Shown: positions 1 through 46,529, numbered from the stretch's first letter. The stretch: 46,529 nt of DNA from Candidatus Thorarchaeota archaeon (GCA_018238375.1 JABCTJ010000038.1:1-46529); one strand, 5' to 3'. The notes: generated from the letters alone by a model not told the origin. Program-made: numbers and translations.

Positions 1-1194
1 GCACGAATGCGGTACGGCACCGCTTCGTTTCTCGCCGCTCAGGGAACGAAGATACTTCACGGGGAAACAAGGAAGAAAGAAGTCATAGATTCACTCAGGA
101 TAGACCGGTGGTTGCTCCATCGTTTCGTGGGTCCAGCTCTCACATTACTGTTCTTTTTGGCTCTCTTCTACACTCTGCTAATTGTCGGTGGAACAATTCA
201 GGGCCTATTAATGACCGTAAGTGAAGACCTCATCGCACTAATTCCAGCTGATGGCGGTTTCCTCACGCAGTTGTTGATTGATGGGTTGGCAGGTGTCACT
301 GCAGGCGTTGCTATGGCTTTGCCCTATGTCTTCCTGTTCTATATCATCTTAGGACTGACTGAGGACATCGGTCTTTTGCCACGGTTCGTCGTGAATGTCC
401 AGAGAACTCTCCGCTTCTTCCACATCCCAGAGAGAGGCTTCATCAGCCTGATGCTTGGCCTCGGATGCACGGTTCCAGCGGTCACCTCCACCAGAATCAT
501 GCGGGAGCGCAACCAGAGGGTTCGTCTCATATTCCTTTACGCCTTTGTACCATGCTCATCGCGACTGGGGATTATTCTGGGAGTTGTAGCGTTCTACGGT
601 GGCGACAGGCTAGTCCTTCCATTATTCGCTACGCTGGGGATGGCAGCGCTCTTTTGGCTATTGATCATGAGAATGCTTTCAAAGGACAAACTTGATCCCA
701 TCTTGCTAGAACTGCCGGCATATAGAAGACCGATGATAAGCAATGTGGCACACAAGAGCTGGCTTCGGATGAGAGAGTTCGTTGTCGTCGTGATTCCACT
801 ACTCATCCTGGGAGGAGTGATGTACTCTTTCATCGACCAGCTTGGTGGCACGGCGGTTCTCATCGGCCCCTTCGCATTTGTGACTGAAGACTTGCTGGGA
901 CTTCCCGCTGAAACGATTATCCCAATCCTGTTTGGGTTTGTCCAGAAGGACCTTACTGGGGCTATGTTGGTTTCGGTGCTCGGAGGAGATGTTGCCGCGG
1001 TCTTGACCCCGCTTCAGCTGTTCACCTTTGGTGTGGTCACGAGTATTGGCATTCCATGCATGATTGTGCTCCCAGCAATGTCGAGAGAAATCGGATGGAA
1101 GAATACGCTCATCATACTTGCCGCTACGAGCTTGTTCTCATTGGTTGTAGCGAGCACCGTCTGGCGGATCGCCCTATTTTTCGGGTTCATGTAA
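1..1194 (+). CDS. feoB: Ferrous iron transporter FeoB, membrane (Gate/C-terminal) part; 5' truncated by window edge
   Basis: Frame is open from base 1; FeoB motifs ED.G.LPR, GLGCTVPA..STR, VPCSSRL, LLELP.YR.P and a C-terminal PC; many TM helices. Confidence 0.85.
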   Translation, partial: ARMRYGTASFLAAQGTKILHGETRKKEVIDSLRIDRWLLHRFVGPALTLLFFLALFYTLLIVGGTIQGLLMTVSEDLIALIPADGGFLTQLLIDGLAGVTAGVAMALPYVFLFYIILGLTEDIGLLPRFVVNVQRTLRFFHIPERGFISLMLGLGCTVPAVTSTRIMRERNQRVRLIFLYAFVPCSSRLGIILGVVAFYGGDRLVLPLFATLGMAALFWLLIMRMLSKDKLDPILLELPAYRRPMISNVAHKSWLRMREFVVVVIPLLILGGVMYSFIDQLGGTAVLIGPFAFVTEDLLGLPAETIIPILFGFVQKDLTGAMLVSVLGGDVAAVLTPLQLFTFGVVTSIGIPCMIVLPAMSREIGWKNTLIILAATSLFSLVVASTVWRIALFFGFM

Positions 1195-1388
1195 AACAGA
1201 TGCAATTTTACAGATCATCCGCATGGCAGTAGGCTACTTTAGGGGTGTCCCTTCAGAAGCTCTCTGGGCGGCTCTCCCGCTCATCTGGTCAATACTTTGT
1301 TTCATGCACATTCTCGATTGAAGAAGGAAGCAAACGCAAGGGATAGGGCAAACCAAAAGGACTTGGGTTTCGTTGCTTCACGGAGAAG

Positions 1389-2930
1389 CTACTCATCGAA
1401 GAGGCTGCCCGCGACCGCCTCGACGGCAGATACGATGTCCCCCGAGTCCATGAGTTCACGAATCTGCATGATGTCAGGACTGAGCGCCCTATCATCTTCA
1501 AGAACGGGCACTCTCTCTCTGATGGCAGCGTGTGCCCTGGCAAGAGAATCTGATGGCTTCAGCGGCGATAAGAGATCAAGCCCCTGTGCTGCACACATGT
1601 ATTCGATTGCAATGATATTTTTCACATTCTCAAGAACCATCATTGCTTTTCTTGCTGCAATCGTGCCCATACTAACGTGGTCTTCCTGTCCAGCGCTTGT
1701 CGGTATCGAATCAACACTCGCTGGATGAGATAGGCTTTTGTTCTCAGAAACAAGCGCCGCCGCTGTGTATTGAGCTATCATCATCCCGGACTCAAGTCCA
1801 CTCTCCTTTGTCAAGAAGGGTGGTAGGTCGCTGAGAGCTGGGTCCACTAGCCTATTGATTCTCCTCTCTGATACGTTGCCAATCTCGGAGAGGGCTATTG
1901 TAAGAAAGTCCATAACCAGCGCTATTGGCTGCCCGTGAAAATTGCCTCCTGAGAGAATATCGCCACCCTCTGGGAAGACCAATGGATTGTCAGTGGCAGA
2001 ATTGATTTCTGTTTCCAGAACGCTCCGAACATACCTGATGGTGTCCAGTGATGCTCCCAGGATTTGAGGGATACACCTGAGCGAATATGCATCCTGAACC
2101 TTGCCGCAGTCCGCATGGGATTGATTGATCTCGCTGTCCTTGAGAATCGCCCTCAATGCCTTCGCAACGTCCTGTTGGCCCTCATGCGCTCGTATCGCAT
2201 GAATTCTCTCGTCAAAGGCCACACGAGTTCCCTTGAGAGCTTCTAGGCTCATGGCAGCTGCTACGGATGCGTCATGGACAAGCGTCATCGCATCATGAAC
2301 AGCAAGAAGACCAACTGCCGTCATTGGCTGAGTGCCATTGATTAGAGCGACACCTTCCTTTGCTTGAAGTATAATGGGGTCAATGCCAGCCACCATCAGC
2401 GCTGTCTTCCCGTCGCCTTTGTCATCACCATAGTAGGCCATACCTTCACCCATCATGACCAAGACCATGTGGGCAAGAGGAGCAAGATCGCCACTTGCAC
2501 CGACAGAGCCTTGCTGAGGAACTACTGGAATCACTCCTCGGTTGAGCATCTGAAGTAGGGTCTCAATGATCTCTATCCGAACGCCCGAGTATCCTTTGGC
2601 AAGAGCGTTTGCACGTAAGAGCATAATCGCCCTCACAATCTCCTTGGAGAATGGAGGTCCTACTCCTGCACTGTGACTCCTGATGATATTCACTTGGAGC
2701 TTAGCTACGTCATCCGCACTTATCGAAACATTGGCAAGACTGCCGAAGCCAGTGTTTACACCGTATACCGTCCGACCTGCGCTTATCGCGGATTCCACAA
2801 CATTGCGACTCTTGTGGATTTTCTTGCGTGCAGACTCGGCAAGCTCAGCCAGTTCATTATGACATGCGACTAGAATCACGTCTTCAATTGTCAGGCTCTC
2901 GCCATCAACCTCAACAACCATGGTATTCAT
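1389..2930 (-). CDS. hutH: Histidine ammonia-lyase
   Basis: VYGVNTGFG, MIO-forming GSVGASGDL, QDAYSLRC, SGGNFHG, QEDHVSMG; overlaps the hutU stop. Confidence 0.96.
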   Translation of the reverse strand: MNTMVVEVDGESLTIEDVILVACHNELAELAESARKKIHKSRNVVESAISAGRTVYGVNTGFGSLANVSISADDVAKLQVNIIRSHSAGVGPPFSKEIVRAIMLLRANALAKGYSGVRIEIIETLLQMLNRGVIPVVPQQGSVGASGDLAPLAHMVLVMMGEGMAYYGDDKGDGKTALMVAGIDPIILQAKEGVALINGTQPMTAVGLLAVHDAMTLVHDASVAAAMSLEALKGTRVAFDERIHAIRAHEGQQDVAKALRAILKDSEINQSHADCGKVQDAYSLRCIPQILGASLDTIRYVRSVLETEINSATDNPLVFPEGGDILSGGNFHGQPIALVMDFLTIALSEIGNVSERRINRLVDPALSDLPPFLTKESGLESGMMIAQYTAAALVSENKSLSHPASVDSIPTSAGQEDHVSMGTIAARKAMMVLENVKNIIAIEYMCAAQGLDLLSPLKPSDSLARAHAAIRERVPVLEDDRALSPDIMQIRELMDSGDIVSAVEAVAGSLFDE

Positions 2931-4954
2931 CCCTTCCTTTTTTCAAGCGCCGCTCTAACGAGTCCTTCCACCAGTCCATCTTCAGGAGTGAATGGCAGAG
3001 TGATTTGCCCTCTGCCGCTTAAAGTCCTATTCCACTCAATCACCGTTTCAACAGCGTTCTCGTTTCTTGCCCATGCACGACGCGCCACTCCACCCATCAC
3101 ATCCCAGTTGACTCCGACCCTGATTATTTCGTCCACCCGCTCACTACCGTCGAGAACCAAGCCAAAACCACCATTGATTGCCTTTCCCGTGCCAACTCCA
3201 CCACCATTTGATAGGACACACAGCGTCATCCCTCGCGCCGCATTTCCCGCCCAACACTGATGCGCCATATCGCTGGTGACATTACTGCCGTCCATGATAT
3301 TAGCAGTTTCTCTGAATGGTGAATCGGTGCCTCCAGTATCGTGATGATCCCGACCTAGCATTATCGGCCCCACTTTGCCCTCCTTCACCATCTTATTGAA
3401 CTCGAGCGCTATTTTGATGCGTCCATTTGCATCTGCATACAGGATTCTGGCTTGAGAACCGATTACGAGAGCGTTTTTCTCTGCGTTTCGAATCCAAATG
3501 TAATTGTCACGATCCTGCCCACCAAGCGTGGGGTCTATGCACGACATCGCAGCTTTGTCGGTTGCTGTCAAGTCTTTGTGCAACCCGCTCAAGCATACCC
3601 AACGAAACGGACCGTAGCCGCAGTCAAAGCAAATTGGCCCCATGATGTCTTCTACGTATGATGGGAAAATGAATCCGTCATTCGTGTTTTCGCCATTCTT
3701 TGCAATGGCTGTTGCACCTGCATCGAAGATTGCCTTCATGAAGCTGTTTCCATAGTCCCAGAAGTACGTGCCGCGTTCGGTCATGATTTGAATGAGTCTG
3801 AACTGCTTGCGGAGGGATGCGTTTACCAGCTCGATGAATCGCTCTCGGTCGCTTTTGAGAAGCTCGCGTCCCTCTTCAAATGTGACTCCTTGAGGCGTGT
3901 ACCCTCCGCCATAGACGTCATGACATGAAGTTTGATCTGATGCTAGCTCAATGGGGATGCTATTGTCCACAACATATTGCCAAAGGTCGACAATGTTACC
4001 GTGGTAACCAATTGAGATCGGCTCTTTCTTCGCTCGGTACTCCTCAACCCACTCAAAGATTTCAGGCAGGTTGTTAGAGTGTTTACTAAGCCATCCCTGT
4101 TCGCTGCGGGTAATTATGCGGCTCTTATCAACCTCTGCGACGATTCCGATTCCGCCAGCAATCTCAACTGCTTTTGGCTGTGCTCCACTCATACCCCCAA
4201 GGCCTGATGTTAGGAAAACCTTGCCGCACAGGTCCTCATCGTCTGCCAAGCCAAGATACAGCCGACCTGCATTCAACAGTGTGATGCATGTCCCGTGAAC
4301 GATGCCTTGAGGACCAATGTACATCCAGCCACCAGCCGTCATCTGGCCATAATTTGTATTCCCCATCGCTGATGCGCGATGAAAATCTTGAGGAGTGTCG
4401 AAAATGCCAACCATGAGACCATTGGTCGATATCACACGAGGCGCATTCCTATGCGATGGAAAGAGTCCTACAGGATGCCCAGAGCTGACAACCAATGTTT
4501 GGTCCCCAGTCATTGTTTCCAAGTATTTCTTAATCAACCTGTACTGCATCCAGTTCTGACAGACCTGACCATTCTCGCCATAGGTCACGAGATCGTAGGG
4601 GTAGAGGGCTACATCGAAGTCTAGATTGTTGTCAATCATAAGCTGAAGCGCTCTTGCCTCAAGGATTCCTTTGTACTCATCAACCGGCTTCGCCTTGATT
4701 GTTCCTAGAGGTCGGTAGCGATATCCATAGATTCTTCCTCGAGTTATCAATTCTTTCAGAAACTCCGGGGCTAGCGTTTCATGCAAACTCTCAGGGATGT
4801 ACCGGAGCGCATTCTTCAGGGCCACGACTATCTCTCCTTCAGTCAAATTTAGACCTCGATTCGGAGCCCGTCGGTATTGGGGGTCAAAGACTGGGTCAGG
4901 GGGAAGGTCAGAGGATAGCTTAATCGTCATTGCTTTGGAAACGTCAACCTTCAC
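2927..4954 (-). CDS. hutU: Urocanate hydratase, long (about 675 aa) type
   Basis: YGQMTAGGWMYIGPQGIVHGT, GLGGMSGAQPKA, SDQTSCH, FWDYGN, GRDHHD; GTG start. Confidence 0.96.
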   Translation of the reverse strand: MKVDVSKAMTIKLSSDLPPDPVFDPQYRRAPNRGLNLTEGEIVVALKNALRYIPESLHETLAPEFLKELITRGRIYGYRYRPLGTIKAKPVDEYKGILEARALQLMIDNNLDFDVALYPYDLVTYGENGQVCQNWMQYRLIKKYLETMTGDQTLVVSSGHPVGLFPSHRNAPRVISTNGLMVGIFDTPQDFHRASAMGNTNYGQMTAGGWMYIGPQGIVHGTCITLLNAGRLYLGLADDEDLCGKVFLTSGLGGMSGAQPKAVEIAGGIGIVAEVDKSRIITRSEQGWLSKHSNNLPEIFEWVEEYRAKKEPISIGYHGNIVDLWQYVVDNSIPIELASDQTSCHDVYGGGYTPQGVTFEEGRELLKSDRERFIELVNASLRKQFRLIQIMTERGTYFWDYGNSFMKAIFDAGATAIAKNGENTNDGFIFPSYVEDIMGPICFDCGYGPFRWVCLSGLHKDLTATDKAAMSCIDPTLGGQDRDNYIWIRNAEKNALVIGSQARILYADANGRIKIALEFNKMVKEGKVGPIMLGRDHHDTGGTDSPFRETANIMDGSNVTSDMAHQCWAGNAARGMTLCVLSNGGGVGTGKAINGGFGLVLDGSERVDEIIRVGVNWDVMGGVARRAWARNENAVETVIEWNRTLSGRGQITLPFTPEDGLVEGLVRAALEKRKG

Positions 4955-5157
4955 AGAATCACATCCTTCTGGCTAACTACTCATAGCATGCCGCTCCATA
5001 AAGGAGTTGGGGATTGAAAAACAAAAACACGGTAGATTGATCAAATTGAGTTCATGCTTTGAATCAGCTCGCTAAGATGGAATCTGTGATGAGCGTTAAT
5101 CGGCATATTCGAAAACAGCTGTGCGTACTCTCTGCTGCAGAAGATGGTTATTATGTC

Positions 5158-5745
5158 CTAGAGAGCGACGAACTCCGCGCTACTAGCATCCCAACCCAAT
5201 CGTTTTGCCTTCTGAAAAGCCTCACTTGATTCCTTGTACTGACCCAGAAGCCATAGAATCAATCGAATCTTATTCCACAGGTGAGGGTTGTCGGGGTCGG
5301 ATTCAAGCTCTGTGCGAACTCCAGATTCGATTCTCTTGTATTCCTCAAGTTCGCTCTTCCGGAAAGCTACAGCCTGCTCCAACAGACCGTAGATATAGAC
5401 AGCTGGTCGATCTATGACATGAGTTAGAAACTCTGTTGGTCGTCCGCGAAGGGCGGCGTTGATTGCGGCCGCGGGAGTATCCTTAGTCCTCCAAAACTCA
5501 CCGCTTACCAGCTGTATTTCATATCCATGCTGCATGAAATCAAGAAGCTCTGCCAAATGGCTTGTAACTGGGTGATCATCTCCGAGATCGCGTTCACAGA
5601 GACTCCACTCGTTGTAGATACATTGGGAGCCAATGAAATCTGTTACGCTTGGCGTTGCTCTTATCTTCTTCAGATCGCTCATCAGACTTTTCACTGCGTA
5701 TTCCTTACGCCGAACTGGGAGCTGAATAGAGTTTTCACCCGCCAT
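5158..5745 (-). CDS. Hypothetical protein with a C-terminal TPR-like helix pair
   Basis: 195-aa ORF with a GGCGAA/GGTGG upstream; C-terminal DPDNPHLWNKIRLILWLLGQYKESSEAFQKA fits the TPR pattern. Confidence 0.6.
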   Translation of the reverse strand: MAGENSIQLPVRRKEYAVKSLMSDLKKIRATPSVTDFIGSQCIYNEWSLCERDLGDDHPVTSHLAELLDFMQHGYEIQLVSGEFWRTKDTPAAAINAALRGRPTEFLTHVIDRPAVYIYGLLEQAVAFRKSELEEYKRIESGVRTELESDPDNPHLWNKIRLILWLLGQYKESSEAFQKAKRLGWDASSAEFVAL

Positions 5746-5837
5746 TTTGTTTCGCCCACCGTTCGCTCCAATAGGTTTGCATTCATAAAAACCATATGAG
5801 GATTAACCTATACCCAGTGTAGTAGCATACTATGGTT

Positions 5838-6608
5838 CTAAAATGGAAAACCCCACAGCATCCACCCCGGCAGACCAACAAAGAACCTGACATAAATGAC
5901 CAAAATCAGTATCAAGAGGGAAGATAGCACTAACGCCCAGTCCCGTTTCCTGAAACGCAGCATCTCCATATAGGTCCGGTTCTCGCTGACGCCAAAGCCT
6001 CTTGATTCCATGCTCTCAGCAATCGAGAGAGCACGCCTAATTGACACGATTATTAGAGGCACAATAATGGGTATGATGTTCCTGACGCGTTTGATAATAT
6101 TTCCCTTGTCAAGCTCAACTCCCCGAGCCCTCTGAGCATCCATAATAGCATAGGCCTCTTGGCCCAGAGTTGGTACGTATCTCATTGCCATACTCATTGC
6201 GAAGGCAAACTCGAACTTCACACGCATCTGTATCAATGCCTGTGACAGCTGGTCCGGTTGGACCGTGAGGAAGAACAACGAGAATGAAGTCATCAAAGCC
6301 ACCAACCGAATCGCCAACGAGAGGGAATAGGAAAATGGGTACTCCATAGGTGAGAGCAGCGTGTTGAACACTAGCACGAATACAAGAAGAGCGCCCAATC
6401 CCTTCATGCTCGTTGCCCATCTGCCCAGGGATTTCGCTGCAGCAATCATCGGAAGAAGGCAGGTGAAAACCATAAGGAGAGGGATAATTTCCATGAACAT
6501 CATGGATACTGCTGCACATACTATAGACAGAACAAGCTTTGATCGTGGATCCAGGCGATGCATAACTGAGTCCTGTCTTGTGTATTGGAAAACTTCAAGG
6601 AACGACAT
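5838..6608 (-). CDS. ecfT: ECF transporter transmembrane T component
   Basis: HRLDPRSKL, AMRYVPTL, AQRARG and ESRGF (X-R-X motifs). Confidence 0.93.
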   Translation of the reverse strand: MSFLEVFQYTRQDSVMHRLDPRSKLVLSIVCAAVSMMFMEIIPLLMVFTCLLPMIAAAKSLGRWATSMKGLGALLVFVLVFNTLLSPMEYPFSYSLSLAIRLVALMTSFSLFFLTVQPDQLSQALIQMRVKFEFAFAMSMAMRYVPTLGQEAYAIMDAQRARGVELDKGNIIKRVRNIIPIIVPLIIVSIRRALSIAESMESRGFGVSENRTYMEMLRFRKRDWALVLSSLLILILVIYVRFFVGLPGWMLWGFPF

Positions 6609-7433
6609 CTATGCACCCCCAAGTATCCCCATGATGGTTTCCTCTAACTCGGATAATAATGTCAATCGTTGGCCAACTTCTGGGAAAACGTTTCGCAGTG
6701 CTCTAGCGGCTAATGTCATCTGAGGGGGTGCCAGTGCACATCTTTCAATGACCTCATCATTGCTCAGTACCATGCTTGTAGATCCGTCCGCAATAATCTG
6801 ACCATCAGCCATAGCAATTGTGCGAGGAAAGTTCTCGATGACAAACTCAATGTCGTGTGTCACAACAACAACTGTTCGCCCCCGCTTGTTCATCTCAGCG
6901 AGCATTTGGGCAAGCTGATTCTTTTGATGCGCATCCTGTCCGATTGTTGGCTCATCAAGCGCTAGAAAGCGCGGCTCTGTTGAAAGGACTGATGCGAGGG
7001 CAACACGTTTCCTCTCACCGCCAGACAGAGTAAAGGGAGACCTCTCTGCGAAGTCCTCCAAGCCTAGACTTGCCAGGGTCTTCTGACGTCTTTGCTCGGC
7101 CTCACTCTCGGTGAAGCCAATGTTTCTGAGCCCGAACTCCACTTCCTTCTTCACCGAATCTAGGAACAACTGATGGTCAGGGTTCTGGAAGACCAGTCCC
7201 ACCTCTCTGGCGATTTCTGCTACTGACATGAACTTGGTATCTTGTCCGTCAAGAATGACCCGTCCCTTTTGCGGACGGAGAAGGCCGTTCATGTGTTTGA
7301 CCATTGTGGTCTTGCCTGCACCGTTGGCACCGATGACCGCAAGACGCTCACCAGCGTCAACCTGTAGAGAGATACCCCGGAGGGCTGTGTAGACGCCATC
7401 GTAGGAATAATGCACATCTTCTAGGATGATCAC
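6609..7433 (-). CDS. ecfA2: ECF transporter ATPase A'
   Basis: Walker A GANGAGKT, VFQNPDHQLF, LSGGE, LDEPT, THD. Confidence 0.92.
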   Translation of the reverse strand: MIILEDVHYSYDGVYTALRGISLQVDAGERLAVIGANGAGKTTMVKHMNGLLRPQKGRVILDGQDTKFMSVAEIAREVGLVFQNPDHQLFLDSVKKEVEFGLRNIGFTESEAEQRRQKTLASLGLEDFAERSPFTLSGGERKRVALASVLSTEPRFLALDEPTIGQDAHQKNQLAQMLAEMNKRGRTVVVVTHDIEFVIENFPRTIAMADGQIIADGSTSMVLSNDEVIERCALAPPQMTLAARALRNVFPEVGQRLTLLSELEETIMGILGGA

Positions 7434-8272
7434 CTTGATGTCGCCTCCTGGACAAGCTCAGCCAATTCCACCCCTGTCAGAGGTACGGTTTCGAGTTCAA
7501 CACCCCTTGTTCTCAACCGTTTATACACCTGAGTCGCCTTGGGTACGCCAACGCCAATCTCCTCACAAAGGTCCATGGCAAGGATTTCTCTCGGATTCCC
7601 ATCAGCAACAATACGCCCCTTGTTCATCAAGATGATACGAGATGCATCCTTTGCAACCAAGTCAAGCCGATGCTCCACAAGAACGACAGCCATACCTCTC
7701 TTGTTGAGATGTGCGATTATCTCGAGAATAGCCTCTGCACTCTGGGGATCAAGATTCGAGGTGGGTTCATCAGCCACAAGGACTTTTGGCTTTAAGGCCA
7801 GCGTTGCAGCAATCGCGACTCGCTGCTGTTCGCCACCCGACATCTCGTGAGGGTGTTTTTCTCTCAGTTCTTCAAGGTCGAGTAGCTCTATCAGTTCCTC
7901 TACTCTACGTCTTATTTCATTAGGCGCGACACCAAGATTCTCAGGACCGAATGCAATTTCTTTTTCCACATCGAGAGTTACGAGCTGATTTTCTGGATTC
8001 TGGAACACCAAGCCTGCAACAGAGGCGAATGTCGCCACTTCATTCTCGCGGGTGTTCTTTCCGTCCGTGTAAACGTTACCAGCGACATATCCGCGATGGA
8101 ACTGAGGAACAAGCGCGTTTATCGCTCTGCAAAAAGTGGTTTTTCCACACCCAGAGGGCCCTGTGATAACAACATATTCGCCCTCATCGATTGTGAGTTT
8201 GATTCTTTTCAGAGCGAGGGAGTCCGCTCCTAGGTACTTGAAGCTGAAATCGGCGAACTCTATCAGCGCCAT
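7430..8272 (-). CDS. ecfA1: ECF transporter ATPase A
   Basis: GPSGCGKT, VFQNPENQL, MSGGEQQR, DEPTSNLD, EHRL. Confidence 0.92.
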   Translation of the reverse strand: MALIEFADFSFKYLGADSLALKRIKLTIDEGEYVVITGPSGCGKTTFCRAINALVPQFHRGYVAGNVYTDGKNTRENEVATFASVAGLVFQNPENQLVTLDVEKEIAFGPENLGVAPNEIRRRVEELIELLDLEELREKHPHEMSGGEQQRVAIAATLALKPKVLVADEPTSNLDPQSAEAILEIIAHLNKRGMAVVLVEHRLDLVAKDASRIILMNKGRIVADGNPREILAMDLCEEIGVGVPKATQVYKRLRTRGVELETVPLTGVELAELVQEATSR

Positions 8273-8286
8273 GGATTCTCTTCCTC

Positions 8287-9294
8287 TTAGGATGACTCAT
8301 CACTCTCAGGTGATGGCTCTCTCTTGATTGCGTCCCTAATGAGTTGTACTGCTCTTAAGGCGGCCTTGTCCCCGAGTATCCTGCCATTTGCTCCAGCAGC
8401 ATTAGGATGCCCGCCTCCCTTTCCCTCAATAAATTCTCCGAGCGGCTCCATCACGTCACTTCCCAGATTAACGCCAGTCTTCTCATAGAACTCCGTGGTG
8501 CTCCTAGAGCTCAGACGCACTTCTCCATTAGATGGATTCCCACTGACGATAGCGACATCGGCACCCATCCCAATCAGTCCACGGCATGCACTGGCCTCAA
8601 AGGCTTTGATTCTGGATGTGACGATGATCCAGTTGTCAATATTGTGGACCTGTAATCGGCCGGCAGCCTTGAGCCTTGCTATCCGTTCCGATCTACTAGG
8701 TTTGATGGCCAGTGAATTCATGCACGCTTGATAGTCAGCTCCATTGCGCACTAACCTGGTTGCAGCAACGAGAGTATCCTCGTCTGCATAGAGGAATCTA
8801 CGGGTGTCAAACAACATTCCAGTGAGGAGTAGATTTGCGATATCCGCTCCAATATCTAATTTGACCTCATCATATAGACCCGCAATAATCTCGCAAGCAG
8901 AGTATCTATCGCTCCGTACAACTGCATGCTTCGCAATGCTATCAAGCTCTGGGTTAGGTTCATGATGATCAATCACCAAGGTCCGTTCAGGATTGACAAC
9001 GACATCCTTGAGCTTAGGACCGAGTTGTAGTAGGCTATTTGTATCTACAAGGATTACCAGGTCGTGACCATCTTCAACTGTTTCGAGAATCTCAGCAGTA
9101 GGTGCAAATCTATCGAGTACTTGCATCGAGAGCCTGCTTACATCATCGCACGCAAGCTTGGGCATACTCTTTGGATTGAGTTTCCTACAAATATCCGCGA
9201 CTGCAATCATTGAGCAAACTGCATCAGGGTCTGCATTATGATGCCCTAGAATCACAGGATGAAAAGATGACTTCAACAGGGAAATGAGATTCAT
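8287..9294 (-). CDS. DHH/DHHA1 phosphoesterase (NrnA-like, exosome-operon associated)
   Basis: GHHNADPDA, ILVDT, VIDHH, GMLFDT, GGGHPNAAGA. Confidence 0.9.
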   Translation of the reverse strand: MNLISLLKSSFHPVILGHHNADPDAVCSMIAVADICRKLNPKSMPKLACDDVSRLSMQVLDRFAPTAEILETVEDGHDLVILVDTNSLLQLGPKLKDVVVNPERTLVIDHHEPNPELDSIAKHAVVRSDRYSACEIIAGLYDEVKLDIGADIANLLLTGMLFDTRRFLYADEDTLVAATRLVRNGADYQACMNSLAIKPSRSERIARLKAAGRLQVHNIDNWIIVTSRIKAFEASACRGLIGMGADVAIVSGNPSNGEVRLSSRSTTEFYEKTGVNLGSDVMEPLGEFIEGKGGGHPNAAGANGRILGDKAALRAVQLIRDAIKREPSPESDESS

Positions 9295-9599
9295 TGCGCC
9301 TTCATCTCCGTGAGTCGTTTCTCAAGCCACTCCGTTCCGAATCTGTTTGCTTCTTCCAGTATATCGTCAAGTGAGTGACCTGTGTCGTATTCCTGCGCCA
9401 AGTCTAGTTGTACTTCGAACTCAAGAGTTTCATCAAGATCGAGTATGCAGGTCACGGTAAGCTCTGAGATGCTCTTTTTTGGTATCTTATCGAAGATGTA
9501 CTGCGTGATGGCCGCTTCACACTCTTCTGTCAACTGCTCAAGGTCAGATTCCGATAACTCTGGCAATCCAATTTCGACTACTGGATTCATGTCTCTCAC
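9291..9599 (-). CDS. DUF3194-family protein
   Basis: IGLPELSE N-terminal motif; usual archaeal position next to prefoldin beta. Confidence 0.75.
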   Translation of the reverse strand: MRDMNPVVEIGLPELSESDLEQLTEECEAAITQYIFDKIPKKSISELTVTCILDLDETLEFEVQLDLAQEYDTGHSLDDILEEANRFGTEWLEKRLTEMKAQ

Positions 9600-9979
9600 T
9601 GGAGCCTGAGATTATGCTTGCTAAGCTCGAGCTGTATCTTCTCCTGAAGCTCCTTCAGACTAGCTGCGAGTGATTCTACTTTCTTCTTCATAGAATTCAG
9701 TGTCTTCTCAAGAACTACTTCTCGATCTGCAAGCTCCTTGACTGTTGAGGGCTTGTCAACCTTGAACAGGATTTGCCCGACATTCTTGTAGGTCACAACA
9801 TCATCAGGCTGCTTGTTTAGCTCTTCAAGAGTTGCTTTGACCTGATTCAATTCCATCTGCCATGTCTGCGATTGCGCAGCCATTGTTTCGTAGTTACGCT
9901 GCATGGTATCGAATTTTCGCAGGTCTTGTTCCAATGCGGGGGGTAATGTCTGAGCCATAATTGTTGAACTCCCTTTCAA
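9596..9979 (-). CDS. pfdB: Prefoldin beta subunit (probable start MAQTLPP at 9958)
   Basis: Coiled coil-beta hairpin-coiled coil with VYKNVGQILFK-like motif; operon context. Confidence 0.9.
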   Translation of the reverse strand: MKGSSTIMAQTLPPALEQDLRKFDTMQRNYETMAAQSQTWQMELNQVKATLEELNKQPDDVVTYKNVGQILFKVDKPSTVKELADREVVLEKTLNSMKKKVESLAASLKELQEKIQLELSKHNLRLQ

Positions 9980-10017
9980 GTGCGGGGCGTTTCAAAGGGC
10001 GCCTGATGAGTTACGAC

Positions 10018-10299
10018 TTAAGGGTTTTGGCGTGTGTCACTCACGGATTCGACAGCCATCTTACAGCCAGACACCCACGCTAAATAGGAGTTCATTGCAG
10101 CCCTTAAGGCGGTGAGGTCTCCTGCTGTAAGTTCGATGATTAGGGTAGCACCCTCAACTGAAATGCTGGCGCCGCACCTGTCTGTAGGGGATGCGTCGAT
10201 TTCTGGTAAGAGAGCAGATTGTATCATTTTAGCCAATTCGTCCGATTCCAAATCAATGGAAAGCGTTGCACTTGCACTTTGAACTAACTTTGAGGTCAT
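10018..10299 (-). CDS. pcc1: KEOPS complex subunit Pcc1 (start moved to the ATG at 10299)
   Basis: A.MI..AL.PE and A.DLTALRAAMNSYL.W motifs; lies between Brix and pfdB. Confidence 0.88.
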   Translation of the reverse strand: MTSKLVQSASATLSIDLESDELAKMIQSALLPEIDASPTDRCGASISVEGATLIIELTAGDLTALRAAMNSYLAWVSGCKMAVESVSDTRQNP

Positions 10300-10420
10300 G
10301 GTTTCCGCACTCTGCGTTAATAGCTGTTCTTGGTGATTATTCTCGTAAAAGGACTTCGAAACGAACTCGCTTGGTCCAATTGCCATGACATTTGCTGTTC
10401 TGCAATGAGCTGACGAAGAA

Positions 10421-10975
10421 CTAAGCGGTAACCGAGGTGATCCTCATCCTCGGCCCGAGCTCAAGACCATCTTTTGCATGATAATGCGTCCAGAGGATCT
10501 TGCCAGTCGGAAGGTCTTGAAGCCACACTGTTACCTTATTCATGCCTTTTGATCCAACAGCCATAATTTCCGTTGATTCAACAATGGGCGTATCTAGGAG
10601 ATTGCTCAGCATTTCAGCGATTGCTCTGGTCTGTTCACTAGCTCCACTCTGGACGGCTATTGAATGGATATTGCGCATCTGCGGACTGCGGGAGGAGGTC
10701 ACCTCGCGGCGAAGCTTAGCACTCTCCATCCGCACTTCCATTAGCTGTCCTCCATCTGGCGATAAAATTTGTAGACTCCTCGGATTTCCCTTGAAAAGCG
10801 ATACTACAATAGCAGCACTTGCTCTCGACTGTTTGATTCGTGATGAAAGTTCGGCTATGCTCATTCCGCCGCGGTTGAATCGCTCAGTGCCGGGTAGCAC
10901 AGTCCAGAGGTCGCGTACAAAAGAGCGAACTCTGTTGGATGTCCGTCGAGAAGTTGTGATTAGGATAGATGGCAT
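10421..10975 (-). CDS. Brix/Imp4-domain ribosome biogenesis protein
   Basis: ILITTSRRTSNRVRSF..DL, NRG.MS, GNP, ELGPRM; start MPSIL follows a GAGGGA RBS. Confidence 0.88.
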   Translation of the reverse strand: MPSILITTSRRTSNRVRSFVRDLWTVLPGTERFNRGGMSIAELSSRIKQSRASAAIVVSLFKGNPRSLQILSPDGGQLMEVRMESAKLRREVTSSRSPQMRNIHSIAVQSGASEQTRAIAEMLSNLLDTPIVESTEIMAVGSKGMNKVTVWLQDLPTGKILWTHYHAKDGLELGPRMRITSVTA

Positions 10976-11016
10976 CAAGGTTCCCTCAGTTATGGAACCC
11001 ATTACGAGATTCGCGT

Positions 11017-11442
11017 CTACTCTTGGCCCTCTTCTGGGGAAACCTCTAGAGTTTCCGTTTCGAGCCCTTCATCCACCTCAATAGGAGAGGTTTCTGTGGA
11101 TTCCTCAATCTCTTTCGAGAGAGGCGTCATGAACTCCGGAACAACTTCCTCGTCATCACTTCTGAGAGCAAGGAAGTCACCAGCAACTCTCTGGGCTATG
11201 ACTCGCTTTGCGGCCTTCCCAGCGTCTGTGAAGGGAACGTACGCTCCTCCAGCAAAGAGAAGCTCACACTTTCTGCATCTCCAGAGACCAACGGCCACAC
11301 GCCTGAGAGCCTTGGTGGCACACGCTGGACAGCGCACTGGCTCTGCACGCTTCCTATCGATATCAAGAACTCTGCGCCGTAGTTTGGCCCCATACCTAAC
11401 GCCATATCGTCCTGTACTACCGACTTTTTTCGTTCTTGCCAA
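11017..11442 (-). CDS. rpl37ae: 50S ribosomal protein L37Ae (eL43) with an acidic C-terminal extension
   Basis: RTKKVGSTGRYGVRYG, C4 zinc ribbon CPAC...CRKC, FAGGAY; TTG start. Confidence 0.95.
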   Translation of the reverse strand: MARTKKVGSTGRYGVRYGAKLRRRVLDIDRKRAEPVRCPACATKALRRVAVGLWRCRKCELLFAGGAYVPFTDAGKAAKRVIAQRVAGDFLALRSDDEEVVPEFMTPLSKEIEESTETSPIEVDEGLETETLEVSPEEGQE

Positions 11443-11555
11443 TGTCTTGGTCTCCTAGATCCCTTTCCCGACTCAAATTGAGGCGTTTTGGATAGCGCTG
11501 CAGGATTCTATCACTCGCCCATGTGTTTGGCTTATTAGCCTATCTATCAGTATGC

Positions 11556-11583
11556 GAAGAAGAGGAGCAAGGGCAGTGCCCTT
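11556..11583 (-). terminator. Hairpin plus pyrimidine tract just after rrp42 (possible terminator or processing site)
   Basis: Perfect inverted repeat AAGGGCA-G-TGCCCTT (11569-11583), followed on the minus strand by GCTCCTCTTCTTC. Confidence 0.4.
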
Positions 11584-11590
11584 ACTGGTT

Positions 11591-12424
11591 TCATTTCTTC
11601 TTTCTGGCCTTTATGGTTTCCTTGATGAGCTTTTGCAAATCCTGAGCACGATCAATCGCCATGGTCAGTGAGGTTTCAATCTCATCAAGTGTGAGGGGGC
11701 CGGAACCGCCACCCTTTTGCATGGCTCTCAGCTTATCGTCCTTGTCGACCGCCATTGTAAGTCGACAGCCCTGCACCATCTCCTCCTTCAGAGATGGGTC
11801 AATCACCAGATGACGACCAATCCTCGAAACAGTAACCTCAACTGCTGAGTTCTGGATCGGTAGATCCAGTTTCTTCCCTGTTGGGACTGCGCTGCCATCC
11901 TCCCACTTATACTCATCGAACTTTGTGGTGTGCAATGCTGCAGATACTGCCAGTGAGGATGCATCAATCAGATTACCATCGTACTCCAGAGGATATACAT
12001 CAGCAAATACCATATACACCTTCTTTCCAGGCTCAATACACAGTTTCTTGGTGTCAATCATCTCGCTCTCGCGAACACCCCTGTCGACCACTCTAGCGAG
12101 CTCAATAGCGGGCTCCTTAGGTGGTCCAAGCTCGAACAGTGGTGAGGCAAGTGGTTGCAGCTCCGCAGTCACCATCATGACTCCTTTGTCCGGTGAGTCT
12201 CCGTAGGGCTCCCCTAGGAGTACTTTTACTCCAGCAATTACGCTTGTGTTTCCGAGATGTACAAGAGCCGAACCCTCGGCTTTCGCAGCAACAACATCGA
12301 GCTCAATCACGGTGTTTCTACACTCGTTAAAGGCTCTGCCGTCTATTCGCTTTCCTGCGTCGAGCAAATTCGCAACATAATCGCGGTCAATGTGGCTTAT
12401 GACTTCAGCACTATAGTCACCCAT
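11591..12424 (-). CDS. rrp42: Exosome complex component Rrp42
   Basis: GKRIDGR, AEGSALV.LG.T, ELARVVDRG.RES, DGNLIDA, MQKGG. Confidence 0.95.
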   Translation of the reverse strand: MGDYSAEVISHIDRDYVANLLDAGKRIDGRAFNECRNTVIELDVVAAKAEGSALVHLGNTSVIAGVKVLLGEPYGDSPDKGVMMVTAELQPLASPLFELGPPKEPAIELARVVDRGVRESEMIDTKKLCIEPGKKVYMVFADVYPLEYDGNLIDASSLAVSAALHTTKFDEYKWEDGSAVPTGKKLDLPIQNSAVEVTVSRIGRHLVIDPSLKEEMVQGCRLTMAVDKDDKLRAMQKGGGSGPLTLDEIETSLTMAIDRAQDLQKLIKETIKARKKK

Positions 12425-12426
12425 GT

Positions 12427-13242
12427 CTATTCATCCTCCTCTCCTGCAATCTCGGCTTCGCCAAGATCGGTTTCCAAGTCGTCTTCGTATTCTTCGTCAT
12501 CCTCACCCTCAATCGCCACCTTCTTGGCGTATGCACGCTTCAGGGCTTCCTTCTGGAGCTCAAGAATGTACTTCATCGCAGTGACTCCCATCTCCATGGC
12601 CTCAACTAGTTCCTCCTTAGCGAAGGACCCATCCTGCTGCAGCAACGTGATTTCTCCAGTTGTGCCGAGCATGGCCATTGGCACATCGCCTCCACCGTAC
12701 TTGTCCTCCTCATCGCCCAAGTCAACCAAAAGCTTGCCTTCCGCCTTGCCTACGGCAACAGCTGGCACTAGAGTCTTCATTGGTATGCCTGCGTCTGCAA
12801 GGGCCAAGGAAGCTGCGTTAATTGCCGCACATCTAGTACCGCCATCAGCTTGTATTACTTGGATGAAGACATCCACAACTGCGCGGGGGTAGTCTTCCAA
12901 GAAGAGGGCGGGTTTCAATGCATTAGCGATGACCATAGAGATTTCTCGTTCTCTTCGAGATGGTGCTGGCCTTTTCCTGTCAGGGACAGAAAAGGTGGCC
13001 ATACGATAAACGCATCTAAGATAGGCCCGGTCATTTATGGTCAAGTGTCGGGGATGAAGCTCCCGGGGGCCATATACGGCAGCCAAGATGTAGGTATTGC
13101 CTTGCCGAATAGATGCTGAACCATCAGCTTGTTTCAGTACACCGACCTTCAGTTCGATAGGTCGCATCTCGTCAGTTCTTCTGCCATCAATTCTCAATCC
13201 TTCGGGATTGATAAGAAAGTCTGGCTTTGTTTCCGGACTCAT
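12427..13242 (-). CDS. rrp41: Exosome complex exonuclease Rrp41
   Basis: RIDGR, ADGSA, VYGPRE.HP, PSRRE.EIS, ADGGTR, EED..G..D catalytic region. Confidence 0.96.
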   Translation of the reverse strand: MSPETKPDFLINPEGLRIDGRRTDEMRPIELKVGVLKQADGSASIRQGNTYILAAVYGPRELHPRHLTINDRAYLRCVYRMATFSVPDRKRPAPSRREREISMVIANALKPALFLEDYPRAVVDVFIQVIQADGGTRCAAINAASLALADAGIPMKTLVPAVAVGKAEGKLLVDLGDEEDKYGGGDVPMAMLGTTGEITLLQQDGSFAKEELVEAMEMGVTAMKYILELQKEALKRAYAKKVAIEGEDDEEYEDDLETDLGEAEIAGEEDE

Positions 13243-14165
13243 TCTTCAGTCACTTCCTCCGTTGTATTATCATTATCCTTTGCAACCTCCGCTTCTTCAG
13301 CAGGGGCTGGTTCTTCGTCAGATGCCTTGGGCTCTGCCGGTTCCTCTATCGGGGCAGTTATCGCGTCCTCAGCATTCTCTTCTTCGACCAGAGGCTCCGG
13401 TTCTTCTTCTGTCGGCTCCACCTTCACGGGAGCTCTTGCTTCTTCTTCGGACTCGATTTCAGTTATCTTAGGAGCCTTTTCTTTCATGTCGGCTATCTCT
13501 TGATCAAGCATCGCACCGATTCTCTCAGTCAGCTTCGAAGTGTGCGCCTGCGCCTCAATCATCTTGAACGCTTTGATTGCCAAATTGAGAGTGGGGGTGT
13601 CAGGAGCGCGAACCCAAATCCGTCCATTCTGGGCAACCACTGCTTCAATTCGAAGCTTGTCCTTAATCATATTAATCATCGAACCCGACCGTCCGATTAC
13701 TCGTGGTATCTTTGCGGGACTAAAATCGAGAAGCTTACCTTCAACGAGCAGCCCCAGTCCTCTCCGTTTGAGCGTAAGGAATGGGCCGCTATTTCTGTCG
13801 AAGGCTGTGATTTCTGCTGCGATCACATCGCCAATGTCAAAATAGCGAGATATGTCATCGTCGTAAGGACGTCTTAGCGCATTGTTAGCGTGAAGTGATG
13901 CGCCATAAGGCCCGGTTATGTCGACCTTCCAGTTGTTTCCTGCAACTCTGGTAATAGTGCCTATCACAAGGTCACCCTCACTGGGGATGTACACCCCTTC
14001 AAGAGGAACTACTTTCACAGTATTTCCACGTAGTTCTGCGATACCTAGTAACGCCGAGTAAACCTTACCGTCCTCGTCATAGGTCCCCATGGAGGAGCGA
14101 TATCGACCCTCCGCAAGCAGTTCTCCGGGGACTACTACTTCTCTCTTCTTAAAATAAACAGCCAA
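13239..14165 (-). CDS. rrp4: Exosome RNA-binding protein Rrp4 with a long acidic tail
   Basis: VVPGELLA, YIP..GD.VIG (S1), KIPRVIGRSGSMI (KH), QNGRIW, AHTS.LT. Confidence 0.95.
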   Translation of the reverse strand: MAVYFKKREVVVPGELLAEGRYRSSMGTYDEDGKVYSALLGIAELRGNTVKVVPLEGVYIPSEGDLVIGTITRVAGNNWKVDITGPYGASLHANNALRRPYDDDISRYFDIGDVIAAEITAFDRNSGPFLTLKRRGLGLLVEGKLLDFSPAKIPRVIGRSGSMINMIKDKLRIEAVVAQNGRIWVRAPDTPTLNLAIKAFKMIEAQAHTSKLTERIGAMLDQEIADMKEKAPKITEIESEEEARAPVKVEPTEEEPEPLVEEENAEDAITAPIEEPAEPKASDEEPAPAEEAEVAKDNDNTTEEVTEE

Positions 14166-14241
14166 ATTTTTTCCCTCATTCCGTATTCATACTTTTTCGT
14201 TATTTTCTGATATTTACTAGATGTTTCGCATTCCGCGGATG

Positions 14242-14961
14242 TCATCTAACAACATCAATTCGTGTTTGTCCTTTTGTCAACTTGTTCAAGTCATCATAGA
14301 GAGCCTGTCTAAGAGATGCGGGCATCTCCACGAGCCCAGTCCATGAGCCATCCTGCCCCCAAGAATCAGATTTAATGACTCCAGCTTTTGCCACGATGTT
14401 GTACCCTTTGCCAGCAAACGAGGCGGGAAGCGTTATCCTTAGCTTAACACTCTCAAAGGAGATTGGTATTATCACTAGAAGGGCCTTCACCACTCGTGGA
14501 ACCTGTTCATCAACTCTAATGAAGGGGTCAACACTTACTTTAGCCTCTTCCATCGCTTGTCGAACTCGATCTGGTGGATGAGGATGCCCAGTTTGGGGAT
14601 TCATAGCTCTCTTAGATATGTCTTTGATGATTGCCTCGGTCTTCTCCTCAACTAGTTGGACTCTCTGTTCATGTGTTAGCTTGAACTCGCCGTGCTTGAG
14701 AATCTCAGGTGCTACCGTGAAGACCTCACTTGAACCAAAAGCATCTTTCACAAGAATGTCAGTGGCGCGCGATCCTCTTTTAGCGTCATCATAGATTTCG
14801 TAGGATTTCAGAATATCCTGCAAGGGTACATCTTCCCCACGTCTGTAATCAAACGCTAGGTCTGGGTCAACAAACAGCTCGAAACGGTTACCTTCCCGTT
14901 TAATGCCAATAACAACGGCATCCAGTTCGAGCCATTTATCTCCGCTTTTTCTGGAACCCAT
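14242..14961 (-). CDS. Ribosome maturation factor SBDS
   Basis: RFELFVDP, IY.DAKRG, NPQTGHPHPP.R..AMEEAK; lies between psmA and rrp4. Confidence 0.94.
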   Translation of the reverse strand: MGSRKSGDKWLELDAVVIGIKREGNRFELFVDPDLAFDYRRGEDVPLQDILKSYEIYDDAKRGSRATDILVKDAFGSSEVFTVAPEILKHGEFKLTHEQRVQLVEEKTEAIIKDISKRAMNPQTGHPHPPDRVRQAMEEAKVSVDPFIRVDEQVPRVVKALLVIIPISFESVKLRITLPASFAGKGYNIVAKAGVIKSDSWGQDGSWTGLVEMPASLRQALYDDLNKLTKGQTRIDVVR

Positions 14962-14979
14962 CAACTGTCAGGTCAACTC

Positions 14980-15714
14980 CTACGCTTTCTTTTCTGATTC
15001 TATGGGTGATAGATGGCGTTCTACTTCCTTGTGGGAGAGCTTGTAGAAGGTTCCTGTGCTTACAGGAATCTTAGCAATCTCCACATTCATGGAAGTTAGC
15101 TCAGCATCGGTAGTCTGACGAAGAGTATCTAGGGCAAGATTGATTGCCTGTGCAATCTTCATCTTGGGTTTGTAATGCGCTTCGAGATATTCGCCAGTTC
15201 TGTTGCTCCCCCGGCCAATCACAGCCGCTAGGAAACCCCAGAATGTACCTACCGGATCGGTAACGAACAGTCTGGGTGAATTATCATGATCAACCGAGCC
15301 AATAATCATTGCAACGCCATAGGGACGTGCACCGCCGGTCTGTGTGAACTGCCCCTTGATGTCACAAATGTATTCAGCCACAGCTTCACCAGGGACGGGT
15401 TCTTCAAAGGTCAGCCAATATGACTGCGCTTTTATCCGCGCATTTGCAATTAGTTTTCTTGCGTCAGCCATGAGACCCGATGTAGCGATCCCAAGGTGGT
15501 CATCTATCTTGGAGATCTTCTCCACGCTGTCTGGCTCCTGCAGCGGCTTCGTAATCTTTTCAGCAAGCAGTACAACACCCGCATCGCAGAGAATCCCAAT
15601 AGAGGTTGCTCCCTGTTCCACTGCCTTCTTTGCATATTCGGCCGCAAAGATTCTGCCTTCGGGACTGAATATGCTGGTACTCGTATCGTACCCAGCACCA
15701 GAAATGCCAAACAC
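14980..15714 (-). CDS. psmA: Proteasome alpha subunit (GTG start at 15714 after a GGAGGA RBS)
   Basis: GYD....FSP.GR...EYA, EKI..IDDH, SGL.ADAR, GGARPYGV, TDP.G. Confidence 0.93.
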   Translation of the reverse strand: MFGISGAGYDTSTSIFSPEGRIFAAEYAKKAVEQGATSIGILCDAGVVLLAEKITKPLQEPDSVEKISKIDDHLGIATSGLMADARKLIANARIKAQSYWLTFEEPVPGEAVAEYICDIKGQFTQTGGARPYGVAMIIGSVDHDNSPRLFVTDPVGTFWGFLAAVIGRGSNRTGEYLEAHYKPKMKIAQAINLALDTLRQTTDAELTSMNVEIAKIPVSTGTFYKLSHKEVERHLSPIESEKKA

Positions 15715-15931
15715 TGCAATATTCCTCCAAATAGTCTCCAGCAATGCTCACAGGAAGCCAGAATCTCGTGCGATTGGCACTACCTGGCAGTTCCGGCAAG
15801 TACACATCGGACTGCCCAAGTGACACTAGCTCTAGGCTATTGTACACAAGGCTCAAACGGCTAGCTTCGAAATCGATTCATAAAGCTTCTGGTCTAGTTG
15901 TGCAACTTCCGCTAATCAATCCCAGCGAACT

Positions 15932-16360
15932 TCAGTCCTGAAGCATGTAAAGGTATACAAGGAATCCTATGGAAATTACAAGAGTGGCGACACCAATGTT
16001 AGCTTCGAACATCGCCCACGAAATCGCAGTCACCACAATCAGAGTAGTAATAACCTCAAGCCAACCGGCTCGTATCCCGGTGAAGTAGTGTCTAGAATTG
16101 ATGATAGTGACAACAAGAGCGATGAAGAACCCAACCATGAGCAGGGTCTCAATCACCGGAACTAGGAAGGGATTGATTTCTAAGAACCAGTTTACGGGAC
16201 TTGTGTCGATGACTTCAGGTGTAGACCAATACCAAAAGGCTGCTCCAAGTATCAAGAACACCAACGAGAATATCACTGTGATTATCGTGGATCGCACGAA
16301 CTCCTTTTTCTCAATCTCGTCGCTCACTGTGCCTAACACCGACCTTGGCTTCGGGGACAT
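15932..16360 (-). CDS. Hypothetical membrane protein (about 4 TM helices)
   Basis: 142-aa ORF with four hydrophobic segments; co-oriented with its neighbours. Confidence 0.65.
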   Translation of the reverse strand: MSPKPRSVLGTVSDEIEKKEFVRSTIITVIFSLVFLILGAAFWYWSTPEVIDTSPVNWFLEINPFLVPVIETLLMVGFFIALVVTIINSRHYFTGIRAGWLEVITTLIVVTAISWAMFEANIGVATLVISIGFLVYLYMLQD

Positions 16361-16402
16361 TTCTGTTTCCCACTTAAAGATACCGACAAGATAGCACTCG
16401 CT

Positions 16403-17443
16403 CTAGTGGTCATGACCTTCATGCGCGCTCGTGTCCAATGCTTCGCTGAGAACCAGAGTTGCTTCTTCGTCGTGCTGCGGAAGTTGGTCTAAGTCTATGC
16501 TTACGCGATCTCGTAGCCTCTTGATTTGCATTGCTACTACATACGAAAGGGCTGCGAGTATTCCTGCGATTGCGCTTGGCGAGGCACTAATTGTGAAGGA
16601 TGCAACCAATCCCATTAGCTCGGACAGTAATGCAATGATGAAAACAGCAATGAAAATGCCGCGAATTGATTTTATCAGCTCACTTGCTGCAGCAGCTGGT
16701 GCAACCATAATCGCGTAGACCAGAATTGCGCCCACGGCTTTAGTTGCAAGCGCAATTGCTAGAGCTGAGGTAATGAGCATGAGGTAATGGTAGGCTCGAG
16801 CATTCATACCGTGAGCAATGGATCCCTCCATGTCAACACTCACATAGATGAACTCTTTGTTGAATATGAGTGTAATCAGAACTAATAGTATGGCCGTTAC
16901 AGCCAAGAGAACTATGTCGAAGTTGTCAAGCAGAAGGATATCGCCGATGAGATACCCCCATATCTGCGGCACTTGCGTGGGAGGAATATAGTACATCAAA
17001 AAGACCGCTATACTCATAGAGAGAGCAAAAGACACACCAACGGCGACTTCCATCTTCTGTGTCATGCCAGTTTCCCCCGCATATCCGGTAACCAATGCAA
17101 CAAATACACTGAACAACAATGCTCCGAGAATTGGATCAAACCAAGGCACCAGACCTGAATGCTGCAGGAATAGACCGAGTGCGGCGCCACCCAAGGCAGC
17201 ATGAGCAACTCCGGAAGTCATGAAGGAGAGACCTCGAAAGACAAGGAATGTGCCACTAGTAGAGGCAACTACTGCAATCAGGAGAGCACCAATCAGAGCA
17301 CGCTGCACAAAGGGAACCGAGAGAGCTTGAATCAAAAGATCAATGATGGCGATCAACTCCTGAGTCGTGTGTAACACAGTATCTGTGTCCTGCATACTCG
17401 ATGACTTTTGCAGTGGGCCCGTAGACCTTCTCCAAAAGATCAA
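16403..17443 (-). CDS. znuB: Metal ABC transporter permease (ZnuB/MntB family); true start probably near 17330-17360
   Basis: F.QRAL, G.F.V.R..SF...GVAHAALGG, YLIGDIL, VGAILV.A..VAPAA; ends in AHEGHDH. Confidence 0.9.
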   Translation of the reverse strand: MIFWRRSTGPLQKSSSMQDTDTVLHTTQELIAIIDLLIQALSVPFVQRALIGALLIAVVASTSGTFLVFRGLSFMTSGVAHAALGGAALGLFLQHSGLVPWFDPILGALLFSVFVALVTGYAGETGMTQKMEVAVGVSFALSMSIAVFLMYYIPPTQVPQIWGYLIGDILLLDNFDIVLLAVTAILLVLITLIFNKEFIYVSVDMEGSIAHGMNARAYHYLMLITSALAIALATKAVGAILVYAIMVAPAAAASELIKSIRGIFIAVFIIALLSELMGLVASFTISASPSAIAGILAALSYVVAMQIKRLRDRVSIDLDQLPQHDEEATLVLSEALDTSAHEGHDH

Positions 17444-18143
17444 TATCCATCATGTCGCAGGGAGTGCCAACACCAACAACTGTGTTCTTCAGCAGTAACA
17501 CATCTTGGACCAGTGTGTGAATTGGGTTGAGATCGTGTGTGACCATAACTATGCTTACTTCATGCTCATTACGATAATCACCGAGCGCCTCCACAATCAT
17601 GTCTTGACTCTCATGGTCAGTCCCAGCGAGAGGCTCATCCAGCATCAGGATAGGTCCATCACCCGCGAGAGCTCTAGCAACCAACACTCTCTGACGTTGC
17701 CCACCTGAGAGTTCAGGAAAGGGTCGATCCCAGAAGTCTGCCATGTTCACTCTCTTCAGCGACTCCCGAGCCATTTTCTTATCCTTGGAAGATGCGAATC
17801 GTGGCGGCGGCTTCTTCAGCAACCTAGACATCAGTACGATATCTTTGACTTTCAGAGGCACAGAAAGCCCAATACGGTCTCGCTGAGGTACATAACGAAC
17901 AAGCTTTCGTATCTTCTTGCTCTCTCGAACTGAGTCATAACCAAGGACCTTCACTTGTCCCCGAACGGGTTTAATTAGACCCAAAGATGTCTTTAGCAGA
18001 GTACTTTTGCCTGAACCATTTGGTCCGACTATGGCCATGAATGTGGGCGACTCGATGTGAAAATTTACATTGTAGAGAGCTAGCTCTCCGTTGGGGTACT
18101 TCACTGCCAAGTCATTGACTTCGAAAAGGAACTGTTGCTCCAT
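17340..18143 (-). CDS. znuC: Metal ABC transporter ATPase (ZnuC/MntA family)
   Basis: GPNGSGKSTL, YVPQR, LSGGQRQRV..ARAL, LDEP..G.D, VTHDL; start MEQQ after a GGAGGT RBS. Confidence 0.92.
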   Translation of the reverse strand: MEQQFLFEVNDLAVKYPNGELALYNVNFHIESPTFMAIVGPNGSGKSTLLKTSLGLIKPVRGQVKVLGYDSVRESKKIRKLVRYVPQRDRIGLSVPLKVKDIVLMSRLLKKPPPRFASSKDKKMARESLKRVNMADFWDRPFPELSGGQRQRVLVARALAGDGPILMLDEPLAGTDHESQDMIVEALGDYRNEHEVSIVMVTHDLNPIHTLVQDVLLLKNTVVGVGTPCDMMDIDLLEKVYGPTAKVIEYAGHRYCVTHDSGVDRHH

Positions 18144-18147
18144 CTTG

Positions 18148-18540
18148 CTATACCTCCACCAGACGCGTCTGCACACTAGCTACATGTTTCTGGCTTCGCA
18201 GCTCATTGGCAAAAGAATACAATTCGTTAGCTTCGCCACTTGCCACTACAACCTCGAAACATCCGCCTTGCGCAGCGTGGGCATGCATGGTTGCTGTTAT
18301 CAACGGGCTATACTTATGCTGCACGCGGTTGCACTGGTCATCCTTACCCCGCTCCCCGTAGACTACAATCATGATTGCAGTGACTTCCCCCTTAGCCTGC
18401 TCGAGGGACTTGTGCTCCGCAAGGAGAGCGTGGAGCGCGTGCCTGATAGCACCTGATCGACTAGGAAACCCAGCATTATTATGAAGCTCATCTAATGCAA
18501 CGAGATCTGACTTGGACATGGAAATAGCCACGATTGGCAA
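18148..18540 (-). CDS. nikR: NikR-family ribbon-helix-helix metalloregulator (TTG start after GAGGTG)
   Basis: RHH N-terminus (PIVAISM...SRS.AIR.A); metal site QH...HAH.....C.E matches NikR H76/H87/H89/C95. Confidence 0.88.
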   Translation of the reverse strand: MPIVAISMSKSDLVALDELHNNAGFPSRSGAIRHALHALLAEHKSLEQAKGEVTAIMIVVYGERGKDDQCNRVQHKYSPLITATMHAHAAQGGCFEVVVASGEANELYSFANELRSQKHVASVQTRLVEV

Positions 18541-18599
18541 GATTAACACCTCTAGATTCTGCATTCAAATGCTCGAGAACCATTCGTTCTATGACCTTT

Positions 18600-18673
18600 C
18601 ATTTGCAAACACTTAATAATTTGACGCTATGAAGTTAATAATATGCCCAATTGATACAAACGGGTGAGAAACC
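18600..18673. promoter_or_regulatory. AT-rich divergent promoter between nikR and the metal-binding protein gene, with two TTAATAAT copies
   Basis: TTAATAAT at 18613-18620 and 18635-18642; GGTGA RBS before the ATG at 18674. Confidence 0.45.
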
Positions 18674-19732
18674 ATGAAAGTAACTCAAGCGAGAATCCTC
18701 ATGGCTATCCTATTACTGTCCCTGACTGTGATTAGCATAACACCCAGCGCAACTGCTCAAGAAGAGCCAGTACTGAGGGTTGTTGCGTCAATCTCACCAC
18801 TGGCTGGCATTGCGGATGAGATTGGAGGAAACAAAGTGGAAACCTTGGCCCTTTTGCCCGAAGGGGTTGAGCCTCACGTGTTCCAAGTAACAACAGAAAT
18901 CCTCGATGATGCTAACTCTGCGGATTTACTGATTCTTACAGGGCATTTCGACTGGGAAACAGAACTGGCTGATCAAACAGGCAAACCGTACATTACCCTT
19001 AAAGACTACGAAGAATTTGGTGCTGAACTGTCGCCAATGCCAGGAGGAAAAAGCAATTACGCAACTGCACAAGAGCATGAACATGATGACAACCCACATG
19101 CGTATTGGTTGTTGCCAAAGAATGCCATTGCAATCGCCAATGCTACGCGCGACGCTCTTACGGTATTGAGCCCCTCATACTCGGATTACTGGCTGGACAT
19201 GTTCAACGGTTTTCTCCATGACGTGCAGGGGCTTCTAAATCTAATAGCAGAGCTTGATGATGTACATGGTTTCTCGGAGATGCATGTCGTGGTGACATTT
19301 CCCGCAGAGGCATATGTGGCAGAAGCTTTCGGAATAGATGTGGTAGCTGTGCTCCACAAAGGAGAGAACATCTTCATCTCAGGAGGAGAACTGCTAGAGG
19401 TATCGTCTGCGTTGATGAACGGGAGTATCGATCTGATATTCGCCTCCGATATATCGCGACTTCAAGCAGGGGGTGAATTCGCCATTCAGCTATCTCAAGA
19501 CACAGGTTCGAAACTCATATGGCTGCGCGCAGTGTTCTTCACGGGCTTTTCTGATTATGTCGCGACAATGACCTATAATCTTGGAGCGTTGAATAATGGA
19601 CTCGAAGGAACTGCACCTGAATCAGTAGACGGATCGCTCAATCTATTCCTAGTGATGCTCGCAGGGATACTCGGTATACTTGCACTGGCAGAGGGCATCG
19701 TATTAGTTCAGAGAGCGAAAATGGATAAGTAG
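18674..19732 (+). CDS. znuA: Metal ABC substrate-binding protein (ZnuA/TroA family) with a C-terminal membrane anchor
   Basis: Signal peptide, VVASISPL, PEGVEPH, His-rich EHEHDDNPHAYWL.P, C-terminal TM helix. Confidence 0.88.
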   Translation: MKVTQARILMAILLLSLTVISITPSATAQEEPVLRVVASISPLAGIADEIGGNKVETLALLPEGVEPHVFQVTTEILDDANSADLLILTGHFDWETELADQTGKPYITLKDYEEFGAELSPMPGGKSNYATAQEHEHDDNPHAYWLLPKNAIAIANATRDALTVLSPSYSDYWLDMFNGFLHDVQGLLNLIAELDDVHGFSEMHVVVTFPAEAYVAEAFGIDVVAVLHKGENIFISGGELLEVSSALMNGSIDLIFASDISRLQAGGEFAIQLSQDTGSKLIWLRAVFFTGFSDYVATMTYNLGALNNGLEGTAPESVDGSLNLFLVMLAGILGILALAEGIVLVQRAKMDK

Positions 19733-19738
19733 AAACAA

Positions 19739-20077
19739 TCATGCTCGAATCTTTGTGCCAAGCCGCATGTTGTATACCTTAAACTCCAGTTCGGTCAGCT
19801 CATCTTGGATTTTTCTAAACGCACTATCGAACTCATCGGGACCAATCGTCCCAGCTTTCTTCTCTACTACAAGGGTCTTGAGAGCCTTCTGGCGGTCGTG
19901 TATCTGTTTCTTGAGTTTCTCCCACTCCTCACGGTTGCCATGAATGGATTTCTCCCAACTTCGACTCGCCTCGCTATCTCGCCCCAGTTTCTGCACAACG
20001 TCATTCAAGGACTTCCTGATGGTGTCGGGGTCCTTGTCTTTCTCGGGGTCTTTATTGCTCAATCGGGTCACCAACAC
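19739..20077 (-). CDS. Hypothetical coiled-coil protein with a SHOCT-like GTIGPDEF motif
   Basis: Charged heptad-rich 112-aa ORF; TATA-like AATATATTA upstream. Confidence 0.65.
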   Translation of the reverse strand: MLVTRLSNKDPEKDKDPDTIRKSLNDVVQKLGRDSEASRSWEKSIHGNREEWEKLKKQIHDRQKALKTLVVEKKAGTIGPDEFDSAFRKIQDELTELEFKVYNMRLGTKIRA

Positions 20078-20146
20078 TGGCTTCTCGCAGTGGTAGTAAT
20101 ATATTCATTGAGATACAGACGAAACCCTAGGAACATGTAATGTGGC

Positions 20147-21070
20147 TTAGCCAATTACGAGCGGGAGGAGGAGCACGAATGGCATGAATAGGAGTGTTCC
20201 CACGGTGACTGTTGTTGCGGCAGTTTCTGCATCAAGTTTGAACCTGTTTGCATAGGTTACAGTCAGCACTGCAGGAGGCATCAATGCTTCTAGGAGAATC
20301 ACTCTTGCAGTTAAGTCGGAGAGGCCTGACACAAACAGTACGGCACCAATAACAGCTGGCACAAGCACTTGACGTATTGAGATGACCTCGATCGCAGATC
20401 TCAAGCCACTGAGAGAGAAACTTGTGCCGACACCGAGTCCAACGACAAACAGAGCCAAGTAGGTCGTCACAGTGCTATTGTATTCAAGCACTGATGTGAT
20501 CTCTGCTGGCAATGTGAATCCAAGGGCGAAAAGAACTGCTGTTAGGCCTGCAGCAAGGAAGGGGGGGAAAAGAACTGCCTTCCGCACAATGGACTTCAAA
20601 TCAGGCGCGCCGCCCCCATAATTGGCGCCTATGAATGATCCGAGTGTAACGAACAGTGCCATTTGGATGATTGCGAAAATAGTCACAATCGCTATCCCAG
20701 CGTCGCCAATAAACATCAACACAAGGGGAATTGGAAGAAACATTGCGTTGTTGAAGGTCACGCACAGGAGAAGCGCGCCACTCTTCGCTTTGTCGAGTGT
20801 ACGTCTGCGAAGGACAACGAGCAAAAGAATGAAACCCAATAGATGTGTCAGCAATCCCAACAAAATCACTGTAGGTAACTCTGTGAGGACGTTTACAGGG
20901 GTCGCAAGCAGTGACTGAAGGATAAGAATTGGCAAAAGGAGATTGATAATCAGCGACGTTGATACCTTAGCCAAATGATCTGCTCTCTTGGTCTTTTGCG
21001 CAACCGCAAATCCAAGCAAAATGAAGACATAGAAGAGACCCATGCGAAGAGCCAGATCTAATGCCTGCAT
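20147..21070 (-). CDS. AEC (auxin efflux carrier)-family permease
   Basis: About 10 TMs; LLPILI, F.N..FLPIP, FPPF.A, LEALMPPAV....A motifs. Confidence 0.85.
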   Translation of the reverse strand: MQALDLALRMGLFYVFILLGFAVAQKTKRADHLAKVSTSLIINLLLPILILQSLLATPVNVLTELPTVILLGLLTHLLGFILLLVVLRRRTLDKAKSGALLLCVTFNNAMFLPIPLVLMFIGDAGIAIVTIFAIIQMALFVTLGSFIGANYGGGAPDLKSIVRKAVLFPPFLAAGLTAVLFALGFTLPAEITSVLEYNSTVTTYLALFVVGLGVGTSFSLSGLRSAIEVISIRQVLVPAVIGAVLFVSGLSDLTARVILLEALMPPAVLTVTYANRFKLDAETAATTVTVGTLLFMPFVLLLPLVIG

Positions 21071-21201
21071 TATCGTTCACCACCGGAAAGATTGTCAAGA
21101 AGTAACGAAAGAAGATACCGGAAGGGGATAGGGGAGGGGCCAATCAGACCCACTTATGCCTGAACTCAATTGTACCTCCTGAGCTTTCGAATCGCGGAAA
21201 T

Positions 21202-22518
21202 CTACTTGATATAAGCCACATGCACGCTGCACGAAACACAGGGGTCGTATGAGCGGACGACGGTTTCCAGCTTCTGTGCTATGGTTTTGGAATCGGTTAT
21301 GCCCTGCTCCAGAAGACCCTCTACCATTCTTCTCAGGTCAGCCTCCATCATCGGAAGGTACATAGCTGTTGGAGTGATGATGTTTGCAGCCCTAATTACT
21401 CCGTTCTTGCCAATCTTCAGAGTATATGCCAGCAGTCCGCGAGGAGCCTCGGTAACGCAGACGCCAGTTGCGGCCTTGGTGATCTCAAGCTCCACTCTGC
21501 GCTCATTTGGCTTGATAGAACTAGCCAGCTCGTCTGCTATGATTTCAGCTCTGTGTATGTAATGGACCAACTCTATCGCCTGGGCGAGGTTGTTAGACAG
21601 AGGATTCTTCGCATCGAGATACTCCTCATAGGTCCGAGCTAGAAGCTTGGCTCTTTTTGAAAGCCCATCGTTGAACAGAGTGAACCTAGATAGTGCCCCA
21701 GTCATAAAGGGCTGATCGTTGTAAGCGCCATGTTTCGCAAAGGAGTGTGGAACGACCTTCTCACTGATGCGCATCTGGTATGCTTTTGCCTTGAACTTGC
21801 TACCATCACTAGCCAGTATGGTATCGCCGAACATTGTGTATGTTCCATCAATGGGCTTAAGCGCAAGATGTACTCGCTCAGCTTCGACTTCAGGCCAAAG
21901 AGAGAAGTCCACAAACTGCTCCAGTGCTTCCTCTGCAACGTCATGGAGAGACCTCAGTTTTTGTCGCATCGTTTCCCAAGACTTCTTCGGAGGGATCTTG
22001 CCAAAGCCGCCTATCAAGGCGTTCTCCTGATGGATTGCTCTTGAGCCTATGACGGTTTGAATGTGTGCACCCATGTCCTTGAGAGCGATTGCAGCATTCA
22101 GGATGTCCTTGTGCGCACTTTGCATTGAGAACACATCTGGAAAACCAAGGAAATCCGGAAGAGCAAGGAAGAACAGATGCAGAGTATGGCTCTGGATGAA
22201 GTCGCCAATGTACAGCAACTCGCGCATCTTCATAGTCTGCTCGCTAGGCTCCAAACCCATAGCGTTCTCAGCAGCTAGCACGGAAGTGATTTTGTGGGCG
22301 GCAGCGCAGAATGAACACACTCGGGAAAAGACAGCAACAGCCTCTTCCACATGTTTCCCAACTGCTATCGCCTCGAAGAATCGCGGACCTTCGAAAACGT
22401 TGACGTTGACCACATCCACCTTCTTGCCATCGAGAATGACCTCTATGCCTGCTTTTCCCTCAATTCGAGCAATATGGTCAACAGTGATTGGGTGTGTGAT
22501 CTTCTTTTTGGGCATCAC
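21202..22518 (-). CDS. hydA: Group 3b NiFe hydrogenase (sulfhydrogenase) large alpha subunit
   Basis: ARIEG, EGPRFFE, L1 RVCSFC, EAPRG, L2 DPCVSCSVH followed by a short cleavable tail. Confidence 0.95.
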   Translation of the reverse strand: MMPKKKITHPITVDHIARIEGKAGIEVILDGKKVDVVNVNVFEGPRFFEAIAVGKHVEEAVAVFSRVCSFCAAAHKITSVLAAENAMGLEPSEQTMKMRELLYIGDFIQSHTLHLFFLALPDFLGFPDVFSMQSAHKDILNAAIALKDMGAHIQTVIGSRAIHQENALIGGFGKIPPKKSWETMRQKLRSLHDVAEEALEQFVDFSLWPEVEAERVHLALKPIDGTYTMFGDTILASDGSKFKAKAYQMRISEKVVPHSFAKHGAYNDQPFMTGALSRFTLFNDGLSKRAKLLARTYEEYLDAKNPLSNNLAQAIELVHYIHRAEIIADELASSIKPNERRVELEITKAATGVCVTEAPRGLLAYTLKIGKNGVIRAANIITPTAMYLPMMEADLRRMVEGLLEQGITDSKTIAQKLETVVRSYDPCVSCSVHVAYIK

Positions 22519-23360
22519 TTCTTCCTCCCGAATGCTTTTTCCAGTCGCTCTTCGAGGTTCTTATCGAAGGAGCAAAATATCTTCATACGTTCCCGTATGT
22601 AATCCTTTGAGTAACCCTTGTTCCTGAATGTGATTGCCAGTGAATCAAACCATGAATTGTCATGAGGCACTGGACCCCTACAGCCTATGCAAGGAACACC
22701 AAAGCTTGGACATCGCGCCTTGCATCCTGCCACCGTGACTGGACCTAAGCAAGGAGCATCTCGTTCAATCAGTATGCACGGATTGCCCTCAAGGCGACAC
22801 TCGGCGCACACAGGATAATCAATTTCTTCAGGATACGAGCCAAAGAGAAACGTGCTCAAGAAGTACATTATCTCATCTTCTTCTGGAGGACAACCGGGAA
22901 GAAAATAGTCGACTTTCACGTAGGAATCAATCGGAGCAGCCTGCAAGCCCTTGTACTTGATCTTGGAATCGCCGTAGACTGATGCATAGAGTTCGTCGTA
23001 GCTAAGGTCGCCTTCAGACCAGCTCTGAACGCCACCGTTCACTGCACATGCGCCTATGGCGACTAGCACCTTCGCGTTCTTTCTGACCTCTTTCAATTCC
23101 TCAAGGTCTTTCTCAGTGGAAACCGAGCCTTCGACAAAGGCGATGTCAACTGGTTCATGCAGAGAACTCTTGCTTGAAACCATGTAGAAACACTTGAAGT
23201 CCACAAGGTTTGCTACCTCCATAATTTTCTCGACCGTGGCCATAACAAGCTGACAACCATAGCATGATGTGAGAACGTATACACCTACCGTGGCTCTGCA
23301 GACATCTCTGCACTCCTCGATTATCTCATGGTCGGGAAGTGTCATCTTCGAGCGTTCCAT
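22515..23360 (-). CDS. hydD: Group 3b hydrogenase small delta subunit
   Basis: LTSCYGCQL, EGSV, GACA..GG, PGCPP, PVC.EC, CLGPVT.AGC.A.CP, C.GCRG. Confidence 0.94.
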   Translation of the reverse strand: MERSKMTLPDHEIIEECRDVCRATVGVYVLTSCYGCQLVMATVEKIMEVANLVDFKCFYMVSSKSSLHEPVDIAFVEGSVSTEKDLEELKEVRKNAKVLVAIGACAVNGGVQSWSEGDLSYDELYASVYGDSKIKYKGLQAAPIDSYVKVDYFLPGCPPEEDEIMYFLSTFLFGSYPEEIDYPVCAECRLEGNPCILIERDAPCLGPVTVAGCKARCPSFGVPCIGCRGPVPHDNSWFDSLAITFRNKGYSKDYIRERMKIFCSFDKNLEERLEKAFGRKK

Positions 23361-24220
23361 TAGATCAACCCCGGAATGCTGATGATGTCATAATAATCGA
23401 ACACCGGCCCGTCCTTGCAGGCATACTTCCACGACGTGGCTGTGCCGAGGTTGCAGTGTCCACACTTGCCAACCCCACACTTCATGCGACGTTCAAGATT
23501 AACGAAAATGTACCGTGGGTCATAGCCTAGTGTAATCATCTGTTCGAACATTGACTTGTACATGCGAGGCGGCCCGCAAAGCGCGGCTGTGCACTTCTTG
23601 GAGTCAACATTCACTTTATCCAAATGCGTTGGTGCGCGTCCCGTCAAACCACCCCAGTCAGGGTCTCTAGTAGCAGTCTGAATGATCTCAATATTCTCAG
23701 CTGTTGCGATATCTCTCATTGCCCTCAGCTCTTTTGCAAAGAGCAAATCCTTGCCCAGCTTCGAGCTGTTGATGATTGTGATGTTGCCAAACAACCAGCG
23801 GTTGTCTAATGCGTAGAGGAAGACCGACCTGAGCGGGGCCATGCCGAGTCCAGCAGCTACGAGGAGTAGGTCTCTATCGTAGAATCGGTCCATTGGAAAG
23901 CCATTCCCATAGGGCCCCCGAATCCGCACCAAATCACCAGGCTTGAGCTTGTGAATCTCAGAGGTAACACGACCCGCCTCGCGAATGCAGAGCTCAAAGA
24001 ATCCCATCCTTCTAGCAGAGGAGCAGATTGAGATTGGTACTTCTCCATGCCCAAGGAGTGAGAGCTCTACAAACTGACCAGGCATGAACCGCCAGGACTG
24101 AGCTATCTCTGAATCATCAAAACGAAACAGGAAGAGCTTCTCGTGTTCAGTAAGGTCGTACACTCTCAAGAGACGACACTTGTGGGTTTCGTAGGTTTTC
24201 ATTGGGTCGGGTTTCGACAT
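23360..24220 (-). CDS. hydG: Group 3b hydrogenase gamma subunit (FAD/NAD(P)-binding, 2Fe-2S)
   Basis: PGQF, GEVPISICSS, RGPYGNGFP, AGLGMAPLRS, CGPP, ERRMKCGVGKCGHC...CKDGPVF. Confidence 0.94.
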   Translation of the reverse strand: MSKPDPMKTYETHKCRLLRVYDLTEHEKLFLFRFDDSEIAQSWRFMPGQFVELSLLGHGEVPISICSSARRMGFFELCIREAGRVTSEIHKLKPGDLVRIRGPYGNGFPMDRFYDRDLLLVAAGLGMAPLRSVFLYALDNRWLFGNITIINSSKLGKDLLFAKELRAMRDIATAENIEIIQTATRDPDWGGLTGRAPTHLDKVNVDSKKCTAALCGPPRMYKSMFEQMITLGYDPRYIFVNLERRMKCGVGKCGHCNLGTATSWKYACKDGPVFDYYDIISIPGLI

Positions 24221-25261
24221 CTAAGCTCCGCCTCCAGTTCCGTAGACTTCTAGCAGGTTTTCCTTGAATTGGATGTCTGCTGGGCAGAAATACGTACATC
24301 TGCCGCAACCTACGCAATATGAGGTTGTGGTGGTTTCGCAGTAAGCATTCTTGCACTGGTAGCGATTGAGGAAACGATCCTTTTTTGTTGGTCTGAAGTT
24401 GTGACCGCCCGCCACAAGCCCGTGCGACCTGAATTGGCAGGAATCCCAGAACCGGATACGCTCGCCCCCAGTCCCATCAAGAGTTGGCAGGTCTTTGACC
24501 TCATAGCAACGGCATGTCGGGCACGTAAGTGTGCAATTGCCACAACCAAGGCACTTGTCGCTCTCGCGCATGTACATGGGATGGTCGAGGTGCAATTCAA
24601 GACGATATCTCATGTCATCCCAGTTCCCTTGAACCGTGAACATGGACCTCCGTTTAGCCTCGAACTTTGCGAAGTTATCCTTATCATCGCTTGAAATTTC
24701 TTTGAAGTATTCCGGCGAGTTCTCGATTAGTTTGTGTCCGGTCACTGTTCCCACACGAACTAGATAGCCGTCAGGGAGTGGATGTAGGAAGAGATCGAAG
24801 CCTGCATCAACGAAATCAGTGCGGCGCACGCTGCAGAAACAATACTCATCAGGAAGGCAGGAGAGTCCAATGATTATTCCATTCTCTCTTCGAATCTGAT
24901 AGTAGGGGTCTGGTAGATCGTCAATGAAACGCGAGTCCATGATGCGCAGACCCACAATATCGCAAGCATGCACGCCGAAGAGTATAATGCGGTCTCCTGT
25001 GGGCAACGTTTCATGAATCTCAACATTAGCTGTGTCAAACGTGAAAACGGTCTCTCGCTCTGGGAAGAAGAATTTTCTTGGGGGAGTTATCGTCCGGTTG
25101 TACTCGAACTCCACCTCTTTGACATCGCCAATCTCTCTGAAGTCGTAAAATTTCTCTGAGATTTTCTTAGGCCCATAGAGAATCCCCATGGACTTCAATC
25201 GCTCAAGGAACTCGCAGACCTTTTCTTTTGGGAGCTTTACGTAGCGCATCTGTCCAGACAC
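24221..25261 (-). CDS. hydB: Group 3b hydrogenase beta subunit (4Fe-4S); likely start MRYVK at 25249
   Basis: [39 protein letters not shown]...CP. Confidence 0.94.
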
Positions 25262-25325
25262 CCCATACCAGATGATGACGCGGTTTGCGCCAAGGAGTAT
25301 GTAATAAGAATGAGGATATGGACTG

Positions 25326-25346
25326 TTTATTTGAATTGTTCCTAAC
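25326..25346 (-). promoter_or_regulatory. Putative hyd promoter: GTT-N3-AAC palindrome next to a TATA-like CAAATAAA
   Basis: GTTCCTAAC at 25338-25346; the minus strand reads GTTAGGAAC-AATT-CAAATAAA. Confidence 0.35.
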
Positions 25347-25722
25347 CTAGGAATCCAAACCTAATGAAAAAAACAGGAGGAATCCTGTGAGTAACGAAAT
25401 CGTGTGAAGGAACCCTTTTATCACATGAAACTATCTGGTGAAACATATTCTAGTGTTTGATGATGAGATAATCGACCGTTCACGTCTCGGCGAATCAAGG
25501 GAGTAAACAAACCCTGGTAGATGAGTTGGCGTGGCCTTTTTTGTGTCGAGAGTTGGGATTGGATTTCCAAGATCGTTCAAGTGCTATGCAACCGTTGCCA
25601 ATCCTTGGCCCCTTGCAGGACAATGAATGTCAGGCCTTTGCACCAAGCTCGCAAGACCGCTCTATTCTCACCGAGCGAGCTAGGAGAAGCTGGAAAGAAA
25701 GGTAGTGTAGGAAGATGGACGT

Positions 25723-27081
25723 ATGAGAACAGACTCCGGAGTTCTGGGACAACGCAAGACGGTGTGCGCTCTAGTCCTAGCAGCTGGACAGGGCAGCCGG
25801 ATGAGCGAAGAAACACTGAAACAACTACATCCGGTGGCTGGGCTTGCACTGTTGGAAAGAGTGCTGTGTTCCTTGCGGGATGCAGGAATCGTGGAAGTTC
25901 ACGTGGTGGTGGGCTGTGAAGGGGATCGGGTCCAGCAGCAGATTGGCACGGATTACGCAGGGCTGAATATGCAGTACATCCGCGCCGAGCACTGGTCTCA
26001 AGGGAATCTCCATTCCTTCTTAGCGGCCCGTGGCTTCTGTGATCAGGACTTCATCCTCTGCATGGGTGATCATATCTTCGACCCAGAGATTGTGCGGAAA
26101 CTACAACGAGTGGATTTAACCGGAGCTCTTGCCTTGGCGGTGGATCGGGTTCAATACTCTCCCGATGACACTCTTGTGCTGGAACGCGACGGTAAGATTG
26201 TCGATACTGGCAAGGGTCTTTCGGTGTGGAACTGTGTGGACACAGGGTTCTTCAAGTGCGCTCCTAAGATTTTCAAGCATGCAATGGCGGCGGCGGAAGC
26301 AGGAAAGGCAGAGTTTGTGGAGTGCGTAAGACTGGCGGCTGAAGAGGGGGAGGCGCAGACCCTGGATGTGAGCGGATACTACTGGGTCGATGTTGATACT
26401 GAAGAGGATGTGAAGCGGGCGAAGCGAATCTTGGCGAAGTACACCCAGAAGGGGCGGGGCGCTTCGGACTTCATAGCCCACTATTTGAATCGACCACTTG
26501 AAACTGCGCTGGCTTACCATCTATCGGATACACGGGTTACCCCCAACATGGTCACGCTGGCAAGCAACGTAGTGGCCTACCTAGCGGCTGCGTTCTTTCT
26601 CTTTGGCCAGCTGCTGCCGGCGGCGCTGCTCACTTTCGTCGTGGGGATAGTGGACGGAGTTGACGGGAAGCTGGCCCGAATCCGGCGGCAGGCCACCCGG
26701 CTAGGCAAACTAGAACACGCCTTTGATCTACTCTTTGAATTCGCCTGGCTGATAGCACTGGCAACTTACCTCAGCGCCTTCTGGGGAACGTTGCCCATCC
26801 TACTGGCTGCTGGATCTATCACTCTGATGGCCTTCTACCGGATGGTCTATGATTTATTCAGTAGAACTATGGGAGAGAGCCTTGATAACTACGGGCCATT
26901 TGAACGAGGGTTTCGACGAGTGGCGGGGCGACGCAATCTCTACAACCTCCACATATTGGTATTCGTGCTTTTGGGTATTCCGCTCTGGGCGCTCTTCACC
27001 ATCATGCTGCATGCGAGCGTTACTGCAGCAGTCTACGTTGTCCGAGTTGGAATGCACCTCCACGCCGCCGACCGTCAGTGA
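25723..27081 (+). CDS. Fused NTP-transferase + CDP-alcohol phosphatidyltransferase (IPCT/DIPPS-like)
   Basis: LVLAAGQGSRM, MGDH, VDTG.F, WVDVDT.ED in the N-domain; TPN.VT and DGVDGKLAR in the membrane C-domain. Confidence 0.85.
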   Translation: MRTDSGVLGQRKTVCALVLAAGQGSRMSEETLKQLHPVAGLALLERVLCSLRDAGIVEVHVVVGCEGDRVQQQIGTDYAGLNMQYIRAEHWSQGNLHSFLAARGFCDQDFILCMGDHIFDPEIVRKLQRVDLTGALALAVDRVQYSPDDTLVLERDGKIVDTGKGLSVWNCVDTGFFKCAPKIFKHAMAAAEAGKAEFVECVRLAAEEGEAQTLDVSGYYWVDVDTEEDVKRAKRILAKYTQKGRGASDFIAHYLNRPLETALAYHLSDTRVTPNMVTLASNVVAYLAAAFFLFGQLLPAALLTFVVGIVDGVDGKLARIRRQATRLGKLEHAFDLLFEFAWLIALATYLSAFWGTLPILLAAGSITLMAFYRMVYDLFSRTMGESLDNYGPFERGFRRVAGRRNLYNLHILVFVLLGIPLWALFTIMLHASVTAAVYVVRVGMHLHAADRQ

Positions 27082-27124
27082 CTGGTGTCAGTAATTTTCC
27101 TCGCTGAGAAAAACCGACCATATT

Positions 27125-27138
27125 CAGAAAGATTATAT
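27125..27138 (+). promoter_or_regulatory. BRE/TATA-like promoter of hdrA
   Basis: Purine-rich CAGAAAG followed by ATTATAT, about 55 nt before the ATG; GGAG RBS. Confidence 0.5.
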
Positions 27139-27190
27139 CGCCCCGCTAGTTCCCGCCGTCGTTGTAGCCGCAGTCTGGAGAATACAGAAC

Positions 27191-30100
27191 ATGGTCAGCA
27201 AGGCATCCAAGAAGTCATCGGCAAAGCCCAAGCCTACTGACGTTGCTATAATTGGAGCTGGAATGGCAGGAATCAGCGCCGCACTCGCCCTCGCTGACGG
27301 CGGTCATCATGCCCATCTAATTGAGAGGACTGTAAGTATCGGGGGGGCTTATGTCGCCATTTACAAGATATTTCCTGCGCTCGAATGTAGCGCCTGCGTC
27401 ATGACTCCACTCACTTCATTCGTGGGCAAACACCTGAACATAACGATACACTCACTCTCAGAGGTAAAGAAAGTCAAGGGCAAGGCGGGCGACTTCACTC
27501 TGACTATTCACAAGAAGGCTCGCTACGTAGACGAGAACAAGTGCACTGGTTGCGGTCTCTGCATCGCGGCCTGTCCAGTGGAGGTCCCGAATCATTACGA
27601 CATGGGACTATCGCTGCGCAAGGCAATATACATGAACTTCCCACAGCAGATTCCTCTGCTGGCTGCCATTGATCGAGAATCGTGTATTGGCTGTGGGACC
27701 TGTGCTTCAGTGTGTCCGCAGGACTGCATCTTATACGATGACGAAGATAAGGAGTACGACCTGCACGTGGGTTCCATCATAAATGCTGCAGGATTTGAGG
27801 AATATCAGCCGACCGACTATGCAGAATACGGCTATGGTGTGTTTCCGAACGTCGTGACAAGCCTAGAGTACGATCGTCAAACACATCCAACAGGTCCGAC
27901 TGATGCGCACATGGTTCGCCCTTCTGATGGCAGGGAACCTGAAACCATCATGTTCGTGAACTGCGTTGGGTCAAGAGACGTTCGGGAGAATATCCAGGGG
28001 TACAGTCATCATTGTAACAGAGTCTGTTGTTCTTTCGGACTGAAGCTAGCCCAGGTCACGCGCATGCACTATCCCAAGGAGCACTGTAAAATCATCTACA
28101 CCTATATGGACATGCGCACCTGCGGGAAACTGCTGGAGGAGTTCCTCTGGGACTCGCAGCACAACATGGACATTGACTTCATCCGCGGCAGGATTGCTGA
28201 GATTAATGAAGACCCTGACACTCACGACCTCATGGTGAAGCTAGAGGATACCGAAAAAGGCGAGATTCAAGAGATCAAAGTGAACATGGTCGTTCTCAAC
28301 TCGAGCTTCAGGCCTGCTGAAGGTAACGAGGAACTTGCGAAGGTATTGGGCATCGAGCTCGATGAGGCGGGCTGGGTGAAGGAGAAGAACCCGAACTCAG
28401 CTGCACTCGAAACCACCCGTGCTGGCATATACATGGCTGGATGCATCCACGGACCAAAGGACGGAACAGACACCGTGAATGAAGGCAAGGGTGCGGCTAT
28501 GGCTGCACAATCAATACTACCGCTCCCACACCCCCCCGTACCTGAAGCAGTTCCGCCACTGGAGGTCGGAGAAGAGCCGAGAGTTGGCGTATTCATTTGC
28601 CATTGTGGAGGAATCATTGGCAATGTACTAGACTGTCCCAGCCTAGCTCAGTGGGCAAGCCATATTCCGAATGTAGCCTACAGCACAGATTATATTTTCA
28701 TGTGCAGCGACCCAGGCCAGGAGTTCATCACAGAGGCCATCAAGGAGCACAAGCTGAATCGCGTGGTCGTTGGTTCATGCTCACCACTTCAACATGAAGA
28801 CACTTTCAGACGCGCACTAGAGGCTGCTGGTATATCGGGTTACTATCTTGTGGGGCCCGTAGGGCTGAGAGAGATGATTGCGCTGGTCAACGCGAACGAC
28901 CCTCCAGATGTTCGCCAGGAGAAGGCGCAGGACATGATTCGTTCCGGCGTCGCCAAGGCCATCAATAATGAAATTGTACCTGTCAAGTCAGTAGACGTGA
29001 CTCGAGTTGCGATGATTGTTGGTGGGGGGGTTTCAGGAATGAGTGCTGCGCTTGACATTGCTCGGAAGGGCTTTAATGTCATCCTTGTTGAGAAAGAGGC
29101 CATACTTGGCGGAAGGCTAAATGACCTCTACAATTTATTCCCCAAGATGGAGAGCGCGCAAGAGATCGTGGACGACCTCACGGCACGCGTTGAGAAAGAG
29201 AAACGGATCAAGGTTCTGCTCAACTCGAAGCCAGTATTGAGGGAGGGGTCTTACGGTAACTACGGGATAACCATTCAGAACACAGAAACTGGAACGCAGG
29301 AAGTTCACACGATAGGCTCAATGGTCATCGCAACGGGTACAGACACCTACGACCCAAAGAAGGGAGAATATGGTTGGGAGGAAGTCCCAGGAGTCATTAC
29401 AACACTCCAGCTTGAGCGCATGCTAAGAAATGGAGAACTCAAGAAGCCACCAAAGAATCCGGTGTTTATCCACTGCGTCGGTTCAAGACAGAGCCCAGGA
29501 GAGGGGAACAGATACTGCTCAAGGGTGTGTTGTTCCGCAGTCATAGCTATGCAGCACGAACTGAAGGAGATGTTCCCGGACATCAGAGTGATCTCGGCCT
29601 ATAAGGAGCACATCCGCCCGTTCGCCAACGGTATGGAAGAGATGTGGCGGGAAAACCGTCAGAGGGGCGTCGTCTATCTACGCTGGATAAGAGAGAGACC
29701 GGTCACCGTCGAGAAAGCTCCTGATGCTGATGAGGCCATCGTAACAGTATATGATACTCTTTCCCAAGAAACCTTCAAGATACGATCCAACATGGTTGTG
29801 CTAGCGCTGGGCTTGGAGGCGCCCCATGATGTCAACGAACTCACCAAGGCATTAGGAATCAACCGAGGACAAGATGGATTCCTGCTTGAGGTCCATATGA
29901 AGTTCAAACCAGTGGAGACTACAGTCCCAGGCATCTTCTTGGGTGCAACCTACGCCAAGAACGTATCAGACTCAATCAACCAGGCACGCGGTGCAGCCAG
30001 CGCAGCCTGTGCTCCGCTCAATCTCGGTACTGTGAATATCGAGCTTTTGGCAGCAGAGGTGGATGAAGATCTCTGTGTTGGATGTGACCTCTGCCATTAT

Positions 30101-30292
30101 TCGGAGATTTGCCCCTACGATGCAGTTTCAATGGTGGAAGTATCGCCGGGTGTGAAAAAGAGCGTCACCAACGAGCTTGCATGTGAAGGATGTGGAGCAT
30201 GCTGTTCCATCTGCCCAACGGGAGCACGTGACCTCCGATGGTGGCGTGAGAAGAGCTTCTACGACCAGATAGAAGAGATGCTCAGGGAGTAG
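27191..30292 (+). CDS. hdrA: HdrA-like FAD/FeS protein with two HdrA FAD modules
   Basis: Two GxGxxG folds (IIGAGMAG, IVGGGVSG), two CVGSR..C.RVCC motifs, GVFICHCG, CS, SCSP and ferredoxin CxxCxxCxxxCP motifs. Confidence 0.92.
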   Translation: MVSKASKKSSAKPKPTDVAIIGAGMAGISAALALADGGHHAHLIERTVSIGGAYVAIYKIFPALECSACVMTPLTSFVGKHLNITIHSLSEVKKVKGKAGDFTLTIHKKARYVDENKCTGCGLCIAACPVEVPNHYDMGLSLRKAIYMNFPQQIPLLAAIDRESCIGCGTCASVCPQDCILYDDEDKEYDLHVGSIINAAGFEEYQPTDYAEYGYGVFPNVVTSLEYDRQTHPTGPTDAHMVRPSDGREPETIMFVNCVGSRDVRENIQGYSHHCNRVCCSFGLKLAQVTRMHYPKEHCKIIYTYMDMRTCGKLLEEFLWDSQHNMDIDFIRGRIAEINEDPDTHDLMVKLEDTEKGEIQEIKVNMVVLNSSFRPAEGNEELAKVLGIELDEAGWVKEKNPNSAALETTRAGIYMAGCIHGPKDGTDTVNEGKGAAMAAQSILPLPHPPVPEAVPPLEVGEEPRVGVFICHCGGIIGNVLDCPSLAQWASHIPNVAYSTDYIFMCSDPGQEFITEAIKEHKLNRVVVGSCSPLQHEDTFRRALEAAGISGYYLVGPVGLREMIALVNANDPPDVRQEKAQDMIRSGVAKAINNEIVPVKSVDVTRVAMIVGGGVSGMSAALDIARKGFNVILVEKEAILGGRLNDLYNLFPKMESAQEIVDDLTARVEKEKRIKVLLNSKPVLREGSYGNYGITIQNTETGTQEVHTIGSMVIATGTDTYDPKKGEYGWEEVPGVITTLQLERMLRNGELKKPPKNPVFIHCVGSRQSPGEGNRYCSRVCCSAVIAMQHELKEMFPDIRVISAYKEHIRPFANGMEEMWRENRQRGVVYLRWIRERPVTVEKAPDADEAIVTVYDTLSQETFKIRSNMVVLALGLEAPHDVNELTKALGINRGQDGFLLEVHMKFKPVETTVPGIFLGATYAKNVSDSINQARGAASAACAPLNLGTVNIELLAAEVDEDLCVGCDLCHYSEICPYDAVSMVEVSPGVKKSVTNELACEGCGACCSICPTGARDLRWWREKSFYDQIEEMLRE

Positions 30293-30298
30293 CTGCCG

Positions 30299-30865
30299 TT
30301 GGTGTCAGTTAACGACCTCCACGCAGGATGGATGGTTCTGAATAAACTGCTTGGAGAGCTGCGGTCGAAGGGAGTTTTCATTCCAGACCTCATCTATGCA
30401 GACCTAAGGAATAGTAAGATGGTCATCGAGTATCTAAGGTCATTCGGCAGTGAGATCAAGCAGCCTGAGCAGTGCGATGCCGATCTTCAACATGAGATGG
30501 AGATAAAGGTCCAGGGACTTCGAGAAATCCTGATGGTCTGGGCGGAAGAAAAGGATGGTGTCCAATATAGACAGGCCTGGGAAACAAGATTCGATGATGC
30601 CATTCACGGACGGGGAGAAGTAGCTTCGGAGGACCCACCGATGCCCATCTCTGATTTGCCCAGAGAAAAGGATGTGAGCTTCTTCCGAATCAGGTTGCCT
30701 GATGAGATTCCAGTGGAGATAGTTTCAGAGCTTGCGGAGGACTGTCGTGTATTGATATCACTCGATGGCGATAGACACTTGCAAGTGAGCGGCAAGAAAG
30801 AATGCGTCCGTGATGCGATGAAGAGGCTTGGGGAACTCTTCTATGGTCGTAGTGAGCTTGGCTAG
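30299..30865 (+). CDS. DUF2096-family protein
   Basis: W.VL..LL.EL..KG..IP...DLR..K..I N-terminus and C-terminal ..L.ELAE...V.I......L.V.G.KE.V..AMK; starts 6 bp after hdrA. Confidence 0.72.
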   Translation: MVSVNDLHAGWMVLNKLLGELRSKGVFIPDLIYADLRNSKMVIEYLRSFGSEIKQPEQCDADLQHEMEIKVQGLREILMVWAEEKDGVQYRQAWETRFDDAIHGRGEVASEDPPMPISDLPREKDVSFFRIRLPDEIPVEIVSELAEDCRVLISLDGDRHLQVSGKKECVRDAMKRLGELFYGRSELG

Positions 30866-30990
30866 GACTGGATAGAGAAGCTAGCTGTCGTTCATTGGGC
30901 GTACGAAACGACACTATTTTATGGGCGTTCTTGTCCGATGCAGGCAAATCTGAGGACATTTTTGTCGTAAAACAGAAGGTGAATCTCACA

Positions 30991-32937
30991 ATGGTGTCGG
31001 TGGCTAAAAGTATTCTTGCAAAACACGTTGAAGTGGGCGATTCCAAGCTCATCCCAGGCAATGCGATTGGAATCAGGATAGACCGTACCTTAACACAAGA
31101 CGCTACAGGTACAATGGCTTACCTGCAATTCGAGGCGATGGGTCTCGACAAGGTGAAGACGGAACTCTCCGTTTCGGTTGTTGATCACAATATGCTTCAA
31201 TCTGATTTCAAGAACGCTGATGATCACTTGTACTTGCAGTCAGTTGCAGCTAAGTACGGTATACTATTCTCACGACCGGGAAATGGTATTTGCCATCAAG
31301 TATTCCTTGAAAGGTTCTCCAAGCCAGGAGCAACTCTCATTGGATCTGACTCCCATACTCCGACTTCAGGTGGAGTGGGGATGATTTCCATAGGTGCAGG
31401 TGGACTTGACGTCGCTGTTGCGATGGGGGGCGGGTTGTTCTACATAACAGTTCCCAAGATTATGGGAATGAAACTAACTGGTAAACTCCGCGACTTCGTA
31501 TCAGCAAAGGACATCATACTTGAGGTGTTAAGAAGAATTGGTGTGAAAGGAGGAAGGGGCTATATCTTGGAATACTTCGGCCCTGGACTGAAGTCGTTAT
31601 CCGTTACTGAGCGAGCCACCATTACCAATATGGGCACTGAAACTGGTGCGACAACCTCGATTTTTCCATCAGATGAGATCACGAAGGCGTTCTTTAAACT
31701 TCAGCAACGAGAAGACGATTGGGTCAGCATTCCAACCGGACTGGAAGAAGACTTCGATGAGGTGATTGAGATTGACCTCAACAAGTTGGAGCCTATGATA
31801 GCCAAGCCCCATTCCCCAGGGAATGTTGTACCGCTTTCAGAGCTTGAAGGCAAATTAGTGGATCAAGTTGCTATTGGTTCGTGTACCAACTCGTCAATCA
31901 AGGACATGGCAATGGTTGCAGCCCTTCTCAAGGGCAAGACGATCCATTCTAGAACGACCCTGGGAATATCGCCGGGATCTAGGCAGGTGTTGAAGTATTT
32001 AGCGGAAAAAGGAATGCTGGCTGATATAATTTCAAGCGGAGGCAGAATCCTGGAGAGCGGCTGTGGTCCATGCATTGGCATGGGATTTGCACCGCCATCA
32101 GGAAGTGTTTCAATCAGAACATTCAATCGTAACTTTCGGGGCCGCAGCGGCACGATTGATTCAGAAGCTTATCTTGTCAGTCCAGAGGTTGCTGTGGCGG
32201 CGGCAATCTACGGAGAGATAACGGACCCAAGGAAGCTGGGTGCTTATCCAAAGATCGAGATGCCAACCTCCATCAACATTGATGATTCGATGATTCTCAA
32301 ACCTTCCGATCACCCTGAAGGCATCGAAATTATACGTGGTCCGAACATTCAATCACTTCCGGAAGCTATACCCCTTCCCGAAAAGCTGCCTAAGTTGAAT
32401 GCCCTAATCAAAGTCGAGGACGACATAACAACTGACCACATCATGCCCGCAGGAGCCAAAATTCTGCCACTGCGATCAAACCTGCCCAAGATAAGCGAGT
32501 TTGTCTTTTCACAGGTGGATACAACATTCGCATCGAGAGCTCTCGAGTCTAAGGAAACCGGGGGAGGAATTATCATTGCTGGCGAAAACTACGGTCAAGG
32601 GTCAAGCCGCGAACATGCTGCTCTCGCACCAATGTATCTTGGAATCAGAGTGGTTGCGGTGAAGTCATTTGCCCGCATTCACAAGGCGAATTTGATCAAC
32701 GTTGGAATCCTTCCAGTTGAGTTTGCAGACTCTGATGGTTTCGATAAGATTGATGCTGGAGATTCACTAGAGATAGCGGGTATTCGCACAGCCTTGGAAA
32801 AGGGGGAAAAGATGTTGGCAATTCGGAACACGACCAAGAATATTGATATTCCCGTCACCTATGAGCTTTCCGAGCGTGAAAGGAAGATTATGTTGGCTGG
32901 AGGTCTTCTGAATTACACGAAAGAGGGAGGAATCTAG
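30991..32937 (+). CDS. acn: Aconitate hydratase (start MVSV at 30991 after AAGGTGA)
   Basis: TQDATGTMA, DHN, GNGICHQV, GSDSHT, GSCTN, CGPCIGMG, FNRNF.GR, TTDHI.PAG, NYGQGSSREHA. Confidence 0.95.
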   Translation: MVSVAKSILAKHVEVGDSKLIPGNAIGIRIDRTLTQDATGTMAYLQFEAMGLDKVKTELSVSVVDHNMLQSDFKNADDHLYLQSVAAKYGILFSRPGNGICHQVFLERFSKPGATLIGSDSHTPTSGGVGMISIGAGGLDVAVAMGGGLFYITVPKIMGMKLTGKLRDFVSAKDIILEVLRRIGVKGGRGYILEYFGPGLKSLSVTERATITNMGTETGATTSIFPSDEITKAFFKLQQREDDWVSIPTGLEEDFDEVIEIDLNKLEPMIAKPHSPGNVVPLSELEGKLVDQVAIGSCTNSSIKDMAMVAALLKGKTIHSRTTLGISPGSRQVLKYLAEKGMLADIISSGGRILESGCGPCIGMGFAPPSGSVSIRTFNRNFRGRSGTIDSEAYLVSPEVAVAAAIYGEITDPRKLGAYPKIEMPTSINIDDSMILKPSDHPEGIEIIRGPNIQSLPEAIPLPEKLPKLNALIKVEDDITTDHIMPAGAKILPLRSNLPKISEFVFSQVDTTFASRALESKETGGGIIIAGENYGQGSSREHAALAPMYLGIRVVAVKSFARIHKANLINVGILPVEFADSDGFDKIDAGDSLEIAGIRTALEKGEKMLAIRNTTKNIDIPVTYELSERERKIMLAGGLLNYTKEGGI

Positions 32938-32938
32938 A

Positions 32939-34216
32939 TTGGCACAAAAATCAATTAATGAGTATTCAGCAAAGAAACTGATTGCTGGAGAACTGGTGAA
33001 ATACTTCCCCGAGTTCAACTACCACGGGAAGCTAGCTGTAATAACTCCTGAAACCAAGTGGGAGGAGCTTGTGAAAGAAAATCCGTGGCTGAAAACTGAC
33101 AAGCTGGCTGCAAAACCAGACCAGCTATTTGGAAAGAGAGGCAAGGCGAATCTACTACTACTAGATGCAAGCTTAGCCGACCTAAAGTCGTTCATCAAAG
33201 AGAAGATGAACAAGGAGATGGTCGTTGGTGAAACGAAAGGGACACTGAACAGGTTCCTAGTCGAACCCTTTATTCCCCATGACAAGGAGTTCTACGTTTC
33301 CATCACGTCAGACCGTGATAATGACATCATCCATTTCTCGCTGGAAGGAGGTATTTTCGTAGAGGAGAACTGGGATAAAGTGTCACACATTCCGATACCC
33401 ATCGGAACTGACATCGACTCGTTCAATCTGGCCGAGAAGTTGCCAGATCTTGGGGAGCTGGGAGATGTTGTTGTTTCCTTTGTCAAGGGGTTATTGCAGG
33501 TCTACATTGATCAGGACTTCGCGTTCATGGAAATCAATCCTTTCGCTGTCACTGAAGACAAGTTGGTAGTTCCTCTGGACCTCAAAGCTCGTCTTGATGA
33601 TACAGCGGCGTTCAAGCATTCCGACACGTGGGGCAATTACAATAACCCAATCAAGTTTCCAGTTTCGTTCGGTCAGAAGTTCTCCAAAGAGGAAGAATAC
33701 ATCAGAAGCATCGACGAACAAACAGGTTCTTCGTTGAAGTTGACGGTTCTCGATCGCGACAAACGAATTTGGACTATGGTAGCCGGAGGTGGTGCAAGCG
33801 TTGTCTACGCAGACACCATCGTGGACCTAGGATTTGGTGCTGAACTTGCGAACTACGGAGAATACAGTGGGAACCCCAGCCGCGAGCACACTGAGTTGTA
33901 CGCCCAGACACTTATCGACCTCATGACAGAGAAACCGGATCCGAAGGGGCTCCCGAAAATCCTTCTGATTGGTGGCGGAATCGCCAACTTCACAGATGTG
34001 AAAGCCACTTTCGCAGGTATTGTGAGTGCTCTGAGGAAATCAGCTGACAAGCTGAAGAAAGTGAACGTGAAGATCTATGTACGCCGTGGAGGACCCAATG
34101 AGAAGGAGGGCCTGAAGCTCATGAAAGATGTCGGAGAAGAAATGGGCATTCCCATCGAAGTGTACGACAGATACACTCCAATGACCCGAATTGTACCTTT
34201 GGCCCTGAAGGAGTGA
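32939..34216 (+). CDS. aclB: ATP-citrate lyase beta subunit (ATP-grasp + citrate-binding)
   Basis: KPDQLFGKRGK, EPF.PH..E.Y, EINPF, LDDTA.F, SLKLT, WTMVAGGGASVVYAD, ELANYGEYSG.P, GGGIANFT.V, VRRGGPN. Confidence 0.95.
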   Translation: MAQKSINEYSAKKLIAGELVKYFPEFNYHGKLAVITPETKWEELVKENPWLKTDKLAAKPDQLFGKRGKANLLLLDASLADLKSFIKEKMNKEMVVGETKGTLNRFLVEPFIPHDKEFYVSITSDRDNDIIHFSLEGGIFVEENWDKVSHIPIPIGTDIDSFNLAEKLPDLGELGDVVVSFVKGLLQVYIDQDFAFMEINPFAVTEDKLVVPLDLKARLDDTAAFKHSDTWGNYNNPIKFPVSFGQKFSKEEEYIRSIDEQTGSSLKLTVLDRDKRIWTMVAGGGASVVYADTIVDLGFGAELANYGEYSGNPSREHTELYAQTLIDLMTEKPDPKGLPKILLIGGGIANFTDVKATFAGIVSALRKSADKLKKVNVKIYVRRGGPNEKEGLKLMKDVGEEMGIPIEVYDRYTPMTRIVPLALKE

Positions 34217-34223
34217 CGTAAGA

Positions 34224-36059
34224 ATGGAAGACTATGAATTATTCAACAGAGACTCCCAAGCGATTGTTTATGGATTCCAGCGAAACGCAATCCAGCGAAT
34301 GTTGGACTTTGACTTTGTCAGCAAGCGGAAAACGCCTAGTGTTGCTGCGATAATCCGGCCCACTCAAGCAGGGGCAATCGGTTACCACAAGGTTTTCTGG
34401 GGCGGCAAAGAGATTGTTATACCTATTTACAAAAAGCTGGAGCTTGCCGCAAAGAATCATGCTACAGTAGATGTCCTAATCAACTTCTCATCATTTCGAT
34501 CATCCTACCCAACATCGAAAGAGGCTTTGGAAACTGAAAGCATTCGGGTCTTGGTCATAATCGCTGAAGGAATACCGGAGCGACAGAGCCGTGAGCTCAT
34601 TAAGCTTGCAAAAGAGAAGAATAAGATAATCATCGGACCGGCCACTGTTGGTGGAATTCGAGCAGGCGCCTTCAAGATTGCCAATACAGCAGGCACCATA
34701 GAGAACATCGTCAAGTCAAAGCTCTACCGACCAGGCAGCGTGGGTTTTGTATCCAAGTCCGGTGGGATGAGCAATGAAATGAATTTCATGATATCTCAAA
34801 ACACCGACGGAATACTGGAAGGCATTGCAATTGGCGGAGATCGGTACGCTGGATCTTTGCTCATCGACCACATCCTTCGATATGAAGCCAATCCACAGGT
34901 GAAGTTGATTGTTTGTTTGGGCGAGATCGGAGGGATGGACGAGTACTCGATTGTGGAGGCCGTGAAAGATGGCCGTATCAAGAAACCCATTGTGATGTGG
35001 GTGACAGGTACCTCTTCCAAGATATTTCCAGCAGGTGTTCAATTCGGTCACGCTGGCGCAATGGCTGGAAGTGACATGGAAACAGCAGATGCAAAGAACA
35101 AAGCGCTTGCTGAAGTAGGTGTTATTGTCCCCGAATCATACGACACCTTTGGTGACAAGATACGTGAAACCTTTGAGAAATTGAAAGCCGAAGGGAAGAT
35201 AGAGGCCTTGGATGACTTTGAACCCCCACAGATTCCTCAGGACTATAGCAAAGCCTCAGCTCAAGGGATTGTTCGAAGACCGACAGACGTGGTAGTCACC
35301 ATTTCTAACGAGAGGGGTGACATCCTCACGTACAATGGAGTTCCGATTGACAAGATAATCAGTGAAGAACTCTCCCTTGGATACGTGATTGGGCTACTCT
35401 GGCTGAAGAAGGAGTTGCCTCCGTTTGCCGCGAAATACATCGAACTAGTGCTGAAGTTGACTGCGGACCACGGGCCAGCCGTATCAGGCGCTCACAACGC
35501 CATTGTGACTGCGCGAGCTGGAAAGGATTTGATGGCGTCACTAGCCAGTGGCATATTGACGATAGGCCCAAGATTTGGCGGTGCTATCTCCGATGCTGCC
35601 AAGTATTTCAAAATGGCTCTGGATTCCGGAAAGCATCCACCGGACTTCATTAATTACATGAAGGACGTTGTAGGGATTAACATCCCAGGAATCGGCCATA
35701 GAATCAAGTCCGTTCAGAATCCGGATATCCGGGTTACGCTTCTGAAAAAGTTCGTAAATGAGAACTTCCCGAAGCATCCATACTTAGACTATGCTCTTGA
35801 GGTCGAGAAGCTGACCACACAAAAGAGAAATAACTTGATTCTTAATGTGGACGGTTGCATTGGAATCTGTTTCCTTGACCTGATGGAGAATATTGACCTA
35901 ACCCCTGAAGAAAAGCAAGATGTCCTAGACACAGAGGTCTTGAATGGGCTCTTTGTGCTTGGGAGATCAATCGGGATGATGGGGCATATATTCGACCAGA
36001 AACGCCAACGTGCTGCACTGTATCGACAGCCGTGGGATGAGATACTATACGCTTCATAA
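34224..36059 (+). CDS. aclA: ATP-citrate lyase alpha subunit (CoA-binding, phospho-His and citryl-CoA lyase domains)
   Basis: QRMLDFDF, IIAEGIPE, IGPATVGG, YRPGSV..VSKSGGMSNE, QFGHAGA, ADHGPAVSGAHN, GIGHRIKS..NPD.RV, LILNVDG. Confidence 0.96.
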   Translation: MEDYELFNRDSQAIVYGFQRNAIQRMLDFDFVSKRKTPSVAAIIRPTQAGAIGYHKVFWGGKEIVIPIYKKLELAAKNHATVDVLINFSSFRSSYPTSKEALETESIRVLVIIAEGIPERQSRELIKLAKEKNKIIIGPATVGGIRAGAFKIANTAGTIENIVKSKLYRPGSVGFVSKSGGMSNEMNFMISQNTDGILEGIAIGGDRYAGSLLIDHILRYEANPQVKLIVCLGEIGGMDEYSIVEAVKDGRIKKPIVMWVTGTSSKIFPAGVQFGHAGAMAGSDMETADAKNKALAEVGVIVPESYDTFGDKIRETFEKLKAEGKIEALDDFEPPQIPQDYSKASAQGIVRRPTDVVVTISNERGDILTYNGVPIDKIISEELSLGYVIGLLWLKKELPPFAAKYIELVLKLTADHGPAVSGAHNAIVTARAGKDLMASLASGILTIGPRFGGAISDAAKYFKMALDSGKHPPDFINYMKDVVGINIPGIGHRIKSVQNPDIRVTLLKKFVNENFPKHPYLDYALEVEKLTTQKRNNLILNVDGCIGICFLDLMENIDLTPEEKQDVLDTEVLNGLFVLGRSIGMMGHIFDQKRQRAALYRQPWDEILYAS

Positions 36060-36062
36060 TGA

Positions 36063-37406
36063 ATGAGTGTGAATATAATGACAAAGTACGAGAAACTAGT
36101 TCCACCCTCAAAGGGAGAGAAAGTTACAGTCAAGGATGGCAAATGGAACATTCCCGATAACCCCATAGTCTGTTGGGTTGAGGGAGATGGCATTGGCCCC
36201 GAGATTAGCAAAGTAATGATAAAAATCGTGGACGCCGCAGTAGAAAAGGCATACAACGGGAAACGGAAGTTCGAATGGTTTGAGATCTTTGCCGGCGATA
36301 AGGCGAGAGAGCTCTATAACCCGGAGGTCACGGATGAGGAGCTTAAGGCGCTCAGTCCTGATGAGCAAAGAATGACCTATTTGCCCGATGACACACTGCA
36401 GGTCGTTCGGGATTACCATTTGGCAATCAAGGGGCCATGCACGACCCCCATAGGCAAAGGATTCTCCTCGATAAATGTCGGCATTCGCAAGTCCTTGGGC
36501 CTGTTTGTCTGTCTTAGACCTGTGTGGCACATCAAAGGCGTTCCGGCCCCGGTCAAAGATCCCGATGCAATAGATATGGTGATTTTCAGAGAGAACATAG
36601 AGGACATATACGCAGGCATAGAGGGCTATCCGGGAACCAAGAGAACACAGAAGCTCATAGATTTCCTCAGAACGGAATGGAATGTACCGGCGGACTCCGA
36701 TAGCTTGCGATCCTCTGCAGGCATATCTGTGAAACCAATGTCACCCGAGAACACTAAGCGACTAGTAAGAAAAGCAATTCAATATGCTATTGACCACAAG
36801 AAGCGTGTGGTGACCCTGTGTCATAAGGGCAACATCATGAAAGCTACAGAGGGCCAGTTCAGAAACTGGGGCTACGAAGTTGCTATTGATGAGTTCAGAA
36901 ACCAAATCGTTACGGAGAAGGAACTGAACGACAAGTACGGTGGCGACAGAGAGAAGGCCTACGCTGATGGAAAGATCCTTGTGAACGATCGCATAATGGA
37001 TGCGATGTTCCAACAAGTGCTTCTGAGACCTCGTGAGTATGAGGTCGTAGCGCTGCCTAACCTCAATGGTGACTATCTCTCAGACCAATTGGCTGCTCAA
37101 GTTGGTGGACTCGGGTTTGCGCCAGGTGCAAACCTCAGCAATGATATCTTCTTCGCTGAAGCAACTCATGGAACCGCTCCGAAGCATGCGGGAAAGAACC
37201 GAATCAACCCAGGTTCTATCACCTTGTCTGCATGTCTTCTGCTGGAACACATGGGATGGAACGAGGCATCTGAGATGATCAAAACCGCAGTTTCTAGGGC
37301 GGTTGAATCTAAGAATGTCACTTACGATATCGCGCGGCAACTGAAACCAACAGTGAAGCCAATTTCTACTAGCGCGTTCGGAGAAGAAATCATCAAGAAC
37401 TTGTAA
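36063..37406 (+). CDS. icd: Isocitrate dehydrogenase, subfamily I, probably NADP-dependent
   Basis: EGDGIGPEI, IKGP.TTP.G.G..S.NV, FREN.EDIYAGIE, HKGNIMK.TEG, NLNGDYLSD, EATHGTAPKH, VTYDIAR. Confidence 0.95.
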   Translation: MSVNIMTKYEKLVPPSKGEKVTVKDGKWNIPDNPIVCWVEGDGIGPEISKVMIKIVDAAVEKAYNGKRKFEWFEIFAGDKARELYNPEVTDEELKALSPDEQRMTYLPDDTLQVVRDYHLAIKGPCTTPIGKGFSSINVGIRKSLGLFVCLRPVWHIKGVPAPVKDPDAIDMVIFRENIEDIYAGIEGYPGTKRTQKLIDFLRTEWNVPADSDSLRSSAGISVKPMSPENTKRLVRKAIQYAIDHKKRVVTLCHKGNIMKATEGQFRNWGYEVAIDEFRNQIVTEKELNDKYGGDREKAYADGKILVNDRIMDAMFQQVLLRPREYEVVALPNLNGDYLSDQLAAQVGGLGFAPGANLSNDIFFAEATHGTAPKHAGKNRINPGSITLSACLLLEHMGWNEASEMIKTAVSRAVESKNVTYDIARQLKPTVKPISTSAFGEEIIKNL

Positions 37407-37488
37407 ATTCGGAATGTGACAATATGCACCCGCGTGGTGTGGTCCTGAAACAGCCTACGAACTTGAATAGGAAACGAGTTGGTAGGCT

Positions 37489-38655
37489 ATGACAGAAACT
37501 CCACCACGTGGTCACTCTTATTTTGGTTTTGAACAGGGTCCTATACGGCCCCCAAACGAGGCGCATAGCCTCCTCCTGCGTGTGACTAGGAACTGCCCGT
37601 GGAATCGCTGCACCTTCTGCCCAGTATACAAGGGGGCACGGTATTCGAAACGTTCAGTAGACCATGTGAAGAAGGACATTGACTTAGTCCACAAATGTGT
37701 GGGAATCCTCCAAGGGATTGCTGAGGAGTACGATGGCTTACCAACAGCGCAGGTCAGAAATGCAACTGACAATCTTGATTCAGAGGAATGGGCGGCATTT
37801 GATAGTGCCTTTAGATGGTTTAGAGCTGGAATGAGTTCCATCTTTCTGCAGGATGCAGACAGTCTGACAGTGCGGCCATCGGAATTGATTGAGATTCTGA
37901 AGTACATTAGAATCCGCTTTCCTTTCGTGAATCGTGTGACATCCTATTCTCGTTCGAGCACAATAGCGAGGATAGATGAGGAGGACTTGAAGGCGATAAG
38001 AGAATCAGGCTTAGATAGAGTCCATGTAGGTCTCGAGTCCGGATCTGACAACGTGTTGAAGCTGGTCAAGAAAGGGGCGACTAAGGCCATTCACATTAGC
38101 GCAGGCCTGAAAGCCAAGAGAGCGGGGTTGGAGCTCTCAGAATACGTTATGCCAGGTCTTGGGGGAGTACGATTGTCAGAAGAACATGCGTTAGAAACAG
38201 CGGATGCGCTGAATCAAATCAATCCGGACTTCATCCGGTTCAGACAGCTGGCAATCCCAATCGTTGCACCACTCTCGAAGGACCATATGGAAGGACGCTT
38301 TGAGAAATGCACAGATATGATGGTAGTGGGTGAACTCCTTACACTGATTGAAAACCTGAAAGGGATTACAAGTATTGTCAAGAGCGATCACATACTGAAC
38401 CTCTTCTCAGAAGTGGAAGGAACTCTCCCTAAAGACAAGGAGAAGATGCTTGAGCCATTGCGGGCATTCCTTGTGATGAACCCCAAGAAACAGCGTCTGT
38501 ACCAGATAGGCCGAAGAATCGGAGTCTTCTCAACCTTGAAAGACATGAATGATTCAGTGAGGGTTGTTCGTGTCCAAGAAACCTATGATGCGCTTGGTGT
38601 CACTGCTGAAAACATCGACCACATAGTAGAGGAGCTAATGAAACGCTTCATCTAG
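37489..38655 (+). CDS. Radical SAM protein (EQGPIRPP.EA family, Cx4CxxC motif)
   Basis: FEQGPIRPPNEA.SLLLRVTRNCPWNRCTFC, FLQDA, HVGLESG.D, SEYVMPGLGG, SDHILNL. Confidence 0.88.
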   Translation: MTETPPRGHSYFGFEQGPIRPPNEAHSLLLRVTRNCPWNRCTFCPVYKGARYSKRSVDHVKKDIDLVHKCVGILQGIAEEYDGLPTAQVRNATDNLDSEEWAAFDSAFRWFRAGMSSIFLQDADSLTVRPSELIEILKYIRIRFPFVNRVTSYSRSSTIARIDEEDLKAIRESGLDRVHVGLESGSDNVLKLVKKGATKAIHISAGLKAKRAGLELSEYVMPGLGGVRLSEEHALETADALNQINPDFIRFRQLAIPIVAPLSKDHMEGRFEKCTDMMVVGELLTLIENLKGITSIVKSDHILNLFSEVEGTLPKDKEKMLEPLRAFLVMNPKKQRLYQIGRRIGVFSTLKDMNDSVRVVRVQETYDALGVTAENIDHIVEELMKRFI

Positions 38656-38672
38656 TGATGTGCACATTATTT

Positions 38673-39575
38673 TCAGGATAGGCCTTCGATAGCTAAGAGG
38701 ACCTCGTCAGCCTTCACCTTCAATTCATCCAAGGCCAGTTCCTCAGGGGGGATGCCCATGGCAAGTCCTAGGAGTTGCGGATAATGAAGGACCGGCATGT
38801 TGTAGGTTTCATCGAATGGTTTGCCAGCCGGCTCCTGATTAGAGTCAAACATCAGGTGGCAACTGGGACAGATTGTTACTAGCGCCTGTGCTCCAGCGTC
38901 TTTGACATGATTCATCTTCTTTCGAACTTGACTCAGAGGTACGTCTGTATCGACACCTATGACCATGCTTCCACAACAATCCTTCTCACCCTCATATCTC
39001 GCATCAGTAGCACCAGTTAATTCAATCAGCTCGTGCAAGAAAGTCGGATTTTCTGGATCTTCGAACTTCATGTGAGCAGCGGGCTTCAGGACGTGACAGC
39101 CGTAGTGACCAGCAATTCTGAGACCTGATAGGGGGCGTTTGATGAGCTTTCTCAGTTTTTCGATTCCAATGTCCTCAAGCAGTACTCTAGCGAAATGCTT
39201 GATTTTTATCGTACCCTTGAACTCTCGGTCGATCTCCTTCAAGTACTTGTTAATTTGGTCCCGAACCTCCGAGCTCTCTTTCATGACACTGTTGGTCTTG
39301 GTGAGGGCCCCAGCACAACCAGAACATATTGTAATAATATCAAGACCCTTCTCTTCCGCAATTGTTATGTTTCTGGCCGCCATAGACAGCGCCATGTCTC
39401 GATTTATGGCTTCAATTGGCAAGCCACAGCAATTGACTCCATCCATGTCTACTAACTCAATTCCCAGTTCCTTACAAACACGCCGTGAGGCTATTTCGTA
39501 GCTCGCCTCGCGAAATGGAGTCACGCAACCAAGGAAGAAGGCGTACCGTTTCTTTCTGGTCTTTTTCTTGGTCAT
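38673..39575 (-). CDS. hdrB: Heterodisulfide reductase subunit B (copy 2)
   Basis: Two CCG domains: FLGC, NCCG, AARN, CSGC, HYGCH, DCCG, CPSCH, PVLHYPQLLGLA. Confidence 0.93.
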   Translation of the reverse strand: MTKKKTRKKRYAFFLGCVTPFREASYEIASRRVCKELGIELVDMDGVNCCGLPIEAINRDMALSMAARNITIAEEKGLDIITICSGCAGALTKTNSVMKESSEVRDQINKYLKEIDREFKGTIKIKHFARVLLEDIGIEKLRKLIKRPLSGLRIAGHYGCHVLKPAAHMKFEDPENPTFLHELIELTGATDARYEGEKDCCGSMVIGVDTDVPLSQVRKKMNHVKDAGAQALVTICPSCHLMFDSNQEPAGKPFDETYNMPVLHYPQLLGLAMGIPPEELALDELKVKADEVLLAIEGLS

Positions 39576-40108
39576 TTCGTTTCATCCTCTTCCAGCAATG
39601 CCTTGAGTCCTGTTAGCTCTGCCAGCTTCTCCACTTCCGCCATGTTTGGCGCCGGCAGCGACGGAAGACCCTTTGCATCCCTCTTTTTCCTTCTGAATCC
39701 TGAGGTTTGATACGCGAAACCTGATTCTAGGACGCTCTTAGCATTCTCTCGATAGGCATCTGGACCAATGCCATCTTCGTAAGCCAGGTTCTTTAGACCA
39801 CTCAGAATGTCTGTTACATCAATGCCCTGAGGACATCTCTCTTGGCAGGTGTAGCAAGATGTGCATCGCCAAATCATATCGGTTTCGAGAACTTCTTTCA
39901 TGCCCAAGAGAAGCATTCTCATAATTTCGTGTACCTGGATGGACACTTTTTCATTAACAGGACATCCAGCAGTACACTTTGTGCACTGAAAGCATACTGT
40001 TAGGTCCTTGCCCCCAGTCAGTTTCTTGACTACTTCTATGAAATCAGGAGCAGCAATCTCAATGGTTTTTCCCTTGAAGGATGTGAAAGTGCCCCAGCTT
40101 TTAGTCAA
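39572..40108 (-). CDS. hdrC: Heterodisulfide reductase subunit C (copy 2)
   Basis: CFQCTKCTAGCP and WRCTSCYTCQERCPQG. Confidence 0.92.
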   Translation of the reverse strand: MTKSWGTFTSFKGKTIEIAAPDFIEVVKKLTGGKDLTVCFQCTKCTAGCPVNEKVSIQVHEIMRMLLLGMKEVLETDMIWRCTSCYTCQERCPQGIDVTDILSGLKNLAYEDGIGPDAYRENAKSVLESGFAYQTSGFRRKKRDAKGLPSLPAPNMAEVEKLAELTGLKALLEEDETK

Positions 40109-40115
40109 TTAATCA

Positions 40116-43100
40116 TCATCTCCTTGGTCTCAACGGACTTGGCCCCAGTCTATCAGCAATCTCGGTCAGCTCCTTGACCTTCTCCGCCCAGATTGAACCT
40201 TCACTGGCGCTTATTTGGGTGAACTGAAGCCGCTCGGGTTCGAAGCCTGCTTTCTCGATTATCTGCTTAGCAATCTGAAATCTTCTATCAAATGCAAGAT
40301 TCCCGTCAACATAATGACAATCGCCGAAGTGGCAGCCCGAAATCCAGACCATATCCGCCCCGAGTCTAAAGGCCTCAAGAATGTGTGTCACGCTTACTCT
40401 GGCTGTACACATGACGCGAATATCACGTACTGTCGTTGGCTGTTGGAGCCTCGAAACACCGGCACTGTCGGCACCAGCATAGGAACACCAAGTACACACA
40501 ATCGTAAGAATCCGTGACTGGTCTGCAGGCATGTCTTCGAGTGCACTACGAATTTGTGCCATTATCTGATCGTCTGTGAAGTGCTTCATTGTAATAGCAC
40601 CAGCGGGACATGAAGCCCCGCATTTCCCACATCCTTGACAGAGGACTGGATTTGCGACTGCATAATCATGGCTGCCGTCACCGGGTACGACCTCGATTGC
40701 GCTGTACACACAGTTTACCTCGCAAGTACCACAGCCCACACATATCTCTGGATCTACTGTAGCAACTATCGCCTCAGCACTTCGTGTTCCACTGACAAGT
40801 GGAATGAGCGCCCTTGCAGCCGCGCCTCGACCCTGCGCAATGGCTTGTTGTATTGGTTTGGGTGCAGTGGCGCAACCAGCCACATACACACCATCAGTCG
40901 CGAAGTCGATTGGTCTGAGCTTTGGATGCGCTTCCATCAGAAAGCCCGACATATTCATTGTCACCTTGAACAACTCAGAAATCTGCTTGTTGGACTCAGG
41001 GGGAATCATTGCTGTGGCAAGTATCACATGGTCTACTTCCACAATAAGATCTGTCCCAAAAGCCATGTCGGGAATTGTGACTTTGATCGCCTTATTCTTC
41101 CCTTTTTTCACCACTGGCGGCGAGTCCCTATCATACTTGATGAAGACAGCGCCTTTCTGTCTGGCTTCACGATATCTGTCCTCCCCATCGTATGACACTC
41201 TCAAATCCCTGTAGAGATGAAATACATGTGATGCAGGATATCTTTCCAAGAGTTCTAGTGTGTGAGTAAGAGCAACATCACAGCAGATTCCAGAGCACCA
41301 CGTTCGGGAGCCTTCAATGGATTCTTCCTCCCGCGACCCAGCACAATGTATCACCATAAAGGTTTCACCATCGGTGATGCCATTGTCTTCAGCAAGTCGC
41401 TGACCAAACTGGCTTTGTGTAATGACCTCTGGCAGTTTTCCCAGACCGTAGAGGCCCTTTTCTTGAAGCTCAATTGCACCTGTTGCTACTATGACCACTC
41501 CGACATTCAATGTCCTATTCTTCTTTCCGCTCCGCACAGTCACTTCAAAGTCGCCTATTGCACCCTTGACATCAACAACCAGTGAGCTGAGAAGAAGCTC
41601 GATTTGAGAGCTGGAGTTCAACCGTTCTTCATGTTGTTTAATGATTTCTTGGCTGGAAACATTGTCGAAATTAACTGTGGGAAGCTGGTTCAGTAATCCT
41701 CCGACACGGTCCTCCTTCTCAACAAGATATACTTTGAAGCCCTTGCCAACAATGACCTCTGCCGCTGCCATGCCAGCAACTCCAGCACCAACTACGAGAG
41801 CAGCGGGCTCCACGCTGACCACTGCCTCTTCCTGTGCTTGATACAGGATAGCCTTTGAAACCGCCATCCTCACTAGATCCATTGCTTTGGAAGTGGCTTC
41901 ATCCTTGTCACTCATGTGTATCCAAGAGCAATGTTCCCTGATGTTTGCCAGCTCGAAGAGGTATTTGTTGAGGCCAGCCTCCTCCAGCGTCGCCCTGAAT
42001 AGTGACTCGTGTGTCCTTGGAGTACATGAAGCGACGACAACACGATTCAGCCGATGTTCCCTGATAGTGTCCTTAATCACTTCCTGAGCATCGGATGAGC
42101 ATGCATAGAGTAGATTTTCGGTGTAAACCACACTCGGTAGAGTTGCGGCGTATTTGGTTACTTCAGTCACATCAACATAGCCAGCTATGTTAATACCACA
42201 GGAACAGATGAACACACCAACCCTTGGCTCACCCGCTGCTAGTTCGAGATCAACCTCCGCAATCGCCTCAGTATCACTGGACTTGGGCAGGACTATGTCC
42301 AGTGTTGCCAGTGCAGCGGCAGCGCTGCCCTCAGCGACCGACTCAGGGATGTCCTTTGGCTTATTGCATGCCCCACACATATGGATACCTGGAACTCCAG
42401 TTTCAATACATTCTATCGTGTCACCGCCAGCATCGATGAAACCGTACTTGTCTGTATGTATTCCAAGCATCTGCATCAAGTCGGCGTTGTCATTTGGGAT
42501 CATTGCTTGGCATAACACCACAAGGTCATATCTGTCCTCAATCACTTTGTGTCCGGTTTCATCCGTATGACGAAGATGCAAATCACGAGTAGATGGATCT
42601 TCGCCTATATCGCTAGGGAGTCCCCTCACGTAGTTAATCCCGTAATCGGTTTCTCCCCTCACTATGAACTCTTCGAAGCCTTTGCCAAAGACCCTCATGT
42701 CGTTGTACAAAATGTCTATCTTGACTGTCGGATTATGCTCTATTGTAATCATGGCCTCCTTAGTGGCATAGGTACAACAGATCTTTGAGCAGTAAGCGCA
42801 ATGATTCACATCGCGAGAACCGACACATTGGACAAATGCAATCCTGTGAGGTTCTAGTCCATCAGAGGGCCGCATGACTACCCCTCCAGTCGGTCCACTT
42901 GCGCAGACCATCCGCTCATATTCCAGGGCTGTAACAACATTGGGGAGTACTCCGTAGCCATACTCCGGAACAGTCGAGGCATCAAGCATCTTGAAGCCAG
43001 TAGCAATGATGATCGAGCCCGCGTTAATCTCAACTATTTCATCAGATATATCAAAATCGATTGCTTCTGCTCTACAGCTCCTCACACAGGCCATGCATAG

Positions 43101-43571
43101 AATGCAATTCTCAATATCGATTGTTGCGATATTGGGTACCGCCTGTGGAAAAGGTATGTAGGCCGCCTTGCGCATCATCAGTCCCAGATTGTACTCATTT
43201 GGAACCTCGATAGGGCAAACACGTGCACATTCTCCGCATCCAGTGCACTTCACAGGGTCAACGCGTCGAGTGTGCCTCAGTACCTTGACTTTGAAGTTGC
43301 CCCGAGTGCCTGAAACCTTGGTGACTTCAGAGTGCACCAAAATCTCGATGTTCGGATGACGGGAGCAGTCAACCATCCAGGGTCCTTGTATGCAGATAGA
43401 GCAATCTAGCGTTGGAAACGTCTTGTCCAATTGGGCCATATGTCCTCCAATGCTTGCATTCTTCTCGATTAGAAAGACCTTGACTCCCATATCAGCAAGG
43501 TCGAGTGCGGCTCGCATCCCTGCTATTCCAGCGCCAATGATAACAACCGGTTTTGCTGCAGCGTCTGCCAT
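40116..43571 (-). CDS. hdrA: Double-module HdrA fused to a C-terminal MvhD (start MADAAAKP at 43571)
   Basis: GGHMAQLDKTFPTLDCSIC, CVGSRD, CSKICC, GVFICSCG, ASCTPRTHE, second GAGVAG, EAHPKLRP; MvhD motifs CTWCSYAGAD, RVMC, GCHFGDCHY..GN, ISASEG. Confidence 0.94.
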   Translation of the reverse strand: MADAAAKPVVIIGAGIAGMRAALDLADMGVKVFLIEKNASIGGHMAQLDKTFPTLDCSICIQGPWMVDCSRHPNIEILVHSEVTKVSGTRGNFKVKVLRHTRRVDPVKCTGCGECARVCPIEVPNEYNLGLMMRKAAYIPFPQAVPNIATIDIENCILCMACVRSCRAEAIDFDISDEIVEINAGSIIIATGFKMLDASTVPEYGYGVLPNVVTALEYERMVCASGPTGGVVMRPSDGLEPHRIAFVQCVGSRDVNHCAYCSKICCTYATKEAMITIEHNPTVKIDILYNDMRVFGKGFEEFIVRGETDYGINYVRGLPSDIGEDPSTRDLHLRHTDETGHKVIEDRYDLVVLCQAMIPNDNADLMQMLGIHTDKYGFIDAGGDTIECIETGVPGIHMCGACNKPKDIPESVAEGSAAAALATLDIVLPKSSDTEAIAEVDLELAAGEPRVGVFICSCGINIAGYVDVTEVTKYAATLPSVVYTENLLYACSSDAQEVIKDTIREHRLNRVVVASCTPRTHESLFRATLEEAGLNKYLFELANIREHCSWIHMSDKDEATSKAMDLVRMAVSKAILYQAQEEAVVSVEPAALVVGAGVAGMAAAEVIVGKGFKVYLVEKEDRVGGLLNQLPTVNFDNVSSQEIIKQHEERLNSSSQIELLLSSLVVDVKGAIGDFEVTVRSGKKNRTLNVGVVIVATGAIELQEKGLYGLGKLPEVITQSQFGQRLAEDNGITDGETFMVIHCAGSREEESIEGSRTWCSGICCDVALTHTLELLERYPASHVFHLYRDLRVSYDGEDRYREARQKGAVFIKYDRDSPPVVKKGKNKAIKVTIPDMAFGTDLIVEVDHVILATAMIPPESNKQISELFKVTMNMSGFLMEAHPKLRPIDFATDGVYVAGCATAPKPIQQAIAQGRGAAARALIPLVSGTRSAEAIVATVDPEICVGCGTCEVNCVYSAIEVVPGDGSHDYAVANPVLCQGCGKCGASCPAGAITMKHFTDDQIMAQIRSALEDMPADQSRILTIVCTWCSYAGADSAGVSRLQQPTTVRDIRVMCTARVSVTHILEAFRLGADMVWISGCHFGDCHYVDGNLAFDRRFQIAKQIIEKAGFEPERLQFTQISASEGSIWAEKVKELTEIADRLGPSPLRPRR

Positions 43572-43746
43572 TCCAGTGTATACTCCCTGCGTGAATGGAC
43601 CGGGAATCAGAAAATGGAGTAAAAACGTTTGTTGTCGCGCCATAGACCGAACAATGGCATTCATCCTCAGTGATTGGCGCCAATTTACGATGTTGAAGAG
43701 GGATGACCCATCGGACTTAATATTACGTGGATAACATATCAGAGTT

Positions 43747-43908
43747 ATGAAAGCCACCCGGCTGTACACCCGAGTCTATCTGTCGAGAATCCGGGAACGC
43801 TGTCCGGTGTGTGCAGAAGCTCCAGGCTGTCTGGAACTGACTGAGAAGGATATTCAAGCTCTCATGCAGGCAGTTCAGGAGAAACCACGTTCAGTGCATG
43901 GCGCTTGA
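43747..43908 (+). CDS. Putative 53-aa Cys-containing small protein (below the ORF-track cutoff)
   Basis: Reads MKATRLYTRVYLSRIRERCPVCAEAPGCLELTEKDIQALMQAVQEKPRSVHGA*; TTAATATTA at 43717-43725 is about 22 nt upstream; fills an otherwise empty gap. Confidence 0.55.
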   Translation: MKATRLYTRVYLSRIRERCPVCAEAPGCLELTEKDIQALMQAVQEKPRSVHGA

Positions 43909-43943
43909 TTGAACCAATCTTTTATTTCGGCTTCTTGTGACTT

Positions 43944-44864
43944 CTAGATCTTAATCCCGAGTCGCTCCCAGTTAGGCTGACTTTTCCTCTGCATGTATTG
44001 CAGGTGCGTGCCTAGCCCAAAATCCTCGGGACTATGTCCAAATGCCAGAGCAAGCAACTCAGTAACATGCATAATATCAAAGACATACTCTTCACCGAAA
44101 TATTTCTGAATCTCAACCTGTCCCAGATCTAGCTGTAGCAAACAGAACGGACAGGGCGTTACAATGATGTCGGCCCCTCCTGCGTCCGCGAGACTATCGA
44201 ACTTCTGCTTGGTGAATTCCAGTGATACTTTGACATCAGCAGTTCTAACAGCTCCGCCAGCACCACAGCAAATTAGTTCGTCCTTGTAAGGTACGTATGT
44301 AGCGCCTGATGCTTCACAGAGCTCTCTGAAAATGTGGGGTCTCTCGGACTCGTCCTTCTGCTTGATGAGTTTTGGTCTCATCCAGTGACATCCCGGGTGC
44401 AATGCCATCCGCACGCCCTTCAACGGTTGAATGACACGTTTCTGAATCTTCGGAAGGCCTGCTGTGTCATAAAGAGCGTCAACGTAGTGAGTGACCTCAA
44501 TGTTGCCTTTGAACTCGCGTCCAATCTCGGCAAGATTCTCGTTGACTGCCGTTCTCAGTTCTTCATCATGCTTCAGCTCGTGGTTTGCATCCCATAGACT
44601 GGCGAAACAGCCGTTGCACCCTGTAGTAATTGGATGACCGCCCTGTTCAGCAATCGTGAGGTTTCGTGCCGCAATACTAGCCCAGGTGACTCTGTCAAAT
44701 GAACCGAAGACTCCAGGTGCGGGGCAACACGTAGCTCCTACCATATCGAGGAGGTCCATGTCAAGATCCTCGAAGACTAGGTTGGTGGCCTTCTCAACGC
44801 AGGGGTAGCGATGTGGTGTGACGCATCCAAGGAAATGGTAAAATGCAGGTCGCTTCTTTGCCAA
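43944..44864 (-). CDS. hdrB: Heterodisulfide reductase subunit B (copy 1, methanogen-like)
   Basis: FLGC...RYP, TCCPAPGVFGSFD..TW...AARNL, CNGCF.SL, GCH, CCGAGG.VR, CPFC.LQ.D.GQ. Confidence 0.94.
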   Translation of the reverse strand: MAKKRPAFYHFLGCVTPHRYPCVEKATNLVFEDLDMDLLDMVGATCCPAPGVFGSFDRVTWASIAARNLTIAEQGGHPITTGCNGCFASLWDANHELKHDEELRTAVNENLAEIGREFKGNIEVTHYVDALYDTAGLPKIQKRVIQPLKGVRMALHPGCHWMRPKLIKQKDESERPHIFRELCEASGATYVPYKDELICCGAGGAVRTADVKVSLEFTKQKFDSLADAGGADIIVTPCPFCLLQLDLGQVEIQKYFGEEYVFDIMHVTELLALAFGHSPEDFGLGTHLQYMQRKSQPNWERLGIKI

Positions 44865-44870
44865 ACCAAA

Positions 44871-45503
44871 TCACTCCTTTTTCTGCGCCTTCTTCTCTTC
44901 AGCCTCTTTCTGGGCCTTCTTTTCTTCAGCCTTCTTCTTGGCTTTCTCCTTCTGAGCCTTCATGAACTCCTCGTAGCCAATCAACTTTTCAAAACCGCTC
45001 TTCTTTGTAATCTTCCTTATCTCGTCGATAGCCCATGGATTACCACTTGCATTTGGCGGCACTGGCTCAAGACCCACTTTTACCCTGAGATTTTGCCAGG
45101 ACTCTTTATCCAGGGGAACAGCATGTGCTGCTTCGACCACTTTGGCTGCCACTTTCTGGTGTGGCCCCAACATGTATCCCTCTGCAACGGCGATATTGCG
45201 AATCGCCTTGATGACATCAGTCGGTTTAACATCCTGAGGGCACCTGTCAGTGCAGGCGTAGCAGGTAGTGCAGTACCAAAGATCCGGTGAAGAGATGACT
45301 TCCTCCTTCAGGCCTAGCAGTGCCTTTCTGATTATGCATCTCACTAGGAAGTTCGTAAGGGCACCTGCAGGACAGCTACCGCTGCACGCTCCACATTGGT
45401 AGCAGTTCTGAATGTTGGGACCTCCGGTCTTCTTGATTATCTCTATGAACTCGAGGTCAACATCATCAATGTCAATTGCAGGTTTCTCTTCAGTTGTGGT
45501 CAC
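44871..45503 (-). CDS. hdrC: Heterodisulfide reductase subunit C (copy 1); GTG start at 45503
   Basis: CYQCGACSGSCP, LWYCTTCYACTDRCPQ, HAVP. Confidence 0.93.
   Translation of the reverse strand: MTTTEEKPAIDIDDVDLEFIEIIKKTGGPNIQNCYQCGACSGSCPAGALTNFLVRCIIRKALLGLKEEVISSPDLWYCTTCYACTDRCPQDVKPTDVIKAIRNIAVAEGYMLGPHQKVAAKVVEAAHAVPLDKESWQNLRVKVGLEPVPPNASGNPWAIDEIRKITKKSGFEKLIGYEEFMKAQKEKAKKKAEEKKAQKEAEEKKAQKKE
44874..44960 (-). repeat. In-frame tandem repeat encoding the Lys/Glu/Ala tail of HdrC
   Basis: KAQKEKAKKKAEEKKAQKEAEEKKAQKKE; AEEKKAQK occurs twice with a 27-nt period. Confidence 0.75.
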
Positions 45504-45612
45504 TGTAACGCACCGACTGCCCGCGGAGGCTTGAATCACAACCTTAAATCCATTGTCAAACGAGCGCGACTATGAAGGCAAAGACTCATTCGCGTCATCT
45601 CCATACTAGGCA

Positions 45613-46529
45613 ATGATGTTCTGTCCAAATCACGATACGAAACCAGTATCACGCTCAATCGGATACTGTGCTGAGTGCCTAGAGGCTGACAGTTCACTAA
45701 TGACAATAGCCCAAGAGTCACACAAGACAATCAGGAGAAACGACAAGCTTGTCCAAGCAATCCCTACCACAGGGAACGTCGTCTGCCCTGATTGTGGAAA
45801 CCACTGCAGAATCGAGGAGGGCAAGCTGGGCTTCTGTCATCTCCGGGGAGCAAAGAATGGAGAAGTTGTGGAGCGGTTTCCAGGACATGCCATTGTTTCG
45901 TGGTACTTCGATTCGCTTCCAACCAATTGTGTTGCCGATTGGGTTTGTCCAGTGACACAGAACTCGTCAATTGTGGATTCGAAGCGGCTCAACAACCTTG
46001 CGGTATTCTACGGGTCCTGCAACTCTGACTGCCTGTTCTGCCAAAACGCAAGCTTCCGACAGATGATGGTGAAGGGCAGACCGTTGATGACACCTCAAAA
46101 GCTTGCCTCCTCTGCAGATGAGAGAACAGCATGTGTTTGCTACTTTGGAGGAGACCCAGCTTGTAATCCCTCTCACTCTGTAGAAACCTCAAGAATACTC
46201 AACGAAGAGAGAAGAATTCGGGTGTGTTATGAAACAAATGGCAACATCTCAAGCAAATGGCTGGGACAAATAGCAGAGGTTGTTAGAGAGAGCAAAGGCA
46301 CAATCAAGTTTGACCTGAAGGCTGTCACACCTGAGCTGTATACTGCACTTACGGGTGTTTCGAACAAGGTTGTCTTGAAGAACTTCAAGAGATTGGCTGC
46401 TGAAGGGAAGGAACGCGAAGGAGAGTTCCTCGTTGCAAGCATCCTACTTATCCCGGGATATGTCGGGGTTTCTGAAGTGCGTAAGTTGTGCGAATTCATA
46501 GCGGACAGTGACCCAACGATTCCCACTGC
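45613..46529 (+). CDS. Radical SAM protein, PFL-activase-like, with a Cys-rich N-terminus; runs off the window end and is missing from the ORF track
   Basis: Open frame MMFCPNHDTKPVSRSIGYCAECLE...CPDCGNHCRIEEGKLGFC...PTNCVADWVCP...NLAVFYGSCNSDCLFCQN...CVCYFGGDP...CYETNG...IKFDLKA...LLIPGYV. Confidence 0.9.
   Translation, partial: MMFCPNHDTKPVSRSIGYCAECLEADSSLMTIAQESHKTIRRNDKLVQAIPTTGNVVCPDCGNHCRIEEGKLGFCHLRGAKNGEVVERFPGHAIVSWYFDSLPTNCVADWVCPVTQNSSIVDSKRLNNLAVFYGSCNSDCLFCQNASFRQMMVKGRPLMTPQKLASSADERTACVCYFGGDPACNPSHSVETSRILNEERRIRVCYETNGNISSKWLGQIAEVVRESKGTIKFDLKAVTPELYTALTGVSNKVVLKNFKRLAAEGKEREGEFLVASILLIPGYVGVSEVRKLCEFIADSDPTIPT

Follow-up and report, generated by a model that had tools for sequence, protein, structure and literature searches.

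A four-gene acn-aclB-aclA-icd operon of a Thorarchaeon, predicted to link 2-oxoglutarate reversibly with acetyl-CoA and oxaloacetate

The genes acn, aclB, aclA and icd lie on the plus strand of a 46,529-nucleotide stretch of DNA (the window, which is the whole stretch analyzed here) from a Thorarchaeota MAG of 92.6% completeness and 5.3% contamination. The plus-strand open reading frames were listed at 30895..32937 (with a TTG start), 32939..34216, 34224..36059 and 36063..37406. For acn, translation more probably starts at the ATG at 30991 than at the TTG at 30895, because a GAAGGTGA motif precedes this ATG and the alignment with the congener aconitase covers 100% of the 648-aa product. With this start the spacers are 1, 7 and 3 bp, as given in the preliminary description of the locus, and the four genes are confirmed as a genuine operon. 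They are acn (30991..32937; aconitate hydratase of the PRK07229 / TIGR01342 type, 648 aa), aclB (32939..34216; ATP-citrate lyase (ACL) beta subunit, 425 aa, with an ATP-grasp and a citrate-binding domain), aclA (34224..36059; ACL alpha subunit, 611 aa, with a CoA-ligase domain bearing the GHAGA histidine and a citryl-CoA-lyase module) and icd (36063..37406; homodimeric E. coli-type isocitrate dehydrogenase (IDH), 447 aa).

The intergenic spacer 5′ of acn (30866..30990, plus strand, 125 bp) has an A/T-rich TATTTTAT stretch some 60 bp 5′ of the ATG, with GAAGGTGA immediately before that codon, and may hold a promoter and ribosome-binding site of the operon's own. Upstream on the same strand, profile searches placed a 1033-aa HdrA-like flavo-iron-sulfur protein (27191..30292) and a DUF2096 protein (30299..30865); this pair also stands 5′ of the ACL genes in three congeners and in genus g15 (G167). 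On the 3′ side a radical SAM gene (37489..38655, plus strand) begins 82 bp after icd across a gap that lacks an oligo-T run, and the gene is kept only in two same-genus loci, a third locus ending before that point. A profile scan of the other 40 ORFs of the window returned no TCA-cycle gene, as had been described; among them are hutH, hutU, a sulfhydrogenase-like NiFe hydrogenase, Hdr, exosome, proteasome and transporter genes. RNA-library contigs (4 runs, 2 studies, 93-99% alike) overlap parts of all four operon genes and span the aclB-aclA and aclA-icd junctions, although such contigs prove neither a single transcript nor transcription.

AclB matches PF24948 (ATP-grasp; 232.3 bits, cut-off 83) and PF16114 (citrate-binding; 261.3 bits, cut-off 26.8), and both profiles are fully covered. 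AclA carries the CoA-ligase domain PF00549 (70.4 bits) and a citrate-synthase-like C-terminus at residues 398-601 (PF00285, 77.3 bits), is collinear with the Methanosaeta concilii ACL 6hxi_B across residues 2-609, and scores 785 bits with the M. concilii ACL and 730 bits with human ACLY, but only 407 bits with Chlorobium limicola AclA. The GHAGA, ADHGPAVSGAHN, GIGHRIKS and LNVDGC motifs of solved ACLs are retained, the VQFGHAGA string is identical at the aligned position of 6hxi_B and human ACLY, and 15 diverse AclA sequences all have H276 in the CoA-ligase domain and H492 and D543 in the citryl-CoA-lyase module; the GHAGA loop bears the phosphorylated histidine of the CoA-ligase domain. Compared with 6hxi, PDB 6znw has Ala at the catalytic Asp of the lyase module, a substitution that probably marks an engineered catalytic mutant. 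These matches assign AclB and AclA to the Methanothrix/ACLY subtype of two-subunit ATP-citrate lyases.

The acn product matches NF005558 aconitate hydratase over its full length (929 bits, cut-off 612) and TIGR01342 (908.5 bits, cut-off 719), with the catalytic PF00330 and swivel PF00694 domains in one chain, and falls below the cut-off of aconitase_mito (403 bits against 825). The icd product passes TIGR00183 NADP-IDH by a narrow margin (573.2 bits, equivalog cut-off 567.3) and also NF005425 (537.1 bits, cut-off 490), scores 23.9 bits with TIGR00127, and has NADP-IDHs as its best solved relatives (5m2e_A, 454 bits), so that it is probably NADP-dependent. The NADP-specificity residues of E. 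coli IDH are presumably Lys344, Tyr345, Tyr391 and Arg395; the HGTAPKHAG and VTYDIAR segments of icd, set against HGTAPKYAG and VTYDFER of 5m2e_A, retain the Lys, Tyr and Arg and have His for Tyr345. NADP use is read from a family score 6 bits over its cut-off, with one of these four specificity residues changed, which weighs against a reductive reading of the cassette. Taken together, the family matches and AclA motifs bear out the four gene identities first proposed, and the set is predicted to interconvert 2-oxoglutarate and acetyl-CoA plus oxaloacetate via citrate.

A quick LG+G4 tree of ACL was built from 102 rows. A clade of 23 rows (support 100) unites the window AclA with sequences of Heimdall-, Hod- and Promethearchaeota, a Myxococcota/Deltaproteobacteria/Riflebacteria group (support 97) is sister to this Asgard clade, and the eukaryotic ACLY representatives cluster with fused metagenomic forms of 1026-1040 aa (support 98). 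Constraining Asgard and eukaryotic sequences as one clade cost a delta lnL of 52 with p-AU 0.076, for a group that was chosen after the tree had been seen. By sequence comparison, eukaryotic ACLY shares its ACL subtype with Asgard ACL, yet in this tree it does not come out as sister to the Asgard clade. The suggested ACLY link holds at the level of homology and subtype, as the bit scores above (785 and 730 against 407) indicate, and is not recovered as a sister relation in this tree, where the eukaryotes stand apart and the nearest neighbors of the Asgard clade are bacterial and Myxococcota-like. In passages of Santana-Molina et al. 2025 (PMC11976288), eukaryotic ACLA/B groups with DPANN, and ACLY groups with Thermoplasmatota-E3.

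ACL was found in 65 of the 251 sampled Asgard genomes and, besides the present one, in only 6 of 59 sampled genomes of the same family; as other archaeal lineages carry it too, the earlier statement that a two-subunit ACL is uncommon in archaea is outdated. The cassette occurs with identical flanks in three congeners (94-99% protein identity), at 71-81% in a different genus of the same family, and also in other Asgard families, which argues against a chance arrangement; the acn-aclB-aclA-icd order was also seen in genus g8 and family f21. Among 60 Asgard ACL loci, AclA (60), AclB (59, with aclB conserved beside aclA), an Iso_dh dehydrogenase (45) and aconitase (20) are the only genes that recur across families; proC, ilvB-like, ilvD and asnA adjoin the cassette in some of these loci, a point against a reductive reading, and none of these biosynthetic neighbors recurs across families. 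In four scanned loci of three families (f9, f22 and f24) the icd slot is filled by an unassigned Iso_dh member of about 400 aa instead of the E. coli-type IDH, and this replacement at the same slot argues for a functional coupling of ACL with a beta-decarboxylating dehydrogenase. Of 57 ACL loci outside the Asgard archaea, 22 have an acn-type aconitase directly 5′ of aclB (within 200 bp), and acn-aclBA was recorded in Bathyarchaeia, Thermoplasmata, Micrarchaeota, Myxococcota, Elusimicrobia and others. The acn-aclBA-icd cassette is already known and widespread, and ACL has been reported across Asgard archaea (bioRxiv 10.1101/2022.10.25.513756; PMC11976288, as far as the passages concerned go).

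A genome check for related genes found a Kor-like oxidoreductase and a Tfr-like reductase, and neither citrate synthase nor CODH/ACS. AclA is the sole PF00285 match of the genome, and the sole HMGL-like gene (the family that includes Re-citrate synthases) encodes the 5S carboxyltransferase subunit. The congeners G046 and G206 have a divergent citrate-synthase-like gene, flanked by an amidohydrolase gene on one side and a radical SAM/SPASM gene on the other; here these neighbors are 184 bp apart (contig C200) with nothing between, and tblastn gave no copy elsewhere in the genome. ACL is the only recognizable citrate-forming or -cleaving enzyme in this 92.6%-complete genome. By hand-read counts, 38 of the 65 ACL-bearing Asgard genomes have no other PF00285 gene (seven of the 38 are listed as 100% complete), which fits ACL replacing citrate synthase and counts against a reductive reading, while 22 of the 65 retain citrate synthase, several on the contig of ACL.

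These observations bear on the possibility that ACL works mainly backwards, acetyl-CoA + oxaloacetate + ADP + Pi giving citrate + CoA + ATP, as an ATP-conserving substitute for citrate synthase, with aconitase and IDH then yielding the 2-oxoglutarate and NADPH needed to build the glutamate family, as the oxidative arm of a horseshoe TCA. We regard this as a plausible reading with the chances somewhat against it. The true absence at the syntenic site, the missing further citrate-synthase-family or HMGL-like candidate and the 38 genomes agree with it, PEPCK or the carboxyltransferase cluster could supply oxaloacetate, and the cassette is found in many plainly heterotrophic lineages (Myxococcota, Elusimicrobia, Anaerolineae, Thermotogae). 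The layout mirrors citrate synthase-aconitase-IDH operons, an operon of a citrate-forming enzyme with aconitase and IDH being the classic biosynthetic layout toward 2-oxoglutarate, which counts against the reductive reading. On the other side, the 22 genomes with both enzymes show that ACL is not simply a replacement, and 2-oxoglutarate is obtainable straight from glutamate and histidine, so that a dedicated biosynthetic branch seems less needed in an apparent amino-acid scavenger (no leuA-type gene was found in the genome, which suggests scavenging). To our knowledge ACL cleaves citrate in nearly all characterized systems, which also counts against a backward role. Desulfobacter postgatei offers a precedent for ACL running in the citrate-forming, ATP-yielding direction (Moller et al. 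1987, title cited in PMC12137691).

Further genes of a possible cycle are located outside the window. A four-subunit Kor-like 2-oxoacid:ferredoxin oxidoreductase is on contig C30, its alpha subunit passing the generic 2-oxoacid model NF006412 (544 bits, cut-off 411) and its beta subunit best matching, below cut-off, 2-OG:Fd oxidoreductase beta (251 bits against 364). SucC (461 bits) and SucD (412 bits), both over their cut-offs, are on C235. A class I fumarase is on C234, with the alpha subunit at 321.1 bits (equivalog cut-off 276) and the beta subunit passing a subfamily-domain model only (208.2 bits against 145.15). A TfrA-like flavoprotein, likewise on C234, scores 677 bits, below the cut-off of 718, and its SdhB/TfrB-like Fe-S partner is truncated by a contig end; Por/Vor-type oxidoreductases, a PEPCK-GTP gene and a 12S/5S/BCCP transcarboxylase-like cluster, adjoined by an oligopeptide-binding protein gene, are also present, the last two being possible oxaloacetate exits. 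No malate dehydrogenase (PF02866 or PF02615) was matched in the genome, and none of the PF02866 (Ldh_1_C) type in five congeners nor in G046, G103 and G191 (92-97% complete). CODH/ACS was absent from the genome, the five congeners and G046, so acetyl-CoA is not made by the Wood-Ljungdahl pathway here.

It appears improbable that the operon provides citrate cleavage for a complete reductive TCA (rTCA) cycle serving autotrophic or mixotrophic CO2 fixation. The Kor-like enzyme, SucCD, fumarase, the Tfr-like components, Por/Vor-type enzymes and PEPCK would serve such a cycle, no Wood-Ljungdahl ACS competes with it, hydrogenases and many Hdr genes lie in the window, and rTCA was inferred for Lokiarchaeia from ACL, IDH and OGOR (Bulzu et al., bioRxiv 10.1101/385732, in the part concerned). 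However, malate dehydrogenase of either family is missing, the TfrA-like and Kor-beta proteins stay under equivalog cut-offs, and the genes are spread over at least four contigs among unrelated neighbors; fumarase, the Tfr-like reductase, SucCD and 12S/5S/BCCP fit succinate/propionate fermentation at least equally, and the gene content indicates a peptide/amino-acid fermenter. The first description of the operon as self-contained is weakened by the Kor-like, SucCD, TfrAB-like and fumarase genes elsewhere, and stands insofar as the cycle is unclosed; no complete co-regulated rTCA cycle was found, and its caution that ACL does not prove rTCA autotrophy is supported.

With the same enzymes an oxidative energy-yielding run may also be considered, from acetyl-CoA and aspartate-derived oxaloacetate through citrate, 2-oxoglutarate and succinyl-CoA to succinate, with ATP formed at ACL and SucCD and with NADPH and reduced ferredoxin leaving as H2 to a syntrophic partner. 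All of ACL, Acn, IDH, the Kor-like enzyme and SucCD are encoded, an NADPH-type hydrogenase is nearby and the ATP gain at ACL has the precedent titled in PMC12137691, but supporting gene linkage is lacking and on paper the run would bring no ATP advantage over acetyl-CoA and oxaloacetate going separately to acetate, with more H2 to shed. We consider it very unlikely.

The gene set from histidine over glutamate to 2-oxoglutarate is complete, with hutH and hutU in the window, hutI (C258), a formimidoyltransferase FTCD_N (C224) and two GDH genes (C149), so histidine as a 2-oxoglutarate source via hut, proposed at the outset, is borne out at the level of genes. The NADPH-type hydrogenase proposed likewise is there about 6 kb upstream of the operon, most like NADPH-dependent sulfhydrogenase I with scores under the equivalog cut-offs.

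The sequence fixes neither direction of the cassette. For a peptide- and amino-acid-scavenging Thorarchaeon a net reductive flux may be slightly more likely than an oxidative one, and the explanation as a whole, a reversible acn-ACL-IDH link with a slight lean to reductive carboxylation of amino-acid-derived 2-oxoglutarate, is one to which we give a little under an even chance. In this link 2-oxoglutarate + CO2 + NADPH would interconvert with isocitrate and citrate, and citrate + ATP + CoA with acetyl-CoA + oxaloacetate + ADP + Pi. GDH would deaminate glutamate derived from histidine (through hutHUI and formimidoyltransferase) and from peptides, its NADPH would be re-used by IDH for carboxylation, and ACL would cleave the citrate; oxaloacetate could exit to pyruvate via PEPCK or the transcarboxylase-like 12S/5S/BCCP enzyme, and acetyl-CoA could give ATP via ADP-forming acyl-CoA synthetases. 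On paper the balance would be glutamate to 2 acetate + CO2 + NH3 + H2 with a net 1 ATP (arithmetic, not data), one H2 fewer than by the oxidative route via the Kor-like oxidoreductase, and the same enzymes could reverse when 2-oxoglutarate must be made. The narrower proposal, that in this genus glutamate and histidine are fermented through the cassette by a redox-neutral, catabolic "reverse branch", is doubtful; no description of it for any prokaryote was found in the literature searched.

In metagenome surveys ACL genes are widely taken to indicate autotrophic carbon fixation by rTCA, and the present case together with the breadth of the cassette in heterotrophic lineages shows that this marker is unsafe. 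As a discovery the locus is ordinary, since the literature already covers the enzyme, its Asgard occurrence and its uncertain relation to ACLY. The genus offers a clean natural test of the role of ACL where citrate synthase, the Wood-Ljungdahl pathway and a closed cycle are missing, and this role bears on Asgard amino-acid fermentation and on an archaeal functional precedent for the eukaryotic cytosolic acetyl-CoA route. The reverse-branch fermentation, if true, would be the prokaryotic equivalent of the reductive carboxylation that eukaryotes carry out with IDH, aconitase and ACLY, and would occur in the archaeal phylum nearest the eukaryotes.

Among known systems, the Lokiarchaeia reconstruction read as reverse TCA by Bulzu et al., who in the same part of the text report TCA components missing in Thorarchaeia, concerns the same enzyme family and phylum, but searches of the window genus gave no Wood-Ljungdahl ACS and no malate dehydrogenase. 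In most Loki/Heimdall/Hod-type loci the icd-like gene of the slot is only 27-31% identical to the window icd, and the four scanned ones have the different Iso_dh member. In D. postgatei, where by the cited title ACL forms citrate and ATP within the citric-acid cycle, an anaerobe likewise has ACL as the sole enzyme linking acetyl-CoA and oxaloacetate with citrate, with no conventional citrate synthase role, but it respires sulfate through a closed oxidative cycle, unlike the Thorarchaeal genome, in which no malate dehydrogenase was found. The M. concilii (Methanothrix) ACL (PDB 6hxi / 6znw) shares the aclB-then-aclA split, the GHAGA loop and the citryl-CoA-lyase motifs, with only about 60% identity to the window protein. 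Methanotrichaceae loci fall within the same large ACL group, but have after aclA an aconitase-family gene 35-39% identical to the window acn and no adjacent icd. M. concilii is an aceticlastic methanogen, so its physiology differs from that of the Thorarchaeon. C. limicola AclBA (PDB 6hxj), which belongs to a proven autotrophic rTCA cycle, has the same two-subunit architecture and chemistry, whereas its AclA is far more distant (407 bits). Eukaryotic cytosolic reductive carboxylation, carried out by IDH1, ACO1 and ACLY, differs in the fused single chain of ACLY against the two subunits here and in the subfamilies of IDH1 and ACO1 (TIGR00127, 23.9 bits for icd; aconitase_mito, 403 bits for acn), and resembles the window operon in its identical reaction set, its NADPH dependence and its ACL subtype (730 bits to human ACLY).

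The operon occupies positions 30991-37406 of the forward strand and consists of four ORFs arranged head to tail, with spacers of 1 bp (acn/aclB), 7 bp (aclB/aclA) and 3 bp (aclA/icd). The aconitase gene acn (30991-32937, +) matched NF005558 at 929 bits (cut-off 612), aclB (32939-34216, +) encodes an ATP-grasp domain and the citrate-binding domain specific to ATP-citrate lyase (ACL), aclA (34224-36059, +) encodes a CoA-ligase domain and a citrate-synthase-like C-terminus, and icd (36063-37406, +) passed the equivalog model of NADP-dependent isocitrate dehydrogenase (IDH) narrowly, at 573.2 bits (cut-off 567.3). Judged by these profiles, the family assignments of the four predicted products are unambiguous. 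The ORF map, the spacers and the profile matches bear out the compact four-gene operon claimed in the preliminary description, and its statement that the window holds no other TCA gene also stands, none being present among the other 40 window ORFs scanned. The longest acn ORF begins at TTG 30895, with ATG 30991 as the likelier start; this ATG is preceded by GAAGGTGA, and the proteins of same-genus genomes (congeners) align from it over 100% of the length of the acn product.

The AclA protein aligned end to end both with the solved ACL of Methanosaeta concilii, at 785 bits, and with human ACLY, at 730 bits, and the match to Chlorobium limicola AclA reached just 407 bits. It retains the GHAGA loop together with the GIGHR and NVDG motifs in the lyase module, and these residues are invariant across 15 diverse AclA sequences. 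The nearest solved relatives of the window IDH are NADP-IDHs. Among four NADP determinants of the E. coli enzyme, Tyr345 is replaced by His and the other three are kept. Compared with the solved NADP-IDH nearest to it, the icd product also has a 16-residue insertion, EVTDEELKALSPDEQR, at about residues 89-104.

Parts of all four genes are covered by contigs, 93-99% alike to the window, that were assembled from four RNA libraries in two studies; the aclB-aclA junction is bridged by one record and the aclA-icd junction by three, one of them 1787 nt long. There is no cover for 32058-33233 and for most of 36762-37349, gaps which carry no meaning. These records are assembled contigs, from which transcript unity, start and strand are not readable and in which DNA carry-over is possible, and they are compatible with expression in close relatives.

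The source MAG (2.51 Mb, 282 contigs, 92.59% complete, 5.31% contaminated) was searched for the remaining enzymes of carbon metabolism. No citrate-synthase-family gene was found in it besides AclA, and the HMGL-like profile matched just the 5S carboxyltransferase subunit, so that neither a leuA nor a candidate for a Re-citrate synthase was found. Isopropylmalate, citramalate and homocitrate synthases were likewise not found in this genome, of which about 7% is missing, and their lack points either to leucine auxotrophy or to a gene located in that missing part. Two congeners (G046 and G206) have a divergent citrate-synthase-like gene of 331-338 aa (TIGR01800 at 181 bits, cut-off 421), which sits between amidohydrolase and radical SAM/SPASM genes (L091:4390-5385 and L092:3481-4497, respectively). 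At the corresponding site of the source genome (contig C200, 1740-1924) the same two neighbours lie 184 bp apart with no gene between them, and tblastn found no copy elsewhere in the genome; the absence is therefore real at this site and not an assembly gap. Within the family, some 30 other genomes have a similar full-length gene, at about 190-235 bits. The aconitase, ACL and IDH are intact and conserved in their coupling, and ACL is the sole recognisable citrate enzyme of the source genome.

The trio had been described as a self-contained module, and this was upheld in part. Scattered genes that could belong to a larger cycle do occur elsewhere: a four-subunit Kor-like 2-oxoacid:ferredoxin oxidoreductase (contig C30) with a second Kor-like alpha subunit (C100), SucCD (C235), and on C234 a TfrA-like flavoprotein, a class I fumarase and, cut off by the end of the contig, an SdhB/TfrB-like fragment. 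Other contigs also encode Por/Vor-type enzymes, an OFOR of two subunits and two IOR enzymes. However, no malate dehydrogenase (MDH) of the Ldh_1_C or Ldh_2 family was found in the source genome, leaving the cycle unclosed, and none of the Ldh_1_C type was found in five congeners or in genomes G046, G103 and G191. A full autotrophic reductive TCA cycle, to which these scattered genes might be assigned, is improbable given their dispersal, the missing MDH and the Tfr and Kor scores, which fall below thresholds.

We tentatively prefer, at a little under even confidence, a net reductive flux in which 2-oxoglutarate derived from amino acids would be converted to citrate and cleaved to acetyl-CoA and oxaloacetate. 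Routes from amino acids to 2-oxoglutarate are abundant; that from histidine is made up of hutH (725 bits) and hutU (412 bits) in the window, both above their cut-offs, and is completed by hutI, a formimidoyltransferase and two GDH genes. The organism resembles a scavenger and has no Wood-Ljungdahl pathway, its marker CdhC being found neither in the source genome nor in five congeners or G046. Exits for oxaloacetate exist as well, by a GTP-PEPCK towards PEP, predicted on a Pfam match alone, and by a transcarboxylase-like cluster towards pyruvate. This cluster (contig C205, L096:3718-8579, minus strand) comprises an mmdA-like 12S subunit (854 bits, cut-off 998) together with a PycB/OadA-type 5S subunit, encodes in addition a biotin carrier and a protein with a thiolase domain, and is adjoined by an oligopeptide-binding protein gene; it looks like a methylmalonyl-CoA:pyruvate transcarboxylase and would fit propionate formation. 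An NADPH-type hydrogenase also accompanies the NADP-type IDH, the four-subunit NiFe enzyme at 21202-25261 being nearest to NADPH-dependent sulfhydrogenase I HydBGDA and below the equivalog cut-offs. On paper, the conversion of glutamate to two acetate via ACL would match the oxidative route in its yield of 1 ATP and release one H2 fewer. Operation of the operon as an oxidative, energy-yielding branch is the least probable of the readings and we regard it as very unlikely.

Directly 5' of the ACL genes (27191-30865, +) lie a HdrA-like protein of 1033 aa, with two flavin domains and ferredoxin domains, and a DUF2096 protein, whose gene is separated from acn by 125 bp. On the other side, a radical SAM gene begins 82 bp 3' of icd, with no oligo-T run in the gap, and beyond it hdrB, hdrC and an HdrA2-MvhD fusion are encoded on the opposite strand. 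The upstream HdrA-like/DUF2096 pair is shared by the window genus and genus g15 (L029, L031, L034); in g15 the order is HdrA-like-DUF2096-aclB-aclA, without acn or icd inside the fetched stretch. In genus g8 the ACL operon is flanked by hdrA2-hdrC-hdrB in place of this pair. This linkage of Hdr genes to ACL genes is confined to the window's own family.

The ACL citrate-binding domain was detected in 65 of 251 evenly sampled Asgard genomes, two of the matches being weak (G025, G148). ACL is uncommon within the window's own family (6/59 genomes); the proportions in four other families are 34/54, 14/16, 5/5 and 3/3. Sixty stretches around Asgard matches were fetched, and after omission of L086 (G148), which has a weak aclB-like match only, the neighbours were clustered for 60 loci (59 relatives and the window). 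AclA (60), AclB (at least 59), an Iso_dh dehydrogenase (at least 45) and aconitase (at least 20) recur across families, these counts being lower bounds because contig ends truncate many of the loci; no other gene recurs across families in the 60 loci. Gene order and flanks are identical within the genus (94-99% protein identity), and the order acn-aclB-aclA-icd is also present in genus g8 and family f21. In most Loki/Heimdall/Hod-type loci, the gene after aclB-aclA is of the Iso_dh family and shares only 27-31% identity with the window icd. Four such genes were scanned (L050:10580-11770, L078:4865-6061, L046:4949-6148 and L070:4736-5947); they encode members of an unassigned subfamily, about 400 aa long, which have IDHs as best models but reach roughly half the cut-off at most, whether the model is for IDH, homoisocitrate dehydrogenase or isopropylmalate dehydrogenase. 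The slot beside aclA is held by predicted beta-decarboxylating dehydrogenases of two different subfamilies. In the Lokiarchaeia-type family f9, a second, shorter gene with about 27-31% identity to 40-50% of AclA was noticed 0.2-5 kb upstream of aclB (L042, L058, L061, L062, L065, L067, L071, L079, L080).

The profile matches of the 65 genomes with ACL were read by hand: in 22 a citrate-synthase-family gene is clearly present (E <= 1e-50) besides ACL, in several of them on the ACL contig, five have intermediate matches only (ORFs of 260-720 aa), and 38 have nothing beyond AclA itself. The 38 include seven whose stated completeness is 100%, and four where not even the citrate-synthase-like part of AclA was detected. 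ACL may accordingly stand in the place of citrate synthase in most of these genomes, and this favours the opposite direction, in which it would run towards citrate and 2-oxoglutarate. The operon layout is that of the classic biosynthetic 2-oxoglutarate branch, and the ACL of Desulfobacter postgatei is reported to make citrate with ATP gain. We consider this direction a serious possibility, at about one-third confidence. The reductive flux is still our tentative choice. The preliminary description holds for gene set and reactions; the flux direction is not fixed by sequence. ACL was also considered as a replacement for the Wood-Ljungdahl pathway, and no general rule was obtained: in the window's family CdhC is present in 1/7 ACL-bearing genomes versus 23/53 without ACL (related genomes, not independent), but family f9 mostly holds CdhC (50/54) and often ACL as well (34/54).

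Across prokaryotes, with one genome taken per species, at least 592 ACL-encoding stretches were obtained among at least 601 pattern matches. The best 80 of these at least 592 include, at 55-64% identity, Thermoplasmata, Methanotrichaceae, Bathyarchaeia, Micrarchaeota and Methanophagales as well as Anaerolineae, Elusimicrobia, Myxococcota, Deltaproteobacteria, Thermotogae and others. Among the 57 non-Asgard-labelled loci of the best 80, an aconitase of the type seen in the window (identity of 45% or more) occurs in 32, directly 5' of aclB in 22, and an E. coli-type icd is also present in four. In three of the four, two from Micrarchaeota and one from Thermotogae, this icd accompanies an acn upstream of aclB-aclA, with direct adjacency only in L133 (acn-icd-aclB-aclA); the fourth, an archaeal locus, reads aclB-aclA-acn-icd. 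Since it was found across Asgard and non-Asgard lineages, the compact cassette is widespread, evidently as a mobile unit, and no peculiarity of the source genome.

The nearest named AclA relatives are labelled Thorarchaeota (81% identity), and two congeners reach 99%. From 102 AclA sequences a quick LG+G4 tree was constructed; SH-aLRT values are the only support for its deep branches, and long branches join one another at several points. The window AclA and two other sequences of its family form a group (support 96), sister to 20 Heimdall/Hod/Promethearchaeota rows, and the resulting 23-row Asgard clade (support 100) has a bacterial sister of Myxococcota, Deltaproteobacteria and Riflebacteria (support 97). 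The AclA of G220 (L038, G220:C1) groups with Thermoplasmata and that of family f21 (L035-L037) with a Desulfuromonadaceae MAG sequence, and Asgard ACLs appear on this tree to have more than one origin. The eukaryotic rows (a fungus, a dinoflagellate and two further ACLY-length representatives; a nematode only in an earlier LG+G4 tree) group with fused metagenomic forms of 1026-1040 aa (support 98), as one branch of an 85-row polytomy mixing archaea and bacteria. These forms (P0018, P0024, P0030; contigs of at most 102 kb) are fused AclB-AclA chains, 50-52% identical to the window AclA, which group with ACLY in both LG+G4 trees and may be the Thermoplasmatota-E3 forms of Santana-Molina et al. 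When four eukaryotic sequences and the Asgard core were constrained to form one clade, a group picked only after tree inspection, the cost was 52 log-likelihood units (p-AU 0.076); such a clade is not favoured, and it is not formally rejected. The proposed link to ACLY survives at the level of ACL subtype; an Asgard-eukaryote sister relationship is not favoured by this tree.

The tree agrees with passages of bioRxiv 10.1101/2022.10.25.513756 and of Santana-Molina et al. 2025 (PMC11976288), the latter placing eukaryotic ACLA/B with DPANN and ACLY with Thermoplasmatota-E3. The presence of ACL in Asgard archaea has been documented since 2018 (bioRxiv 10.1101/385732), and its loose relation to ACLY is already published. 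In the parts of the literature searched, no description was found of the acn-aclB-aclA-icd order in Thorarchaeota or of glutamate fermentation through ACL. The window genus is a good test case for ACL function outside autotrophy because it is without citrate synthase (a true absence in the source genome), MDH and CODH/ACS. The added value is modest, and the cassette itself belongs to a known, widespread kind.
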